Virus record (IMG/VR): IMGVR_UViG_3300036939_000023 | Coordinates: 1 to 64,000 of that record | Reading direction: 5' to 3' (one strand) | DNA from: a virus | DNA: 64,000 bases | Shown here: positions 1 to 64,000 of the stretch, one piece after another | Position numbering within the stretch: position 1 is the stretch's first letter | Layout: each line of letters starts with the position of its first letter | Notes under the pieces: model-generated | Told to the model about the DNA's origin: nothing | The model's input: only the letters and a program-made list of their open reading frames with translations | Database searches by the model: none | Translations under genes and position numbers: made by a program

Positions 1-2
1 CT

Positions 3-881
3 CCAACAGTACCTAGCAGAATTAGTAATCGAAGAGATAAAGATTTAGCTGGTGAGATTAGAAGTCAAAGAACATTAATAGCTAGAGAACCTAAAGATAT
101 AGTAGAAGCTAATAAGAAACTAGAATTAGCTGATAGATATTTAGCTAGTGATAGTCCTGCATTACGAACTACTGGTGAAAGTTATAAAAAAAGAGCTACT
201 GAAAGATTAACAGTAATAAGTTCTCGTAGTCCTAGTAGAACACAAACAGGATTAGTAACTACTAGAGGAAATAATAAAAATACTGTTAGAGCTACTGGTA
301 TTAAACGTAAAGTTAAAAAAAAAGAAGAAATAAAGGTAACTAAAGCTGAATTAAAATCAGAACCTCCAATCAGTCAAACTACTAAAATACCAAGTGTACC
401 TGAAAAATCTAGTACAGATATAGTTACTAGCAGAAGAACTGTACTTAGAGGATTGTTATTTGGTAGTAAACAAGCAATACAAAAAGCTCCACAACAAATA
501 GCAGATAAAGCTAAGAAAGGTTTAATGGATACTATCGGTGATGCTAAATGGATAGATGATAATATTCAAGAAATAGGTAAAAAAGGTAAAAATACTTATA
601 AGAGAAGAAAAGTACTAACTAAAGCTAAAAGTAAATTAGTAAATAAAGCTGGTTATGAATTAAAGAAAAATACAGAAGGATTAGATCAAGTAATAGATAT
701 AGCTACATTACCAGGTAAAGCAGGTAGAACTAATAGAACAATTAAACGTCAGAGTGCAACTATTGTTAAACAAGCTAAGAAAGCTAGAGCAGCATTAGGA
801 GATCCAGCAGCATATTATGAATCAAGTACTGATAAGAAACTAAATATGGGAGGTAAAATAATTAGATTACTTGGTGGTTAA
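3..881 (+). CDS. Lys/Arg-rich virion-module protein, 5' end outside window
   Basis: Reading frame of nt 3 is open from the window edge to TAA 879-881. The track start at 453 is an internal TTG. Lies directly upstream of the protease-like gene. Confidence 0.6.
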   Translation, partial: PTVPSRISNRRDKDLAGEIRSQRTLIAREPKDIVEANKKLELADRYLASDSPALRTTGESYKKRATERLTVISSRSPSRTQTGLVTTRGNNKNTVRATGIKRKVKKKEEIKVTKAELKSEPPISQTTKIPSVPEKSSTDIVTSRRTVLRGLLFGSKQAIQKAPQQIADKAKKGLMDTIGDAKWIDDNIQEIGKKGKNTYKRRKVLTKAKSKLVNKAGYELKKNTEGLDQVIDIATLPGKAGRTNRTIKRQSATIVKQAKKARAALGDPAAYYESSTDKKLNMGGKIIRLLGG

Positions 882-908
882 TATATAATAATTACAATAA
901 ATAAAATA

Positions 909-2135
909 ATGAAAATAACAACATTTAGTGAACCAAAAGAATTAGTTAAAGAAGGATTACTTTTTTATAGTAGTACTGAACAAGAACCTTTAATTGATAG
1001 TGCAGGTAATTCTCATATTGTTAAACCAGAAGATATTGTAGCATTAGCTAATAATACTAATGAATATTTAAAGTTTACTGATATTTATGTATTTCCAGAT
1101 CATGATAGAGATCCTGCAAAAGCTTATGGATTAATTACAGATAGTGGATGTTTTGAAGCTAAAGAAATTAATGATGAGTTAGTACAAAAACATCCTAAAT
1201 TAGGAACATTAAAAGGTAGATGGGGATTGTTCTGTAATAATGTTCGATTAGTAGAAGAAAATATTATTGATAAAGTTAGTAAAGGATTAAGTAAAAGTGT
1301 TAGTATTGGTGCAGATATGGCACGTAAAATTGTTAAAGAATTATCTATTACAGCTACTCCAGCAGCAGTAGGTAGTGCTTTATTTAATAACAAATTAAAT
1401 ATAAGTAACTTTAATATGGACAACAAGTTGCCGAGCTTTGCGAGTGATACTACAGCAGTAACATTAGAAGAAGCATTACAAACTGAAGATGATGATGAAC
1501 AATTAAAAAGTGAAGCTATTGAGTTGTTATGTACATTCTTAACTGTAATTAATAATATTGCAGCTATGAGTGATGAAGATTTAGGTAATTATCAAGTAGC
1601 TAGTAAAGAAGAATTGTATCAAGCACAATTAGAAAGCTTTATGATGATGTTAGATGAAAAAATTAATCCATTTGCTAATGCTGAAATGTTAGATCAACAA
1701 CAATCTCAAACAGATCCTAGAATGCAGCAACAGTCTCAGTACAGTGTTCCATTAGCTATTACTACATTTGATGAGATGGATCAATATATTAGTGAGTATG
1801 GATTAGGTAGTTTAGCTAAAGGTATTGGTAAGAAGATAGGAGGTAGTTTAATTGGTCAAAGTGTTAAAACAGCAGGTAGTGGATTAAAAAGTGGATTTAA
1901 TAATGGTAAAGGTTTTGGTAAGATTAAGTCAGCATTTGGAGGAGCTGGTACTGCATTAAAGAAAAAAGGACTAGCTACTAAATTAACTAATAAAGTACAA
2001 TCTGCTTTAAATAAAGGTGCTAATAAATTAGGTGTGATTGGTAAACCATTAGCTGCTGCAAACCGAGCAGTATCCAGAGGTAGAGCTAGAGGTGGATTTA
2101 ATAGTAGTTCTAAATTAAGTAAATTTATAAAATAA
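909..2135 (+). CDS. prohead protease-like protein with Gly/Lys-rich C-terminal extension
   Basis: Blocks VFPDHDRDPAKAYG, SKSVSIGADM and ELSITATPAA resemble the His/Ser/C-terminal blocks of caudoviral prohead serine proteases (HK97/Mu gpI type). The last ~110 aa are GxxxG- and Lys-rich. Confidence 0.5.
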   Translation: MKITTFSEPKELVKEGLLFYSSTEQEPLIDSAGNSHIVKPEDIVALANNTNEYLKFTDIYVFPDHDRDPAKAYGLITDSGCFEAKEINDELVQKHPKLGTLKGRWGLFCNNVRLVEENIIDKVSKGLSKSVSIGADMARKIVKELSITATPAAVGSALFNNKLNISNFNMDNKLPSFASDTTAVTLEEALQTEDDDEQLKSEAIELLCTFLTVINNIAAMSDEDLGNYQVASKEELYQAQLESFMMMLDEKINPFANAEMLDQQQSQTDPRMQQQSQYSVPLAITTFDEMDQYISEYGLGSLAKGIGKKIGGSLIGQSVKTAGSGLKSGFNNGKGFGKIKSAFGGAGTALKKKGLATKLTNKVQSALNKGANKLGVIGKPLAAANRAVSRGRARGGFNSSSKLSKFIK

Positions 2136-2173
2136 TTAATTTAATATAATAATAAATAATATAAATAACTAAA

Positions 2174-2644
2174 ATGAAGTCACAAACATTAAATCAATTT
2201 CAATCAGTAATGCAAGAGTTAGATAGTTTTGCTCGTAAAGCTGGCAGTAAAGATAAACAAAAACGTAAAAGTAGAGGAGCTGGATTAGCTGCTGCTGGAG
2301 TAGGTACAACTGCTGTTGGTGGTTATGGCATTAATGCAGGTATTAGAGCCAACAAACAAATGGGAGCAGATAGAGCTGTATTAAAAGAAACATTAGGTAA
2401 AGCTGCGGATGCTTCTGATACTTATAAAAATAGTACTAGAACTGCTGGTAAGAAAGCATTTCAAAAAAAGACAGCTAAGAACTTACAAAAACAAGCCGTA
2501 GCTGCTGCTGATGATTTTGCTAAAAAAGGTGGTATTGGTAAAAGAGCCGTAGGTATTGCTAAAGCTGATGCTGGTAAAGTTAAAACTGCTGCTACAGCAA
2601 TTGGTAAAAAAGTATTAGGTAAGATTTTACGTCGAGGTAAATAA
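2174..2644 (+). CDS. polybasic glycine-zipper protein (degenerate MYLL-family relative)
   Basis: LNQF..SFARKAGSKDKQKRKSRG followed by GAGLAAAGVGTTAVGGYG; Lys-rich remainder. Confidence 0.6.
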   Translation: MKSQTLNQFQSVMQELDSFARKAGSKDKQKRKSRGAGLAAAGVGTTAVGGYGINAGIRANKQMGADRAVLKETLGKAADASDTYKNSTRTAGKKAFQKKTAKNLQKQAVAAADDFAKKGGIGKRAVGIAKADAGKVKTAATAIGKKVLGKILRRGK

Positions 2645-2877
2645 TGCAATTACTTACTAAACCAAGAAAACAAAAGATTAAAAATGCAGCATCTGGAGCT
2701 GGTAAATTAACTAATGCTGCAATTGCTGGTGGAGGTACTGGAGCTTTAGTTGGTTTAATTGCTAAGCCTAATACAGGTACATTTCAACGTAAAGTAGCTT
2801 TAGCAGGTGCAGGTTTATATGCTGGAGCTAGTGCTGCTAAGTCATTAATGAAGAGAAAGAAAAAGAATATGCTATGA
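2644..2877 (+). CDS. small polybasic glycine-zipper protein (leader variant MQLLTKPRKQK)
   Basis: TAATG stop-start overlap with upstream gene. AIAGGGTGALVGLIA and LAGAGLYAGASAA segments; KRKKKN tail. Confidence 0.6.
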   Translation: MQLLTKPRKQKIKNAASGAGKLTNAAIAGGGTGALVGLIAKPNTGTFQRKVALAGAGLYAGASAAKSLMKRKKKNML

Positions 2878-3983
2878 ATATAACCATGAGTAAAACGAAT
2901 GCTTTAGATAAAGAGAAAGATCCAATTACGTATTACACAAAAGTATTTGAAGAATTTAGTAATAACTTAAATAATCAATTAGAATTAGGTAAGTTAAACA
3001 AAAAAGAAGCTAAACAATTATATCAAAATGCATTAGCTGATTTTAATAATAAAATTATTGAGTATACTTATAATAATCAAGAACCAATTATGTCAACATT
3101 AGCCGAATTTGCAAATAGTACATTAGAAAAATATCAGTATCAACTTCCTAATATTCTTGCTGGATTAATTGAAGAAGAATATGAATCTGAAGATGATGCT
3201 GTTGCTGTAATGAAACAGTTAGGTTTTAAACGTAAAGAAATTGAAGCTATTTTTACTGGAGATCAAGTACCAACTGTTGCTGGTATTGATAAATTAGCTA
3301 GTATGTTTGATTTAACTTCTACTGATGAACAAGCTTATCTTGAATTACAAATGTATGGACTAGCTGATCGTAATTTATTAGCACAGGAAGAAGATGAAGA
3401 TGAAGAAACAGAAGATGATTTAATTGCAGAATTAGAAGAACTTTATTCTGATGAGGATGAAGAAGATTCTAATGATGACGAGGAAGAAACAGAAGATGAA
3501 GAAGATGAGGAAACTGAAATAGTTGATGCTCGTTATTCTGCATTAGAACAACAATTAACAGAATTTAAAGCTGCTGATGCTATTAAAACTACTTTAAATC
3601 GTTATATTCGTGAAGCTACTGAAATGCTAGATAACGGTGAAATCTTACCATCTGAATTCTCTGCATTATTTAATGGTGTTGAAGAAGTAGATGATAATGA
3701 AAAAGTAGCTGCATTTAAACAGTTTTGTACTAAAAATGAATTAAATCAATTTAGTACTGAATATGGTGCTTACATGAATGGATTTAAACTAATTGAATTT
3801 GGTTTAAGTTTGTTCAAGCAACGTGGTAAGTTACCATTATTTGAACAGGTTAGTAGAGAACAAGAAAAAGAGTATTTAAGTACTAATGCTAATTTTTCAA
3901 AACAAGAAAAACAAGAAGAAGCTGTAGGTGAATTTACTGGTAAAGATTTCTTCAAACGTATCCAATCACAATTACTACACTAA
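2874..3983 (+). CDS. highly acidic coiled-coil protein, scaffold candidate
   Basis: Central tract EEDEDEETEDD...DEDEEDSNDDEEETEDEEDEETE. Lies between the protease-like and capsid genes. Confidence 0.45.
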   Translation: MNITMSKTNALDKEKDPITYYTKVFEEFSNNLNNQLELGKLNKKEAKQLYQNALADFNNKIIEYTYNNQEPIMSTLAEFANSTLEKYQYQLPNILAGLIEEEYESEDDAVAVMKQLGFKRKEIEAIFTGDQVPTVAGIDKLASMFDLTSTDEQAYLELQMYGLADRNLLAQEEDEDEETEDDLIAELEELYSDEDEEDSNDDEEETEDEEDEETEIVDARYSALEQQLTEFKAADAIKTTLNRYIREATEMLDNGEILPSEFSALFNGVEEVDDNEKVAAFKQFCTKNELNQFSTEYGAYMNGFKLIEFGLSLFKQRGKLPLFEQVSREQEKEYLSTNANFSKQEKQEEAVGEFTGKDFFKRIQSQLLH

Positions 3984-3995
3984 GGATAATAAATA

Positions 3996-4859
3996 ATGGC
4001 TCATTTTACAAGAACACGAGAATACTCAAATAGTGGTATTAATGATGTACTACATGTACCTCATGGTTATCGTACTGCTAGATCTGCTCAAATTGAACGC
4101 AAATGGGTAAGTACTAATAAGCAAGGTTTAAATGAACTACCTGCTGGTATGTTTATTGCTAAAACTAAAGATAGTAATGGTAATTCTACTTTTCGTCCAT
4201 TACCTCATGCAAAAGTAACTGTTGCTGCTACTACTGCATCTCCAAGATTTAAAGTTGAAATGCCGTATATGTTCGTACCGGGTGATGTTCTTTATATTGT
4301 TGCTCCTACTGCATCTATTACAGTTGCTAGTACAGCATTAGGAACATTAACCTACAATAGTCAAGTTTATAGCTACACACCTACTGGAGCTAGTACACCT
4401 GCTGAAGCTGCTACTAAATGGGCTGAATACTTAAATAGCACTGCCTTAGCTAATGATTTTACCTTTGTAGCTGATGCTGCTAATCTACATATTTTTGAAG
4501 CTAACTTAAATAAAACAAGTACATTAACACCTACTGGTGGATTAGGTACTACTGCTGCTACTACTGCTCCTAATACAACTGCAATTGGTACTATTGCTAG
4601 TATTGATTCTACTACTGAAGAGATTGTATTAAGTGCTAATGCTGCTGTAGCATTACCTGTTGGCTTTTGTATTGGTGCTAGAGTTGATGACATTTATGGT
4701 TTTTATGTACATTCAATTGTATTTGGTGCATTTAGTGATGGTACTTTAGATATTGCTGTTGGTCATCAAGGACAACTTAAAAAGTCACGTTTACCTTATT
4801 GGTCTAACTATATTAAAACTACGTATCTACCTCATGTAGATGCACAAGATAGATATTAA
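3996..4859 (+). CDS. Ala/Thr-rich capsid accessory (decoration?) protein
   Basis: Immediately upstream of the major-capsid candidate (lambda D-E-like order). AAGGA upstream of start; codon usage richer in C-ending codons. Confidence 0.4.
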   Translation: MAHFTRTREYSNSGINDVLHVPHGYRTARSAQIERKWVSTNKQGLNELPAGMFIAKTKDSNGNSTFRPLPHAKVTVAATTASPRFKVEMPYMFVPGDVLYIVAPTASITVASTALGTLTYNSQVYSYTPTGASTPAEAATKWAEYLNSTALANDFTFVADAANLHIFEANLNKTSTLTPTGGLGTTAATTAPNTTAIGTIASIDSTTEEIVLSANAAVALPVGFCIGARVDDIYGFYVHSIVFGAFSDGTLDIAVGHQGQLKKSRLPYWSNYIKTTYLPHVDAQDRY

Positions 4860-4881
4860 TACAAGGAAATAATATAAACAA

Positions 4882-6048
4882 ATGGCATTTATTCAACAAT
4901 TCTTAAATGACAAAGTAGTAGCTAAAGCTGCTGACACAATGGTTAATGAAACATTACGTTACTTGTATGAACGTAGTGCGGTATTAGCTGAATGTGTACC
5001 TATTAAAGAAACTCAGAGTTTTGATTGGAAAGGTTTACTGTTTAAAGAAGAAGCTCCAGTAGCTACACTTGTTGCGGATGACCAAGAAATTCCTATTCGT
5101 AGTTTCGGTAAGTTTGAAGAAGTAATTGCTAGTGGATTCAACATTGCAGATTCATATATGTATGATGAAACTACAATGAAAGAAATGTATAAAGCTATGA
5201 CTGATGCTAAATTACAAGGCACTTCAGTTATGAGCTACCGAGATGAGAAAGGTAATACAACTAAACCTGGCACTAATGATGATATTGCTCAATTAATTTT
5301 TGGTAGTATTGCATCCTTAACACGAGGTATTGTAGATAAATTAGATGTATTAACTTGGGAAGCATTACAGACTGGTGCAGTAAGTACTACTAGTATTAAT
5401 ACTAATATTGATATTAAGAGTATTAATTACAAAGATCCTAACGCTGATTATAATCATTTTCCTAATGCATTAGTTGATACTGGTAATTCTGTATCTAAAC
5501 TAAATCGTTGGAGTGATTATGAAAATGCTGATGGTATTGCTAATCTTTATGATGCTATTGATACATATCAAGATACTAACGGTTTTATGCCTAAGTATAT
5601 TTGTATGTCTCGTAAATTATTCAATCATCTTAAGAGTCAAAAAAGTACTCAACGAGCTGCTGCTAATACTTTATCCAGCGGTATTGTAAGTGCTGAAAGA
5701 TTAATTGAAGTACTTAAGAACAACATGATTGATGCTGAAATTAAGATCATTGAAGATCGTTATCAAGTACGTGATGTTAAAGGTAGAACACAAAGAGTAC
5801 GTTTCTTAAATGAAGATACTATCGTGTTTATGTATCCTGGTATGGGTCAGAGATGGGTTGCACCTACTATTGATAGTGTTACTAATTTAGTTGAAGAAGG
5901 AAACACAGTAGTACGTCCTAAGCCAGGTCTTTTCATCAAAACTTATGAACGTCAAGTACAACCTAAACGTGATGTTACTTACGGCAAAATGACTGCTGCA
6001 CCTGTATTTCTTGAGCCTAGATTGTTCTATAGCTGGAAGGTTAATTAA
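4882..6048 (+). CDS. major capsid protein candidate
   Basis: 388 aa, follows protease/scaffold/decoration-like genes, AAGGAAA upstream. Call is by position and size, no diagnostic motif. Confidence 0.6.
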   Translation: MAFIQQFLNDKVVAKAADTMVNETLRYLYERSAVLAECVPIKETQSFDWKGLLFKEEAPVATLVADDQEIPIRSFGKFEEVIASGFNIADSYMYDETTMKEMYKAMTDAKLQGTSVMSYRDEKGNTTKPGTNDDIAQLIFGSIASLTRGIVDKLDVLTWEALQTGAVSTTSINTNIDIKSINYKDPNADYNHFPNALVDTGNSVSKLNRWSDYENADGIANLYDAIDTYQDTNGFMPKYICMSRKLFNHLKSQKSTQRAAANTLSSGIVSAERLIEVLKNNMIDAEIKIIEDRYQVRDVKGRTQRVRFLNEDTIVFMYPGMGQRWVAPTIDSVTNLVEEGNTVVRPKPGLFIKTYERQVQPKRDVTYGKMTAAPVFLEPRLFYSWKVN

Positions 6049-6482
6049 TGACAGAATACTACTTTAAAAAATCATATATTACACCAACTGGTAATATGTA
6101 TTTTGTAGGTGAAAAGTTTCCAGAACATTATCTTAAAGAAAAAGTACCTACATTATTTAAAGATTTTAGTATTACTGATGAATACTTAGTGGCTAGTAGT
6201 AAAGTTAGTTTAGAAGATACTACAGATACTATTAAGACATTAAACAAAGAACAGATTAGAAGTTTTAGTACAATTGAGCTTAAAGAAAAAGAAGATATTG
6301 TAGATACTACTATTCTTATTAATGAAATTAGTTTTGATGATTTAATCAAGATTCAAGGTATTGGAGAAAAAGCAGCTACTAAGTTAATCAATAATAGAAA
6401 AGATAATAGATTTGAAACAGTAGAACAATTAACTAAAATAGCTCCTACTGTTAAATGGGATAAATATACTATCATTTATTAA
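6048..6482 (+). CDS. head-module protein with C-terminal helix-hairpin-helix (ComEA-like) motif
   Basis: FDDLIKIQGIGEKAATKLINNRKDNRFETVEQLTKI matches the HhH GIG pattern. TAATG overlap with the capsid gene. Confidence 0.5.
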   Translation: MTEYYFKKSYITPTGNMYFVGEKFPEHYLKEKVPTLFKDFSITDEYLVASSKVSLEDTTDTIKTLNKEQIRSFSTIELKEKEDIVDTTILINEISFDDLIKIQGIGEKAATKLINNRKDNRFETVEQLTKIAPTVKWDKYTIIY

Positions 6483-6614
6483 CTTAATTTTAGATTAGAT
6501 ATTACTTAACTAATATGAATAAATTAACCTTAGCTACTAGTAATTTAGTAGTTATTAATTATCCTAAATTAAATAGCTATAAAATATACAATAATAGTTA
6601 TTTAAATAATTTTA

Positions 6615-7019
6615 ATGTTAAACAACAATATTATCAAACAAGATAAGTTATTACTAGTTAGAGGTAATAGTCTTAATGCAGAATTTGATATTACACTAAC
6701 TACTAATGTAAATCCACTAGTAGAATTTGGTATAAGAGAAACTTTAACTAGTGAAGATTTAGTTTATGCAAGTACTGTTAATAACAAAATAGTATTGTTG
6801 GAAACACTTAATTATAGCAACCTGTTTAACAAGAAGTATAAATTAGTAATACCTTATTTAGATACTATTGACTTACCAGTAACAGATATAAATAATGACG
6901 GTAACTGTTGTAATGATAAGTACTTATTAGGTTATTTACAAATTACTTATGATACTACTAAAGAGTTATTATTAGAATTACAAGTATATGTAAAAGATAA
7001 TTACAATGTATTTACTTAG
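6615..7019 (+). CDS. hypothetical structural-module protein
   Basis: Track ORF, co-directional, 14-nt overlap with the next gene. Confidence 0.5.
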   Translation: MLNNNIIKQDKLLLVRGNSLNAEFDITLTTNVNPLVEFGIRETLTSEDLVYASTVNNKIVLLETLNYSNLFNKKYKLVIPYLDTIDLPVTDINNDGNCCNDKYLLGYLQITYDTTKELLLELQVYVKDNYNVFT

Positions 7020-7752
7020 TAGTTTTAGTAAAAGAAGTATTGGACAGAAGAAACGTAGAACTAAAGAATATGCATTAAACACTGTTGCAGGAGCTAGTGT
7101 AGGCGGTGCAATTGGTTCACTACTAGCTGCTAGAAACCCTTCTAACATACCTAAAAACATAGTTAGAGGATTAGTAGCCGGAAGTGCTGGTGGAGCTTAC
7201 AAGACTTACAGGACAAGGAAGAATAGAAGAAAAGAAAACAATCCATTAAAGAAATATATTAATAACAAATTATATTCAAATAACAATTTAGCAGAATTCA
7301 GATTATTAGACAACTTACCAGGAAGAAGTGATAAAGGTAAAAAACGTAAAGGTGTTAGTGGATTAATTCAGAATATTAAAGAAAATCCAGTAGAAGCATT
7401 AGCAATAACAACAGGTGGAATATTAGCTGCTAGATATGGAGCTGCTGGTATTAAAACTACACTAAGAGCTAGTAAGAAACTAAAATCAGATAAATATATC
7501 AACAAGGCTAAATCCTTAACTACTGAAGGAATTAATAAAGCTAAAAATAGTAAAGTTAGTGGTCAACAATTGAATACTAGAGAAACCTTAGGTAAAGCTA
7601 TTAATATTAGTGACATACCTAAATCTAAAGTTAAACAAAAGAAAGTAGTTGCATTAGCTAGTGCTTTCTTAAAAGGTAGTGGAAGTAAAGCTAGAAAAGA
7701 TATTCGTACAGTTAAAAAAACAATTAATTACTTAAAAACAGGAAAGAAATAA
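7006..7752 (+). CDS. MYLL-leader polybasic glycine-zipper protein (two-unit)
   Basis: MYLLSSFSKRS start, VAGASVGGAIGSLLAA, internal leader-like NNNLAEFRLLDNLPGRSDKGKKRKG, second Gly-rich segment. Confidence 0.65.
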   Translation: MYLLSSFSKRSIGQKKRRTKEYALNTVAGASVGGAIGSLLAARNPSNIPKNIVRGLVAGSAGGAYKTYRTRKNRRKENNPLKKYINNKLYSNNNLAEFRLLDNLPGRSDKGKKRKGVSGLIQNIKENPVEALAITTGGILAARYGAAGIKTTLRASKKLKSDKYINKAKSLTTEGINKAKNSKVSGQQLNTRETLGKAINISDIPKSKVKQKKVVALASAFLKGSGSKARKDIRTVKKTINYLKTGKK

Positions 7753-8030
7753 TGTATTTATTAAATCAATTCAAAGTAGGTATTAAAGGTTCAGCGGCTA
7801 TAATTGGTGATAGTATTACAGGTAAAAGTAAACGTAAAGACAAAGAAGAACGTAAAAGATTCAATAGAGGAGTACTAGGAGGAGCTATAGGTAGTGCTGC
7901 TGGAGGATTATTAGGAAATCTTAGAAGTAAGAAAATAGGCGTTGCAGGAGCTTTATTAGGTAGTAGTATAGGTGCTGCTGTTGGTATTAGGAAACCTAGG
8001 AAAGATAAAGGTAAGAAAAGATTCAAATAA
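7752..8030 (+). CDS. MYLL-leader glycine-zipper protein
   Basis: MYLLNQFKVG start via TAATG overlap. GGAIGSAAGGLLGNL..GVAGALLGSSIGAAVG resembles a two-TM glycine zipper. Ends RKDKGKKRFK. Confidence 0.65.
   Translation: MYLLNQFKVGIKGSAAIIGDSITGKSKRKDKEERKRFNRGVLGGAIGSAAGGLLGNLRSKKIGVAGALLGSSIGAAVGIRKPRKDKGKKRFK
8001..8021 (+). repeat. exact DNA repeat AAAGATAAAGGTAAGAAAAGA (encodes KDKGKKR)
   Basis: Identical 21-mer at 9907-9927. An 18-nt core, GATAAAGGTAAGAAAAGA, also occurs at 18529-18546. Confidence 0.8.
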
Positions 8031-8235
8031 GTTCAATACCTGTATTATTATTAACTAAATTCATTTGATTACTTATACTATCAACATATTTCAATAAATC
8101 TATCTCTAAGTTGTCAGTGTATCTAGGTATCTTAGGTAATTCTTCTTTAGTTAGTTTATTTCTAGTTACTGTGTTATTAGTTACTACATAAATACCGACT
8201 ATTTTATTATCTCTTGTATATTTAATATTAATCAT
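8023..8235 (-). CDS. hypothetical protein
   Basis: Track ORF, overlaps the upstream minus-strand gene by 8 nt. Confidence 0.5.
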   Translation of the reverse strand: MINIKYTRDNKIVGIYVVTNNTVTRNKLTKEELPKIPRYTDNLEIDLLKYVDSISNQMNLVNNNTGIELI

Positions 8236-9508
8236 AATCTTGTAAGTAACTGTTTAATTGTTGTAGTTGTTTATAGTTATACTTATAAACTAACTGTTTA
8301 CGTTTAGCATTTAACTTAGCTTTAGTAGCTTCAGCTTTAGGTGTATTAGTTCCCATAGCTTTATTTAAGTAATTATTAATACTACTACTAACTTTCTCTG
8401 GATCTGCATTGTCTTCTATATTTTTAAACATATTTTTCATTTCTTTTAAATTATTCTTCTGATCATTATCTAAATCTCTGTAACTATTTTTTATTGCACT
8501 TTTCAATGAACTAAAATCACTAACAAATTGCAAGCTTTCTCCATTATCAATTAAGCTAAATTTGTTCTTATTTTTGTCATACCAAATATTTTCATTATGC
8601 ATATCATAATTACTGAAACTTTTACCAAATGCATAAATTTTAGCTAAATCCTTATGTTTAAGTGCCACGTTTAATTTTTGTCGTTCGGTAAAATATAATC
8701 CAGTTCTTCTATCTTCTTTAGGATTAAATTTAAAACTTACATTAAAACTCTTATCTAATAAACCTTCTTCAACACTATCTTTTAAGCTTTTACCCGGTAA
8801 GAATTTATGTAAGGTATAAATTGAATTACTGTCGGTTAATACACTTTTAACTCCACTAGGTACTAATTTAGTTTCTTGTATATTTACTCCTAACTTACTA
8901 CCAAAGTCACTCATAACAGCTTCCATTACTGGAAAACCAAATTTTCTGTCATAGTCCATACCTAATTTAGTAGATATTTGTTCTGTTAAATACCAAGGTA
9001 TAGAACTTTTCATTACATATTTATTATTACCATCACTCACAATTCTAGTAGCATTAGCACTCTTAGTAACACTACCTGGTAATAATTTAATATCATCTAA
9101 GTTAGTTTTAATTTCTACACTGGATAAACTACTATCTAATTTACCTTTAATTGTTCTATAGAAGCCTTTAACACTTTGCTGCTTGCCACTTTTATTCCTA
9201 TCAAATCCTTTAACAAATATTTTCTTTAATACTGAAGATCCATTATCTACTTTAGCTTGTTGTTGTAATGCTCCTTCTAATGCTACTAATTTAGTTTTTA
9301 CTGTCTGTTTATCAACACTATCCTCAATAGTATTATTAACTGCTTTAATACTTTTAGTTAAATTTTTACTAATCTTACTATCTTTTAAGTTTATTGCATT
9401 TAGTACAGTCTTAATATCTTTCTTTTTACCTAATAATGCATTTTTAATTACTTTATTTCTTCTTTTTCTTTTATACCTGTCAATAAAGTTCTCTTTCTTA
9501 CCAAACAT
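8228..9508 (-). CDS. protein-kinase-like fold protein (APH/ePK-like catalytic motifs)
   Basis: KYVMK (beta3 Lys-like), NYDMHNENIWYDKNKNKFSLIDNGES (D-x4-N catalytic loop plus IDxG metal-binding motif). Polybasic N-terminus FIDRYKRKRRNK. Confidence 0.5.
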   Translation of the reverse strand: MFGKKENFIDRYKRKRRNKVIKNALLGKKKDIKTVLNAINLKDSKISKNLTKSIKAVNNTIEDSVDKQTVKTKLVALEGALQQQAKVDNGSSVLKKIFVKGFDRNKSGKQQSVKGFYRTIKGKLDSSLSSVEIKTNLDDIKLLPGSVTKSANATRIVSDGNNKYVMKSSIPWYLTEQISTKLGMDYDRKFGFPVMEAVMSDFGSKLGVNIQETKLVPSGVKSVLTDSNSIYTLHKFLPGKSLKDSVEEGLLDKSFNVSFKFNPKEDRRTGLYFTERQKLNVALKHKDLAKIYAFGKSFSNYDMHNENIWYDKNKNKFSLIDNGESLQFVSDFSSLKSAIKNSYRDLDNDQKNNLKEMKNMFKNIEDNADPEKVSSSINNYLNKAMGTNTPKAEATKAKLNAKRKQLVYKYNYKQLQQLNSYLQDYD

Positions 9509-9552
9509 AGTAATCTGTTATTATTTATATAAATTATAGTAAAGCATTTAAT

Positions 9553-10254
9553 ATGTACTTATTAACTACATTTAAACGTAAGAAAGGTGATAAAAATAAA
9601 CGAACTAGAAAAGACAAAGGACTAAAACGAACTACTAATAATAAAGCAGCTAAAACAGTTAGTACTAAAGTACATCACAATTATTTAAAAGCTAGAACAG
9701 TACGAAGTCTTACTGCTCCAATAGTAGATGCAGCTAGAGAAGTAAGACATTGGACAGCATTAGGACATGAAATGACTAAAACTAAGTCTACTAAGTCTAA
9801 AGGTAATGTAGGTAGTACAGTAAGAACAGCTAGAAATGCAGTAGGTTTAGTGAAAGATTTAGGGAGATTTAGTAATAATAAATTAATACAATTTAGAAGA
9901 AGTAGAAAAGATAAAGGTAAGAAAAGAGGTACTTATAATAAAGCATTAGGTGTGGCTAAAAAAGCAGGACAATTAGCTACTGGAGCTGCATTATTAGGTG
10001 GTGGATTATATGCAACTAAAAAGTTAGTTAATACTGGGTATTTACCTAAACTAATTGGTAAAGCTGATGATCCCTTAGTTAAAAGAAGTAGAGATGCACT
10101 AAAATCTAGTATGCATGAAGGAGCTACTAAAACTACTGCTGCAATTATTCCAGCTACTACTATTGGTGCAACTACAGTAGGTGCTGATTATCTAATAGAT
10201 AGAAAGAATGATATGCCACTAACTCGAAAAACTAGAAAATTATTAAGAGGTTAA
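9553..10254 (+). CDS. MYLL-leader polybasic glycine-zipper protein (two-unit)
   Basis: MYLLTTFKRKKGDKNKRTRKDKGLKR, internal NNKLIQFRRSRKDKGKKRG, then GAALLGGGLYA and TTIGATTVGA. Confidence 0.65.
   Translation: MYLLTTFKRKKGDKNKRTRKDKGLKRTTNNKAAKTVSTKVHHNYLKARTVRSLTAPIVDAAREVRHWTALGHEMTKTKSTKSKGNVGSTVRTARNAVGLVKDLGRFSNNKLIQFRRSRKDKGKKRGTYNKALGVAKKAGQLATGAALLGGGLYATKKLVNTGYLPKLIGKADDPLVKRSRDALKSSMHEGATKTTAAIIPATTIGATTVGADYLIDRKNDMPLTRKTRKLLRG
9907..9930 (+). repeat. exact DNA repeat (KDKGKKRG coding)
   Basis: 9907-9927 is identical to 8001-8021. 9910-9930 is identical to 18529-18549. Confidence 0.8.
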
Positions 10255-10256
10255 TT

Positions 10257-10583
10257 ATGTATTTACTAAATGCTGAGTTTAAAAAAAAGAAAGGTGATAA
10301 AAACAAGAAACAACGTAAAGATAAAGGAGTTAAAAGGAAACCTGGATTATTAAGTTTAAAACGTAAAGCTAGTTATGCAGGTCATTTAGCTAAAGGAATT
10401 GCCGGAGGAGCATTAGCTGGTGGTACATTAGCTGGGTTAGCTGCTAGCCCTATTCCTGCTTTAATACCTGCTGCTGCTAGTTTAGGGGCTGTTGATGGAG
10501 CTATTAAAGGTGCTGTGGGTAGTAGTGCAGTTTATGGTCTTAAAAAAGGATTACAAGAACGTCGTAAAAATAAGAAAAAATAG
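10257..10583 (+). CDS. MYLL-leader glycine-zipper protein
   Basis: MYLLNAEFKKKKGDKNKKQRKDKGVKR, then GIAGGALAGGTLAGLAASPIPALIPAAASLGAVDGAIKGAVG. Confidence 0.65.
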   Translation: MYLLNAEFKKKKGDKNKKQRKDKGVKRKPGLLSLKRKASYAGHLAKGIAGGALAGGTLAGLAASPIPALIPAAASLGAVDGAIKGAVGSSAVYGLKKGLQERRKNKKK

Positions 10584-10585
10584 AT

Positions 10586-11416
10586 ATGTATTTACTACAA
10601 AAACCTAATTTAATTAATTTTGGTATAGTTAAAAGTCATCTTAGAAAAAGTAAGAAAGGTACTTATTTAGTAAAACAATTTGATAGAAAAAATAGAGATA
10701 AAAAATCGTTTATTAAAGGAGCTGCTGTAGGTAGTATTAGTACAATACTTATTGCTGGAGCAGCTAGTACTTTACATCCTACTGTTAGAAAAAGTATATT
10801 TAAAAATATAGATTTTAGAACTCCTAGAATTTTATTAAAGAAAAAAATTAAGGCAAACGATTTAGATTTTATTGAGAAAAAAGGGGCTAAAACTTTAAAA
10901 ACTCTTCTAAATAATTTAACTCCTAAAACTACTAAATCTTTTAAGGTATCTACTAATAAGTTGGAAATACTCAAAGATTTAGAAGAAATTAAAAAAACAA
11001 ATATATCCTTATTAGATAATTTAAATATTCCTGCTAGAAAACAAAGAAAAATAGAATTACAAAATAGACTTATTTCTGATGCTTTTGACTTTAGTAAATT
11101 AGAAGAAAATACTTATCCGGATTTAATGTTCAGAAGTTACAAAAATAAGAAAACAGGTAAACTTAGTGCTTTTACTTTATTAAAACCTAATAAAGAATAT
11201 AATGCATTAAACTTAGGTACTATATTAACTCCAGAAGGTAGTGATGTTAAAGGAGTTAAAGAAGTATTAGAGCATACTAGAGAAGTTAGTAGAAAGCTAG
11301 GTTACAAAGGTAGAATTGTAGGTGATCCAGATGAAAATGCTATCCCACTTTATAAACGTTATGGAGCTAAACAAATTGAAGGTACTAGATATTGGTTATT
11401 TGAAGGAGATACCTAA
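10586..11416 (+). CDS. MYLL-leader protein with C-terminal GNAT-acetyltransferase-like domain
   Basis: MYLLQKPNLINFG leader and AAVGSISTILIAGAAS. C-terminus KGVKEVLEHTREVSRKLGYKGRIVGDPDENAIPLYKRYGAKQ resembles GNAT motif A plus the xxLYxKxGF block. Confidence 0.5.
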   Translation: MYLLQKPNLINFGIVKSHLRKSKKGTYLVKQFDRKNRDKKSFIKGAAVGSISTILIAGAASTLHPTVRKSIFKNIDFRTPRILLKKKIKANDLDFIEKKGAKTLKTLLNNLTPKTTKSFKVSTNKLEILKDLEEIKKTNISLLDNLNIPARKQRKIELQNRLISDAFDFSKLEENTYPDLMFRSYKNKKTGKLSAFTLLKPNKEYNALNLGTILTPEGSDVKGVKEVLEHTREVSRKLGYKGRIVGDPDENAIPLYKRYGAKQIEGTRYWLFEGDT

Positions 11417-12036
11417 TGTATCAGATTAAGTATACTAGCATTGATTCAATTAGAAGACGATTAAGAAGCCGACTTAAAGTAGACTTTTTAGGTATACCTT
11501 CGCCGTATACTAATCAAGAAATAGCTACTAAAAGTATCGATGATGAAACAATCTTAGATGTAATAGAAGATAATGAAGCTTACTTGGATTACTTCTTAAG
11601 CTTAGTTTATGTACTGCCACTACTTCATAAACACAGGATATTACAAACTTGCGTTGATAGCTTAGTAATTGCTGATTTAATGTCAATACATTTTACTAAT
11701 TTTAGTGAAAATACTGATGGTAGTAAATATGGTGTTGGCAATAGAAATCAAGCAATACAGATAATTAAACAGTTAACATTTGGATTAAATATTTCACTAG
11801 ATTTACCTAATGAAAGTAGTACTAATCCTTATGTTTACAATCAAGCAATTATATTACCTAACGAAACATTAGTTACTAGTAGAAACAATGTAATTAATGA
11901 AAAACAAATTAGTGTTAATAGTTATAACACATTAGCTGGTAGAGAAGGAATTAACTTTGGTGTTGATGATTATACTACTAGAGATAAGTATGCACCTAGA
12001 GCTAGAGATTTAGAAAGAAGACATTACTTTTACTAA
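11416..12036 (+). CDS. head-tail adaptor candidate (Mu gp36/DUF1320-like pattern)
   Basis: DDETILDVIEDNEAYLDYFLSLVYVLPL...VIADL follows the DUF1320-type pattern. TAATG overlap with the upstream gene. Confidence 0.35.
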   Translation: MYQIKYTSIDSIRRRLRSRLKVDFLGIPSPYTNQEIATKSIDDETILDVIEDNEAYLDYFLSLVYVLPLLHKHRILQTCVDSLVIADLMSIHFTNFSENTDGSKYGVGNRNQAIQIIKQLTFGLNISLDLPNESSTNPYVYNQAIILPNETLVTSRNNVINEKQISVNSYNTLAGREGINFGVDDYTTRDKYAPRARDLERRHYFY

Positions 12037-12086
12037 AATTATATTAACTACTGTGTTAGACTATTTGAAGTTTTGGGTATAAATTA

Positions 12087-12560
12087 ATGGAAAGAAAAGC
12101 ATTAAAAGATAAGTATAACGAGTACTACAAAGAATTTAAAAAGAAAGAGTTATATCAATTAAGTCAATTTGATAAGTTATTTATTTTAGTATTAGAAATA
12201 GCTGAAGATATTAATAAGTTAACACCAACAGCTACTAATGCTTCTAACACTAATGCATTAACTAATAAGACATTAGAAATTAAATTTAATAATAGTAATG
12301 TTAGTGATGTATTTACATTACCTAGTACTAATGCATTATTAATTACAGCTAAAAGTGATAAGAACTTAACTGTTAATTTACAGTTAGCTTATGTTGATAA
12401 TAAGTGGGTAGATAGTAATTGGATAGTAGATATTCCAGTTAACACTAATTTAGTAGTTACTGATTTTAGTGATTACAGTGGTTTAATTAACAGGAAAGAT
12501 AGCTGTAGATTAGTATCTAATGAAACTATTACAGCTACCTACTTAATGTACTACGTCTAA
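12087..12560 (+). CDS. hypothetical structural-module protein
   Basis: Track ORF; last + strand gene before the terminator. Confidence 0.55.
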   Translation: MERKALKDKYNEYYKEFKKKELYQLSQFDKLFILVLEIAEDINKLTPTATNASNTNALTNKTLEIKFNNSNVSDVFTLPSTNALLITAKSDKNLTVNLQLAYVDNKWVDSNWIVDIPVNTNLVVTDFSDYSGLINRKDSCRLVSNETITATYLMYYV

Positions 12561-12589
12561 TTAAGTTAATAATTATACAACAGAAAATT

Positions 12590-12620
12590 AAGGAGTAGTA
12601 ATGTTCTGCTCCTTTTATAT
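12590..12620. terminator. rho-independent terminator between convergent genes
   Basis: AAGGAGTAG (12590-98) pairs with CTGCTCCTT (12606-14), with one G-T wobble and a 7-nt loop, followed by TTTTATATT. Confidence 0.6.
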
Positions 12621-12661
12621 TGAGTTGTAAGACGTTGTAGTTGCTGAATGTACTATGTGAC

Positions 12662-12690
12662 CTGAAGATAGTTTCTAGCTGTTATAGGTC
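12662..12690. promoter_or_regulatory. conserved motif copy A (CTGAAG..TTCTAGCTGTTATAGGTC)
   Basis: Near-identical block at 62652-62690. Both abut the 3' end of a minus-strand gene. GACCT/AGGTC arms at 12659-63 and 12686-90. Confidence 0.35.
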
Positions 12691-12946
12691 ATTTTAAGGA
12701 GAATGTAGATAAATATTTAATCACAAGTTCTACATCAATTCCTCTAATAGTTAATTGCCTAACTACTTCTGCACTAAATACAAATACACTACCACTAAAA
12801 TCAATGTAATGTAAATATGATTTTATTTGCTCTATTTGTGATAAATGTAGATATCTATCTTGAGCTGTTAATAGGTGTTTTTGATACTTACAAATTTCAT
12901 CTATGTAAAACTTAGTATTATTCATTTTATTTATTCCAAGACTCAA
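12689..12946 (-). CDS. hypothetical protein
   Basis: Track ORF, overlaps the upstream minus-strand gene. Confidence 0.55.
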   Translation of the reverse strand: MSLGINKMNNTKFYIDEICKYQKHLLTAQDRYLHLSQIEQIKSYLHYIDFSGSVFVFSAEVVRQLTIRGIDVELVIKYLSTFSLK

Positions 12947-13427
12947 TCATTTCTTTAGTAATACTTCTACCATCTAAAGTTTTACCAATAGCTAATGCAG
13001 CTCCTTCAACTTTTTTTAATTCAGGTTTTTTAGGTTTAGGTAAAGTATTAATATAATTAATAATTTCTAACTCTATTAGATCTTGTAATCCATCAACTAC
13101 ATTTTTACTGCTATGTCCATCATAATCATCACTTTTATCTTTAAACTTTATATCTACTAAACTACAATAATCAACTAACTCAATAGGCAAATGATAACTA
13201 ATCTGTTTAATATCAGGATGATTTAATACTAATAAGAACCAACCATCCCAGGTACTCCCATCACTATTTGTATAAGTGTAATAGCAGTAATCCTTGTACT
13301 TAATACATAATGCTAAATACAATAAACATCTATGATCATATAGTTCTTCAAATGTATGATACCCATCACTAATTTGTCCTTTATCTTCTAACTTATTAAT
13401 CTCAATATTTAACTCAGTAATATTCAT
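12927..13427 (-). CDS. conserved phage protein (WDGH-type pattern), function unknown
   Basis: DGYHTFEELYDHR...STWDGWFLL...ISYHLP, a pattern I recall from widespread phage proteins of unknown function. Confidence 0.55.
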   Translation of the reverse strand: MNITELNIEINKLEDKGQISDGYHTFEELYDHRCLLYLALCIKYKDYCYYTYTNSDGSTWDGWFLLVLNHPDIKQISYHLPIELVDYCSLVDIKFKDKSDDYDGHSSKNVVDGLQDLIELEIINYINTLPKPKKPELKKVEGAALAIGKTLDGRSITKEMIESWNK

Positions 13428-13453
13428 GTTCTTAAATGTTTAAGATAATTATA

Positions 13454-13642
13454 TTAAGCTAGTACTGTAATAGTGTTAGTTTCATTATTTACTATTACTT
13501 GCTTATCTAAGAGTTCTTGTATTTTACTAAAATCATTATAATCATTTAAATTAATGTATTTAATAAAAAATCTATTAGTAATAATGTACTTAGACTTAAG
13601 GGTGTTAATGTCCTCTTTGTTAGCTACTAATTTATATTTCAT
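13454..13642 (-). CDS. hypothetical protein
   Basis: Track ORF. Confidence 0.5.
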   Translation of the reverse strand: MKYKLVANKEDINTLKSKYIITNRFFIKYINLNDYNDFSKIQELLDKQVIVNNETNTITVLA

Positions 13643-13672
13643 AATAGTAATAATTATAGTTTAGTTAATTTA

Positions 13673-14077
13673 ATGAGTATTAAAGAAATTTATAAAAATT
13701 TATTAGTTAATCGTTATAACAATAAAAAGTATTACAGTAATGCAATTGAATTTGATTATAGTAATAATGTTGTTAGAATAGCTAGTCCTAACTGTTCTAC
13801 TAGATTGATATTAAAACCAACCTTTAATGAAGGTAATTTAGTGGAGTTAACTTATGCACTTAGTGGAGATATGTTTGCATTTGTAGTTACTGAATTAATT
13901 ATAGATTATTTACTAACTCATAACAAAGAAGATAGTAAAGCCTACTTAAATAAGTTAGTTAACAAGTTAAATACAGAAACAGAAGTAGATGCAATATTAA
14001 CTAGTAACTATCAGAGTAGTAGTATTAATAAGATACTAGGTTACTTCAATACTTTTGTTAATAGTTACTGGCTTTAA
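13673..14077 (+). CDS. hypothetical protein (lone + gene in minus island)
   Basis: Track ORF, divergent from 13454-13642. Confidence 0.5.
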   Translation: MSIKEIYKNLLVNRYNNKKYYSNAIEFDYSNNVVRIASPNCSTRLILKPTFNEGNLVELTYALSGDMFAFVVTELIIDYLLTHNKEDSKAYLNKLVNKLNTETEVDAILTSNYQSSSINKILGYFNTFVNSYWL

Positions 14078-14258
14078 ATGTAATTGTATTGTCATCAGTA
14101 TTTAATACAATAGATTTACATATTAAATGTTTTTCTGCATAATCTCTAAATGCTCTTTCTGCTATTTGTACTTCAATCTCTTCTTCAGTTAAATTATGAT
14201 TCTTTAGTGCTACTTCTTCTAATTGTTGTAGCTGTTGTTTAAATTGTTTAAGGTTCAT
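14058..14258 (-). CDS. small MNL-start protein (paralogue set)
   Basis: Track ORF 14058-14279. The internal ATG at 14258 gives MNLKQFKQQ and an ATGAACCTTAA overlap with the upstream stop. Confidence 0.5.
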   Translation of the reverse strand: MNLKQFKQQLQQLEEVALKNHNLTEEEIEVQIAERAFRDYAEKHLICKSIVLNTDDNTITFKASNY

Positions 14259-14424
14259 TAGTATCCTCTTTAATATCAATTATAAATTTAACTTCAAAGT
14301 CCTTGCATCCACCATCACCTAAGTTACCTCCACCTATATCTAACCAGCTAATTTCAATTTCTTTACCTTTGTAATATTTATCTAAGTAAGCTTCTATTTG
14401 TTTTACAACTTCTTCAAGATTCAT
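14248..14424 (-). CDS. small MNL-start protein, 58 aa
   Basis: Hand-translated: MNLEEVVKQIEAYLDKYYKG... Below the track size cut-off; fills a gap in the array. Confidence 0.5.
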   Translation of the reverse strand: MNLEEVVKQIEAYLDKYYKGKEIEISWLDIGGGNLGDGGCKDFEVKFIIDIKEDTNEP

Positions 14425-14428
14425 GTTA

Positions 14429-14590
14429 TTAAATTAATCTAATTAAGTTATCTTCTACTTGAATATCTGTAACTATTGGATCGCAGTACTCACTAAAGTA
14501 ACTAACTTTTAATTCATTAACTTCAATACCTTGTTGTATTAAGTCTCTTTCAATTATTAATAACTTAGTAATTAGTTCTGGTAGATTCAT
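14429..14590 (-). CDS. small MNL-start protein, 53 aa, paralogue of 14601-14789
   Basis: Hand-translated: MNLPELITKLLIIERDLIQQGIEVNELKV..CDPI, compared with MNLNEFVKQIIAIEQDLIQQGLNTNKIEV..GDPI. Confidence 0.55.
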   Translation of the reverse strand: MNLPELITKLLIIERDLIQQGIEVNELKVSYFSEYCDPIVTDIQVEDNLIRLI

Positions 14591-14600
14591 ATACTTCTAA

Positions 14601-14789
14601 TTAATTAATAACAATATAACGAGTTGTCATAGTATCTTTTACTAAATCATCCTCTAAATATATTTCTTCTATACCTATAGGATCGCCGTAAATACCTTTA
14701 CATACTTCTATCTTATTAGTGTTAAGTCCTTGCTGTATTAAATCTTGTTCTATTGCTATTATCTGTTTGACAAATTCATTTAAGTTCAT
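14601..14789 (-). CDS. small MNL-start protein
   Basis: Track ORF; paralogue of 14429-14590. Confidence 0.6.
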   Translation of the reverse strand: MNLNEFVKQIIAIEQDLIQQGLNTNKIEVCKGIYGDPIGIEEIYLEDDLVKDTMTTRYIVIN

Positions 14790-14966
14790 TTAATTATCCT
14801 TATCTAACTCATCAGTAATAGTTGTAATAACTTTATTTACATTAATCTTATGTAACTTCTTAGCTGCAATATAACGATTAACTATATCTGTTATTTCTTC
14901 TTGTGTAGTAGCTCCTAATGAAACACAAATAAATCTAATCTGTGTTAGATCTTGTTGAGTTAACAT
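14790..14966 (-). CDS. hypothetical small protein, 58 aa
   Basis: Hand-translated: MLTQQDLTQIRFICVSLGATTQEE... Its TAA is adjacent to the ATG of the next gene. Confidence 0.45.
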   Translation of the reverse strand: MLTQQDLTQIRFICVSLGATTQEEITDIVNRYIAAKKLHKINVNKVITTITDELDKDN

Positions 14967-14987
14967 AATACCTTATTTACTAAAGCA

Positions 14988-15131
14988 TTATTCTAACCTA
15001 TAAGTTACTTCAATATAAGTGTCTTTACCAACTGTTTTAATTATTGTGTAACTTTTATCTTTTAGTACTAATCTATCATTCTTAACGTAATTATCTATAA
15101 ACTCATAAGGTATTAATATAACTGTATTCAT
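14988..15131 (-). CDS. hypothetical small protein, 47 aa
   Basis: Hand-translated: MNTVILIPYEFIDNYVKNDRLV... Confidence 0.4.
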   Translation of the reverse strand: MNTVILIPYEFIDNYVKNDRLVLKDKSYTIIKTVGKDTYIEVTYRLE

Positions 15132-15149
15132 GATAAGTATAATTATTAC

Positions 15150-15386
15150 TTAGTTAGTATATTCTTTAATTAGTAAATTCTTAAAGTCTACTACTAATTT
15201 AATATCGTTAAGTACAGTACTAATAGTTTCCATATCACCTAACTCAGTAATGTTAGTGTAATACTCAAATGTCTCTAAATAGTTAGTGGTAGTAACTTCA
15301 GTATCATCAACTTTAATTAAAGGATAACTACTACCTAGTAATAATCTAATCTGTTGTTTGGTTAAATTTAATTTAAATTTAGACAT
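15150..15386 (-). CDS. hypothetical protein
   Basis: Track ORF. Confidence 0.55.
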   Translation of the reverse strand: MSKFKLNLTKQQIRLLLGSSYPLIKVDDTEVTTTNYLETFEYYTNITELGDMETISTVLNDIKLVVDFKNLLIKEYTN

Positions 15387-15408
15387 AGTAATAATTTAGT
15401 AAATTCTA

Positions 15409-15582
15409 TTAATTATAACCTAATCTTAGTAGTCTATTTATATTTAGTTCTATTTGTTGTAGTTGTACTAATGCTGTTCTATCATTAGTACTTTGTCTTA
15501 ATACCTTTAACTGTTGTAATGCTAGATCATATTGTTTATCGGTAACTAACTGTTGTAGTTGTAGTAGTTGTTGTTTATACAT
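15409..15582 (-). CDS. hypothetical Gln/Leu-rich coiled-coil protein, 57 aa
   Basis: Hand-translated: MYKQQLLQLQQLVTDKQYDLALQQLK... Confidence 0.4.
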   Translation of the reverse strand: MYKQQLLQLQQLVTDKQYDLALQQLKVLRQSTNDRTALVQLQQIELNINRLLRLGYN

Positions 15583-15608
15583 GATGCACCTAATGATATA
15601 GATACATT

Positions 15609-15890
15609 TTAGCGGTTGTTTAAGTAGTTGTTCATGTTAGCAACTGATTCGTAATAACTTACAAATTTAATAACATAATCAATATCTTCTATCACAGAAA
15701 CTTTATTTGTATATTGTTTTAATTTATTTAGTATATTTAATGCAGTTAAATAATTATACTTATTAATAGCTTCAATAACTAAAGTAGTTTGTTGATTTAC
15801 ATAATTATCTTCATATTCATTGATTCTATTAATAATAGGAAAAATTACATGATATATATTATTGCTTAAAATCTGCTGTTGTTTAATCAT
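15609..15890 (-). CDS. hypothetical protein
   Basis: Track ORF, 8-nt overlap with the upstream gene. Confidence 0.55.
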   Translation of the reverse strand: MIKQQQILSNNIYHVIFPIINRINEYEDNYVNQQTTLVIEAINKYNYLTALNILNKLKQYTNKVSVIEDIDYVIKFVSYYESVANMNNYLNNR

Positions 15891-16086
15891 ATTGAGCTAC
15901 CTTACATGCACTAATACCTTCAATTAACTTTCTAACTACTTCAGCTTTAGTTAGTTTATAAGTTAAACAGTGTTGCTGTAATATGTCGTATTGCTCTTCT
16001 GTAATTTCAACATGTAACTTTTTAGTAAAATCTTTCTTCTTAGTATTCATAATACTCTCAATGTTTATATATTTATATGTTAACAT
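15883..16086 (-). CDS. ribbon-helix-helix-like DNA-binding protein candidate
   Basis: KKLHVEITEEQYDILQQHCLTYKLTKAEVVRKLIEG fits a beta-strand plus two-helix RHH layout. First gene of the minus island, divergent from 16126. Confidence 0.35.
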   Translation of the reverse strand: MLTYKYINIESIMNTKKKDFTKKLHVEITEEQYDILQQHCLTYKLTKAEVVRKLIEGISACKVAQYD

Positions 16087-16125
16087 AAAAGAGTCAACAC
16101 AAGTAAATGCTAACTCCAGAGATAT

Positions 16126-16884
16126 ATGAGTAATTATAACAAATTAAAAGAAGAACATGAAATATTTGATTTCCTTATTAAATCTAAGTATGCTAAAGAT
16201 TTAAGTTATGACTATGCGGATAATAGATGTTTATACTTAAACCAAGACATTGATATTCAAGTATTTAGAACAGAACTACAATACAAAGCTGATACTGTAT
16301 TTCTTAATGGTGAAAACTTTAATTATGCACTACAACGAGTATGTAAGCATTTAACACCTAAAGAAGATAATGTATTAGATAGTTATACATTAAGTGTGTT
16401 ACAAATCCTTCAGAGTAATAAATTAAATAATAAAGAAGAAATACAAATTAAAGAAATACTAGAACAATTAAACATATCTAAAATACTTTATAAATCTGAA
16501 GAACAAAAGGTAGCTAAATCACTTAAGCAACTAGGTTATGTGTCTAAGTTACTTAAGAATGAAACTGGTAAATACAGAGCATGGATCAAGGTGGAACAAG
16601 GTAGAACAACCCCCTTGATCGACCTAGAAGCCTTACTACAAGAGGAGAGAACAAGGGTAACAAGGTTAAACCTACTTTTAGATGAACATACTAAGTTAGC
16701 TAATAAACAGAAAGAAGAATTAGAACTTAGTAAACAAGAAAATACTAAATTGTTAAATACTAATTTAGAACTAGCTAATAAGATTAAAGAATTAGAAGCT
16801 AAATTAACTGAACATAATAAAGTAGAAGATAGATTTAGCACACCTAACAGATTTACTCGTACTCCATTAGATGATTTGGACTAA
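16126..16884 (+). CDS. hypothetical protein with C-terminal coiled coil
   Basis: Track ORF. Contains a GC-rich island with an inverted repeat (16584-16620). Confidence 0.55.
   Translation: MSNYNKLKEEHEIFDFLIKSKYAKDLSYDYADNRCLYLNQDIDIQVFRTELQYKADTVFLNGENFNYALQRVCKHLTPKEDNVLDSYTLSVLQILQSNKLNNKEEIQIKEILEQLNISKILYKSEEQKVAKSLKQLGYVSKLLKNETGKYRAWIKVEQGRTTPLIDLEALLQEERTRVTRLNLLLDEHTKLANKQKEELELSKQENTKLLNTNLELANKIKELEAKLTEHNKVEDRFSTPNRFTRTPLDDLD
16584..16620. repeat. 8-bp inverted repeat GATCAAGG / CCTTGATC in a local GC-rich island
   Basis: Arms at 16584-91 and 16613-20. Flanked by four (A/T)CAAGG(T/G) copies between 16586 and 16666. Confidence 0.6.
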
Positions 16885-16998
16885 AAGGATTAATTCTAAG
16901 GTGACCTTTTTAATAATCTAATGTAAAAAATTGAATAAAAAGTCCACCTAGTTTCGATTAGTTGCATATAATTTAATTAAATAACAATAAATATAACT

Positions 16999-17202
16999 AT
17001 GTATCTACTACTCGTAAAAACTCGTTTTTTAAATCAATTTGGTACTTATAGTAACAAGTCTAACAAATACGAAGGTAAGTTCTTCAAGAAAATACTAACC
17101 AAGGGTATAAGAGATAAGTCAGGTAAACAAGTAACAGATAAGAAACAGAAATTAGCAATAGCAATTAGTGAACTAAAAAGAGGAACTAGTAGACTTAAGT
17201 GA
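16999..17202 (+). CDS. short MYLL-leader basic protein
   Basis: MYLLLVKTRFLNQFGTYSNKSNKYEGKFFKK. No Gly-zipper. Followed by the HNH gene. Confidence 0.55.
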   Translation: MYLLLVKTRFLNQFGTYSNKSNKYEGKFFKKILTKGIRDKSGKQVTDKKQKLAIAISELKRGTSRLK

Positions 17203-17594
17203 CTAAGAACATTAGACTAACTGAATATCGTAATTACTTTAATAACTTTAAGAAATCACTACAATACAAAGAACTGCAAAGTTACTTAATTACTAAACAA
17301 TTAAGCTTATGTATTAACTGCAAAAAAGTTATTGCGTTAAACAAATACACACATTGTTATCATCTGTTAAGTCTTAATGATTTAGTGTTAATTGATAGAA
17401 AAGATTTAGTAATTAACTATAACAATTTTTACTTAAGTTGTAATAGTTGTAATTTAAAACAAAGTAAGAATAGTAATTTTAGTTTACTTAGTGAAGATGT
17501 ATTTAAGTTAATTAGTTTAGTAGAGTTAGCTAAAATAGTATACTTAAGAAATTATAAGTTAAATATAAAACATGTACTTATTAGTAGTAAGTAA
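17199..17594 (+). CDS. HNH endonuclease-like protein
   Basis: CINCKK...HCYHLLSLNDL...NNFYLSCNSCNLKQSK (CxxC..H-x-H..N..CxxCN). GTG start overlapping the upstream stop. Confidence 0.55.
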   Translation: MTKNIRLTEYRNYFNNFKKSLQYKELQSYLITKQLSLCINCKKVIALNKYTHCYHLLSLNDLVLIDRKDLVINYNNFYLSCNSCNLKQSKNSNFSLLSEDVFKLISLVELAKIVYLRNYKLNIKHVLISSK

Positions 17595-18561
17595 TAAACT
17601 AAATAACTTTGCTAAGAAAAAGAAAGATAAATCTAACAAAGTAAAAGGAACTGCTCAATTAGTAGCTGGAGGATTAGTAGGACAGCAAGCCGTTAGAAGT
17701 GGTGTACCAAGAGCATTAGGAGTTAGATTAGAAAGTCATAGTACTAGTAGAAAGAATGCTAGAGAAATATTAAAAAATGGAGGAATATTAGATCCTAATA
17801 AAAGTGGTACTGGAGCAATTAGAGCATTAGAAAACAATCAAGGACTTGGAGATGTTACAGATATTAATAAAGCTAAAGGTAAAGTTTATATTACAGGATT
17901 ACATAAAGATGCTAAAGATAGAGTAATAAAGTCATCCAATATATTTACTCCAAGTACTACGTTAAAAGCGGATGAAGGTAATGCCTTGTTAAATGTAATA
18001 GCTAGAAAAAATCAAAGAAATGCTTACCGTGCTTCTAGTGGTATTAATTGGGATAAAGTAAATTCTGCTGGAGAAAAAGCTTATAACGAAATTATGGATA
18101 AAAATACCAAAGCTAAGTTAGGTAAAAAATTTGTAAAGGAAAGAGCAGAATCAGCAAGATTATTAGCTGGAGGACAAGAACGTATAAAACAAACACTTAA
18201 AAATACTGTCTTACCTACTGGTAAAAGCTTATATGTAGGAGGTAGTGATGAATATTTTAATAAAAACTTCTTACCTGATTTTGATGATCCTAAAGCTATG
18301 TATTCTACTAATAAAGTCAAAGTTAGTGGCAATAGATTATCTGCAACATTAGAAGCTTTAAAACGAGAAGGTAATGGTAATAGATTAAAAGGAGCTAGTA
18401 AGTTAATAAAAGCTAATAAAGGAAGAGTAGGAGCAGGATTAGCAATAGCTGGATTAGGTGGATTAGCAGCTAGTAAATTAGTAACTTCTGGTATTAATAA
18501 TATTAGAGGTAAAAGAGATGAAAGAGATGATAAAGGTAAGAAAAGAGGTAAATATAAATAA
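17572..18561 (+). CDS. MYLL-leader protein with central enzyme-like domain (possible ADP-ribosyltransferase fold)
   Basis: MYLLVVSNKLNNFAKKKKDKSNKVKG leader. LESHSTSRKNAREILKNGGI, KGKVYITG and GGSDEYF loosely match H-Y-E ART blocks. C-terminus has GAGLAIAGLGGLAAS and DDKGKKRGKYK. Confidence 0.55.
   Translation: MYLLVVSNKLNNFAKKKKDKSNKVKGTAQLVAGGLVGQQAVRSGVPRALGVRLESHSTSRKNAREILKNGGILDPNKSGTGAIRALENNQGLGDVTDINKAKGKVYITGLHKDAKDRVIKSSNIFTPSTTLKADEGNALLNVIARKNQRNAYRASSGINWDKVNSAGEKAYNEIMDKNTKAKLGKKFVKERAESARLLAGGQERIKQTLKNTVLPTGKSLYVGGSDEYFNKNFLPDFDDPKAMYSTNKVKVSGNRLSATLEALKREGNGNRLKGASKLIKANKGRVGAGLAIAGLGGLAASKLVTSGINNIRGKRDERDDKGKKRGKYK
18529..18549 (+). repeat. exact DNA repeat GATAAAGGTAAGAAAAGAGGT
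   Basis: Identical to 9910-9930. Confidence 0.8.
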
Positions 18562-18674
18562 TGTACTTACTATATTTAGATAATATAAAACATACTAATA
18601 TAGTATTAGTAAAATTTAATAATAATAATAATATAAACAATGAAATTAACAACTGGCAAAAAGAAACAAGGTAA
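18561..18674 (+). CDS. orphan MYLL-leader mini-ORF (37 aa)
   Basis: ATG overlaps the upstream TAA (TAATG). MYLLYLDNIKHTNIVLVKFNNNNNINNEINNWQKETR. Overlaps the 18640 gene, which is in the +1 frame. Confidence 0.35.
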   Translation: MYLLYLDNIKHTNIVLVKFNNNNNINNEINNWQKETR

Positions 18675-19062
18675 TGCAGTTAGTAAAGGTGCAAAGATTG
18701 GTAGTGCGATTGGGGCTTTAAGTGGCTTGGCTGCAAAAACTCCAGTCGGTGGTAGATTAGGAGGAACAATGGCTAGTGCAGTAGGAGGAGCAGTATTAGG
18801 TGCAGGAATTGGTGCTGGAGTTAAAGGTGTTAAAGCAGCTAAAAATAAATTAACTAATAAAAAAGCTAAATTTAATAATACAGACTTAACTGAATTTACC
18901 GATTCAATTATTGTTGCTGGGTTTCCTACTATTACAGTTAAAGAAGAAGCTAACAAATCAGTATTAGAACTAGCTAATGAGAAACTAAAAAATAAAGATA
19001 AGCTTCCTGACGATTGTAGCCCTGTCTCAGCTAATATTTACAACACCTACTATTCCATCTAA
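18640..19062 (+). CDS. polybasic glycine-zipper protein (leader variant MKLTTGKKKQGN)
   Basis: GSAIGALSGLAA..GGRLGGTMASAVGGAVLGAGIGAGVKG. Confidence 0.6.
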   Translation: MKLTTGKKKQGNAVSKGAKIGSAIGALSGLAAKTPVGGRLGGTMASAVGGAVLGAGIGAGVKGVKAAKNKLTNKKAKFNNTDLTEFTDSIIVAGFPTITVKEEANKSVLELANEKLKNKDKLPDDCSPVSANIYNTYYSI

Positions 19063-19072
19063 AACTTATTAC

Positions 19073-19099
19073 AAGCTGTTACAGAGCCATATAGCTGCC
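19073..19099 (+). promoter_or_regulatory. conserved 5' leader motif copy C (AAGCTGTTACAGAGCCATATAGCTGCC)
   Basis: TTACAGAGCCATA at 19079-19091 is identical to the reverse complement of 62607-62619. Both lie directly upstream of an ATG. Confidence 0.4.
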
Positions 19100-19540
19100 A
19101 TGTACGTTGAATCTAGTGGATTAGATGAGATTACTGAAAAACTTGAGAATTTAAGTAAAAACAAAGTACAAGAGGTAAAAGATGATATTGTACAAATTAT
19201 TATGCAAGCTGAAGAAATTAGATTCAGAAATGCACCAGGAGTAAGTATTACTGGAATGACTGAAGATGGAGTTACTTGGAATGCACTTAGTGATAATTAT
19301 TTAAAAAGTAGACCAGATAGACTTGGAGGGCAACAGTTAATTGATAGTAAAGAATTAATGTATTCAGTAAGTACACCTGGATATAATAATCAACAAATAG
19401 ATATTAGTGGTAATCAAATAACTTTTAGAATTACATTAGATTATGCAGAAAAAGCAAATAAAGAAAGAAAATTCTTATATCTAAGTAGTAATACAATTAG
19501 ACAAATAGTTGATTATATTATACAAACTTATCAAGTATGA
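19100..19540 (+). CDS. virion morphogenesis / tail-completion-like protein
   Basis: FRNAPGV..DGVTWNALSDNYLKSRPDRLGGQQLIDSKELMYSV resembles the Mu G / tail-S family pattern; position also fits. Confidence 0.35.
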   Translation: MYVESSGLDEITEKLENLSKNKVQEVKDDIVQIIMQAEEIRFRNAPGVSITGMTEDGVTWNALSDNYLKSRPDRLGGQQLIDSKELMYSVSTPGYNNQQIDISGNQITFRITLDYAEKANKERKFLYLSSNTIRQIVDYIIQTYQV

Positions 19541-19998
19541 ATTGTAAAAAAGATATATTTAGAGATGAATCCTTAGAGTGTTTAGGTAATTATTTGTTTA
19601 ATGGTTTAAATAATAAGTTACCACAAGAGTATAAAGAGCAAGGATATAAAATTGTAAATACATTATATTATTTTGACGTGCCCACTTTAGACATAAGTCA
19701 ATATCCAATCCTAAAAATCTATAGATTAAATAGAAGTAGTAAGAGATACAATCCTAATTACACTAGTTTAGTAAGAATTAGTTATGGACTAGCTTATCCA
19801 GATTTTACTAAATTAGGTTTATTAAATACTGTAGCTGAATGGTTAGATGAACTACTGTTAGAATACTCGACAACTAAGGTACCTATGTTTAGGAAGTTAG
19901 AATATATTGAAGATAGGATTGAGTTTAGTACAATGATTAGTTCATTAAATCAACAAGTATTTAACTTCTTGAGTATGTTAATTTCAGTACAAGAATAA
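19537..19998 (+). CDS. neck/tail-terminator candidate (by position)
   Basis: Track ORF, ATGA overlap, immediately upstream of the major tail gene. Confidence 0.3.
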   Translation: MNCKKDIFRDESLECLGNYLFNGLNNKLPQEYKEQGYKIVNTLYYFDVPTLDISQYPILKIYRLNRSSKRYNPNYTSLVRISYGLAYPDFTKLGLLNTVAEWLDELLLEYSTTKVPMFRKLEYIEDRIEFSTMISSLNQQVFNFLSMLISVQE

Positions 19999-20071
19999 CT
20001 ATACTACAATTAATAAAATAAACTATTACATATAATTAAATCAGAATAACACAAGGAAAATACAATTATTT

Positions 20072-20908
20072 ATGGCAAGTATTTTAGTAGCTAACAAATC
20101 ATATAAAGGCTTGAGCAATATTGCTATTAGACGTAAAGCATTATTACCTGAAAATGATGTAATTTTTAATCTTGCGAAACCAATGGGAGCTGTACTATCT
20201 CCTAACATTGAAGTTCGTAATACCTCAAGTAGAGATGCAAGAGGTAATATGTCACGATTAAACACTTATTCAACTTCTGAGAATGCTACATTTCAGCTAA
20301 CTTATGGTGTGTCTCAGATGGAGTTATTTGCCCTTCAAACAGGCTATATGACTACTTCAGGTACATTTACCATGCAGCTAGTTAGAAACGTTACAGTGCC
20401 TCAGCTAGGTGTCATTCCTCCAGTTTTAACAGGGTTCGTAGGTAAGGGAGTAGTAGCTGATGTTGGTTTAACTGTTCCTGCTGGTACTAGACGTGTAACA
20501 ATGGCTAGTTATACTAACAATTTGGGTGTAAGTGTTGACTTAGAACAAGTAGCACATACAACTACAGCTTATGCAACCGCCGATCAATTTGGAGTAGGAA
20601 CTGATGGAGCTTTAACATTTAGTACTAACTTGATTGGTCAAACAGTAACAGTTATGTATCCTTATACTGTTCCTGCTAAAACATTAGGTTCTGAATTAGT
20701 TGGTGAAGTTGAAATTAACTTTACTGTTACTAGTTCTGATGAATCTATGACCGTAGTTAATATTCCTTCAGCCATTATCAACCCAAGTGGTGCGACTATG
20801 GATGCAAGTGCTGAAAATACCACTATTACCTTTGACTTGTTAGTAGGTAATGAATGTAGAGCTTATAGAATGTTCGACTTAGGTACATTGATTGGTGCTT
20901 CATGTTAA
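20072..20908 (+). CDS. major tail protein candidate
   Basis: Upstream of the frameshifting chaperone and the tape measure. AAGGAAAA upstream; distinct C-richer codon usage; followed by a stem-loop. Confidence 0.6.
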   Translation: MASILVANKSYKGLSNIAIRRKALLPENDVIFNLAKPMGAVLSPNIEVRNTSSRDARGNMSRLNTYSTSENATFQLTYGVSQMELFALQTGYMTTSGTFTMQLVRNVTVPQLGVIPPVLTGFVGKGVVADVGLTVPAGTRRVTMASYTNNLGVSVDLEQVAHTTTAYATADQFGVGTDGALTFSTNLIGQTVTVMYPYTVPAKTLGSELVGEVEINFTVTSSDESMTVVNIPSAIINPSGATMDASAENTTITFDLLVGNECRAYRMFDLGTLIGASC

Positions 20909-20924
20909 CTCTAAACGGTACTTT

Positions 20925-20945
20925 TTGTTAAGCTTAGCTTAACAA
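20925..20945 (+). other. 9-bp perfect stem-loop after the major tail gene
   Basis: TTGTTAAGC-TTA-GCTTAACAA. No downstream T-tract; a T5 run precedes it. Confidence 0.5.
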
Positions 20946-20946
20946 G

Positions 20947-21207
20947 ATGAACTTAAAAGAAACTGCTGGTATTTATCAAATATTAAATAAACACAATTTA
21001 AAGTGTTATGTAGGTTCAACTAGAAGAAGATTTTCTCAAAGATTTTATGATCATAAAAGAGATTTAAAGAACAATAAACATCACAGCAAACATTTACAAG
21101 CAGCTTGGAATAAATATGGTGAAGAAGTATTTGAATTTACTGTACTTGAAATAATAGATAAAAGCTTAGATAAGATCTATTTTTTACAAAGAGAACAATA
21201 TATTTAG
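20947..21207 (+). CDS. GIY-YIG nuclease domain only (truncated homing-endonuclease-like gene)
   Basis: GIYQILNKHNLKCYVGST..RF..H...L......H.LQAAWNKYGEEVFEFTVLE...REQYI, then stop. No DNA-binding C-terminal domain. Confidence 0.65.
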   Translation: MNLKETAGIYQILNKHNLKCYVGSTRRRFSQRFYDHKRDLKNNKHHSKHLQAAWNKYGEEVFEFTVLEIIDKSLDKIYFLQREQYI

Positions 21208-21257
21208 TAGTTAAGTTATAATTTACTAAATATATTTATTGCTTATAACTAAATTAA

Positions 21258-21704
21258 ATGTCAGTAGAATTAGTAGAAAACAATACTAGGATTAGAGTTA
21301 CTTATTTAGATAAAAGAGTAGTATTTATTAAACCTGTTGCATGGAATAAATTAGATGATATTTCTTTATACTTAAAAGAATTATTATCTGAATTTTTTAA
21401 TTGTAGTGGATTTGCTAGTAAACTACTTAGTAAAGAAAGTAAAGCATTAGCTATTATAAATCAAGTAATAGATTTACTACCAATAGTGGGAGATATTAAA
21501 TTAGATTTAGAACAAGTTGAAGATATTGAAGATATTATTAAAATCTTCTTTGTTGGTAAATATAAATTAAATAGTAAAGAAAATACTATTGATTTAACAG
21601 ATATTGATGAAAAAGGTAACGAGTATTACCCACCTAGTTATTTAAGTACTATTAACAGTATTCATTTTTTTTCAATGCTTCAGCAAGCGTATCAGGACAA
21701 GTAG
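21258..21704 (+). CDS. tail assembly chaperone (G-like, zero-frame product)
   Basis: Lies between the major tail and tape-measure genes. Contains the slippery T8 run near its 3' end. Confidence 0.65.
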   Translation: MSVELVENNTRIRVTYLDKRVVFIKPVAWNKLDDISLYLKELLSEFFNCSGFASKLLSKESKALAIINQVIDLLPIVGDIKLDLEQVEDIEDIIKIFFVGKYKLNSKENTIDLTDIDEKGNEYYPPSYLSTINSIHFFSMLQQAYQDK

Positions 21705-21994
21705 AAAATCCAGATTTAGAATATATTGAATACACTGGTAATGCAACAGCAGATTTAATTAGCTTTATCATTGAAGCTAATCCTAAAAATATTGCATGGT
21801 TATATGAAACTTTTGATAAACAAACAGTATTAGATATCTGTAAGATGCAAGCACAATTACGCATGACTGAAGAAGAAAAAGAAGCTGCTAAACGTAGGAT
21901 TTGGGATAACAAAGTAGATAAAAAATTAGAAGCTGTATTTGGTACTTCTGATTTTGTTGATTATAATAAGTTATTAGCAAATATACCTAACTAG
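21258..21994 (+). CDS. tail assembly chaperone -1 frameshift fusion (GT-like product)
   Basis: The -1 frame is open from 21656 to TAG 21992-21994 (107 codons after the slip site, no in-frame ATG near its start) and reads as plausible protein: FNASASVSGQVENPDLEYIEYTGNATADLISF... Confidence 0.6.
21665..21671 (+). promoter_or_regulatory. -1 programmed frameshift slippery heptamer T_TTT_TTT
   Basis: X_XXY_YYZ pattern in the zero frame (CAT TTT TTT TCA), 31 nt before the zero-frame stop. Confidence 0.6.
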
Positions 21995-22022
21995 TATAAT
22001 TATTTTTAAACTATAGATATTT

Positions 22023-22436
22023 ATGACGACTAAATCTACAACTAAAACTAATAGAACAGATCTTTATAACACAGTAGAAACTATTACATTACCTACTACT
22101 AAACTACAAGTTAAATACATTAATCCTAGTGTTTTACAAGCTAGTACTTTTCATGCATTTGTGCTAGAAACTATTAGTAAACTACATTTTACACCTAAGG
22201 AAATTAACTCATTAACATATTTACAATTAAAAGAAAAAACAGAGTATGAACTTAACAAGTTAAAAGATGATGTAGATAAATTAACTGATTTAGTAGGACA
22301 AATGTTAATTGTAGATCCTACTCATTTACTTACATTAATTAGTGATTGTTTTCCTGAAATAGATAATCCTAGATTAATAAGATCAGATGTACTAAACGAT
22401 ATTATCAAAATACTATTTTCAGCTAAATATAATTAA
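22023..22436 (+). CDS. hypothetical tail-module protein
   Basis: Track ORF, directly upstream of the tape measure. Confidence 0.55.
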   Translation: MTTKSTTKTNRTDLYNTVETITLPTTKLQVKYINPSVLQASTFHAFVLETISKLHFTPKEINSLTYLQLKEKTEYELNKLKDDVDKLTDLVGQMLIVDPTHLLTLISDCFPEIDNPRLIRSDVLNDIIKILFSAKYN

Positions 22437-22438
22437 CA

Positions 22439-25400
22439 ATGAGTTATTCAGCAGCATCAGAAGCAAAAATTAATCTAAGATTTGAAAGTGATACTGATGG
22501 TATTGAAAGAACTAAAAAGAGTTGGCAAGGATTAACAACTGCATTAAAAGATACTACTAATTTAGATAGTGCTAAATCTGCTATTGATAATACTATTTAT
22601 TCAGTAGAAAACTTAGGTAATAGTTTTGTTAATACTGCTGCTACTTTAGGTAATACTCCATTAAGTATTGAAAATAGATTAACTGGTATTACTACTGGTT
22701 TTGAAAAGCTAGAAGATGTTGCTGGTAATAGAATTGCTAAGAAAGTATTCCCAGATTTAATAGAACAACTAAGTGGATTTACTGCTAAAGGTGATCCCCT
22801 TTATAAATTAGTTGGTGACTTAAATGAAGAAACTACTAACTTCGATAAATCCTTAGTACTTGTTAGTAAAAGTAGTAAAGGATTGTTAGTTGGTATTGAT
22901 AAGTTACAAGCTGGTGTGGGGTCACTAGAAAAAAGTTTTAATGCATTAGGAATACAAAGTGAATTTGTTAGTGCTGGATTTAGTAAAGTTAAATTAGCAT
23001 TAGGAGTTAGTGAGAATTTAGTACAATTAGCAGATATTAGTTATAAAACTAGAGAAGCATTTGAAGATTTTCAAGCAACTTTTAGTGAATTTGCAACAGC
23101 TATAGCTCCAGTAGGTAGTGCATTAGCAGTAGTAGCTAAAGAAACAGTAAACTTAGATGCTCCATTACAAGATCTAACTACAATATTTGGTACTACTGAA
23201 GCTGCTGCTAAATTGTTTGGTAATACTACATTAGCTGCTTTTGCTAAATTAGGTTTTCAAGCTACTGTAATAACTAATATTGCTATTGGTTTAGGTAAAG
23301 TTGGAGATGCAGTAGACCAGTTGATGAAGCAATGGAATGAGCTTTATCGTGGTTTTGAAACTATGCAAACACTTGGAGTAGATACTACATTTGCTGAATT
23401 AGCTACTTCATTAGGTGCTACTGGTGAAAAGATATTATTTAATGTACAAGCTACTAAACAGTTAATTAGTACTGCTACTCAAGCTTACACACAATTAGAA
23501 GAAAGTGTAGCTTATGTAAGAACACTAAGTTCTGGAGCAGAATATTCAGTACCGGAACTAACGGCAAGTTTACAAGATCTAGCAAATAATGGTGTAGGTA
23601 ATGCTATTAAAAGTGGTGAATTAGCTATTAGTGTTTATAACAACTTATCTGCTGGTATTGGTGCTGCTGCTGGTAAAATTGGTGAAGCATTAGAAGTAAG
23701 TGCTACTGCTGCTAAATATTCTAGTGCTACTAGTGGTAACTTAGATGATATTCAAAAAGCACTTAACTTTACATCTCAAGCTTATGGAAGAAGTGCTGCT
23801 GAAAGTGCTAAGACAATGGAATTATTGGATAAAATTGTACAACAAGGTGTTACTAACTCACAAGAATTAGGTGCAAATATTGGTGGTTTAGCTGCTACTG
23901 CTGCTAGTACAGGTAATAGTATTGAAAGTACATTTGCTGCTACTGCATTAGCTACACGAACATTAGGTGCTGATGCTTATACTGCTATTCAAAGATTATA
24001 TACAAGTTTAAGTAGTATGGCTCCTCAAAGTAAAAAAGCATTAGATGAGTTAGGTTTTACTATTAATGCTGAAGTTTTAAAAACTAAAGATATGACTACC
24101 TTGATGCAGGAACTATACAATGCTGCTGGGGGTAATGTTGAAAAGTTACAAGAAATTATACCTGAGAGCTTAGCATTTAGAGGTGCTTTAAGCTTGATGA
24201 CAACTAGTGTTAGTGATGCTCAAACAGTTATCAGTGACTTTGGTAATGTTACTGGTAATGCTGTTGATGAAATGTTTGATCGTAGTCAACAAACTATTGC
24301 TAAACGTTCACAAGCATTAGCTAATGGATTTCAAGAAGTATTTGCAAATGCAGGACAAAAGATAGTTAATAGTGGTTTCTTTGATGCTGGACTTAGTGCC
24401 GTTGAAGGATTGTTAGATAGATTCAAAAACCTTCCAGAACCCATTCAGAATGCCATTGGAGCTATCATGATGTTTAATATGGGGTTAGAGAAGGCAATGG
24501 GAGTTATAGGTGCTTTAGTAGGCATTCTAGGCTCACTTGCTGCTGTTAGTGGTACCATCATTGGTTTCTATCGTGGTGGAGCATTTTTAAGTGGTTTAAC
24601 TAAAGGTTTTCAAAGTGCTGGAGAAGGAGCTAATTTACTTACTAAAGGTTTAAGTGCAATACAAGGTGGACTTAAAGAAGCTATTGGTTTAAGTGTTAAA
24701 TTAACAGACAAAGGATTTAGACCTGTATTAGATGCAAATAATGAATTTGTTAAAAGTACTGAAGGGGTTAGAAATAGTATTAGTAATAGCTTTAATAATG
24801 TTAAAGAAAAAGTAGATAAAGTTACTGCTAGTTTTGGTAAATCATTTGATACTTTGAAAGATGGTAGTAAAACTGTTACTAAAGCAGTAGGTGAAACATT
24901 AAGTACTACAGGTAAAGTATTTGCAGATGTTAGTAAAAACTTAAGTGGAGTTTATGAAGGATTAAATACTACTACACTTACTAATTTTGCTAATGTAGTT
25001 AAAAGTTCAGTAGCAACTGTTACTGGTAGTGTTGAAAGTATTAGTAAAGGTAGTAATATTGCTATTAGTAAAGCTTTTGAAAATGCTAGATATCAAGCAA
25101 CATTGGGTACTAAGTACTACTCAGATTTAAATCCAGAAGTAGCTAAATATATTGGATTAAATTTAAAACAGTTACCAGTTATTCAAAATGTTACTAACGC
25201 ATTTGATAAGTTTAAAAATAGCATAAGTAGTACTATTACAACTACTAAGAATTTCTTTGGTAATTTTAAATCCTTAGATATGTTAAAAGATAGTGTACTA
25301 GATACTACTGAAAATCTAACAAAAAACTTTAAAGGTATCGGTAACAAATTAAAAGATGTATTAACTACTGATCTTAAGAGTATTAACTTTAAAGAACTAT

Positions 25401-28400
25401 TTAGTAATATTCAATTTAATCCTAAAAATATATTAGATGGATTAAAGAAAATACCAGAACAGTTACAATACAACCTCAAATATGCACAAAGTTATGGTAA
25501 ATATTTTACTAAACTATTAGAAACAGATATTAAAGGTTTAGTACCTAAGATAGACGTTAATAAGTTTAAAGAGGAAGCTGTAATAGCCACTAGCAATGTA
25601 GTTAGTACTATTCAAAATAAATTTAAAGACTTAAAAATTACTAACTTTGATGGAATACTAAATGGATTACAACAAGGCTTAAGTAAAGTATTAGACGTAG
25701 ATTTAGCTAAGTTTCCTAATAAATTAAGTAATAATTTTAATAATTTAACTAATAGTATTGGTAAGTCATTTAGTAGCTTAACTACCAATGCTAAACAATT
25801 ATCTAACAACATTACTAATGCATTAAGTATTAAACTTAAGGCTCCTAATTTTGTTGAAGCTTTAACAGATAATTTTAATAAGTTAAATAATAAAGCTAAA
25901 GAAGTATTTAGTAATATCACTAAAACAGTTAATGATTTAAGTAATAAATTTACTAGTAGTAAGTTATTTACTAATTTTAGTAATCAATTGACTGAACTAA
26001 ATAGTAAAACTAAATCTACATTTACTAATCTAAGTAGTTCCTTAACTAATAGTTTTAAGGGTATTAATATAAAACCATTAACAGATAGCTTTAGTAATGT
26101 AGGTAAAATAGTTAGTGCTAATTTTAATATTGCAACTAGCAGTATTGGTGCATTTAGTAATAGCTTAACTGATAGTTTTGCTAAGACTAAAGTTGGTAGT
26201 ACTTTAATACCTATTCTTAGTGGAACAATGAAAGGATTAAGTGGTACTTTTGCATTAGCTGGTAATGCTGCTAAATTAATGTGGACTAGCATATTAGCTC
26301 CTGCACTACCTATTATTGCATTAGTAACCGCATTAGGAGTAATTAGGGATTTTATACCTGCATTTGGTAGTGTTACTGAAGCTGGTGATAAATTTGCTAA
26401 AAGTACTTATGAAATAGGTAAAGCTACTAAATCTAGTGGTAAAGAATTAGACAGTTTAATACAAAAAAATAAAGAACTTAAAGGTGAAGCTACTGCTCAG
26501 TTAGATAGTTTTAGTGCTAAAGCATTAGATATTGTAGGTAATGTAATTAATGGATTACAAAAGTTAGTTAGTTTCTTATTAGATAAAATGAGCTTTGGAT
26601 TACTAAAACCATTTACTAAGATGTTAGATGGATTAGGAGATATAGCTCAAAAAAGTCTTAAAGGTTTAGCTAATGATGTAGAAGCTAATTTTGATGCTAA
26701 AGCTGTTACTCAAATGAATAAAGAGATTGGTGAAACATCATTATATGTAGCTAAATTAAAGAAAGAAATTAAAGGTTTTAATGAAAATAATGTATTACCG
26801 ATAGATGTACTAAAAGAAGAAACAACTAAAGCTAGAAAGTACTATTTAGAGTTTGCTACTGAAGCACAAAAGACTATTGATAGTTTAGGTAATAGTGAAA
26901 AAGATGAAGTACTTAAGAAACAAATAGAAGCTCAAGTAAAAGCAACTAAAGAAAGTTATGAAAAGATAGCGGCTATTACTAAAGAAAATGAAGATATAGT
27001 TGCTAAAGCTACTTTAGAAAAACGTACATTAACAGCAGCAGAAATACAGAAACTAAATGAAGGTGAAACTGCTGCATTTGCTAGTAAGAAAGAAACTATT
27101 ACTCAAGAAATAGCATTATTAAATACACGATATGAAGAAGCTAAGAAAATAGATGCTGCTAGTGCTGAAGGTTATAAAAAACAAATAGATGCATTAAATG
27201 AACAAGTAACTGCATTAGATAATACAGCTAAGAAATTACAAGAACGAAGAAAAGTACTTAACGATTTTACTAATGAGATAAATAAGAATATTACAGATAT
27301 TGGTGAAGTAGGTAAAGGTGCTACTAAAGAATTTGAAGAAATGACAGCAGCATTAGATAAGAATGCTAGTAAATCTACTGGAGCTAGAAAACAAGCATTA
27401 GAAGATACATCGACTCAAGTTAAAAGTTTTGAACAAAATATTAATGATATTGAAAACTATGCTGAAAAGATTAAGAACACTCAAGGTAAAATTACTAACT
27501 TTCAAACTCAAACATTAAATAGTTTACTTAGTAATACTAAAGCTATTGGATTACAATTGGATGATGCATTAAATGATAGCTTTGAACCAAGTGAGTTTCA
27601 AGGAAGAATACAAAGTTGGTTAGAAGTAAGTCAAGAAGCAATGGAAGAATTTCAAGATCCAGAATTAGTTAAAAATACTATTAAACAAATAGAAGAAACA
27701 CAAGTAACATTTATAGATGCTACTGGACAAACTATTAAAACTACATTAGATAAAACATTAACTAAAGAACAGTTAAGAGAATTTATTAATTTAAAGTTAG
27801 CTGTAATTGATAAAGAGTTAGAAAATAAAGTTAGTGATATAGAAGATAAGAAAAAAGACTTACAAGATGCATTAGATTTAGGAACTATTGACAGTAGTAC
27901 TAGTATAGAAGGTACTAATAAATTAAATAGTGAACTACGAGAAGTACAACAAAAAAGTAGTGAAGATAAATTAACACTTATTGAAAAAGAGTTTGGTAAA
28001 GAAAGTAAAGAATATAAAGATCATTTTAAAACTTTAAAAGAATTACAAGTACAACATAAAAAAGACATCATTAAAGAACAAGAAGACTTATTAACTGCTA
28101 GATACAATAAGCAACAACAAGCATTTAATAAAGAAAAAGCAATTGCTGAGAAAGCACTTAATGATGGCAGTACTGATAAAGAATTAGAAGATATTGATGC
28201 ATTAAATGTAAAAGAAACTGAATTAAGAGTAGCTAACTTAAAAGAACAATTAGAACTAAATAAAGGTAATGCTGAGAAACGATTAGAAATAGAACAAGAG
28301 TTATTAGAAGCTACTAGTGAGTTAGATAAAAAACGTAGAGATAGTAAACAAAATAGTTTAGATAGAGAACTAGAAGCAGCTACTAATAAGTTAGATAAAG

Positions 28401-30823
28401 AAAAACAGTTATTAGAGAAAAGTACTATTAAAGGAAGTACTGATAGTGATTTAGATAAAGTAGCCGCATTAGAAGAAAAAGAACTTAAATTAAGAGCTGA
28501 GTATATTCAGAAACAGTTAGCTACTAAACAAAAAGGTAGTAAAGAAGCTATTGCATTAGAAGAAGAATTAGCAGGTGTACTAACAACTATTGAGAAGAAT
28601 AGATTTGAACAAAGTCAAAAGTTATTAGACAGAAAGTATGAGAAACAGAATGATGCATTAATTAAAGAAAAAAGATTAGCTAATAAAGCTACTAGAGATG
28701 GTACTACTAATGAAGAATTAGATAAGTTAGATGCATTAAATAATAAAGAATTACAGTTAGATATTACTAAGTTAAAAGAAAAAGCTAGTTTATATAAAGC
28801 TGGTAGTAAAGAAAGATTAGCTATTGAAAAAGAGTTAGCAGCTAAAATTGATGCATTAGAAGAAGCAACTGTTAATCAAGCTAAAAACAGACGTAAGAGA
28901 GTATTAGACGATAAGTTAGCAAAAATAGATTTAGAAAATGTTCAACTAGAAAAAGCATTATATGAAGGTAGCAAAACTAGAGAACAATTAGAAGATGGGC
29001 AAAATGCTAACACTAAAAAACAGTCATTAGAAAGACAAAAGTATTTACAAGGTGAACTTAAAGTACTACAAAAAGGTAGTAAAGAATATGTTGAAACTCT
29101 TAAGCAATTAGGACAAGAACAAGTTAATTACCAAAAAGCAGTAATTAATGAACAAGTTGTAGCATTAAATAGAAGCTTAGAAAAACAGAAGAATAGTATA
29201 CAAGCTAATATTAATGAACTAACTAAATACACTAACAACTACGACAACTTAATTAAGTCATTAGAAATAGAAAAAAGTATTAGAGAAAGTAACAATAACT
29301 TTATTAAAGAGACTAATAATTTAGATATTAGTTCAATGGAGTTACGACTTAAAACTGTTGGAGATATTGTACAAAAAGCAGAACTACAGTACGAAATAAC
29401 TAAAAAACAAAATAGCATTAAAGCACAAGAATTAGATACTGAACTAAACAATTTAGAAGTACAAAATGAAGTAAATAAAGCTACTAGAGAAAGAGAAAAA
29501 ATACAACAAAATCTAAACAAATTAGAGTTAGAGCGTAATATACTAACTACTACTAATCAAATAACAGTAGCTAAATTAAATAAAGAAAGTAGTAATACTA
29601 TTACTGCATTAGAGTTACAGTTAGATAGCTTAAATGAACAAAATAGAATGCTAGGTGCTAATAATCAATTAACAGATAAGCAAGCAATAGCAGATGATAA
29701 AAACTTAGAGAATCAAAAGAAATTAATACTTAGAAGAAAAGAACTAAATACTGAAAGTGCAAATATTGATGAAGCATTAGCTAAACAACAAATAGAAATA
29801 GCCTTATATGATAAACAACTTCAACAGTTAAATATTAAAAATAAAGTATTAGAAAATAGTGCAACGTCTCAGACAGCTTTAAATGACCGTTTAACAAAGG
29901 CTTATGAAAGACAAGCAAATATACTAAACACTCAGAAAAGTGTCTTAGAAGGGCTTAGAGGAGCAACTGAGAGTACTTTACAGCTAGCAATGGCTGGAGC
30001 TAAAACTGATGAACAAAAAGAAGCATTACAGCAACAATACAATGCTGTTAGATTACAAATATTAGATAAACAACAAAAAGCAGATTTAGCATTATTAGAT
30101 ATGCAAACTAAACAAAATAAGCTTGCATTACAAAGACAAGAAATAGAAAATAATATTGCTAAAACTAAACAAACTGCCCTAATACTAGAAGCTGAAATAG
30201 AAGAGAAGAAAGTACTAGCTCGTAAAGATGCAACAGAAGAAGAAAAACAATTAGCTGCATTAAATGTAAGTGCTGCTCAACAATCATTAGTAGCATTAGA
30301 AGAACAAAGTAAATTCTTAGAACAACAAAAGAAAGATCAAGAATACATTGATAAGTTAAATAGAAATACTAAAGTTAGAGAACAAGAAGTAGCAGTATTA
30401 CAAGAACGTAGTAATATAGCAGCTACTACTAAAGATACTACTGATGATGCATTAGTAGCTAATGATGCTTACACTAGCTTTACTAAGAACTTAAAGAAGA
30501 TAAATGATTTTACTGATAAATTTAAACCAACAGTAGAAGAACCAACAGCTAACGAAATTAAACCATTTAAGAAAATTGAATTAGATACTAAAGACTTAAA
30601 AGTTACAGTACCTAAAATTGAAATAAAACAAGATAAAATTAGTACTATTGAAACTAAACAAGCAAGTACTACACAACAACCTAAAATTGAAATAGTTGTT
30701 AATGCTAAAGCTGAATTCACAGGTACTATGGATAAATCAGTAATACCAGATCTTAAAAAGGAATGGAATAATCAAGCAAATACAATAGCTATTGAAGTTC
30801 AAAGGAGATTACCTAAAAGATAA
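22439..30823 (+). CDS. tail tape measure protein (2794 aa)
   Basis: Giant ORF downstream of the chaperone. Ala/Gly/Ser-rich helical N-terminal part, two hydrophobic segments (IGAIMMFNMGLEKAMGVIGALVGILGSLAAVSG; ILAPALPIIALVTALGVI), and a long Lys/Glu coiled coil with tandem repeats. Confidence 0.85.
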   Translation: MSYSAASEAKINLRFESDTDGIERTKKSWQGLTTALKDTTNLDSAKSAIDNTIYSVENLGNSFVNTAATLGNTPLSIENRLTGITTGFEKLEDVAGNRIAKKVFPDLIEQLSGFTAKGDPLYKLVGDLNEETTNFDKSLVLVSKSSKGLLVGIDKLQAGVGSLEKSFNALGIQSEFVSAGFSKVKLALGVSENLVQLADISYKTREAFEDFQATFSEFATAIAPVGSALAVVAKETVNLDAPLQDLTTIFGTTEAAAKLFGNTTLAAFAKLGFQATVITNIAIGLGKVGDAVDQLMKQWNELYRGFETMQTLGVDTTFAELATSLGATGEKILFNVQATKQLISTATQAYTQLEESVAYVRTLSSGAEYSVPELTASLQDLANNGVGNAIKSGELAISVYNNLSAGIGAAAGKIGEALEVSATAAKYSSATSGNLDDIQKALNFTSQAYGRSAAESAKTMELLDKIVQQGVTNSQELGANIGGLAATAASTGNSIESTFAATALATRTLGADAYTAIQRLYTSLSSMAPQSKKALDELGFTINAEVLKTKDMTTLMQELYNAAGGNVEKLQEIIPESLAFRGALSLMTTSVSDAQTVISDFGNVTGNAVDEMFDRSQQTIAKRSQALANGFQEVFANAGQKIVNSGFFDAGLSAVEGLLDRFKNLPEPIQNAIGAIMMFNMGLEKAMGVIGALVGILGSLAAVSGTIIGFYRGGAFLSGLTKGFQSAGEGANLLTKGLSAIQGGLKEAIGLSVKLTDKGFRPVLDANNEFVKSTEGVRNSISNSFNNVKEKVDKVTASFGKSFDTLKDGSKTVTKAVGETLSTTGKVFADVSKNLSGVYEGLNTTTLTNFANVVKSSVATVTGSVESISKGSNIAISKAFENARYQATLGTKYYSDLNPEVAKYIGLNLKQLPVIQNVTNAFDKFKNSISSTITTTKNFFGNFKSLDMLKDSVLDTTENLTKNFKGIGNKLKDVLTTDLKSINFKELFSNIQFNPKNILDGLKKIPEQLQYNLKYAQSYGKYFTKLLETDIKGLVPKIDVNKFKEEAVIATSNVVSTIQNKFKDLKITNFDGILNGLQQGLSKVLDVDLAKFPNKLSNNFNNLTNSIGKSFSSLTTNAKQLSNNITNALSIKLKAPNFVEALTDNFNKLNNKAKEVFSNITKTVNDLSNKFTSSKLFTNFSNQLTELNSKTKSTFTNLSSSLTNSFKGINIKPLTDSFSNVGKIVSANFNIATSSIGAFSNSLTDSFAKTKVGSTLIPILSGTMKGLSGTFALAGNAAKLMWTSILAPALPIIALVTALGVIRDFIPAFGSVTEAGDKFAKSTYEIGKATKSSGKELDSLIQKNKELKGEATAQLDSFSAKALDIVGNVINGLQKLVSFLLDKMSFGLLKPFTKMLDGLGDIAQKSLKGLANDVEANFDAKAVTQMNKEIGETSLYVAKLKKEIKGFNENNVLPIDVLKEETTKARKYYLEFATEAQKTIDSLGNSEKDEVLKKQIEAQVKATKESYEKIAAITKENEDIVAKATLEKRTLTAAEIQKLNEGETAAFASKKETITQEIALLNTRYEEAKKIDAASAEGYKKQIDALNEQVTALDNTAKKLQERRKVLNDFTNEINKNITDIGEVGKGATKEFEEMTAALDKNASKSTGARKQALEDTSTQVKSFEQNINDIENYAEKIKNTQGKITNFQTQTLNSLLSNTKAIGLQLDDALNDSFEPSEFQGRIQSWLEVSQEAMEEFQDPELVKNTIKQIEETQVTFIDATGQTIKTTLDKTLTKEQLREFINLKLAVIDKELENKVSDIEDKKKDLQDALDLGTIDSSTSIEGTNKLNSELREVQQKSSEDKLTLIEKEFGKESKEYKDHFKTLKELQVQHKKDIIKEQEDLLTARYNKQQQAFNKEKAIAEKALNDGSTDKELEDIDALNVKETELRVANLKEQLELNKGNAEKRLEIEQELLEATSELDKKRRDSKQNSLDRELEAATNKLDKEKQLLEKSTIKGSTDSDLDKVAALEEKELKLRAEYIQKQLATKQKGSKEAIALEEELAGVLTTIEKNRFEQSQKLLDRKYEKQNDALIKEKRLANKATRDGTTNEELDKLDALNNKELQLDITKLKEKASLYKAGSKERLAIEKELAAKIDALEEATVNQAKNRRKRVLDDKLAKIDLENVQLEKALYEGSKTREQLEDGQNANTKKQSLERQKYLQGELKVLQKGSKEYVETLKQLGQEQVNYQKAVINEQVVALNRSLEKQKNSIQANINELTKYTNNYDNLIKSLEIEKSIRESNNNFIKETNNLDISSMELRLKTVGDIVQKAELQYEITKKQNSIKAQELDTELNNLEVQNEVNKATREREKIQQNLNKLELERNILTTTNQITVAKLNKESSNTITALELQLDSLNEQNRMLGANNQLTDKQAIADDKNLENQKKLILRRKELNTESANIDEALAKQQIEIALYDKQLQQLNIKNKVLENSATSQTALNDRLTKAYERQANILNTQKSVLEGLRGATESTLQLAMAGAKTDEQKEALQQQYNAVRLQILDKQQKADLALLDMQTKQNKLALQRQEIENNIAKTKQTALILEAEIEEKKVLARKDATEEEKQLAALNVSAAQQSLVALEEQSKFLEQQKKDQEYIDKLNRNTKVREQEVAVLQERSNIAATTKDTTDDALVANDAYTSFTKNLKKINDFTDKFKPTVEEPTANEIKPFKKIELDTKDLKVTVPKIEIKQDKISTIETKQASTTQQPKIEIVVNAKAEFTGTMDKSVIPDLKKEWNNQANTIAIEVQRRLPKR
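27850..29160 (+). repeat. ~4-5 tandem ~90-aa coiled-coil repeats inside the tape measure (approximate bounds)
   Basis: Recurring unit Y.KQ...KEK.l..KA..DG.T..EL..lDAL..KE..L....LKE....GSKE..aiE.EL, seen from about 28090, 28360, 28620 and 28900. Confidence 0.6.
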
Positions 30824-31356
30824 TGTCAATAGTAATTTGTGATAATGTAGCTACTAGAACTAAGATAAGACAGATTAAATTTAAAATACCAATAACAGTA
30901 GATCTTAGTAATTATGATTTACCAGAAAGAGTAATAGAAGTTATTAATGATAATAATTATTTAAGTTTGTTTGTTGAAAGTAGTAAATATAATAAACCTA
31001 ATCGTAATGGTAATAGATTAAGTAGAACCGCTAAAGGTAGTTACTTAGAAACTAAATTAACTGAAGGTGGATTTACAGCTACATTTGATTACGGTGAGTA
31101 TGAAATTATTAAATTACTAAAACAAATAGCAGTAAATAGTTTTAGATTCAAAGAATATATTACTGTACTAGATTATGTAGGTATTGAATACAGTGATAGT
31201 GAATTTACTACTAGGATTGGTGTAATTAGTGAAATACAACATACTGGTAGTTTTGATGGAGATCCAGTAATTGTTAATGGAGTAGAAAAACAATACAAGT
31301 TTGTTGAAGGTGGTTTTACAATAAGTTTTAGTGAGGATCGCATGTACTATGTTTAA
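30823..31356 (+). CDS. distal tail protein candidate (by position)
   Basis: TAATG overlap with the tape-measure stop. Confidence 0.4.
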   Translation: MSIVICDNVATRTKIRQIKFKIPITVDLSNYDLPERVIEVINDNNYLSLFVESSKYNKPNRNGNRLSRTAKGSYLETKLTEGGFTATFDYGEYEIIKLLKQIAVNSFRFKEYITVLDYVGIEYSDSEFTTRIGVISEIQHTGSFDGDPVIVNGVEKQYKFVEGGFTISFSEDRMYYV

Positions 31357-34189
31357 TTTAGTAGGATTACCACTAACAACTGAAGAAGAAATTAAAGCTA
31401 CTACAACAGTACCAGTAACAGAATTAAATAATAATAACAATACAGTTCCATTAGTTAATGTTCAATCTAATACAGTAGAAACTAAAGTATTACAAACAAC
31501 TAAAGAACCTTATAATACTACAACTACTTTACCTGGTAATAGTACTGGTAATGAAATAGTTAGCTTTACTATTAATGATCCTAACTTATATCAAATAGAA
31601 GATATTGAAATTTATGGAAGAAAGTATAAAAAGACTTTTGAAGAAAACTTAGAAGAAGGTATGTTTAGATTAGATCCAGTAACTAATGAATTAAAAATAT
31701 ATTTAAGAAAACAGAATAATTATAGTAACAGTACTAGTGTTAAAGTTAATGGTACTAAAAAGAAACTAACTACTAATGAAGTACCTAACGTTAATGAACA
31801 AACCTTAGTTAGTAATAATTTAGTACCTAGTTTTATTAAAGAATTTAACTTAATTGGTAGTATCAGTATTAGTAGAGGATTTCAAGATCATCCGAGTTGT
31901 AGTTTTAATTTATTAGCAGATGAAGAAAGTATTGAAGACATTGAGAGTTTGTTTAATGCACATCGTTATGAAAGCTTATTTAAAAAGAAATTTGTATTTT
32001 ATGGTATTCCATTTAGAATTAGAAGCTTTACTAGAACAGAAAGTAAAGAAACTGAAAGTCCTAATGGTGAATATAAAATAAGTGTAAATTTTGAAGGTTG
32101 GTACAGATATTTAATTGATAAATCAGTAACAATTAGACCTGGTACTAATATTGACCCTAATGCACCTAATTTTACTGAATGTAATATTAATGCTAATAAA
32201 AAACCAACTACTACAACTATTGGAAGTAATACTGATGTTAATAAGATTAGGATTAGTTTAGGTGAATTAGGCAGTAGATCTGGCATTACTTATACTGGTA
32301 GTCAACATTTCTTTGAAGTAGATAAGAATACTCCTAATGATGCAGTAACTACATTCAGTAGTGAGTTAAATAGATTACTACCTAGTTTTAGTGAATATGC
32401 AATTTACTCATTATCTAATGGAGTTACTACTAAAAAATGGAATAGTGTTAATAACTTTCAAATAGATGAATCAGATATATTATCCGAATGTGGAGTTAAC
32501 TATAATGCTGAAAAAGTTACTTATGCTCCTGGTACTTTAAGTTGGAAAGATAACAATAGAGATAACAGTACTGATTCTAGTGAAGATACTTATAACAACA
32601 AAGCTCCAGAATTTGAATACAAGCCACCTCAAATTACAGTAGTAGTTACTGGTGATCCTAAACCTACTGAACCTCCAGCCAATGTAAAAATAATTCAAAC
32701 ACTGGATATGAATTATGATCAAAGTGGAGAAAAGAAAGTAGAAATTACAACAACTTACGAAGGCACTACTGTAATTAAAGAAGTTACTAAAACTTATGGG
32801 TTAGCTTATAATGCTAATCAAATTTACAGTAATAACAAGTTATATGGTAATGCTGCTAATTACTGGGTAGTTGTTGAAGAAGTAACTACTAATTATTTAT
32901 ACGATAAAGATACTGGTTACTATTTAGGTAACAACGTAACTGGTAAAAAGCTTGTTAGATTTATTCAAGAAACTGATGAATTAGAAACAGTTAAGTTTGC
33001 TACTAGTAGTGATGCAGTAGAGATAGCTAAATTTGCAGCAATGAAGTTTAGATATATTCCAATTACTGGACATACTAGATACTTACTAAGACAGCATAAA
33101 GATTACTATAAAGACCAAGCATTTAAACATCCTTATATTATTTATCCTTGGTGTACTAATGCTGGTAAATTAACTTATTTAACACTTAAAGATCCTACTT
33201 ATGCTGACGATATGTTTGTAGGTAGAGAAGAAACTTATAAACATTGCTTTGCTAGTATACCTAATCCTGAAAACTTAAGTAATCCTGAAATTAAATTACC
33301 ACCATTAACTACTGGAGAAATTTATTACAATTCAGTAGTTACTAAAATATGTGCTAGTAAAAGTGTATATGAAAGTGGTACTCCATCAATAATTGTAGAT
33401 GAAATTATAGGTAAAGATTTTGATAATCCTGAAGAAAGATATATCACATATACTAAACAATATTCAGCTCAAGACACTAATTTTAGAAATAGCTTAGAAG
33501 ATATTAGAAGTGAAACAGTTAGCGGTAGACCTGGTGTAGCACAACGTAAACCTTCTGATTATATTGCTGTAACTGATGAAAGTCAAGATCCACTACAATT
33601 AAACTCATTAAGTGGTGGAAGTATTATTACTACTAAATTAAGAGAAACTAAGGTAAATAAAAGGGGTAGCAATAATGATTTACAATACATTGCTTATACT
33701 GTTCCTTATACTTCAACAGATCCAGTTACTACTAGCTATTCATTTGAAGCTGCAAATAGTTTTAATACTGCATTAGAAGCATTAACTACTCAACTTAATA
33801 TACAAAAAACACAACAAGAAGCAACATTAAATATTACTACTTTATTTAATATATATTTAATAGAAGGTTATAGATATAGTTTTAGTTATAGAAATAATAG
33901 CTACTTATGCAGAATACTTAGTATTAATCATTCATTAGTTATTGAAGGTGTTAATGAATTTAATGAGTTAATAGTTACTGGTACTACTACAGTTCAATTA
34001 GGTATTGAAGGTTTTGGTAGTTTAAATTATTACACTAAACGTATTAAAAATAATGATAATCCAGATGCTACAGATCCTAATAGTAATACTGTAAATATTT
34101 GGAATCCACATTATGTAGGTAAAACGTTAGGTACACTTATTGATATAGCAGCAACTTATGGTAATAGTAGAGGAACATTTACAATCTAA
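31331..34189 (+). CDS. baseplate hub / tail-associated large protein candidate
   Basis: 952-aa ORF after the Dit-like gene. The more likely start is ATG 31349 (MFNLVGLPL). Confidence 0.45.
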   Translation: MRIACTMFNLVGLPLTTEEEIKATTTVPVTELNNNNNTVPLVNVQSNTVETKVLQTTKEPYNTTTTLPGNSTGNEIVSFTINDPNLYQIEDIEIYGRKYKKTFEENLEEGMFRLDPVTNELKIYLRKQNNYSNSTSVKVNGTKKKLTTNEVPNVNEQTLVSNNLVPSFIKEFNLIGSISISRGFQDHPSCSFNLLADEESIEDIESLFNAHRYESLFKKKFVFYGIPFRIRSFTRTESKETESPNGEYKISVNFEGWYRYLIDKSVTIRPGTNIDPNAPNFTECNINANKKPTTTTIGSNTDVNKIRISLGELGSRSGITYTGSQHFFEVDKNTPNDAVTTFSSELNRLLPSFSEYAIYSLSNGVTTKKWNSVNNFQIDESDILSECGVNYNAEKVTYAPGTLSWKDNNRDNSTDSSEDTYNNKAPEFEYKPPQITVVVTGDPKPTEPPANVKIIQTLDMNYDQSGEKKVEITTTYEGTTVIKEVTKTYGLAYNANQIYSNNKLYGNAANYWVVVEEVTTNYLYDKDTGYYLGNNVTGKKLVRFIQETDELETVKFATSSDAVEIAKFAAMKFRYIPITGHTRYLLRQHKDYYKDQAFKHPYIIYPWCTNAGKLTYLTLKDPTYADDMFVGREETYKHCFASIPNPENLSNPEIKLPPLTTGEIYYNSVVTKICASKSVYESGTPSIIVDEIIGKDFDNPEERYITYTKQYSAQDTNFRNSLEDIRSETVSGRPGVAQRKPSDYIAVTDESQDPLQLNSLSGGSIITTKLRETKVNKRGSNNDLQYIAYTVPYTSTDPVTTSYSFEAANSFNTALEALTTQLNIQKTQQEATLNITTLFNIYLIEGYRYSFSYRNNSYLCRILSINHSLVIEGVNEFNELIVTGTTTVQLGIEGFGSLNYYTKRIKNNDNPDATDPNSNTVNIWNPHYVGKTLGTLIDIAATYGNSRGTFTI

Positions 34190-34347
34190 TGGACAACGAA
34201 AAAGTAATTAAAGAACTATTAAATATATTAAATTCAGTTAGTACTTATAAAAGTGGTAATAATGTGTTTCTTAGTGACGGTAATAGTTTTCCATTACCTC
34301 AACTAACTACAACAATATTAAATAGTAATAGTAAATCTTATAGGTAA
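34189..34347 (+). CDS. hypothetical small protein, 52 aa
   Basis: Hand-translated: MDNEKVIKELLNILNSVSTYKSG... TAATG overlap upstream; fills the gap before the fibre gene. Confidence 0.4.
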   Translation: MDNEKVIKELLNILNSVSTYKSGNNVFLSDGNSFPLPQLTTTILNSNSKSYR

Positions 34348-34349
34348 CC

Positions 34350-37300
34350 ATGGGAATATATTTTGCTAATGGTAGAAGCATACTACCTAACAATAGTTGG
34401 AGTATAACTGTTAATAATACTGGAGGTAATTTAGTAGCTAATAGTTACTACTTTAGTTTACAAGCACGTAATAGAGTAGGTTTAACATTACCAGTTTACT
34501 CATCATTAGTTACAGTAAATAGTAATAATTCAATAACACTTACTATTAATAGTACAGCTAAAGAAACTGGAGAAGAATGGATTAGTTATATAATTAGTGC
34601 TAATACAGTTAATCAACCATTAAGTTATTGTCAAATTGCAGAAATACCATTAATTAACTTAAACGATAATTCACTAAATAGTTTTCCATTAACAGTTAAT
34701 TTAATAGATCAAGAGCAGTTAAAATTAAATGAAATAGTAACTAATAATACTTTGTTACCAACTACTAATGCAATTCATGGTATGTGCAGAGGACTTAGTA
34801 GTACTGGATTAATTTATAAATACGACATATTTGATACTACAACTCCTCAAGATGCATTATATGTATTTAATGGAATTGTTGGTAAATGGAAAGCTACAGG
34901 TACATTTACTACTTATATTCAATCTGTAACTGAAGCTGATGGCTGTTCACAAGATATTAGAGACATTGAAGATAATAGTAATATTGTTGTACCCAAATAC
35001 AATCCTGATGGTAATAGTAGTAATTCAATTACTTTATGGCTAACTAGTAGTAAAGTAGTAAAAACAGGTACTAGAATTGCAATTACTGTTAAACTAGGTC
35101 AACTAAATAAATCTCAGTTATTTGATAACTTATTAGAACTAAAATTTAAAGGATTTGTAAATACAACTACTGGTATTAAACGAACTACTAAAGCTGATAA
35201 TACTCCATTAGATGAAATAGATGTACTTTATAAATACGATGCTAATAATCCAACACTAATACTTGAAGATGATTTAGCTGTTGGTGAAGCTTATGCATTA
35301 GAAGTTAACTGTAACTTTCAAAGTGCTGAGATTGAAGATTATATAGTTAACGGTAGCTATATTAGTATCTATCCAGAATTTACTGCTAGTGCTAGTATTT
35401 ATAATCCCGCAGGTGTAATTATTGGTAACGTAATATTTACTGATAGTGATAAAAGACGTATTGTACCCAACCTTAATTTAACTGCAACTGCTCTTAAAGG
35501 TAGTGGTTTAATTAAGAACTTTAGCTTTCCAGTACAAGAAGAAACTACTGTTACTGCATTACAACCTAACACTACTAACATTATTGCAATTAACAAATTA
35601 GGTAATGTTTATGTAACTACTTCTTTACCTAGTGATGCAGTACAAAGAGCTATTGTTAAAACAACTGCTGGTGAAACTAATCCTTCTGTATGGTCTTCTA
35701 ATGTATCTGTAAGTGCTAGTGGTAGTCTAAGTATTACTGTGACTTATCCATGCTCTACAGACGGTTATGGCACAGTTAGAAATGATTATCCAGATGTAAT
35801 AGCAGGTAGTAATAAAGGTTTATTTAATCCTACTTCAGTTAACATTTACATTGATAATGGAACTGTAATTAAAAAGTTTACTAATAATGCAATAGTACCC
35901 GGTATCAATCAAACATTTACTATATCTGATTTTAATTTAGGTACTAATTCAACACTACCAACACAAAATGATAACAGTTTTAGCTTATTTGCACCAGGAA
36001 CAGTTACATTAACTGCTAGTACTAATGGTAGTTTTACTGCTGGTAGCTATCGAGTTAGTTATAGTTTTGCTTATAGTGGTAATGAAATAACAGCTATTAG
36101 TCATAAAGAAAGTGATGGTAATGTAGCTGAACTAAACTTTAATTTGTTAGAGTCACTACAAAGATTTAAATATGTCTGGCTTAATGGCAGTGGAGTTCCT
36201 AATAACACATTAGGTTATGACGATAACTACTATTTAGATAATGATACTAAAAACTATTACAACAAAGTAAATGGTAGTTGGATATTAATAGGTAGCTTAA
36301 GAGGTAGTATTTGGCTGAATGGAACAGTAAATCCAATAGCTAGTGATGGTAATGTATTAGATTACTACATTAATAGTAGTACTTATGAATATTTTAAAAA
36401 GACTAACAATACCACTTGGACTAGCTTAGGTAATATTAAAGGTGCTACTGGTAACAATGGAGCTACTTGGTTAAATAGTAATGGAGTACCTACTAGTGGT
36501 TTAGGTAATATTAATGACTACTTTATCAACAATAGTACTAGTGATTATTATCAAAAAGTAAATAGTACTACTTGGATGTTATTAGGTAGTTTTAAAGGAT
36601 TAAGTGGTAACACTGGAGCTACTGGAAATACAGGTGCTACTGGTAATCCTGGTAGTCAAATCTTAACTGCTAGTGGAGTTCCTAATAATTCACTTGGAGT
36701 TGACAATGATTTTTACTTAAATACAGCTAACAGTGATTACTATAAGAAAATAAGTTCTGTATGGCAGCTACAAGGCAATCTGAGAGGACTTCAAGGTATT
36801 CAAGGTACAAATGGAGCTACTTGGATTACAGGTACCGTAAATCCTACTAGCGGTACTGGTGCTACAAATGACTTATATTTAAATACTGTTAGTTATGATT
36901 ACTACTTAAAAACTGATAGTACTACTTGGACATTACAAGGTAACTTAAAAGGTGTTAAAGGAGACACTGGAAGCACTGGAAGTTTAACATCTAATAGTGG
37001 AATAGTTACTGATAATAATACAGTTGCTCCTAGTAAAACTGTTACTCAATTAGCTATTTATAGTAAGAATGGTATTGCTACAGTTGTTGATAATAATGCA
37101 GTAGAAAATATTATTGCTTATATTGATAAAGTACAAACATTTACTAAAGCTCAAGGTACTGGATTAGTTACATTAACTGATGCTGCTACTATTACTGTTG
37201 ATGCTAGTTTAAGCAATACTTTTAAAGTTACATTAGCTGGTAATAGAACACTAGCTAATCCTACAAATACTGTTAGTGGTTTTACTTATAACTTCTTAAT

Positions 37301-37463
37301 TGCTCAAGATGCAACTGGTAGTAGAACATTAACATTTGGCAGTAACTACAAATTCAAAACTACTCCAGTATTAACTACTACTGCTAATGCTACAGATATA
37401 GTTAGTTGTATTGCTGATGGTAGTAATTTAAGATGTGAAATCAATAAAGGTTGGTTAAGTTAA
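34350..37463 (+). CDS. tail fibre with collagen-like G-X-Y tracts and five tandem W..G..P modules
   Basis: GLSGNTGATGNTGATGNPGS (36597-36656), GLQGIQGTNGA, GVKGDTGSTGS. Repeated module W(L/I)xGxGxPxxxxGxxxDxYxxxxxxxYYxKxxxxxWxxxGxxKG. Confidence 0.7.
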   Translation: MGIYFANGRSILPNNSWSITVNNTGGNLVANSYYFSLQARNRVGLTLPVYSSLVTVNSNNSITLTINSTAKETGEEWISYIISANTVNQPLSYCQIAEIPLINLNDNSLNSFPLTVNLIDQEQLKLNEIVTNNTLLPTTNAIHGMCRGLSSTGLIYKYDIFDTTTPQDALYVFNGIVGKWKATGTFTTYIQSVTEADGCSQDIRDIEDNSNIVVPKYNPDGNSSNSITLWLTSSKVVKTGTRIAITVKLGQLNKSQLFDNLLELKFKGFVNTTTGIKRTTKADNTPLDEIDVLYKYDANNPTLILEDDLAVGEAYALEVNCNFQSAEIEDYIVNGSYISIYPEFTASASIYNPAGVIIGNVIFTDSDKRRIVPNLNLTATALKGSGLIKNFSFPVQEETTVTALQPNTTNIIAINKLGNVYVTTSLPSDAVQRAIVKTTAGETNPSVWSSNVSVSASGSLSITVTYPCSTDGYGTVRNDYPDVIAGSNKGLFNPTSVNIYIDNGTVIKKFTNNAIVPGINQTFTISDFNLGTNSTLPTQNDNSFSLFAPGTVTLTASTNGSFTAGSYRVSYSFAYSGNEITAISHKESDGNVAELNFNLLESLQRFKYVWLNGSGVPNNTLGYDDNYYLDNDTKNYYNKVNGSWILIGSLRGSIWLNGTVNPIASDGNVLDYYINSSTYEYFKKTNNTTWTSLGNIKGATGNNGATWLNSNGVPTSGLGNINDYFINNSTSDYYQKVNSTTWMLLGSFKGLSGNTGATGNTGATGNPGSQILTASGVPNNSLGVDNDFYLNTANSDYYKKISSVWQLQGNLRGLQGIQGTNGATWITGTVNPTSGTGATNDLYLNTVSYDYYLKTDSTTWTLQGNLKGVKGDTGSTGSLTSNSGIVTDNNTVAPSKTVTQLAIYSKNGIATVVDNNAVENIIAYIDKVQTFTKAQGTGLVTLTDAATITVDASLSNTFKVTLAGNRTLANPTNTVSGFTYNFLIAQDATGSRTLTFGSNYKFKTTPVLTTTANATDIVSCIADGSNLRCEINKGWLS
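36174..36983 (+). repeat. five tandem ~45-55-aa modules in the tail fibre
   Basis: Modules begin near 36174, 36309, 36466, 36657 and 36817, each ending in a short G-X-Y run. Confidence 0.65.
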
Positions 37464-38167
37464 TGTTCAATTTTCCGTTAGCTTTATTTAGTAATAATGT
37501 ATTAGAATTACCTGTTAAAACTAATTTATTACTTCATTTAGACAGCAGTAACTTATCTAGTATTACTGTAGATGGTAGTAATTTAGTATCACAATGGAAT
37601 GATTTAAGTGGTTTAAATAATCATGTTTATCAAAGTAATAATAATTTAAAACCAACTTATACTACAGCAATACAAAATAACTTAGCTGGAGTTAGATGGA
37701 TTAATAATAATACTGTATTAAGAACAGCTACTAATGCTAGTGGTAAACATTGTTTTATAGTTGCTAGACACTTAGAAACTGGTAGTAACTTTGGTAGTTT
37801 TAGAAGATTAATAGATAGAGGGGATGACAGTACAAGTAATAATACTTATGCATTATTTGGTGTTAGTGGCAGTACTGATTACTCTCCAGGTAGTTTTGCT
37901 AGAAATATTGCTAGTAATAATGTATGGATAAATAGAGTTAATACAATAACTGCTTCCCCTTTTAATACTACTAAGTTAGTTGAATTTATTACTACTAATG
38001 CTACTACTGCTGGTATCTTAGCTGTTGGTAGTCATTTTAGTAGAGATGATTTAGCACAAAATATGGTTGGTTATATATTTGAAGTAATACTATATTCAGA
38101 TACTAAAAGTAGTAGTGAAATTACTAGTATCACTAATTACTTAAATAACAAATGGCTTATTTATTAA
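37451..38167 (+). CDS. LamG/concanavalin-like jelly-roll domain protein candidate
   Basis: LHLDSSNL....GSNLVSQWNDLSGLNNHVYQSNNNLKPTY fits the W.D.SG.gNh.........P pattern typical of LamG-type phage proteins. Confidence 0.35.
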   Translation: MVKLMFNFPLALFSNNVLELPVKTNLLLHLDSSNLSSITVDGSNLVSQWNDLSGLNNHVYQSNNNLKPTYTTAIQNNLAGVRWINNNTVLRTATNASGKHCFIVARHLETGSNFGSFRRLIDRGDDSTSNNTYALFGVSGSTDYSPGSFARNIASNNVWINRVNTITASPFNTTKLVEFITTNATTAGILAVGSHFSRDDLAQNMVGYIFEVILYSDTKSSSEITSITNYLNNKWLIY

Positions 38168-39132
38168 GTTTTCCAGTAAATCATATTAGTAAAGTTATCT
38201 GATGTAATAGATAATGCTTGTTCTGCTTTTAATTTACTAGTTGGTATTAATGCAGTTAATATTGGTTCATTATTATTTATTACTAAACCTTTACTTTCTC
38301 CGTAATTACTATTTAGTATTAAATTATCTCTATTAGTAACATCTGTAGATACTAGTTTAATAGTATTTGAAGGATTATAAAAGTTATCTATAACATACTC
38401 ATTATACTTTTTCCAGCTAGCTAAGAATGGAAAATTATTAAGCTTACTATGTTCTGATTGAATTATTACTCCATATAGTTTAGCTATTGTTTTAATTTGT
38501 GAAATTCTTGAAGATGTAATATTAATAGCATAAGTAGAAGTATCTCCTAATGGACTTGGTAAATTTAGCCATAATACACTATCTACCGTATTTAACTGAT
38601 TGTTTGTTACTTCTTTTATTTGTATATTTTCTTTAGTTTTTAATTCATTTACAAGTTTATAACTTAAAGGAAAAGCACCTAAGAAAGGATCAAGAAAATT
38701 ACCACTCAATGTATAAATAGTTTTATTTTTTATATTTAGTAATTTAAGAGCATCAGTAAATAGCTGTACTAAATTAGTCATAGATACTGAAATTACTGTA
38801 TCTAACATATTGAAATCTAGTATCCAAATAAATCCTGCTGTCTTCTTAACTTTAACTGTTTCTCTATTCTTTCTATAACTATATTGCTTACTACTAATTA
38901 CTTTACTAGGTGCATTAGTGAAACAGTAGTAACGTTCTTCATCTTTATCCCATACAACTATTGCATTACCAGGATAAGTACAGTTGATGTTATATGCACT
39001 TTTAATACCATAATTAGTACTTACTTGACAAATAGTGCCAGGTCTAGGACTAGTTATGTTACCTAACAGTAGATTACTATTCTGACTATTTAAGATGCTT
39101 ATTATTCTATTGATTATGTAGTTATCGTCCAT
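38164..39132 (-). CDS. hypothetical protein
   Basis: Track ORF, convergent with the end of the fibre module. Confidence 0.6.
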   Translation of the reverse strand: MDDNYIINRIISILNSQNSNLLLGNITSPRPGTICQVSTNYGIKSAYNINCTYPGNAIVVWDKDEERYYCFTNAPSKVISSKQYSYRKNRETVKVKKTAGFIWILDFNMLDTVISVSMTNLVQLFTDALKLLNIKNKTIYTLSGNFLDPFLGAFPLSYKLVNELKTKENIQIKEVTNNQLNTVDSVLWLNLPSPLGDTSTYAINITSSRISQIKTIAKLYGVIIQSEHSKLNNFPFLASWKKYNEYVIDNFYNPSNTIKLVSTDVTNRDNLILNSNYGESKGLVINNNEPILTALIPTSKLKAEQALSITSDNFTNMIYWKT

Positions 39133-39395
39133 TAAATATTTTCTACTAATTGTACTTTAATCAACTCATCGTAATCATACCAATATTCTGATAATAATTT
39201 AAAGGTGCTTTTACAGTTTTCACAAGTAACTTCTTTATCTTCATGCTCACTTAAGCTATGATAAGCAGTTGTTGGCGCATAATCATCTTTACAAATAGGA
39301 CATGTTATATGATTATGTATAACTTCACAACAATAATCACAACAGATTTCAGTCATTACTTCTATATCGAATACTCTTGCAACACTTAAGTTCAT
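39132..39395 (-). CDS. Cys-rich zinc-ribbon-like protein
   Basis: CCDYCCEV..H.ITCPICKD...CENCKS. Confidence 0.5.
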   Translation of the reverse strand: MNLSVARVFDIEVMTEICCDYCCEVIHNHITCPICKDDYAPTTAYHSLSEHEDKEVTCENCKSTFKLLSEYWYDYDELIKVQLVENI

Positions 39396-39724
39396 AACTC
39401 AATACTATTTAATACTTTACTTATAATTTCACTATCACTATTAACTAAATGTTCTTTTACTAATCTTATTAACATTAAGAACTTGTCAGGTATGTTATTA
39501 AATTTTAAGTAATTAAGAATAAAGTCTTTACTATAAGAGCTACTTAATACATTAAAAAAAATATTTAGAAATACAGCAGTAATTGCAGTTACATCTTTAA
39601 AATCTACTACTACTTGGTTATTGTTAGTTAAATGCACTAGTACTACATCAGCTAACTTATAACCTTGCTCTACTGATATTGCATTAGTATTATTTAAAAT
39701 ATCTTTAACTACTAATTCAGTCAT
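39392..39724 (-). CDS. STAS-like (DUF4325-type pattern) protein candidate
   Basis: SVEQGYKLADVVLVHLTNNNQVVVDFKDVTAITAVFLNIFFNVL. Confidence 0.3.
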   Translation of the reverse strand: MTELVVKDILNNTNAISVEQGYKLADVVLVHLTNNNQVVVDFKDVTAITAVFLNIFFNVLSSSYSKDFILNYLKFNNIPDKFLMLIRLVKEHLVNSDSEIISKVLNSIEL

Positions 39725-39962
39725 TATTGATTAAATGTTGTTTATAAAAATTATCAAATAAGTAAAGCTCACAACTATCATAACTACTAAGACTTATGTT
39801 GTTAAATTTTAGTGTTTTATAGTTATTATTAGTAGCTAAGTTATCTAACTGCAATAAGATGTTATTTAATTGTTGCTTAAGTTGACCAATACTAACTGTA
39901 CTTTGAAATGTATAATAATGTACTTTGTTATTGCTCTTAACTATAAATAAGTATTTGTTCAT
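39717..39962 (-). CDS. hypothetical protein
   Basis: Track ORF in an overlapping array. Confidence 0.55.
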   Translation of the reverse strand: MNKYLFIVKSNNKVHYYTFQSTVSIGQLKQQLNNILLQLDNLATNNNYKTLKFNNISLSSYDSCELYLFDNFYKQHLINND

Positions 39963-40381
39963 TTTTCACTAATTAAATACTCTAATGCATCTAAATATTT
40001 TCTAGTTCTATTAATGTCTTTAACACTAATACTACTTAATCTACTTAAGTTAATGTTATCTAATAGGTCTGCTATTTTAACTACTTTAGATAATTCAAAA
40101 CACTTAATCCATTTAATATATTCTTCATAACTATCCTCTTTAACTTTAGTTAACTGAGCTACTGCATTAACTACATCATAACTAAATCCATAATTAATTA
40201 AGTCAATAGTTGTTAAATTACTATCTTCTAATACATCATGTAAAATTGCTACTATCTTTTCTTCTTCAGTAGTAACTTTACTCATAACTCTATAACAGTG
40301 ATAAATGTAAGGTTGTCCTGATTTATCTTTCTGTCCTTTATGAGCTTCTACTGCTAAGTTAATTGCTGTCTCTAAGTTCAT
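39959..40381 (-). CDS. HD-domain small alarmone hydrolase-like protein (RelA/SpoT hydrolase type)
   Basis: AINLAVEAHKGQKDKSGQPYIYHCYRV ... IVAILHDVLEDSNLT ... VVNAVAQLTK. Confidence 0.7.
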   Translation of the reverse strand: MNLETAINLAVEAHKGQKDKSGQPYIYHCYRVMSKVTTEEEKIVAILHDVLEDSNLTTIDLINYGFSYDVVNAVAQLTKVKEDSYEEYIKWIKCFELSKVVKIADLLDNINLSRLSSISVKDINRTRKYLDALEYLISEK

Positions 40382-40566
40382 ATCTTATTACTGTAAATAC
40401 TAATAGTTAATGAAGGTAAATATAAACTACTACAATACTCATACTTATAATATGCAGCTATTAATCTCCAGTAACTAATTGGATAAAATTCTAGCTTTAG
40501 TGAGTAATTGCATAAATGTATAAAATGAGTATCTACATTACAACTGTTGTAAGTTTTATATTTCAT
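40378..40566 (-). CDS. hypothetical protein (weak)
   Basis: Track ORF; low-complexity Tyr/Cys-rich sequence. Confidence 0.35.
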   Translation of the reverse strand: MKYKTYNSCNVDTHFIHLCNYSLKLEFYPISYWRLIAAYYKYEYCSSLYLPSLTISIYSNKI

Positions 40567-40602
40567 TTAAGCTATTGTATTAGATAATTATAAATAAATT
40601 AC

Positions 40603-41424
40603 TTACTTCTTAATAAATAATCTATTAAAAGCTAACTCAAGTATAGGCAGGTCTTCTGCTTCGTAAATCGTCACGCCATTGTTAATCTTTCCACTAGCAT
40701 GTCTTCTAACGTCTTTAGCTGGATCTACTCCTTTTAATGTTTTATAATTCTGACTAGCCATAATAGCTAATTTACTTCTTAAACTAAGTTCAATATCAAT
40801 AATACCCTTACACTCTCTTAACCATTCAGTAATAGTATAATTTCTATCATCAGTATCTTCAGGTGGTAATAAATTAGCTTCATCTTTTACTAAATCATCA
40901 ATTAACTTATCTAATCCCTTATAACTATCTTTAGTTTTCTTTCTTAATTTACGCAACTCAATAGTTTCATGTTTTAGCTCTTGAAACTCTAAATACATCT
41001 TAGAAATTAAATCAGTACTATCTACTTTAGGTTGATCAAATCCAGTAATATTTTTAACCCAGTTATCAAAACCTAATTCTAAAAACTTATCTAAACTATA
41101 CTTAGCTATTTCATTACTATATTTACTTTCATAAGCATAGTATTTAATCAATCTAGTAGCTACTGTACCTGTAACTACTTTTGCATTATTCTCAGCAGAA
41201 TGCATAGTAAAAAGCTTATCTGGACTGAGTTTCAGCGTTTTAACCCTATTGGAGATTGCATCCTCTTCAACCTCTTTTAATGCTTTACTTATAGTTTGAT
41301 GAGCTACTCCACAAAGTCTAGCTAAACCTGAAATAGAAATACCTACTTCTTGTCCATCATTAGATACATAAAATTCAATTTCATCTACAATTACAGCTTT
41401 CATTAAGTCAGTCATGTTTAACAC
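40603..41424 (-). CDS. HTH DNA-binding / antirepressor-like protein
   Basis: ISISGLARLCGVAHQTISKALKE helix-turn-helix. The track start is GTG; ATG at 41415 is the alternative. Confidence 0.45.
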   Translation of the reverse strand: MLNMTDLMKAVIVDEIEFYVSNDGQEVGISISGLARLCGVAHQTISKALKEVEEDAISNRVKTLKLSPDKLFTMHSAENNAKVVTGTVATRLIKYYAYESKYSNEIAKYSLDKFLELGFDNWVKNITGFDQPKVDSTDLISKMYLEFQELKHETIELRKLRKKTKDSYKGLDKLIDDLVKDEANLLPPEDTDDRNYTITEWLRECKGIIDIELSLRSKLAIMASQNYKTLKGVDPAKDVRRHASGKINNGVTIYEAEDLPILELAFNRLFIKK

Positions 41425-41531
41425 TTGTATACTATAAGATTAATTATATCATACCTTATTTAATTATATTAATAACTAGTTAGTTTTATTCGTACAATAA
41501 GTAAATATACAAATTATTATTAAAACTTTAA

Positions 41532-42821
41532 ATGACTAAACTGTTACCTGGTAAAATAGCTAACTCCATTAGTAGACTTAGCAATACAACACTTACTGAA
41601 ATATCTAATACTTCATTACATCCAATTGATGAATACAAAAAGTATATTCACAAAGATAATATTGCAACTAACTGTATCAACATACTGTCATTAAGAGCTG
41701 CTAATCTCTTCGGTAGTTACAATCACAGTAATCCTAAAATACAAGATTTTGTTAGAGATATGTTAGCAGATTTAGCAGTACCCCTGGATAAAGTTATTGC
41801 TCAATTAGCTGGTTGTCTTCCTTATGGTTTTAGTGTTGCTGAGATGGAGTTTGTTAACTATAAGAGACGTTTAATACTTAAAAGCATAGATGTACTTAAA
41901 CGTGATGAGATAAGCTTCAGAGGTCGTTTAGGACGTATTGAAGAAGTAATTTATATGGACAATAACAGAAAGTTCATACCGTATTGGAAATGTATTCATG
42001 TTAGTAATACTTATGCTGATAGTGATGATCCGTTTGGTTATCCATTAGCAGCAATAGCATTACCTTACATCAAATCTAAAATGGTAACACTACAAGATTT
42101 GTTAGTAGGTATTGGTACTTACTCTACTGGTATTCCTGTATTTAAGTTATCTCCTGGTAAAGTACGTTTATATGATGAATTAGGTAATCCACGAACACGT
42201 AATGGTAGAGAGATAACAGTAGATACTGGACAAGCTGTAGTTGAACAAATGCAGAATTTAGCAGTAAACAAGTTTCTACTATTAGGCAAAGATGATGAAT
42301 TAAGTAACTTTCAGGTAAATGATGGTAGTCAATTATTTAATACAGCATTACAGTATTATGATTCTGCAATATTAATGAGTTTTGGTGTACCTAGATTGTT
42401 ACTAGAAAATCCAAGTGCAATGCCAGATAGAGGAGTAGCTACAGCTATTAATAAACAAACTAATACATTAGATTCTAATATCAGTACAGTAGTTCAAACA
42501 ATACAAAGACAGTTAATACGTAAAGCTATTAAACCAGTACTAATTGAAAACTTTAATGAGAATAGGGATTTTGGTACATTTGATGTTGATAAACAAACTG
42601 ATCCACAACTAGAAATACAAGTATTTGCAAATATGATGACAGCTATTAGTATGGGAGTACTTAATCCTCAAGAAGCTTCTGTTCAAAGTAGATTAAGAAA
42701 TATACTAGGACTTCCTTCACTATCGAAAGAAGAACAACTTAAAGCAGTTAAAAAGCAAATGGAATTACAAGAATTACAAATGCAACAAAGTAGTGAAGAT
42801 CCTAATGCTCAGTATCCTTAA
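41532..42821 (+). CDS. portal protein candidate
   Basis: NIATNCINILSLRAANLFGSY near the N-terminus and AILMSFGVPRLLLENPS later resemble conserved portal-family blocks; 429 aa. Confidence 0.5.
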   Translation: MTKLLPGKIANSISRLSNTTLTEISNTSLHPIDEYKKYIHKDNIATNCINILSLRAANLFGSYNHSNPKIQDFVRDMLADLAVPLDKVIAQLAGCLPYGFSVAEMEFVNYKRRLILKSIDVLKRDEISFRGRLGRIEEVIYMDNNRKFIPYWKCIHVSNTYADSDDPFGYPLAAIALPYIKSKMVTLQDLLVGIGTYSTGIPVFKLSPGKVRLYDELGNPRTRNGREITVDTGQAVVEQMQNLAVNKFLLLGKDDELSNFQVNDGSQLFNTALQYYDSAILMSFGVPRLLLENPSAMPDRGVATAINKQTNTLDSNISTVVQTIQRQLIRKAIKPVLIENFNENRDFGTFDVDKQTDPQLEIQVFANMMTAISMGVLNPQEASVQSRLRNILGLPSLSKEEQLKAVKKQMELQELQMQQSSEDPNAQYP

Positions 42822-43074
42822 CATCCAAATCTACAGTTATACCAAAACCTAATATTACAAATTCAAAAATATAATCTGTTCCTTTATTTCTAAATAAACT
42901 AGGTAATCCATAATCATAATCTTCTCTGTAAATACTAAATATATTATTAAATCTAATAGTTAGTTCAGTATTACTAATTCTTACTTGTGGATATTCTAAT
43001 GTAACTACAAGTTCTTTGTTATCACTATTAAATACAAAACTAACTGAATGATCTGAGTAATGTTCAATTTTCAT
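42802..43074 (-). CDS. hypothetical protein
   Basis: Track ORF. Confidence 0.55.
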   Translation of the reverse strand: MKIEHYSDHSVSFVFNSDNKELVVTLEYPQVRISNTELTIRFNNIFSIYREDYDYGLPSLFRNKGTDYIFEFVILGFGITVDLDVKDTEH

Positions 43075-43318
43075 TTACTATACTATTTTTAATACTATTC
43101 CACTCCTCACGAAGTTCGGCAACTTTGTTGGCATTCTTAACTGCTACTATTAACTGACCGTAACTTTTACCTTTAAAATCTTTAGCTACTAATCTATATT
43201 CTTTTAAATAAGTATATAAATTAGCAATAGTAAAATAACTTTGCAATTTACTGTTAGGTACTTTTCTAATACTTAGTTGATATAAATAGCTTCCTAGAAC
43301 CGTTTTAGCAGCATACAT
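43064..43318 (-). CDS. hypothetical protein
   Basis: Track ORF. Confidence 0.55.
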   Translation of the reverse strand: MYAAKTVLGSYLYQLSIRKVPNSKLQSYFTIANLYTYLKEYRLVAKDFKGKSYGQLIVAVKNANKVAELREEWNSIKNSIVNEN

Positions 43319-43365
43319 ACAAATCTACCTAAATACAATTACAACAGCTTCAAAGGTCATCTAGA

Positions 43366-43557
43366 ATGGTTACAGGAGGTTTTATGAAACTACATGCAAC
43401 AGATAATTATAAGGATTACACAATACTAATTTATTACACTAAAGGTTATTACAAGTCAGTAATTTGTATTAACAATGAATGTGAAAGTTTAATTAGTTTA
43501 CATATTACTTGTTATGAAGCATTAACTTATGCAAAAAGAAGAATAGATGTTAAGTAG
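43366..43557 (+). CDS. hypothetical small protein
   Basis: Track ORF. AGGAGG at 43374-79 favours the internal ATG at 43384 as start. Confidence 0.4.
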   Translation: MVTGGFMKLHATDNYKDYTILIYYTKGYYKSVICINNECESLISLHITCYEALTYAKRRIDVK

Positions 43558-43747
43558 TTAAATACTTAGTAGTTATTTGTTGTATTAAATACTCAATATC
43601 ATGTTGATTATAAGTATCGTTTGTACTATAGTATTTATTTCTAATTAGCTCTAGTAGAAATGTATTAAAATCTACTGCATCTAATCTATAAGCTAATTCT
43701 GTAATTAATTTATCTTTATCTAAATCTAATGTAATTTTCATAACCAA
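43550..43747 (-). CDS. hypothetical protein
   Basis: Track ORF. Confidence 0.5.
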   Translation of the reverse strand: MVMKITLDLDKDKLITELAYRLDAVDFNTFLLELIRNKYYSTNDTYNQHDIEYLIQQITTKYLTT

Positions 43748-43766
43748 TATTGTTTTTTAGTACTAA

Positions 43767-44747
43767 TTAAGTTTTATCAGTAAAGTGAACAAAGTGAGAT
43801 TTAATATCTTGTTTAATATCGTTAACTTCTGTACTAACTATGTAACTAACAAAATCTAACTTACTATTCTTATAACTGTTAATAAACTGTCCTAATTCTT
43901 TATCTACTAAATCAGTTAATTCACTAACCATTATTCCATTAAATTTACTCTTAATTACACTTTTGAGTTGTTCTTCGTTATCTAAATCATCTAATTGTTG
44001 TACTAAATCTATATCACTAAAGTAATTATTAACATAGTACTTAACACCTTCAATCTTAGGACTACTAATATTAATGCTATTAGTTACTAAATAATTTAAG
44101 AAGTTATTCCAGTTAGGTCTTTTACGGTTTCTAGTTCTACTACTATGATTCCATTCTTCTTCATTAATAAAACACTTAGTATCAAAGTATCTGCTAGTAA
44201 TTACATAATCAAATATATCTGTTAACTTATTAAATCCTTTACTAAATATGTTGTAATCTAAATCTAAAAAACTAAATATAGTTAGTACATCAGTAGTTAA
44301 TAGTATGTCTTTCTTATAACTTCTGTCATTATTATAGTAAGTATAATGTAGTCCATTAAAACCATACTTACAATTTAATCGTTTAGCTAGTATTCCCATT
44401 AACATACCTAAGTCATTGTAACTAAAGTAAGTTCTAGCTAATTCTAAATTACTAGTTATATGTATTAAATCTACTTGAAATTCTTTATACTCAAAGCTAA
44501 TAGTATTGCCATTACTGACTATTTGTTTACTATTTAGTTCATTAATTAAGTAGTCTTTAATATTAGTAGTTTTAGTGTTAGTAACGATTAAATCTAAATC
44601 ACCATAATCTTCTTTATCTCTGTAACTAGGTATATCTAATACTGTTTCATAAACAACATCTAACTTATGTATTAGTTCTTCTTGTAATTTTAGATACTCA
44701 GCTTTGTTGTATCTTCTGGTATGTACTGATAATGCTCTACCTCCCAT
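43767..44747 (-). CDS. nucleotidyltransferase-fold (Pol-beta superfamily) protein candidate
   Basis: IPSYRDKEDYGDLDLIV resembles the [GS]-x9-13-D-x-D NTase signature. AGGAG lies 7 nt before the ATG. Confidence 0.35.
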   Translation of the reverse strand: MGGRALSVHTRRYNKAEYLKLQEELIHKLDVVYETVLDIPSYRDKEDYGDLDLIVTNTKTTNIKDYLINELNSKQIVSNGNTISFEYKEFQVDLIHITSNLELARTYFSYNDLGMLMGILAKRLNCKYGFNGLHYTYYNNDRSYKKDILLTTDVLTIFSFLDLDYNIFSKGFNKLTDIFDYVITSRYFDTKCFINEEEWNHSSRTRNRKRPNWNNFLNYLVTNSINISSPKIEGVKYYVNNYFSDIDLVQQLDDLDNEEQLKSVIKSKFNGIMVSELTDLVDKELGQFINSYKNSKLDFVSYIVSTEVNDIKQDIKSHFVHFTDKT

Positions 44748-44770
44748 CTGTAAGCTCCTGTGACAGCTTT
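44748..44770 (-). promoter_or_regulatory. conserved 5' leader motif copy D (AAAGCTGTCACAGGAGCTTACAG-ATG)
   Basis: Shares AAGCTGT.ACAG.AGC with copy C and TACAGATG with copy E. Confidence 0.4.
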
Positions 44771-44867
44771 TAACTTGATTAACGTATCAAACTACATTTA
44801 AAAGTAGATGCACCTTGTAGCTTATTTTATCTACTAGGTATTATTACTTAGTTCTTTAATATTTAAA

Positions 44868-45113
44868 CTAGTTAATTTCGTATTCATTAAACCAATCTTC
44901 TAATGTAAATATCTTATAAACTTCTTCTACATATCTAGAATACTGAGTAGGTAATCTTAGTCCTAAATAACTAAATCTACTATTATCTTTATTAATAGCT
45001 ATATTGTTTAATTCTCTTAATTCATCTTGTAATGTTTCAATATCTAATTCACTACTAAATGGGTAATATTGTCTGTTACTTAAATTATCTACTACTACTA
45101 ATACGTATTTCAT
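44868..45113 (-). CDS. hypothetical protein
   Basis: Track ORF. Confidence 0.55.
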   Translation of the reverse strand: MKYVLVVVDNLSNRQYYPFSSELDIETLQDELRELNNIAINKDNSRFSYLGLRLPTQYSRYVEEVYKIFTLEDWFNEYEIN

Positions 45114-45149
45114 AGTTCTCTAATATCTATTTTAATTAAATTACTTTCA

Positions 45150-45293
45150 CTATTGTTCTAACTTTTCTAACTGTTTTTCAATATCTTTAAGTTTCTGTTC
45201 TAATTCTCTTTTAACATCTTCACTGTAATAATTCTTTTGTCTTAGTTGCCAGCTTATGTCGTTGTACTGTTGTCTTAATATCTTAGCGTTCAT
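45150..45293 (-). CDS. hypothetical coiled-coil protein, 47 aa
   Basis: Hand-translated: MNAKILRQQYNDISWQLRQKNYYSEDVKRELEQKL... ATGA overlap upstream. Confidence 0.4.
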   Translation of the reverse strand: MNAKILRQQYNDISWQLRQKNYYSEDVKRELEQKLKDIEKQLEKLEQ

Positions 45294-45550
45294 TTAAATA
45301 CTATGTCTACTACTTTGTTTCTTATTTCAATATCAATATCTACATTAATATCTAACTCATTAACAACTTTACTAACTACTGTTCTTAAATTATCTACTAT
45401 CTGCTGTCTTTCATAACTTAATAACTTATCTCTAATAAATTCAACATCAGTAATGCTATAAGTGTTGTTAACATACAAATCATCTATTAAATCTTTTAGT
45501 GTTAAATAAGTAGCTTTATCTATTCCTAAATACTCGTTGTTTAGTTGCAT
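45290..45550 (-). CDS. hypothetical protein
   Basis: Track ORF. Confidence 0.55.
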   Translation of the reverse strand: MQLNNEYLGIDKATYLTLKDLIDDLYVNNTYSITDVEFIRDKLLSYERQQIVDNLRTVVSKVVNELDINVDIDIEIRNKVVDIVFK

Positions 45551-45744
45551 AGTAAATACCTTAACTCTAACTGTACTTTTTTCTTGTAATCTAAATCAAT
45601 TACTACATTACTAAAATCACTATTTACTGGATGTTCAATATAACAAATACCTTTAATACTTAATAACTTATCTGTTAAATGTTCTGGTAATTTAGGTGTT
45701 ACTTTAATTACATTATTCTCTTGCACTTTAATGCAATAACTCAT
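45541..45744 (-). CDS. hypothetical protein
   Basis: Track ORF. Confidence 0.55.
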   Translation of the reverse strand: MSYCIKVQENNVIKVTPKLPEHLTDKLLSIKGICYIEHPVNSDFSNVVIDLDYKKKVQLELRYLLCN

Positions 45745-45763
45745 AAATTTAATCTGTTAATAA

Positions 45764-45922
45764 TTAGTTATTAAGAAACTTATTTAGTCTAAGTATAGAA
45801 TCTTCTAAGTGTGTAATAGCTAGGCTAATATCTCTACATCTAATAGGTGAATCTGTATTATTTAATTCTTCTAATTCACTTAAAATTTTAATTAATTTAC
45901 TATTACAAATAGCTAGTCTTCT
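45764..45922 (-). other. 52-codon open frame with no ATG/GTG/TTG start
   Basis: RRLAICNSKLIKILSELEELNNTDSPIRCRDISLAITHLEDSILRLNKFLNN. In frame with the deaminase-like gene, directly after its TAA-TAG. Confidence 0.35.
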
Positions 45923-45925
45923 CTA

Positions 45926-46354
45926 TTATTTTCTTCCATTTAATATTTCCTCATTAATTTTTAAATACTTATTGTCTCTGCTAGTTATGTAAACTAATCT
46001 ACCACAATTAAAATTAGTTATCACATTATAACAATACTTACAAGGATAACTAGATTTAAGTATATTACAGTTATTGCTACGTCCTACTCCAGCTATAACT
46101 AAGCTACTACTTCTAAACTTAGTTACATTTAATAACTTACTAGACTTAAATAATGTAGCTATCTCTGCATGATTATTGTAATAGTTATACTTCTTAGCTA
46201 ATGGATTAATGTTGTAATAGTCATTAGTACTAGTACCATATTTCTTATTGTTATAAAGTAAAGTACTAGCTAAAGTAAACTTATTAGGTATCTTATGTTG
46301 TTTACAGTATCTTAATAAGAAACTAACGGTTTCTACATCTAAACTAGTAATCAT
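45926..46354 (-). CDS. CMP/dCMP deaminase-like zinc-binding protein
   Basis: NNHAEIATLF (H-A-E) and SSYPCKYCYNVI (P-C-x-x-C). Confidence 0.55.
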   Translation of the reverse strand: MITSLDVETVSFLLRYCKQHKIPNKFTLASTLLYNNKKYGTSTNDYYNINPLAKKYNYYNNHAEIATLFKSSKLLNVTKFRSSSLVIAGVGRSNNCNILKSSYPCKYCYNVITNFNCGRLVYITSRDNKYLKINEEILNGRK

Positions 46355-46818
46355 TAATAAATGTCTGCAATATAAGAATCAGCATTAATATTTTTATTAA
46401 CTAACTTTTCAAAGTTTTCATCTTTATAAAATAAATAAGGCACTACAGCTTCTTCATATAACATATAACCTAGTAAATCATTAGAACCACTACCAGAATT
46501 AATATAAGGTCTTAACCAATCTACAAATAATTCTATTTTATTATTGTAATTCTTAATACTGCTTCTAATACTTAGTAAATATTCTTTACTTATTCTATCT
46601 GGAATAGAACTAAATGTACTAAAACTATCACTAAATCCAAAATAGTAACTACAACAATTAGCTATTGCTTTATATCTATTACTACTAAATAACTTATGAT
46701 CTGGTAATATTAATTCAATCTCTTTGTTATTAACTATTACATCTAATATGGTAATTATTTCATTAGGAGTGTTGTTATATAAACTAACTCCAAATACAAA
46801 TTCAGTGTACATTCCCAT
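46354..46818 (-). CDS. hypothetical protein
   Basis: Track ORF. Confidence 0.6.
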   Translation of the reverse strand: MGMYTEFVFGVSLYNNTPNEIITILDVIVNNKEIELILPDHKLFSSNRYKAIANCCSYYFGFSDSFSTFSSIPDRISKEYLLSIRSSIKNYNNKIELFVDWLRPYINSGSGSNDLLGYMLYEEAVVPYLFYKDENFEKLVNKNINADSYIADIY

Positions 46819-46821
46819 AAT

Positions 46822-47106
46822 TTAATCTCCTAAATTTAATACCTTATGTAAATTAGTGTACTTAATTATTAAATTAGTACTATCTTCTATTGTGTTAAGT
46901 AAGTAGTTATTCACTAAATACTTAAGCTTAAGTAATAACTTTACCTCAGTAACTTCTTTATCTTTATATCTGTTAATTGTTTGTATATTAAATACATCTT
47001 GTTTACTAACTAACACTACTGATTCTTTAGTAACATCAATTAGTAATAGTTCGTTATCTAAATAACAGTAATAGTGACTGTGATACTTAATACTAGTGAA
47101 GAACAT
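46822..47106 (-). CDS. hypothetical protein
   Basis: Track ORF. Confidence 0.55.
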   Translation of the reverse strand: MFFTSIKYHSHYYCYLDNELLLIDVTKESVVLVSKQDVFNIQTINRYKDKEVTEVKLLLKLKYLVNNYLLNTIEDSTNLIIKYTNLHKVLNLGD

Positions 47107-47108
47107 AA

Positions 47109-47537
47109 TTAATTTAACTTAGTTTGTTTAATAGTTACATTAGAATTACTAGTCCAAGTACTTACATAATACTTATTTAGTAAAGCTACTTGTTCAATAT
47201 TTTCACCAATACCGTCACTTAGTTGTCCCGAAGTATAATTTCGTAGTTCTTCTAATTCAGCTTTAGATAGTCTTTTAACAGCTTTGTATTCAATTACAGC
47301 TACTAGTTCATCTTCCTGTAATTGAAGTCTCATGTAACCTTCTAGAAGCTTCTCAGACAATTGTTTGTTATCAATATATTCAACAAAGTTATCTTCAAAT
47401 TTATAGTTATCTAATTTACTTAAATCATGTGCATCTAACTGTACTTCTTCTTCAACATAACTGCCACAATGTTCACAATAATAATCTTCAGCTTCTACTA
47501 TCACTGAACATTTACTTTCTACTACAATCTTATACAT
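47109..47537 (-). CDS. hypothetical protein
   Basis: Track ORF; CEHCGS near the N-terminus. Confidence 0.6.
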   Translation of the reverse strand: MYKIVVESKCSVIVEAEDYYCEHCGSYVEEEVQLDAHDLSKLDNYKFEDNFVEYIDNKQLSEKLLEGYMRLQLQEDELVAVIEYKAVKRLSKAELEELRNYTSGQLSDGIGENIEQVALLNKYYVSTWTSNSNVTIKQTKLN

Positions 47538-47570
47538 TTAACTAATAATAAAAATAATTATAGTAATTAG

Positions 47571-47885
47571 TTACTTAGTGTTTAGGAACTTAACTAATGC
47601 TTGATAAAAATAATCACCAGTCTCTAATTTAAATTGCTCATTAACAGCTTTAGTTACATATTCTCTTAATGCACTAAGGCTTCTAAATTCACTGTGTTTA
47701 ATTAACTCACTAATATCTAATTTCTTATTTAACTTATCTTTTAATACATCATCTACTAATAACTTATTTACTTCTTTAGTAATAACTTTTTCTACAATAC
47801 TATCAATGTAATCTTTAGTTAAATAATTAAGCTTATTACGTATTTCAGCTTTAAATATTGCAGTAATTAACTTATCTAAAATCAT
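47571..47885 (-). CDS. hypothetical protein
   Basis: Track ORF. Confidence 0.55.
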   Translation of the reverse strand: MILDKLITAIFKAEIRNKLNYLTKDYIDSIVEKVITKEVNKLLVDDVLKDKLNKKLDISELIKHSEFRSLSALREYVTKAVNEQFKLETGDYFYQALVKFLNTK

Positions 47886-48115
47886 ACTAAATTACCTTTC
47901 ATATCTACAAACTTAAAACCATGCTTCAAACAATTCTGCATTGTAGTTATTCCTTTACTAGCTCGTGGTATATTAAGCTCAGGAACACGATAACTACTGA
48001 ACAGTGGATTTGTATAGTGGTGCCAGTTAGTGCCATCTATAGTCAATTCTAGCTGTAATCCAGTAATATTCTCAGTACTACTTTCATCTCTTCTCCATCT
48101 CATTAATTTAGTCAT
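47882..48115 (-). CDS. hypothetical protein
   Basis: Track ORF. Confidence 0.55.
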   Translation of the reverse strand: MTKLMRWRRDESSTENITGLQLELTIDGTNWHHYTNPLFSSYRVPELNIPRASKGITTMQNCLKHGFKFVDMKGNLV

Positions 48116-48119
48116 AATT

Positions 48120-48299
48120 CTACCTAATTACTACTAACCATTTATCGTTAAAATTCAATGTACCTTCTTCAACTAATTGCCATACTGTACTTTTAATTTC
48201 AGCTTTAGTAAATGTACTACTAAGTCCTCTAGCTATATCATCTAAAGTACAAGGTTGTGCAATTCTTACATAGTTAATTAACTTATCCGTTTTAGTCAT
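48120..48299 (-). CDS. small winged-helix-like protein, 59 aa
   Basis: Hand-translated: MTKTDKLINYVRIAQPCTLDDIARGLSSTFTKAEIKSTVWQLVEEGTL... ATGACTAA overlap upstream. Confidence 0.45.
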   Translation of the reverse strand: MTKTDKLINYVRIAQPCTLDDIARGLSSTFTKAEIKSTVWQLVEEGTLNFNDKWLVVIR

Positions 48300-48618
48300 T
48301 ATTCTTAATTACATCTAATCCTAACTGTAGGAGATACTTGTTAAGTAAGTCTTTAATTCTGTTATTAATATAATTATCTAATTGAGTACTATTACTCCAA
48401 TAATTCTTTAATAAATAACCTATTTGTCTAGCTATTTGTTCTTCAATTAATAAGTCTATTTTCTTAACATCATAACTGTTCTTTAGTTTTTGATTTAAGC
48501 CAGTAATAACTATTTCTTTAACTTGTTCTCTACTTATATTAATTACTTCATTTTTAATTAGCTCCTTAATATAAGCTCTAAGTTCTGCATCATCGTTAAG
48601 TAACAATTCTACTTTCAT
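48292..48618 (-). CDS. hypothetical protein
   Basis: Track ORF. Confidence 0.55.
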   Translation of the reverse strand: MKVELLLNDDAELRAYIKELIKNEVINISREQVKEIVITGLNQKLKNSYDVKKIDLLIEEQIARQIGYLLKNYWSNSTQLDNYINNRIKDLLNKYLLQLGLDVIKNND

Positions 48619-48800
48619 ACTGTCTCCTTAAGTAACTCTCTAACAATATTTTCTTTAAGCATTAACTGTTGTAATACTATTAAGTACAACTCTATTAACT
48701 GTTCTTTACTAGCTTCTGACAATAACTGTTTATCACTAATTAACTTAAATTGCTGTGTTAGTGTTAATTCACTATTTTGTAATACTTTATTTAAATCCAT
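48615..48800 (-). CDS. hypothetical protein
   Basis: Track ORF. Confidence 0.5.
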   Translation of the reverse strand: MDLNKVLQNSELTLTQQFKLISDKQLLSEASKEQLIELYLIVLQQLMLKENIVRELLKETV

Positions 48801-48974
48801 TTATTTACTAGTTAATTTATAATCTACAAATCTAATTTTACCTAACTGTACTAATTCATTTATCTTCTTTAATAGTAAATAACTAGGATAATAATGCAAC
48901 TTCTTAATTAGACTATCTACTGATAAGTTATGTTGTTGTAGTAGTTCTAATATGTCTTCTTCTACATTATTCAT
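48801..48974 (-). CDS. small winged-helix-like protein, 57 aa
   Basis: Hand-translated: MNNVEEDILELLQQHNLSVDSLIKKLHYYPSYLLLKKINELVQLGKI... Confidence 0.4.
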   Translation of the reverse strand: MNNVEEDILELLQQHNLSVDSLIKKLHYYPSYLLLKKINELVQLGKIRFVDYKLTSK

Positions 48975-48995
48975 AGTAAATTATTATTAAATCAA

Positions 48996-49457
48996 CTAAG
49001 TTAATTTATTATCTAATAAGTAACAGTAACCAATTAGTAAACTGTCTGCTACATGATTATTTTTATTAGTTAAATTAAATAACTTATTAGCAGTAGCTAT
49101 CATTTGTTCTTTACTACTATTACCGTTACCTGTAACTTTCTTCTTAACTTGTTTAGCACTATAATTAGTAACTACTTTTACATCGTATTTAGTACTAGTA
49201 GTTAGTAAAATACCTTCAACATTAATTAGTGCTGAACCTGCATCTGTTAATTGGCAGTAATTCTTTTCATAAACTATTACATCAGGTTTGTAATTAGTTA
49301 GTACTTCATTAATAAATACTTCTATTTCACTAAGTCTATAACGATGTTCAGTTTTACTAGTAGTAGTAAAGTTCTTAGCAAATAGTACATCTAACTTATC
49401 AGTAAGACAACTTACTGCTAAATTAGCTATACCTAAATCACAACCTAATATTATCAT
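48996..49457 (-). CDS. RuvC-like Holliday junction resolvase
   Basis: MIILGCDLGIANLAVS (first Asp block), DVIVYEKNY (Glu), HVADSLLIGYC (C-terminal Asp block). Confidence 0.7.
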   Translation of the reverse strand: MIILGCDLGIANLAVSCLTDKLDVLFAKNFTTTSKTEHRYRLSEIEVFINEVLTNYKPDVIVYEKNYCQLTDAGSALINVEGILLTTSTKYDVKVVTNYSAKQVKKKVTGNGNSSKEQMIATANKLFNLTNKNNHVADSLLIGYCYLLDNKLT

Positions 49458-49504
49458 TAACTTTATCTGTCATAATTTACTTAAATAACAATAATTATAC
49501 TTAA

Positions 49505-49993
49505 ATGACTACTTATAAACTTAATTACAGTTACAACTCACAACCTTCAGTACCAGCTACTCAAGAAGATTTACTTACTGAATATCCTTATGAATTAATG
49601 TATAACTTACTAAATGCATTAACTGTTAATCAACGTAAGAACTTAAAAAACATTACTATTACTAGTGGTAAAAGTGATAAACATTCTAATGGTTACAACA
49701 AAGAATTTAACTTAGGTGTTACTAATGCATTTTATAAAGTTAAATTAGTTGCTGATAAGAACAAAGTAAATAAAAAAGATACTATTAAATTAACTGTTAC
49801 GACTACTAATATTACTACTGTTAGTAAAGTAGAGTTTTACTTAGGAGGTACTAGACTAACAGAATTAACAGTAGCTCCTTATGTTTATAGTTATGTAACT
49901 GATAAAGTGGGTAGTTATTTAGTTACAGCTAAAGTTACAGATAGTGATAATACAGTAACCGTTAGTAATCCAGTAACATTAACTATTCAGTAA
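49505..49993 (+). CDS. Ig-like domain protein (lone + strand gene)
   Basis: C-terminal ~85 aa DTIKLTVTTTNITTVSKVEFYLGGTRLTELTVAPYVYSYVTDKVGSYLVTAKVTDSDNTVTVSNPVTLTI has an Ig-like beta-sandwich repeat pattern. Confidence 0.45.
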   Translation: MTTYKLNYSYNSQPSVPATQEDLLTEYPYELMYNLLNALTVNQRKNLKNITITSGKSDKHSNGYNKEFNLGVTNAFYKVKLVADKNKVNKKDTIKLTVTTTNITTVSKVEFYLGGTRLTELTVAPYVYSYVTDKVGSYLVTAKVTDSDNTVTVSNPVTLTIQ

Positions 49994-50000
49994 TATTTAA

Positions 50001-50306
50001 TTAGTTTTGATCATTGTAACTAATATCCTCTAGCATTGCTACTAATACTGCAATAGTTTGAATAATTTCTTCTCTAAGATTAGGCGGATTATTATCTAGA
50101 TAAGCTTTACTAATTTCACCAAATTCTTCAGAAGCTATTACTAACCAAAATGGTATTGATAAGTGTCTAGGTTGTTCTCCAAATAACTTATCTTGTCTAT
50201 TACGCTCTTCAGTTACTAACTTATAAATATCTTCTTTAGTTAATTTAACTAGTTTATGTTTAAAGTTAGTAAATTTAGTAATATAATCTACTTCAATATT
50301 GTTCAT
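50001..50306 (-). CDS. MazG-like all-alpha NTP pyrophosphohydrolase candidate
   Basis: ERNRQDKLFGEQ......WLVIASEEFGEISKA....LREEIIQTIAVLVAMLE. Confidence 0.5.
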   Translation of the reverse strand: MNNIEVDYITKFTNFKHKLVKLTKEDIYKLVTEERNRQDKLFGEQPRHLSIPFWLVIASEEFGEISKAYLDNNPPNLREEIIQTIAVLVAMLEDISYNDQN

Positions 50307-50497
50307 TAATTTAATCCCAAAACTTCTTTTTCTTCAATTGTCAATTTAGCTAATACTTGATTTTGTATTGTTCTATACCTGTCCACTAAACTAATAATAT
50401 CGTCTATATTCATTTTTAAAGCTCTCGTAATGTTAAATATACATTCATACCTAAAGTTGTTTATAAGATGTTGTAGAGGATTACAGCTACCAATCAA
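50306..50497 (-). CDS. hypothetical protein
   Basis: Track ORF. Confidence 0.5.
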   Translation of the reverse strand: MIGSCNPLQHLINNFRYECIFNITRALKMNIDDIISLVDRYRTIQNQVLAKLTIEEKEVLGLN

Positions 50498-50795
50498 ACT
50501 GTTCTGTGTAACTACTAGCTCCTAATGATTCTAAGTATGGTTGCAATTTAGTTACAAAACATCTATCACAAATATCAAAAGAAACTGTAGTTCTGTCTCC
50601 ACCATCAGGATAATTAACTCCTTTAACGTATTCAATCGTAGTATTTAAAATGTCACCTTTACTAAGAGTCCATTTGTTACCTTCAGAATAATCTTTTTTA
50701 CCTACTTTTCTACATATATCACAAATTACACTATCTAACTGTTGTACTGTCTTAGCTTCTGTCGCAGGTATAATTACTGTCTTGTATATTCTCAT
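50487..50795 (-). CDS. zinc-ribbon-like protein
   Basis: CDICRK ... CDRCF pairs. Confidence 0.5.
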   Translation of the reverse strand: MRIYKTVIIPATEAKTVQQLDSVICDICRKVGKKDYSEGNKWTLSKGDILNTTIEYVKGVNYPDGGDRTTVSFDICDRCFVTKLQPYLESLGASSYTEQFDW

Positions 50796-50801
50796 GTTTA
50801 A

Positions 50802-51020
50802 TCAGTTATTGTGTGTTGTAGAGGCTTGTAGGTACCTCTGAGCTTCTACATATGTTAGTTCATGTATCAGAGGAGAAAAAATACTAGATTCTCCTTCTAT
50901 TAAATAATAATGTAAAAATTCGTTAGCGTCTATAGTAGTTACTATTACTCTATAAATTACAGATTCATCAACAGCTACAATTGTTTGATTAACTAAATCT
51001 TTATATTCAACTTCTTTCAT
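50802..51020 (-). CDS. hypothetical protein
   Basis: Track ORF. Confidence 0.5.
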   Translation of the reverse strand: MKEVEYKDLVNQTIVAVDESVIYRVIVTTIDANEFLHYYLIEGESSIFSPLIHELTYVEAQRYLQASTTHNN

Positions 51021-51747
51021 TTAACTTAAATACTCTAAAACAATAAAAATAAGTATCACATTCTACATTGCTTATCTGTATTAACTTATTACTATAGCTA
51101 AGTATTAAATCTTCATAAGTAACTACTACATTATCAGCATTACTCTTAATGGCTTCTACTTCTTTCTTCTTTAAGTTAGTAGTATCAATACCAGGTTTTA
51201 ATGTAATTACTTTGTTGTGTTCTACATCAAATATTTTAGGTATTAACTCTAAATCCTTATTACTAATTAAGATGTTGTTTAATGTTACTGCTTCAAATTC
51301 ATATTTAGTATCTAATTTACTACTGTATTGTTCATAAGTTAATAGTGCTTCGTTATCAAACTCTTCTGCATTAATAATATCTAAGTACTTAACTAACTGT
51401 TCTGGTTTAATAGTTAGTAAATTTAAATCTATTACAGCTTCTTCATCTTTAGTAGTTCTTTTATAGTATAAGTAGCTATTACCATTTAAGTCTACTTTAA
51501 ATTCTAATGTGCTACTCTTCTTACTACAACAATCCTTAATTATGTTAACTACTTCACTGTTCTTATTTAATACTAAATAACCAGTAAATTTGTTAGATGT
51601 AGCTACTTGTAATGTTTCTACTTTAGTAAAATAAGTGTTACCTAAACAATATATATTTAAATAACAATTAACAAACTCTAATATTATCTCTTTACTAGTA
51701 CTAGTGATTAATGCTCTTAATAGTTTACTTTTATCCGTTATCTGCAT
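51007..51747 (-). CDS. hypothetical protein
   Basis: Track ORF, 246 aa. Confidence 0.6.
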   Translation of the reverse strand: MQITDKSKLLRALITSTSKEIILEFVNCYLNIYCLGNTYFTKVETLQVATSNKFTGYLVLNKNSEVVNIIKDCCSKKSSTLEFKVDLNGNSYLYYKRTTKDEEAVIDLNLLTIKPEQLVKYLDIINAEEFDNEALLTYEQYSSKLDTKYEFEAVTLNNILISNKDLELIPKIFDVEHNKVITLKPGIDTTNLKKKEVEAIKSNADNVVVTYEDLILSYSNKLIQISNVECDTYFYCFRVFKLNERS

Positions 51748-51749
51748 AA

Positions 51750-51995
51750 TTAGTTATCTAAGTAACCTTTATTTAAATATTCATTAATATCTACTGTATT
51801 AGTAAATACCACATTCTCATAACTGATTAATCTAATATCTCTAGCAGCTCCTTTAATAAACTGTAATTTATTTGATATAAGTAATTCTTCAGTACTAGTA
51901 AATAAATTAACTCTAGTATGATTGATCCATATCCATGAAAGTAAATAAAATTGTACTAATAGTCTATTTTCATCTAACTGTTCAATTATTTTCAT
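51750..51995 (-). CDS. hypothetical protein
   Basis: Track ORF. Confidence 0.55.
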   Translation of the reverse strand: MKIIEQLDENRLLVQFYLLSWIWINHTRVNLFTSTEELLISNKLQFIKGAARDIRLISYENVVFTNTVDINEYLNKGYLDN

Positions 51996-51997
51996 AA

Positions 51998-52156
51998 CTA
52001 CAGTAATCTCTTAAATCTGTCTTCCAACTCTTTAATCTGTTTACTTACAAATGCAATTCGTTTATACAATACTTCTTTTGTAGCTTCATCTTTAGCTGTT
52101 AGGAACTGTTCTTGTAATCGTTCTAATTTAATCTTTAATTTTGTTAGTTTGTTCAT
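51998..52156 (-). CDS. hypothetical coiled-coil protein, 52 aa
   Basis: Hand-translated: MNKLTKLKIKLERLQEQFLTAKDEATKEVLYKRIAF... Confidence 0.4.
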   Translation of the reverse strand: MNKLTKLKIKLERLQEQFLTAKDEATKEVLYKRIAFVSKQIKELEDRFKRLL

Positions 52157-52307
52157 AGGTAATCAAATGAATATTTACTGCATTATCTTTAATATCATTT
52201 AAATACATATCTACTACAGTTTTATCTTTAGTACTTAAACTATTAACACTATTTGCAGTATGATTGTATTTCCATTGCCAAGTTAGTAAGTATTCTTTAG
52301 TACTCAT
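52128..52307 (-). CDS. hypothetical protein, 59 aa
   Basis: Hand-translated: MSTKEYLLTWQWKYNHTANSVNSLSTKDK... Confidence 0.4.
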   Translation of the reverse strand: MSTKEYLLTWQWKYNHTANSVNSLSTKDKTVVDMYLNDIKDNAVNIHLITYEQTNKIKD

Positions 52308-52551
52308 TTAACAACTTATTTATTACACTAACTGTATCTAATTTCTTACTGTAAATAGTAACTACATAGCCATTAGGTAAACTGCTCTTAAGTACTTCTC
52401 CATTAACTTTTAAGCTACCTATCACACTAGTTTCTTCACTAATTAAATAACTAGTTATATCATTAGTAATTAGTGTATTAACTAATGTTCTTAACTGTTC
52501 TTTATTATCTAACTTTAAATTAATATTTAATTGTGTACTTAATAGTTTCAT
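52297..52551 (-). CDS. hypothetical protein
   Basis: Track ORF. Confidence 0.55.
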   Translation of the reverse strand: MKLLSTQLNINLKLDNKEQLRTLVNTLITNDITSYLISEETSVIGSLKVNGEVLKSSLPNGYVVTIYSKKLDTVSVINKLLNEY

Positions 52552-52760
52552 CTTAATAAATAGTTTAATACTGTAGCTGCTGTTACTGTTATTACAGTTT
52601 TATGTTCTTGTGGAATACCATTAATAGTTTCTACATCTACTAAGTAATTTTTATCTCTTTCACCTATTAAGACACCAACTACTACATTATCTCCATACTT
52701 AAATTTAACTTTATTGCCTAACTTCATTTGTACATCAATTAAGGTTATGTTCATACTCAT
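52548..52760 (-). CDS. hypothetical protein
   Basis: Track ORF. Confidence 0.55.
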   Translation of the reverse strand: MSMNITLIDVQMKLGNKVKFKYGDNVVVGVLIGERDKNYLVDVETINGIPQEHKTVITVTAATVLNYLLR

Positions 52761-52896
52761 TTAATATAAATAACATTGTATTTAATTCTTTCTCAATAAC
52801 TGTTACTAAGCTATCTACTTGTTCAGTATTTTTGTATTGATGTATAGCTAACAGCAGTATGTTAATTTTAGCCAGTAACTGTTCTCGTTTATGCAT
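52735..52896 (-). CDS. hypothetical protein, 53 aa
   Basis: Hand-translated: MHKREQLLAKINILLLAIHQYKNTEQVDSL... Confidence 0.35.
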   Translation of the reverse strand: MHKREQLLAKINILLLAIHQYKNTEQVDSLVTVIEKELNTMLFILNEYEHNLN

Positions 52897-53020
52897 GATA
52901 AATATAATAGTAGTTTAGTTAATACTACTAATTTTAACTACTTTATCTATTACTACTGTGTTATTAAGATAAACAATAATATTAATGTAATTAGTATCAT
53001 TACACCTAGTAACTTTTAAG

Positions 53021-53506
53021 TTAATCATGATCTACATACTCCTCTACATTAATAGTATCTTTAGTAACTACTACTTTATGATGATCACCAAATAAGTATC
53101 TAACTAAGTTTTCATTACCATTAATAAACTGTTCTAACTTAGTAAAATCTGTCCACTTAGCTTCTTGTCCTTCAATAGCTACATACTTTCTATCTTTCCA
53201 TTCTCTTAATTTGTTTAAATCATAAATAGCATAATATTTATCTTCTAACTCTAAATCCTCATAGTATTCATATTCTTCTTCAGATACTTCTCTAGTACTA
53301 ATAAATCTAAAATCACTAATACTGAATTCACATGGATCACCGTCTGAAAAATAAGGAACATATCCTGTCCAAGTAATAGCTAATATATCATCATATTTAG
53401 TAAAGAATTCCTTAACTACTTCTTTTAAAGTATCTTCAAACATGTTCTTAAGCTGTTGCTGCTTAGTGTTATATTGCTCTAATACTTCATTAAATTTGTC
53501 CAACAT
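53021..53506 (-). CDS. hypothetical acidic protein
   Basis: Track ORF. Confidence 0.6.
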   Translation of the reverse strand: MLDKFNEVLEQYNTKQQQLKNMFEDTLKEVVKEFFTKYDDILAITWTGYVPYFSDGDPCEFSISDFRFISTREVSEEEYEYYEDLELEDKYYAIYDLNKLREWKDRKYVAIEGQEAKWTDFTKLEQFINGNENLVRYLFGDHHKVVVTKDTINVEEYVDHD

Positions 53507-53507
53507 A

Positions 53508-53858
53508 TCAATCCTTTAAGTTTAATGTTTTAGTTCTTGTAACTGGTGCTGACATCCAATCTTTAATCTCTAAATTCTCTAACCAATCTTCAACAGTTGG
53601 TATGTAACCTAAGTCATCAATAATATGTTGTTCTGCAATGTCTCTAGTACTAACTGTTCTGTTATCACTATTAACTAAAGTAATACCAAAGATCTGTTCT
53701 ACTAAATAACAACCAAAACTGTTATGTAATATTGCTCTATGTTTAATGTTTGGATATGCAATTTTAGGACTATCTATAAAATTATGTATTGCAATGTAAT
53801 CTTCAACTTTACCTCCATACTTATGCTTAGTTATTTGTGCATGAATAAAAGGTTTCAT
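53508..53858 (-). CDS. hypothetical conserved-looking protein
   Basis: Track ORF: KHKYGGKVEDYIAIHNFIDS...HNSFGCYLVEQIFG. Confidence 0.6.
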   Translation of the reverse strand: MKPFIHAQITKHKYGGKVEDYIAIHNFIDSPKIAYPNIKHRAILHNSFGCYLVEQIFGITLVNSDNRTVSTRDIAEQHIIDDLGYIPTVEDWLENLEIKDWMSAPVTRTKTLNLKD

Positions 53859-53868
53859 ATAGTTAGCT

Positions 53869-54045
53869 TTAATTTAAAGATATAGCTCTAATAGCTGCAT
53901 TTACTTGAAAACCATTTTCTACTGGATGAGCTTCAAAACTAAACTCAATTACATTACCAGTCTTAACTTCATTATTTAGTTGTACTAACAAACTTAGTAA
54001 TTCTTCAGTACTGGCAATTCTATCTATTAAAAACACGTGCCCCAT
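53869..54045 (-). CDS. hypothetical protein, 58 aa
   Basis: Hand-translated: MGHVFLIDRIASTEELLSLLVQLNNEVKTGNVIEF... Confidence 0.4.
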   Translation of the reverse strand: MGHVFLIDRIASTEELLSLLVQLNNEVKTGNVIEFSFEAHPVENGFQVNAAIRAISLN

Positions 54046-54048
54046 AAT

Positions 54049-54249
54049 TTAATTTTTTCTATCAAATGTATAATTACCGTACTTATCTTTACGTAACTGT
54101 ACTAAAGTATTACTTAATTGTTTATAAGTATTTGTTAACTGTCTTAGTACATCTAACTTATTAATATTATGTTTGTTACATAGTTCATTTAAATTAGCTA
54201 ACTGTTCTGTATTAGCTATTAAGTACTCCGTTAGTTGTTGCAGATTCAT
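54049..54249 (-). CDS. hypothetical protein
   Basis: Track ORF. Confidence 0.55.
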   Translation of the reverse strand: MNLQQLTEYLIANTEQLANLNELCNKHNINKLDVLRQLTNTYKQLSNTLVQLRKDKYGNYTFDRKN

Positions 54250-54491
54250 TTACCAAATTCCTTATCAAACATTTCATCAAATGTACTATTAGCTTTATCT
54301 ATACCTAGTTGCTGTAACTTCTTTCTATTAGCTTCATGATTAAGTAGATTAATGTAATGTTCTACTGCTTCTCTAACAAATTCAGATTTAGATTTATTAT
54401 GTTCAGTACAATAACTAATTATAAAATTATCTAATGTTTCAGATATTCTGCTATTAATTATTCTTATATATTCAGGAGACTTGATTCTCAT
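54246..54491 (-). CDS. ribbon-helix-helix (CopG/Arc-like) regulator candidate
   Basis: RISETLDNFIISYCTEHNKSKSEFVREAVEHYINLL. First gene of a minus-strand operon at a divergent junction. Confidence 0.5.
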   Translation of the reverse strand: MRIKSPEYIRIINSRISETLDNFIISYCTEHNKSKSEFVREAVEHYINLLNHEANRKKLQQLGIDKANSTFDEMFDKEFGK

Positions 54492-54556
54492 TACTTTTGT
54501 ATACTACGTGTTAAAATAATAAGTAATCAATAAGAGACATTGCAAAGATTACTTAT

Positions 54557-55015
54557 ATGACTAATACTAACACAATATCTGAATTTGTATATTTCATATT
54601 AAATGAAGATTTGATGCATATGAAAATTGGATATAGTAAAGAACCTAATAACAGATTAAAGACATTACAAACAGCTACTTCTTCTAAGCTAAAGCTATTG
54701 TTTGCATTAGGAGGAAGTAAAAAATTAGAAACACTGTTACATAAAGAATTTAGTTTATCTAATATTAGAAATGAATGGTTTGTGTGTGATGACAATTTTT
54801 TTCATATGCTTATTAAATTACTTGATAATAAATTGGATCATGTAATTTGGTATATTACATCACAAGAACTAAATACTTTTTTTAAAGTTTTTCTTATTCA
54901 ACAGGAAAAACAACTAAAAGAAGCACTAAATAAAATAGCTAATTTAGAATCTCAATTAGAAGAGTATAAACCTAAAGTTGTAGTAGTACCTAAAGAAGCT
55001 AAATGTCCTTTGTAA
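54557..55015 (+). CDS. T5orf172 / GIY-YIG-superfamily domain protein
   Basis: FVYFILNEDLMHMKIGYSKEPNNRLKTLQTATSSKLKLL....LETLLHKEFSLSNIRNEWF. Confidence 0.65.
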   Translation: MTNTNTISEFVYFILNEDLMHMKIGYSKEPNNRLKTLQTATSSKLKLLFALGGSKKLETLLHKEFSLSNIRNEWFVCDDNFFHMLIKLLDNKLDHVIWYITSQELNTFFKVFLIQQEKQLKEALNKIANLESQLEEYKPKVVVVPKEAKCPL

Positions 55016-55020
55016 TCTAA

Positions 55021-55302
55021 CTATTCATGCTTTTCCCATATAAAATTAGGCCAACTATTTAAAATAAATTCAATAAAATTATCTTTACTCATATTGTTAA
55101 TACAATACTCTAGTACATCACCTAACTTATCAAACTCTAATATTGTCCAACCAAATGGATTACTATCTGCTTCATCTGTACTTACACCACTAGCTACTAA
55201 TCTGTTGTATACTTCTCTAGGTGTTTCTGGTTTGTTGTAACTAGTAAACAAGTTAGTTTCAATACCAATAGGTCTATCATGTACTTTTAGGTACCACTTC
55301 AT
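55021..55302 (-). CDS. hypothetical protein
   Basis: Track ORF. Confidence 0.55.
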   Translation of the reverse strand: MKWYLKVHDRPIGIETNLFTSYNKPETPREVYNRLVASGVSTDEADSNPFGWTILEFDKLGDVLEYCINNMSKDNFIEFILNSWPNFIWEKHE

Positions 55303-55541
55303 TTGTTATATTTCCTTAGTAATTCAAAAGCTAATTCTTCAGTAATTGGCACTTCTTGTCTAATAATATCTTCATGATCTCCATTATGATAATTAGCATC
55401 ATAAGCATATACTTCAATTACAAACTTATCTTTGTTATAAGTTAAATAACAATATTGACGTTTTAATTTACGAGCTATACCACTACCATTCAACTGAGTA
55501 CGATTAGGTACTTTACTATATCTCAGTAAGTTAATGTACAT
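55299..55541 (-). CDS. hypothetical protein
   Basis: Track ORF. Confidence 0.55.
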   Translation of the reverse strand: MYINLLRYSKVPNRTQLNGSGIARKLKRQYCYLTYNKDKFVIEVYAYDANYHNGDHEDIIRQEVPITEELAFELLRKYNK

Positions 55542-55575
55542 AATTTATAATTTAACTAAATAACTATAATTAATT

Positions 55576-56199
55576 ATGCTAAAACAAATTATCTCTTACA
55601 TGGAAGCTAAAGGTTATAAAGTATTTAAAGGTAATAACGAATTCAACATTATCTACATTGAAGGAGTTGAACCAGATACTTTTAAACTAAATAACGATGC
55701 AGCTAATACATGGAATGACACTAGAAATGTAATTAGCTTTGTTAATGATGAACCAGTACTAAATCTAAGTAACTTAGCTACTACTGAACCTGGGAGCTAT
55801 TACACAGAACGTCCACTAAATAAAAATGGATGTGCAAGGATTAAATTCGGTCAATATACAGCTTGGAAATTAGGCATACATGGCAATAGTGAACCTCATG
55901 AAGCATTAGTACAAGTAGCTCCAGTAACAGTATGCAGGGATAGAAACAAAGATGGTTATAGAACAAATGATAAAGAAGATACTGGTGTGTTCGGAATAAA
56001 TCAGCACTACGGATTTGATCTAGCTAATGTTGACAGAGCCTCTGCTGGCTGTTTAGTAGGTAGAAGTAGAAATAGTCATAGAGCATTCATAAAGCTGCTT
56101 AAAACTGATTCTAGGTACCTTAGAGACAATAATTATATATTTACTACAACTATTATTGATGGTACTGATTTAGTAAACTGGTCAAGTAGTTGTAAGTAG
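55576..56199 (+). CDS. cell-wall hydrolase candidate (YkuD / L,D-transpeptidase-like catalytic motif)
   Basis: GINQHYGFDLANVDRASAGCLVGRS resembles the H-x(13-17)-S-x-G-C active site of the YkuD fold. Lone + strand gene. Confidence 0.4.
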   Translation: MLKQIISYMEAKGYKVFKGNNEFNIIYIEGVEPDTFKLNNDAANTWNDTRNVISFVNDEPVLNLSNLATTEPGSYYTERPLNKNGCARIKFGQYTAWKLGIHGNSEPHEALVQVAPVTVCRDRNKDGYRTNDKEDTGVFGINQHYGFDLANVDRASAGCLVGRSRNSHRAFIKLLKTDSRYLRDNNYIFTTTIIDGTDLVNWSSSCK

Positions 56200-56338
56200 T
56201 ATCAATAGTTAAGTTAACAAAGTATCTGTTGTTAGTACTAATTGTGTATCTATCATCTTCAATTAAGTAATCTGTAATTAACTGTTGTTCTTTAGCTTTA
56301 ATTAGTAATGTATTAACAGTATCTTGTTTAATAGTCAT
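56153..56338 (-). CDS. hypothetical protein
   Basis: Track ORF; its 3' end overlaps the convergent + gene. Confidence 0.45.
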   Translation of the reverse strand: MTIKQDTVNTLLIKAKEQQLITDYLIEDDRYTISTNNRYFVNLTIDTTYNYLTSLLNQYHQ

Positions 56339-56462
56339 TCTTCTTATTGATACAGTAATTGTAAAATCTCTTGTTACTAATGTGCTTGTAGTAGTTAATA
56401 TAAAAGTTAACTAACAACTTAGCTAATTTAGCTCTAGTAATATCATCTATTTTAAGTTTCAT
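56328..56462 (-). CDS. hypothetical protein, 44 aa
   Basis: Hand-translated base by base: MKLKIDDITRAKLAKLLVNFYINYYKHISNKRFYNYCINKKNDY. Confidence 0.35.
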   Translation of the reverse strand: MKLKIDDITRAKLAKLLVNFYINYYKHISNKRFYNYCINKKNDY

Positions 56463-56638
56463 ATACTTATATTTAAATCATTACTTAATGCATTAGCACT
56501 AGCTACTAAATATTCACTATAACTATTTAGTATCTCACTAACTGCCTTATCATCGTATTCTTTATGTGTTAGTAGATAATCACTTAGTTGTTGGTATGTT
56601 AAGTGATTAGTAATAGCGTAGTTAATTATAGTATCCAT
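56459..56638 (-). CDS. hypothetical protein, 59 aa
   Basis: Hand-translated: MDTIINYAITNHLTYQQLSDYLLTHKEYDDK... Confidence 0.4.
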   Translation of the reverse strand: MDTIINYAITNHLTYQQLSDYLLTHKEYDDKAVSEILNSYSEYLVASANALSNDLNISI

Positions 56639-56641
56639 TAG

Positions 56642-56791
56642 TTAATTAAGATAAAGCATCTTAAGTGTAATTAGTAATAACAATAATAACTTAAACCTTT
56701 CTCTATTAAAGTAGTTACCTAATACTAAGATAAAACTAGCAATTAGTAAAAGACTAGTTAATGTATTTACTGCAAATAGTGTAGTTGTCAT
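56642..56791 (-). CDS. 49-aa two-TM mini membrane protein (paralogue set)
   Basis: MTTTLFAVNTLTSLLLIASFILVLGNYFNRERFKLLLLLLITLKMLYLN. Confidence 0.45.
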   Translation of the reverse strand: MTTTLFAVNTLTSLLLIASFILVLGNYFNRERFKLLLLLLITLKMLYLN

Positions 56792-56793
56792 AA

Positions 56794-57048
56794 TTAAGTA
56801 AATATAGTAATTAGTGTATTAGTTAGCTTCTCTAGTACTTTAATATAAGTATCTAAATTTTTATGTTGTACTAAGATATCTAATCTATTTACTTCTTCTA
56901 ATCGTTGTAAATGATAATGCCTAATTATTGGTAGCACATTATTTTCATGTGTAGATTCAAATAAGCAATACTGCATAACTTTATCAGTGCATTTATCTCT
57001 AATAGCTTTAAGTATTAGTAAGGTAGTTGGTAAATCTTGTTGTTCCAT
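56794..57048 (-). CDS. hypothetical protein
   Basis: Track ORF. Confidence 0.55.
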   Translation of the reverse strand: MEQQDLPTTLLILKAIRDKCTDKVMQYCLFESTHENNVLPIIRHYHLQRLEEVNRLDILVQHKNLDTYIKVLEKLTNTLITIFT

Positions 57049-57049
57049 A

Positions 57050-57250
57050 TTAAGTAAACACTTCTAATAGTTTCTTTAGTGCTTTAAGATTATTTGCTTG
57101 AATTGTAATAGTAGTGCCATTAATATTTTTTACTGAATAACTAACATCTCTAATATTATTTAATTTAAGTACTATGTCATTAAGAGCTTCAACTGTATCT
57201 GGATTTACATACAAGTTTGCACTAGATAAATAGAAATGTTGTTTATGCAT
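57050..57250 (-). CDS. hypothetical protein
   Basis: Track ORF. Confidence 0.55.
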   Translation of the reverse strand: MHKQHFYLSSANLYVNPDTVEALNDIVLKLNNIRDVSYSVKNINGTTITIQANNLKALKKLLEVFT

Positions 57251-57399
57251 TAGTTTAATGACACTAATTTAATAGTAATTAAAAATAAACAAGTTAATTT
57301 AAACAGTTCATTAACATTAAATTTAGTGTACTTAAAGTTATAAATTACTACTATTAAATAAGTAAGATCTAATAGTAATAGTGTTATTGTGTTTAGCAT
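57250..57399 (-). CDS. 49-aa two-TM mini membrane protein (paralogue set)
   Basis: MLNTITLLLLDLTYLIVVIYNFKYTKFNVNELFKLTCLFLITIKLVSLN. TAATG overlaps at both ends. Confidence 0.45.
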   Translation of the reverse strand: MLNTITLLLLDLTYLIVVIYNFKYTKFNVNELFKLTCLFLITIKLVSLN

Positions 57400-57959
57400 T
57401 ATTTCCAATCAGTAATAAAATCAAATGGACAATCAATACTTAACTGTTTCCAGCTATAATTCTTGTTCCATATAAACCAAGCTACTGTAACACTATCTGA
57501 ACCTGTTGTATCATCTCTAAATTTAGGACGTGGGCTTATTGGTATCACTTTAACTAAATTGTCCTTATAAGCATTTAACAAGTCTCTACGGCTTTTACAA
57601 GGTTCAATGAAGCTTAATCGTAATAGCATTATCACTTCATCTGCAACTTCCAATGAATTAGCTAATATTTGTTCAGCTACATTAAATGGAGGATTAGTTA
57701 TCACAATATCACAATGTCTTTTAAATATATTTACTACACTTTTATCTGTAAAATCATATAAATAAGTACTATTAGTATTTGGATCTATATCATTAGTTAC
57801 TACTGAATATTCTTGTTTTAAGTAATGACTAATATATCCTTTACCATTACAAGGTTCTAATATTACTTTATTTGTACTAACTGGATACTTAATTAGTAAT
57901 TGTTCTACTAATTTAGAGTTAGTATAATAAGCGTCTAATTTGTTACGGCTTCTAATCAT
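57399..57959 (-). CDS. DNA N6-adenine methyltransferase
   Basis: Motif I-like ILEPCNGKGY and motif IV DIVITNPPFN. Confidence 0.7.
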   Translation of the reverse strand: MIRSRNKLDAYYTNSKLVEQLLIKYPVSTNKVILEPCNGKGYISHYLKQEYSVVTNDIDPNTNSTYLYDFTDKSVVNIFKRHCDIVITNPPFNVAEQILANSLEVADEVIMLLRLSFIEPCKSRRDLLNAYKDNLVKVIPISPRPKFRDDTTGSDSVTVAWFIWNKNYSWKQLSIDCPFDFITDWK

Positions 57960-58095
57960 TATTTAATAAGTTAATAACAATAACATATAAACAACTACAC
58001 ATAAATATCTCAATAGCATTATTACTAGTAAAGTTACTAATAGCTAAGTAAATAAGATTACAACTTAGTAATATTTTAATTACAGTATTTGTCAT
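57952..58095 (-). CDS. 47-aa two-TM mini membrane protein
   Basis: MTNTVIKILLSCNLIYLAISNFTSNNAIEIFMCSCLYVIVINLLNND. Confidence 0.4.
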   Translation of the reverse strand: MTNTVIKILLSCNLIYLAISNFTSNNAIEIFMCSCLYVIVINLLNND

Positions 58096-58265
58096 CTAAA
58101 TATAAAAATAATATTTAGTAGTGTATTTAGTAATAGTATTAAGTAAATGTAAGTAATATGCTTATTTAACTTATTAATTTTTATATTAATAAAACTAAGC
58201 TTAATATCTAATTCATTAATACTTTTACCTAATGTAGTTGCTAAAGTATCTAATAACTGTTGCAT
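58092..58265 (-). CDS. 57-aa protein with C-terminal TM segment
   Basis: MQQLLDTLATTLGKS...HITYIYLILLLNTLLNIIFIFR; ATGA overlap downstream. Confidence 0.4.
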   Translation of the reverse strand: MQQLLDTLATTLGKSINELDIKLSFINIKINKLNKHITYIYLILLLNTLLNIIFIFR

Positions 58266-58301
58266 TAGTGTTACTGCAATAAGAGTAATTATATTAATAA
58301 G

Positions 58302-58433
58302 TTACTTAATTCTATCTTTTAAGTACTGTTGATAATCTTGCAGTAAATGCTTATCTGCTAAGTACTGATACATTGAACTAGCTAAACGAATTAAGTAGAT
58401 ATTGTTTAGTAACTTAAATTCTCTTTCAATCAT
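58302..58433 (-). CDS. hypothetical protein, 43 aa
   Basis: Hand-translated: MIEREFKLLNNIYLIRLASSMYQYLADKHLLQDYQQYLKDRIK. Confidence 0.3.
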   Translation of the reverse strand: MIEREFKLLNNIYLIRLASSMYQYLADKHLLQDYQQYLKDRIK

Positions 58434-58607
58434 TGTTTTATTAGTGTAGTTTGAATGTAGTGAAAATAATTATAAATAGTTAATTAATCACTTAATAATG
58501 AAAAAATTAACATTGATAAACATGTTAGTAAAACACCTAAACAAATACCAACTACTAATGGAGAATCAATCATAATGTTGTTATAACAAGATAACTATAT
58601 AACAGAT

Positions 58608-59135
58608 TTAAATTACATGATATACATCATTATCATCTATAGATATTTTATTAAGCTGTAGTAATTTATCTAATGACTTAACTATTGCTCTAGCAGTATA
58701 GATACTTCTAAATGCTTCAAATATATGATCTTCCCAATAACCACTATCTACATTAAGTAATTTAAGAACATCTTTATCTACCTCATTAAGTTCTGTATTA
58801 TCTACTTCTACTAAAACTGGAGTGTTTCGTTTACTTTGAATATAAGCAGCAAATAAACAAAGGTAATTAGCACCATCGATACAAGCATCTGTTACTGTTT
58901 CTTCAGCTACTTCTAATACTCCTTTCTGAACAAAACTAATAATTCTACTAACTTTATCTAGCAATCTAACTAGAAAACCTTGCTCAGTACTACAAATACC
59001 TAACTGTTCTGTTTTTTCAAAATTAGAGAAAGGAGATGGATTTGTACCTGTATAATCACTATTCTTCTTAGCTGTAATTTCAATCATTTGATTACAGAAG
59101 TTTTTATGAAACTCTAAGTATTCTTGTTTGTTCAT
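58608..59135 (-). CDS. DUF1599-like (all-alpha NTP-PPase superfamily) protein
   Basis: ITAKKNSDYTG...FSNF.....G......GFLVRLLDKVSRIISF. Confidence 0.45.
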   Translation of the reverse strand: MNKQEYLEFHKNFCNQMIEITAKKNSDYTGTNPSPFSNFEKTEQLGICSTEQGFLVRLLDKVSRIISFVQKGVLEVAEETVTDACIDGANYLCLFAAYIQSKRNTPVLVEVDNTELNEVDKDVLKLLNVDSGYWEDHIFEAFRSIYTARAIVKSLDKLLQLNKISIDDNDVYHVI

Positions 59136-59228
59136 TAGTATTACTTACTTAAAATAATTATATTAATGTTAATTACTTAATACTTATCTCTTAACTTAAG
59201 TAATTCTTTAACTAGCTCTTGTTTATCG

Positions 59229-59624
59229 TTAGTCATGTAATTCCTTAAACTCTAAGTACAATTGTTCTAATGTATTTAGCTCTTCTGCTGTTAATCTTTG
59301 TCCACCATGTCTAGTAAATAGTTGCTTATTAGTTAAAATATGTTTAATCTTTTTATAGTTATATTCATTAAGTAAATAAGTACAACTATCTAACTGTTCT
59401 AGTAATGCTACTAATCTATTGTTGTATAAGTGATAAGACTTAGTGCTATGAAAGTAATCAAATAAATAATCTAATTTAATATCAATAACTAATTCATCTA
59501 AGCTCTGTACTCTTAAGTCTTTAGCTTTAATACTTAGTTCTAATCTATAATGTTGTTTATCTCTTCTAAGTGTTAATTTACCAACTTCATTGATGATTAG
59601 TGTTAACAGTTTAAGATCAAGCAT
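59229..59624 (-). CDS. hypothetical protein
   Basis: Track ORF. Confidence 0.55.
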   Translation of the reverse strand: MLDLKLLTLIINEVGKLTLRRDKQHYRLELSIKAKDLRVQSLDELVIDIKLDYLFDYFHSTKSYHLYNNRLVALLEQLDSCTYLLNEYNYKKIKHILTNKQLFTRHGGQRLTAEELNTLEQLYLEFKELHD

Positions 59625-59661
59625 GTTAGTATTAAAATTTAGTAAATAGATAAATATAATT

Positions 59662-60279
59662 ATGCCAACTGCAATCGTTAAAATACCAAAACAAAATCAA
59701 AGTACAGACGTAACTGTAGGTTTTGCATTCGATAGTCTTGTAGTAAGTGGAACATCGGCTGTGACTAGTGTTTACGCAACTTTGACTCCACCTCCTCTTA
59801 CAATAGCTAATGTAACTGTAACTGCTGGAACTTCAGGTACAAGTACATTAACAACTACTACAGTTAATGGTTTTCTTTATGTGCCTATCGGGGCAACAAT
59901 TACGTTAAGTACTGCTGGAGGAGCTACATTACCTGCAAGTTCAGTTGTAACTGCTAAACCAAACAATACAACCTTAATCATCAATAAGGTTGCTACAGCT
60001 AACAGTACAAGTGCAGGAAGTTCTACTATCCTTGCCACTATTCCTGCTGCTACAGTAGCTCTAGCTAAAGTACAGATCAACTTAAATGGGACAGGTTCAT
60101 CTACTTGGGTTCCGGCTGTTAAAACAAGTTACTATGACGGATCTGTAAGTAATGCATCTGCTAATGAAGGTAATGCCACTGAAACTCAAACAAGTACTAA
60201 GAGTATAAATATGCCTGCATTCTTAGCTAAAGTTGGGTTAGCCCCTACCGATAGTTCTACTCTTGATGTAAGTGCTTAA
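59662..60279 (+). CDS. Thr/Ala/Ser/Gly-rich protein, structural-type composition (lone + gene)
   Basis: Composition and C-richer codon usage resemble the capsid-accessory (3996) and major tail (20072) genes. Confidence 0.55.
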   Translation: MPTAIVKIPKQNQSTDVTVGFAFDSLVVSGTSAVTSVYATLTPPPLTIANVTVTAGTSGTSTLTTTTVNGFLYVPIGATITLSTAGGATLPASSVVTAKPNNTTLIINKVATANSTSAGSSTILATIPAATVALAKVQINLNGTGSSTWVPAVKTSYYDGSVSNASANEGNATETQTSTKSINMPAFLAKVGLAPTDSSTLDVSA

Positions 60280-60483
60280 TTAAATTTCAGTACTACTAAC
60301 ATCGATAGTATTTAAATAGTTTTGATTATAATATCCACTCATACTATTAAACTCATTTAACACATTGTACTTATTCATTACCATTACTGCAATTGCAAAA
60401 CTTACATATAACTGCTGTTCAGTAATCTTTTGTTGTTTAAAATTACTAACATAAGTATCTACTTCATTAACAAAATCATTCAT
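60280..60483 (-). CDS. hypothetical protein
   Basis: Track ORF. Confidence 0.5.
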   Translation of the reverse strand: MNDFVNEVDTYVSNFKQQKITEQQLYVSFAIAVMVMNKYNVLNEFNSMSGYYNQNYLNTIDVSSTEI

Positions 60484-60499
60484 AATTACATAAATTTAA

Positions 60500-60529
60500 A
60501 GCTCCCTAATGCATTAACACTAAGGAGCT
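60500..60529 (-). terminator. weak terminator-like hairpin
   Basis: AGCTCC / GGAGCT arms with an 18-nt loop, followed on the minus strand by TTTAAATTTA. Confidence 0.3.
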
Positions 60530-60545
60530 AATTATTGTTTACTTG

Positions 60546-60674
60546 TTATCGAAGTTGCTGCAAAAGCTGTTCCACTTCACTCACTTTAGATTTAAGTTGT
60601 TCATTCTCTGGATCTACTTGTTGTACTTCAGCTAGTTTCTCAGTAATTTGAGAGATGATTTGTTCCTTATCCAT
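60546..60674 (-). CDS. hypothetical coiled-coil protein, 42 aa
   Basis: Hand-translated: MDKEQIISQITEKLAEVQQVDPENEQLKSKVSEVEQLLQQLR. Confidence 0.4.
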   Translation of the reverse strand: MDKEQIISQITEKLAEVQQVDPENEQLKSKVSEVEQLLQQLR

Positions 60675-60735
60675 TGTTGTCTAGTTAACTCTACACGTAT
60701 AAGGTTAGTAGTTAAGTACATAATTTACATCTAAC

Positions 60736-60969
60736 TTAAGTAACATCCTTGTTTACTACTTTAGATTTATAGAAACTAATTAACTGTAATGCTCTGTTCT
60801 CTAGTTTATGTTTATCAATTAAGTAACTAAGTACTGCATAACCTAATTCAAAATCATCTTTATTAATACTACTAATTCTTATGCTATTAAGATTAGCAGT
60901 TACTTCTTTAATGAATTCTTCTTGTAATTCTGTATTTGTTTCGTAAAATTCAATCATATTTAACTGCAT
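60736..60969 (-). CDS. hypothetical protein
   Basis: Track ORF. Confidence 0.55.
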   Translation of the reverse strand: MQLNMIEFYETNTELQEEFIKEVTANLNSIRISSINKDDFELGYAVLSYLIDKHKLENRALQLISFYKSKVVNKDVT

Positions 60970-61288
60970 AATTGTTGGTTAGTAAATAGTCATTAATGTT
61001 TACTTGATCTACTCGTGATAACTCGTTTATCAAATAAACTTCAGCTAAGTATCTACCGTATTTATCCTTAGAATCCTTAGTAGTCTTAATAGTAACTACT
61101 TTATTTAGTAGTAGTTTAGTGAGTATGTCTTTAACTGTTTTACCCGATTCAGTATTAGTTTCAGCAGTATTTATCCTAGCTAATCTTACTTTTTGATTAT
61201 TGTAAGTAATACCAAATCCTAAATCTATGTTTAGTACTAAAGTATCTCCATCAACTACTTTAGTTACTGTAGCTTTGTATTCGTACAT
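60950..61288 (-). CDS. staphylococcal-nuclease (SNase/thermonuclease)-like protein
   Basis: VTKVVDGDTLVL....VRLARINTAE....DKYGRYLAEVY. Confidence 0.75.
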   Translation of the reverse strand: MYEYKATVTKVVDGDTLVLNIDLGFGITYNNQKVRLARINTAETNTESGKTVKDILTKLLLNKVVTIKTTKDSKDKYGRYLAEVYLINELSRVDQVNINDYLLTNNYAVKYD

Positions 61289-62104
61289 TTATAACTTCTT
61301 ATAATTATTATTTTTAATTAACTTAAATACATTAAACTTCTCTAGAACTAATCTATCTAATAGATGAATATTATAAGCATCTTCAAAGTTAAACAATGAT
61401 TTAGATATAATAGGACATTCCTTAATAAGGTAATCTCTAATAGCTTCACATACTAATCTAGTTTCTTTTTGAGCTGTTTTATGTAATCTTACATTTAATG
61501 TAGTAATCCATTCTCTTAAAGTACCGTTAAAGATAATCTTAGTAGTAGCACATTCAGGTAGAAGCATACGACTAGTTTCCCTACTAACATTCCATTCTAA
61601 GCAACGTTCATAAGTATACTCAATTTGCTCAAGTAACATCTTAGCTTCTTCTGTAACTTCAGCTAATCTTACATTTGTACTAGTATCAAAATAAGTTTCA
61701 AATTCAAAATAATCAGTGTTTGTGTCTTTATAAACTTTAGCTAATACTTCTTCACTACTTTGTCTGTTATTTTTAGATTGTTTTCTTAACTCTACTTCTT
61801 CAAAACTAAGTATTTCTGCATAACGTTGACTTAGTTCTTGTGGCTTTAATGTCCAGTGTCTTAGTAATTGCCTTGCTACTGCTCTACTAGTTTCTATTTC
61901 AAATACTAAGTTAGTAGTAGTAAATACACTCCAATGACCATTTAAGATACAATGTCTCAGTAACTTTTCTGGTTCATCAAATAATTCATTAATTTCTCTA
62001 GATGAACTTAATCTAGCAATACCAACTGTAATTTCATCTAATGATTTATTTTCATATTCAGTATCTACATAACCAGTTGTCTTTGCAATAAGTCTTACAA
62101 ACAT
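61289..62104 (-). CDS. thyX: flavin-dependent thymidylate synthase ThyX-like (divergent signature)
   Basis: SRAVARQLLRHWTLKPQELSQRY (canonical RHRxxSxxxxSxR appears as RHW....K....SQRY) and NGTLREWITTLNVRLHKTAQKETR. Confidence 0.7.
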   Translation of the reverse strand: MFVRLIAKTTGYVDTEYENKSLDEITVGIARLSSSREINELFDEPEKLLRHCILNGHWSVFTTTNLVFEIETSRAVARQLLRHWTLKPQELSQRYAEILSFEEVELRKQSKNNRQSSEEVLAKVYKDTNTDYFEFETYFDTSTNVRLAEVTEEAKMLLEQIEYTYERCLEWNVSRETSRMLLPECATTKIIFNGTLREWITTLNVRLHKTAQKETRLVCEAIRDYLIKECPIISKSLFNFEDAYNIHLLDRLVLEKFNVFKLIKNNNYKKL

Positions 62105-62138
62105 AGTTCTAATTAAATAAAATAATTATAATTAAGTA

Positions 62139-62603
62139 TTAATTTAGTCCAGTACTACCAAATCCATTACTGCTTCTAACTCTTTCTTCTAATTCTTCTA
62201 CTTCAACTATATCTGGTAAATACACTTTTTGTACTACTAATTGAGCTATTTTCTGTCCACTTTTAAATTCCATCACTTCATTACTTAAATTAATTAGTAT
62301 TACTTTAAGTTCACCCGTATAGCTATTATCAATAGTTCCTAAAGCTACATATAATCCTTTAGCACTTAATCCACTTTTAGGTCTGATAGTACATTCATAA
62401 ACATATCTATGCAAACTAGTTTCAGACTGTTCCCAAAAATTAGGTTTAGGTAGTTGCACTGCTATTCCTGTACTAGCTAGATGCCTCTGTAATGGCTGTA
62501 ATACTACTTCTTCATCTAAGTATAGGTCAAGACCACTATCTGTGTTGTAGGCTCTTGTAGGTGTTTTTGCTGTAGGTGTAAGTTTCTTTACTTTAATCTG
62601 CAT
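62139..62603 (-). CDS. dut: dUTPase
   Basis: DSGLDLY, RPKSGLS, GTIDNSYTGE, C-terminal RSSNGFGSTG. Confidence 0.85.
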   Translation of the reverse strand: MQIKVKKLTPTAKTPTRAYNTDSGLDLYLDEEVVLQPLQRHLASTGIAVQLPKPNFWEQSETSLHRYVYECTIRPKSGLSAKGLYVALGTIDNSYTGELKVILINLSNEVMEFKSGQKIAQLVVQKVYLPDIVEVEELEERVRSSNGFGSTGLN

Positions 62604-62619
62604 CTGTATGGCTCTGTAA
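62604..62619 (-). promoter_or_regulatory. conserved 5' leader motif copy E (TTACAGAGCCATACAG-ATG)
   Basis: 15 of 16 nt identical to 19079-19094. Directly abuts the dUTPase ATG. Confidence 0.4.
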
Positions 62620-62651
62620 TAAAAGATAATTATAAAAACTAACTAGACTAT

Positions 62652-62690
62652 CTGAAGTGATGTTCTAGCTGTTGTAGAGGCTATTATAGT
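62652..62690. promoter_or_regulatory. conserved motif copy B (CTGAAG..TTCTAGCTGTTGTAGAGGC)
   Basis: Related to 12662-12690. On the minus strand TTCAGA lies 16 nt upstream of TATAAT (62634-62629), so it may be part of a dUTPase promoter. Confidence 0.35.
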
Positions 62691-62896
62691 TGTCCTGAGA
62701 GTTCGTGAATTCTACTCATCAAGTGTTGGTAAGCAGTATCACATTCAATACAGTCAGCTTGAGAACGTAAAGCTTCAATTTTAGCTTTTACATCAGCTTT
62801 AGTAGTAGATTTAACTTGAGATGCTACTTGGTCTACTTTGTTTTTAGCTTGTTGACGTAATCTAGCTTGTTGACGTGACTTATCTGTAATTCCCAT
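62684..62896 (-). CDS. hypothetical coiled-coil basic protein
   Basis: Track ORF. Confidence 0.55.
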   Translation of the reverse strand: MGITDKSRQQARLRQQAKNKVDQVASQVKSTTKADVKAKIEALRSQADCIECDTAYQHLMSRIHELSGQL

Positions 62897-62942
62897 GTTT
62901 TCCTTGTTAGTTAAATAATTGAGTAATTATATTAATAATTTA

Positions 62943-63674
62943 TTAAAATAAAATAGTCTTTAAAGCTTCTTCTAAATAAGCAATAGCAGCACCTTTAAAT
63001 AACACTTCTGAACCTTTCTTAGGTAGTTCTTCAGATTGAATTCCCTGCCTATAGAACTGAATTGCACGCCTTCTTAACGTATTTAAATGTACCAAACTAA
63101 CTCCTTTAAATTCTAAGTATTCTCTAGTAGTAAAGTGTAAATTATCTGGAAATATTTCTTCCATCTTAGTGTTCAATACTCCTTTAATTCCCTTATTATC
63201 ATTAGCAGCTTTTTCCATAATATCTAATTTTTGAGTTCTAGCACTAAGTACTTTCATTTCTTGTTGAATACTTAGAAACATCTGAGTTAACTCAGTAGGT
63301 ACTAATGTGGTAGCTTTATTGATTGTTTGTTTAGCTTGATTAAAAGCTTTAACTAAATTTAGTTTAGCTTCTACTACAGGTTCAGTATTTTGACTAAGAC
63401 TCATTACAAAATTAGCTTGAACCTCAGTTAGTAAATAATATACTTCCCCTCCAGAACCATCAGCTTGCTTAGGACTACTTTCTTTAATCAAAAAGCCTGT
63501 GTCTAAACCTACAGCCGATGGTTATATATCAAGGGTTCCAAGCTCTACTAGTTTAGCTAAGTATTTAGTAATAGTACTTTTCAGTGTTTTATGTTCAATA
63601 CCTAGTTCTTCAGCTACTAATCTGCTATCTACTACTAAAATTTCGTTCTTATTTTCTACTGTTAATTTAGACAT
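62943..63674 (-). pseudogene. Rha-like phage regulatory protein interrupted by one in-frame TAA
   Basis: The 50-codon ORF from ATG 63674 (MSKLTVENKNEILVVDSRLVAEELGIEHKTLKSTITKYL...) ends at TAA 63522-63524. It is in frame with the track ORF (PSAVGLDTGFLIKESSPKQADGSGGEVYYLLTEVQANFVMSL...). Together they match the Rha-domain layout. Confidence 0.5.
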
Positions 63675-63716
63675 TTTAATACAAATAGTAAATAAATATA
63701 TATATAAGTTTACTAT

Positions 63717-63842
63717 TTACTTCTTAACTACATATTCATGAATAACTTTAATATCTTTATCTACTTTTTCAATTTTAGTTATTAGTCCATTAGTATCAGT
63801 TGTAACTACAGTTTTTGTATCTGTATTAGGTAAGTATCCCAT
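63717..63842 (-). CDS. hypothetical protein, 41 aa
   Basis: Hand-translated: MGYLPNTDTKTVVTTDTNGLITKIEKVDKDIKVIHEYVVKK. Confidence 0.35.
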   Translation of the reverse strand: MGYLPNTDTKTVVTTDTNGLITKIEKVDKDIKVIHEYVVKK

Positions 63843-63843
63843 A

Positions 63844-64000
63844 TTACTCTTTAGGTACAAATGTTAGTGTACGTGACATATCATAAATTACAGGTCTACT
63901 AAATCTAACTTCAAAACAGTCTTTAGGTAACTCATCATAACTTACATATTCACTACCTCTAAAGCAAATATATTCTTTATCTTTATACTTAATTACTACT
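63844..64000 (-). CDS. hypothetical protein, 5' end outside window
   Basis: Minus-strand frame open from the window edge to TAA 63844-63846 (..YKDKEYICFRGSEYVSYDELPKDCFEVRFSRPVIYDMSRTLTFVPKE). Confidence 0.4.
   Translation of the reverse strand, partial: VVIKYKDKEYICFRGSEYVSYDELPKDCFEVRFSRPVIYDMSRTLTFVPKE

Follow-up and report, generated by a model that had tools for sequence, protein, structure and literature searches.

Short N-terminal leaders that are recognised during phage head assembly have been described in several systems. In phage T4 the capsid-targeting sequence stands in front of the internal head proteins IPI-III and Alt and is removed by gp21, for which the cleavage site is L/I-x-Glu. 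In Staphylococcus phage 80alpha the host protease Prp, which trims the N-terminal extension of L27 at MLxx(D/N)LQ(F/L)F↓A(S/H)KK (the arrow marks the bond after Phe here and below), also trims the capsid and scaffold proteins. In the giant phages (SPN3US gp245; relatives in phiKZ and 201phi2-1), which are myoviruses, one prohead protease processes many head-internal proteins as well as itself; some propeptides are short (20–24 residues), most are 111–254 aa, and the text of the cleavage-site logo gives positions (for example 'ARE-12'). The giant-phage cleavage motif ends in Glu.

The stretch of DNA analysed here (IMG/VR record IMGVR_UViG_3300036939_000023, positions 1 to 64,000; 64,000 nucleotides, hereafter the window) belongs to a cyanosiphovirus of roughly 148 kb related to the cultured phages PA-SR01 and Pam2, which infect Pseudanabaena. 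A Pfam scan of the window proteins identified NblA, a cyanophage hallmark, and the phage is therefore taken to be a cyanophage. Comparison loci among relatives were L002, L003, L006, L007, L008, L009, L010 and L011. The head gene cluster of the window encodes a family of about ten very basic proteins behind a common tag.

All eight plus-strand ORFs listed in the initial annotation as beginning with M-Y-L-L (starts 7006, 7752, 9553, 10257, 10586, 16999, 17572 and 18561) do so, with Phe following at residue 7, 7, 7, 8, 12, 14, 13 and 19, respectively. The pattern ATGTAYYTAYTW occurs eight times in the window, every time at one of these starts; 1.24 occurrences are expected on average and none of 100 dinucleotide-preserving shuffles reached eight. 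Codon differences among the eight starts are all synonymous (TAT/TAC; TTA/CTA; TTA/CTA/CTT), and conservation is therefore at the peptide rather than the DNA level. Four of the starts (7752, 10257, 10586 and 18561) abut or overlap the preceding stop codon, which rules out the MYLL DNA as a promoter element. Three ORFs previously regarded as degenerate relatives (2174, 2644 and 18640) were recognised as true family members by comparison with their orthologues.

Every member except the 37-aa ORF 18561 has a net charge of +11 to +45 and a Lys plus Arg content of 15–27%. The Gly/Ala segments noted earlier are present, one or two per protein and moderately hydrophobic, in all members but the 67-aa ORF 16999 and ORF 18561; they contain [G/A/S]xxx[G/A/S] runs like those of the glycine-zipper families (PF05433, PF13441 and PF13488), with matches that all lie under the curated cut-offs (in ORF 7006 a weak Glycine zipper 2TM match of 17.5 bits versus a cut-off of 24.2). 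DKGxKR occurs six times in the six-frame translation of the window, only within family ORFs (0.025 expected from shuffles). The Lys-rich tract is more than the generic polybasic run for which it had been taken: at the equivalent place, usually directly after the leader motif, relatives carry a conserved AT-hook-like motif, A-R-x-K-G-[S/A]-K-D-K-x-K-R-K, of which the KKGDKNK / RKDKGxKR and DKGKKR forms of the window appear to be local variants. Unlike AT-hook motifs, the window variant lacks the G-R-P core, and DNA binding and membrane insertion are putative; the R-P-K-G-S-K-D-K of relatives we take to resemble the flank of an HMGA-type hook. The unrelated proteins P0083 and P0091 contain GGRPKGSKDKxKRK. 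MYLL precedes non-AT-hook sequence in ORFs 7006, 7752, 10586 and 16999, so the leader can occur apart from the basic motif.

All of the following genes are on the plus strand. At the left edge a very basic gene of at least 292 aa (3..881, frame 3, open off the window), which matched no family in a Pfam search, lies upstream of the protease gene, the position of leader-bearing family members in relatives (MKTLFISDI…F↓SRPKGSKDK and F↓AREIKVK in L006/L007). A head-maturation protease gene (909..2135) and an acidic scaffold-like gene (2874..3983) do lie beside the family, as had been proposed. The protease has its head-maturation (prohead) protease domain at about residues 10–160, behind which lie a scaffold-like helical region and a tail rich in Gly and Lys. 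It is 26% identical (E 1e-7) to PA-SR01 ORF24 ('Mu-like prophage I protein'), and four of five aligned homologues match phrog_976, head maturation protease. ORF 909 itself had no direct match in Pfam or PHROG, hhalign of its protease domain with Mu gpI found nothing and its AF2 model (N-terminal domain pLDDT 65–87) gave no informative match in the PDB, so the assignment is by transitive homology. All of 16 homologues retain H65, S132 and five Phe residues, which lie in x-x-Phe sites at F6, F159, F168 (just ahead of the scaffold-like domain), F287 and F406, the last of them three residues short of the C-terminus. The scaffold-like protein has comparable sites at LAEF↓A, LTEF↓K, VAAF↓K, …PLF↓EQ (invariant Phe) and ANF↓S near the C-terminus, and A279, F281 and F323 are invariant in an alignment with five homologues. 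Sites resembling the motif thus appear at domain borders of both proteins. These internal sites, including that of the capsid protein, could merely be conserved structural Phe residues, because L-x-x-F (P4–P1) carries little information. The lambda gpE-like major capsid protein (4882..6048) shares 31% identity with that of PA-SR01/Pam2, and the Pfam scan of the window proteins gave one Phage_cap_E match. Its N-terminus, MAFIQQF, resembles the leader, with an aromatic residue at position 7 kept in most relatives; the significance of this is uncertain.

Two members lie between protease and scaffold. The first (2174..2644; net charge +25) has a 19-aa leader with the canonical motif, …QELDSF↓ARKAGSKDKQKRKSRG, and then a Gly-rich segment; orthologues occupy the equivalent position in L006 (3861) and L009 (15661). 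The second (2644..2877) is small; its shortened leader reads MQLL↓TKPRKQK, and it contains two glycine-zipper segments. Its orthologues have full leaders, MLLSEATF↓A (L006), MLLSEF↓T (L007) and MQLLSDYQLADF↓ARPRGSKDK (L009). Downstream of the capsid gene, ORF 7006 (7006..7752) is a two-unit protein, MYLLSSF↓SKRS plus a glycine zipper and an internal NNNLAEF↓RLL…RSDKGKKRKG plus a second Gly-rich segment, and ORF 7752 (7752..8030, 92 aa) reads MYLLNQF↓K, followed by two glycine zippers and a C-terminal RKDKGKKRFK. ORF 9553 (9553..10254) again has two units, MYLLTTF↓KRKKGDKNKRTRKDKGLKR and an internal NKLIQF↓RRSRKDKGKKRG with a Gly-rich segment, and ORF 10257 (10257..10583, 108 aa) consists of MYLLNAEF↓KKKKGDKNKKQRKDKGVKR and a long glycine zipper. 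In ORF 10586 (10586..11416, 276 aa) a basic tract and a single hydrophobic segment come behind a 12-aa leader (…NLINF↓G), and a globular domain forms the C-terminal part; the protein had no sequence match in Pfam, PHROG or the PDB.

ORF 16999 (16999..17202, 67 aa) joins a 14-aa leader (…FLNQF↓G) to a small basic domain and had no match in the Pfam scan; by inspection it looks like L008 16388–16876, which carries a weak DUF6496 mark and then NLLEF↓ARTRGSRD. ORF 17572 (17572..18561, 329 aa) comprises a 13-aa leader (…KLNNF↓AKKKKDK), a conserved alpha/beta core (AF2 model, pLDDT 86; no match in a fold search against the PDB), a Gly-rich helix and a C-terminal RDDKGKKRGKYK tail. The 37-aa ORF 18561 (18561..18674) has the MYLL leader without cargo, and at this locus the two closest relatives, L010 and L011, have genes of 110 and 103 aa starting MYPLTKS… and MYLLTNFFLGIRKTRKDKGVKR, so that it is probably a truncated remnant of a family gene. 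ORF 18640 (18640..19062), which begins without MYLL (MKLTTGKKKQGN), has glycine zippers, an internal NNTDLTEF↓T site, orthologues beginning MKLTTGKKQK or MNPLTVGKKKK and weak PHROG matches to internal virion proteins. A frameshift joining it to 18561 was considered and rejected; it has its own start.

The relatives showed that MYLL, initially proposed as the signal itself, is only the N-terminal end of a longer motif that also has internal copies and whose invariant element is Phe. From P6 to P1 this reads aromatic (P6), Leu (P4), Ala/Ser (P3), Asn/Glu/Asp/Thr (P2) and invariant Phe (P1), and by sequence comparison MYLL is its commonest minimal form, M-[Y/F]-[L/Y]-L-x-x-F. Nor is the leader peculiar to this phage, MYLL being the commonest start among 68 N-terminal leaders of metagenomic relatives. 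No Pfam or PHROG family covers the motif. A profile search of 1.84 billion representatives returned 102 clusters at E ≤ 0.001. In these relatives a unit runs from the leader through the AT-hook-like motif and one or two glycine-zipper segments to a basic tail, which a globular domain sometimes precedes; units occur as separate genes or tandem fusions, with the motif at N-termini or at the junctions between fused units. Of 113 instances of the A-R-x-K-G-S/A-K-D-K core, 95 are preceded by Phe and eight by the start Met; 33 instances are at internal unit junctions (P4 L/V/I, P3 A/V/S, P2 N/E/T). Some relatives lack the motif and start M-A-R-K, which, once Met is removed, would leave the N-terminus expected from cleavage of the Phe–Ala bond.

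ORF 17572 has 71 homologues, 67 of which could be anchored on an RSGxPR core. Leaders of 6–24 aa, all ending in Phe 25–35 residues ahead of the core, are present in 48 of these, about 14 begin directly at the basic tract and five fused homologues have the same Phe junction internally (among them P0032, which may have a mis-called start). The leader is thus variable, absent or internal while the Phe-to-core distance is fixed, and since about a fifth of orthologues have no leader it is not indispensable. Pam2 gp17 (640 aa) contains internal IRKSANF, QQAEF, GKSANF and IRKSASF, and in the closely related PA-SR01 the gp17 region is split into ORFs starting MRKSANF and MKHFANF; fission/fusion thus falls exactly at the motif. 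Paralogues share lineage-specific leaders, namely MYLL (window, L010 and L011), M-K-T-L-F-I-S-D-I (L006/L007), MIGLIEF (L008) and x-I-T-F-I-G / KFLG (L002/L003), which suggests co-evolution with one common partner.

Mass spectrometry of Pam2 virions detected gp15 and gp17, two motif-bearing glycine-zipper proteins that are distant relatives of the window proteins, in a table that gives presence or absence rather than location in the virion. The protease gp14 and gp18, the homologue of ORF 2874, were not detected, as expected of a scaffold in the case of gp18.

The T4 analogy drawn earlier is reasonable as a way of working: in both phages a conserved short N-terminal leader precedes diverse basic proteins of the head module, genes for a prohead protease and a scaffold are close by, and the Pam2 data place relatives in the virion. 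It does not extend to sequence, as the two leaders have no similarity and P1 is Phe in the window phage. The window protease matches phrog_976 via its homologues, and no search showed gp21 homology. Unlike the T4 leader, the motif is also an internal linker between tandem units and is absent from about a fifth of orthologues, and its carrier is a cyanobacterial siphovirus for which we infer targeting and cleavage. The giant-phage system is similar to the one proposed here in that one protease acts on many internal proteins, and on itself, at a simple motif, but differs in its P1 residue; the leaders here measure 6–24 aa and belong to a modular family built of AT-hook-like and glycine-zipper units. 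By analogy, the tag would work like the T4 and 80alpha leaders while belonging to neither family.

With moderate confidence, we read MYLL…F as the shortest N-terminal version of a tag that is recognised and processed as the head assembles, with the phage's own protease probably cleaving behind Phe. The earlier hypothesis of a packaging/processing leader survives in that a peptide-level signal precedes divergent head-module proteins and two motif-bearing proteins are present in Pam2 virions; MYLL as such is not the signal. We know of no prohead protease that cuts after Phe.

A possible but less probable alternative is that the leader is a docking peptide which is recognised and left uncut: a short strand ending in Phe would bind a common procapsid partner (scaffold, portal or inner capsid surface), or the motif and the AT-hook-like motif would form one unit in which the hydrophobic Phe is wedged in next to a minor-groove hook. 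Gene fusion and gene splitting would both be tolerated if each unit carried its own docking peptide, and split genes do retain the motif on the downstream product, which a pure cleavage linker would not need; Phe is tightly coupled to the basic core in most of the 113 instances, hydrophobic Met takes its position in leaderless forms, and lineage-specific leaders are expected of a binding interface. However, the leader also precedes the four non-AT-hook sequences, similar Phe sites occur in protease and scaffold, the widespread M-A-R-K forms would normally lose Met since Ala follows, which would leave no hydrophobic residue there, and a length varying from 6 to 24 residues is more in keeping with a propeptide that is discarded than with an interface of fixed shape.

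Somewhat more doubtful is a role outside the head interior, as membrane proteins of the infected cell (lysis, superinfection exclusion or envelope remodelling) or parts of the tail lumen or neck, with the leader as an unusual membrane-insertion or sorting signal. The combination of glycine-zipper segments and polybasic flanks is characteristic of small membrane proteins, connector genes are interspersed among the MYLL genes in the interval from capsid to tail genes (11416–12036 has a weak, below-threshold match to Mu Gp36, a head–tail adaptor), and location in the Pam2 virion is not given by the mass spectrometry. Yet the layout, hydrophobic first and then basic, within 6–13 residues and without a lipobox, is the reverse of a Sec signal; the interval from protease to scaffold gene always contains two members; a set of eight to twelve paralogues, of which some measure 330–640 aa and have globular domains, does not look like a lysis cassette; and virion detection speaks against a purely intracellular role.

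Removal of the leader by a host protease, as by Prp in 80alpha, is improbable. The phage motif …L-A-N-F↓A-R-K-K-G does resemble L27 …L-Q-F-F↓A-S-K-K-G (short leader, Phe at P1, Ala at P1′, then a basic, Gly-containing stretch), the M-A-R-K forms parallel short L27 forms starting M-A-H-K-K (M-A-x-K-K overall), and in both systems the site is found on several head proteins. Against this, NblA and the Pseudanabaena-infecting relatives indicate a cyanobacterial host, and cyanobacteria are not among the phyla listed with long L27 in a review; the conserved L-Q core of the Prp site is missing, the phage, unlike 80alpha, encodes a head-maturation protease itself, the substrates form a large family of paralogues and are not limited to capsid and scaffold, and no Prp-family match was found among 96 window proteins scanned. 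A DNA- or translation-level feature (promoter, leaderless-mRNA start, recombination linker or AT-rich initiation enhancer) or a trace of recent gene duplication, for which an AT-rich 12-nt pattern exactly at start codons and several starts without a clear Shine–Dalgarno sequence could be cited, is effectively refuted by purely synonymous variation in sequences that diverge completely past codon 4, by the four starts abutting a stop, which are not transcription starts, and by recurrence of the motif inside proteins and in relatives with other codons and leaders and the same Phe.

The proposed tag is conserved at the peptide level, and the family that carries it is modular, broad and positioned in the head module. 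Inside the procapsid the ORF 909 protease would recognise the P-side motif and cut after Phe, removing the 6–24-residue leader, separating fused units and exposing an Ala/Lys-initiated basic N-terminus that would bind the AT-rich packaged DNA, with which the proteins may be ejected; maturation of the protease itself and of the acidic scaffold would use sites of this type as well. As split genes keep the leader, it probably also recruits these proteins into the procapsid. The tag most likely marks proteins for handling, probably cutting, in head assembly.

The tetrapeptide M-Y-L-L was found at the start of eight plus-strand ORFs (beginning at 7006, 7752, 9553, 10257, 10586, 16999, 17572 and 18561), as listed in the initial annotation. 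Eight copies of the ATGTAYYTAYTW pattern are present in the 64 kb window, at these starts only; shuffled sequences gave a mean of 1.24 copies and none of 100 shuffles reached eight. The codons of the tetrapeptide differ only synonymously (TAT/TAC, TTA/CTA and TTA/CTA/CTT) and the ORFs diverge completely from codon 5 onwards; it is therefore the peptide and not the DNA that is conserved. Four of the eight starts touch the stop codon of the preceding gene and are therefore not transcription starts, and a promoter or other DNA motif as the origin of the leader was ruled out on these two grounds. A phenylalanine follows at residues 7–19, and D-K-G-x-K-R is present in six copies, each within a family ORF, against 0.025 expected; both features had been recognized at the outset and held. 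The net charge is +11 to +45 in every family member apart from the 37-residue 18561 remnant, and each contains one or two Gly/Ala-rich hydrophobic segments, the exceptions being the 67-residue 16999 protein and the same remnant. ORF 18561 does begin with the leader that was ascribed to it, but the relatives' loci identify it as a truncated remnant of a family gene of 103–110 residues, and 18640, proposed as a family relative, was retained as a member with its own start; a frameshift joining the two was ruled out, as the relatives have two separate genes at that place. A further basic gene at 3–881, missed previously, extends past the left edge of the window.

The MYLL members gave no match above threshold to Pfam or PHROG, and the family is absent from current family databases, in agreement with the earlier view that the leader lies outside described families. 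For PF05433 and the other glycine-zipper Pfam models the best score was 17.5 bits against a cut-off of 24.2 (the others 13–15 against 25–29 bits); the glycine-zipper pattern is visible in the members despite these sub-threshold scores. The R-G-R-P core of the AT-hook is absent, and the window's KKGDKNK and RKDKGxKR bear only a resemblance to it. For a GNAT-like C-terminus of ORF 10586, sequence searches of Pfam, PHROG and the PDB gave no support, and the idea was dropped.

The 329-residue protein encoded by ORF 17572–18561 was modelled by AF2 (mean pLDDT 86) as an alpha/beta core between long helices. The best match of this model to PDB folds had an E value of 0.17, on which a T4 Alt-like ADP-ribosyltransferase, suggested by eye from 'RLESHSTS...YITG...DEYF', was dropped; a Pfam domain is absent from all of its 71 metagenomic homologues, and the modelled protein may have an undescribed fold. 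A conserved RSGxPR core anchor is present in 67 of the 71. N-terminal leaders of 6–24 residues are present in 48 of these, always ending in Phe and located 25–35 residues upstream of the core; about 14 are leaderless, their first residues being those of the basic tract (MNKKRG..., MAKKKK...), and in five fused homologues (one maybe with a mis-called start) the same Phe junction is internal. The family was not found in a prophage and host search of 185,579 genomes. For the C-terminal tail of these homologues (P0001–P0071) at least three basic sequences are used interchangeably, namely RDDKGKKRGKYK, KNKSGKWSNVKSF(I/V)RDK and, in P0054 and P0060, HKRNISKALKGKKR, which is NUMOD3-like by eye, which points to an exchange of DNA-binding tails. 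A weak HNH-endonuclease-like gene (17199–17594; phrog_5956, E 4e-4) overlaps the 17572 gene at its start; L002, L003 and L010 have a similar gene immediately upstream of the orthologue, and in L006 and L007 such a gene occupies another position in the locus. A small ClpP-family protease adjoins the orthologue in L006 (9374–9874) and L007 (11085–11588), in both cases on the minus strand, opposite to the neighbouring orthologue; it was rejected as a conserved partner, there being no ClpP match in the window.

Paralogues were compared in loci of six further lineages (L002, L003 and L006–L009) and of the close relatives L010 and L011. Within each genome they have a common, lineage-specific leader: MYLL in the window, L010 and L011, M-K-T-L-F-I-S-D-I...F and MYYLSD..NF in L006/L007, MIGLIEF in L008, and x-I-T-F-I-G and KFLGQIEF in L002/L003. 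In the alignment the Phe is followed in most relatives by A-R-K-K-G-S-K-D-K-K-K-R-K; KKGDKNK of the window aligns with this core and RKDKGxKR comes next in the same basic tract. Forms of the core among relatives are A-R-P-K/R-G-S-K-D-K and A-R-T-K-G-A-K-D-K. A profile of leader plus core was run against 1.84 billion representative proteins in an exhaustive HMMER search without a word index and gave 102 clusters at E ≤ 0.001, while a word-indexed search with the motif profile returned short fragments only. The profile search proposed earlier yielded metagenomic relatives, and no Pfam or PHROG family covers the leader; a tblastn query with ORF 2174 gave no match among phage records. The residue preceding the core in 113 instances is Phe in 95, initiator Met in eight, Lys in five and Tyr in two. 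The initiator-Met form is M-A-R-K-L-G-S-K-D-K, which after normal Met removal would have the same N-terminus as that left by a cut between Phe and Ala. In a minor variant (P0185, P0189) Lys replaces Phe ahead of S-R-T-K-G-A-K-D-K.

Half of the 68 N-terminal leaders have exactly seven residues, M-[Y/F]-[L/Y]-L-[A/N/S/T]-[D/T/N/E]-F, the commonest starts among the 68 being MYLL (12), MYYL (nine) and MFYL (five). The 33 internal instances, numbered back from Phe as P1, have L/V/I at P4, A/V/S at P3, N/E/T at P2 and an aromatic residue near P10. From these leader statistics MYLL is therefore Met plus positions P6–P4 of a general motif. It is neither particular to this phage nor, as had been supposed, the key element; the key residue is the Phe. 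By their sequences, the proteins consist of units that can be repeated, a gene encoding either one unit or several in tandem. Among the predicted mature N-termini A-R-T-K-G-A-K-D-K is the commonest (metagenomic relatives P0112–P0208); its first four residues are those of eukaryotic histone H3. This likeness and that to the L27 N-terminus, A-(S/H)-K-K-G, are probably a coincidence of basic tails.

No close DNA relative of the window was found among 50,697 phage records. The capsid protein is of the lambda-E type and 31% identical to that of the Pseudanabaena phages PA-SR01 and Pam2, of which PA-SR01 shares 95% nucleotide identity with Pam2 over 57% of its genome. An NblA phycobilisome-degradation gene (48615–48800, minus strand; PF04485, E 9e-10) identifies the predicted host as a phycobilisome-bearing cyanobacterium, despite the 28% G+C content of the phage. 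A Mu-type portal (41532–42821; PF06074, E 1e-11) and a probable tape-measure protein of 2794 residues (22439–30823), called from its size and position, were also assigned, and an identical copy of the 17572 protein is encoded on a 148.6 kb contig. Taken with NblA and the capsid protein, these mark the phage as a large cyanobacterial siphovirus, and the tape measure implies a very long tail. PA-SR01 and Pam2 have an annotated tape measure of 1918 residues at the matching place, and a PhageMin_Tail protein of 3143 residues is encoded in L008. Some 35 kb separate the portal gene, located past the tail genes, from the capsid gene, and the two are likewise apart in Pam2 (portal gp50, capsid gp20). 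About a dozen small minus-strand ORFs at 12689–16086, among them a WDGH-domain protein (12927–13427), split the head–neck module and the MYLL cluster in two; three adjacent ORFs at 14248–14789 look paralogous (starting MNLEEVVKQI, MNLPELITKL and MNLNEFVKQI). Antisense between MYLL genes lies a 426-residue ORF (8228–9508, minus strand) with a weak T3SS_HrpK1 match only, the C-terminal half of which (…DMHNENIWYD…LIDNGES…) is kinase-like by eye. An 86-residue ORF among the tail genes (20947–21207) has a GIY-YIG-like N-terminus by eye (GIYQI...YVGST) and is possibly a truncated homing endonuclease; one GIY-YIG match was obtained for the window as a whole.

Protease, two family genes, scaffold, decoration-like gene and capsid protein follow one another in a conserved order. 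The position of the two family members, 2174 and 2644, between protease and scaffold is always kept, and the remaining members are distributed among the connector genes that precede the tail module. ORF 909 of the window, the protease-like gene, matched ORF24 of PA-SR01 pairwise at E 1e-7, and HHpred analysis by the authors of the PA-SR01 report had assigned ORF24 as a 'Mu-like prophage I protein' (PF10123). The head-maturation protease family phrog_976 was matched by four of five aligned ORF 909 homologues (best E 2e-6), and His65 and Ser132, the candidate catalytic residues, are invariant among 16 homologues. ORF 909 itself gave no direct match to Pfam or PHROG, and an hhalign comparison of the protease alignment with Mu gpI alone gave a negative result. 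A search of the model against the PDB gave no informative fold match; against BFVD it gave two unnamed viral proteins, with E values of 3e-8 and 1e-4, whereas the value for a 'prohead protease' was no better than 0.1. The assignment of ORF 909 as a putative head-maturation protease, through the matches of its homologues, is indirect because of the lack of a direct family match and the uninformative structure searches. A C39-type cysteine peptidase was rejected as the processing enzyme: Peptidase_C39_2 genes occur among the leader-bearing head genes of L002 (3984–4760, E 2e-13), L003 (4699–5463) and L010 (1435–2001), and not in the window by tblastn.

Invariant Phe residues occur in ORF 909 (arrows mark proposed cuts) at the N-terminus (KITTF↓S), directly past the catalytic domain (SALF↓N and ISNF↓N-M-DTTAVTLEEAL), ahead of the Gly/Lys tail (LAITTF↓DEMDQYISEY↓GLGS) and three residues from the C-terminus (KLSKF↓IK); in the acidic scaffold-like protein the conserved sites are LAEF, VAAF and ANF↓S. 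These sites are low in information and could have a structural role; their placement at domain borders fits autoprocessing of the protease and removal of the scaffold.

Pam2 gp17 (640 residues) contains the internal motifs MIRKSANF, EIRKSANF, QQAEF, GKSANF and KIRKSASF, and in PA-SR01 the corresponding region is split into ORFs starting MRKSANF and MKHFANF. Fission or fusion exactly at the motif, with the motif kept downstream, is expected of a signal for processing and addressing. That split genes retain the motif, and that it is tightly coupled to the basic core, would also suit a docking peptide that is not cut; such a peptide accords poorly with the variable leader length and the leaderless forms, and with MYLL leaders that precede sequences lacking a basic core. 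In supplementary Table S2 of the Pam2 study, gp15 (MSLKAEF↓AAKQ...) and gp17 are marked as detected in virions by mass spectrometry, and the protease gp14 and scaffold-like gp18 are unmarked (PMC9382816). For PA-SR01 only SDS-PAGE was found in the literature and no N-terminal data from virions; a structural paper on Pam2 was not found. The Pam2 virion data do not localize the proteins and would thus also accommodate a role in membrane or tail that has no connection with the head. The shared leader and the position among head genes, together with gp15 and gp17 in virions, lend partial support to the virion tag of the initial annotation.

Leaders that direct proteins to the head are established for T4; giant phages and 80alpha have them in a looser sense. 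A T4-type capsid-targeting sequence suffices to bring cargo into the procapsid and is removed there, on which the virion detection of Pam2 gp15 and gp17 bears only indirectly. The window leader resembles the T4 sequence as a short N-terminal peptide on divergent bodies, in eight MYLL ORFs and six other lineages, but it has no sequence homology to the T4 leader, and the L/I-x-Glu site and gp21-type protease of T4 contrast with Phe at P1 (95/113) and a putative phrog_976/'Mu-like prophage I' enzyme here. The short propeptides of giant-phage head proteins work similarly, with Glu rather than Phe at P1. Leader removal by host Prp-type processing, as in 80alpha, is recommended by a striking likeness to the L27 site, …F↓A-S/H-K-K-G: the family has F↓A followed by R/K-K-G, commonly with Leu at P4. 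However, the L-Q core of MLxx(D/N)LQ(F/L)F↓A(S/H)KK is missing, the phage has its own head-maturation protease homologue in ORF 909, and the host group, judged from NblA and the Pseudanabaena hosts of relatives, is outside the phyla with long L27 named in a review, which do not include cyanobacteria. On these differences the leader would belong to none of the three systems. More speculative still is a likeness of an exposed A-R-K-K-G N-terminus to that of mature L27, with nothing in favour of a functional link. As the variation is synonymous only and copies of the motif occur inside proteins, a DNA-level or translation-level feature is effectively excluded as the origin of the shared MYLL start.

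The motif would act as a recognition peptide during head assembly; most likely the phage protease would cut after Phe within the procapsid, removing leaders, separating tandem units and exposing basic N-termini that may bind AT-rich DNA. The leader may also help to recruit the proteins, and the glycine-zipper segments suggest oligomerization or membrane insertion after ejection. That [Y/F]-x-L-[A/S]-[N/E]-F↓A is an address tag and cleavage site of an uncharacterized protease specificity, with Phe at P1, in large cyanosiphoviruses is put forward tentatively and is judged less likely than not. If true, seven residues, M-Y-L-L-x-x-F, would suffice as a tag for loading any cargo into a capsid, and the tandem-unit proteins would be true polyproteins; their cleavage in the head would give AT-hook-plus-glycine-zipper peptides, which would coat the DNA and afterwards form an entry channel or assist in it. 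The leader would represent a very short, easily recognized tag in a different virus group and with a different protease type, with Phe as an unusual P1 residue and a modular family of 8–12 cargo genes per genome outside Pfam and PHROG models. The question is directly testable, as the cultured phages Pam2 and PA-SR01 belong to the group. Confirmation would define a new protease specificity, provide a compact packaging tag for cyanophage engineering, make the internal or ejected proteins of uncultured cyanophages predictable from sequence alone and explain the free splitting and fusing of these gene families.
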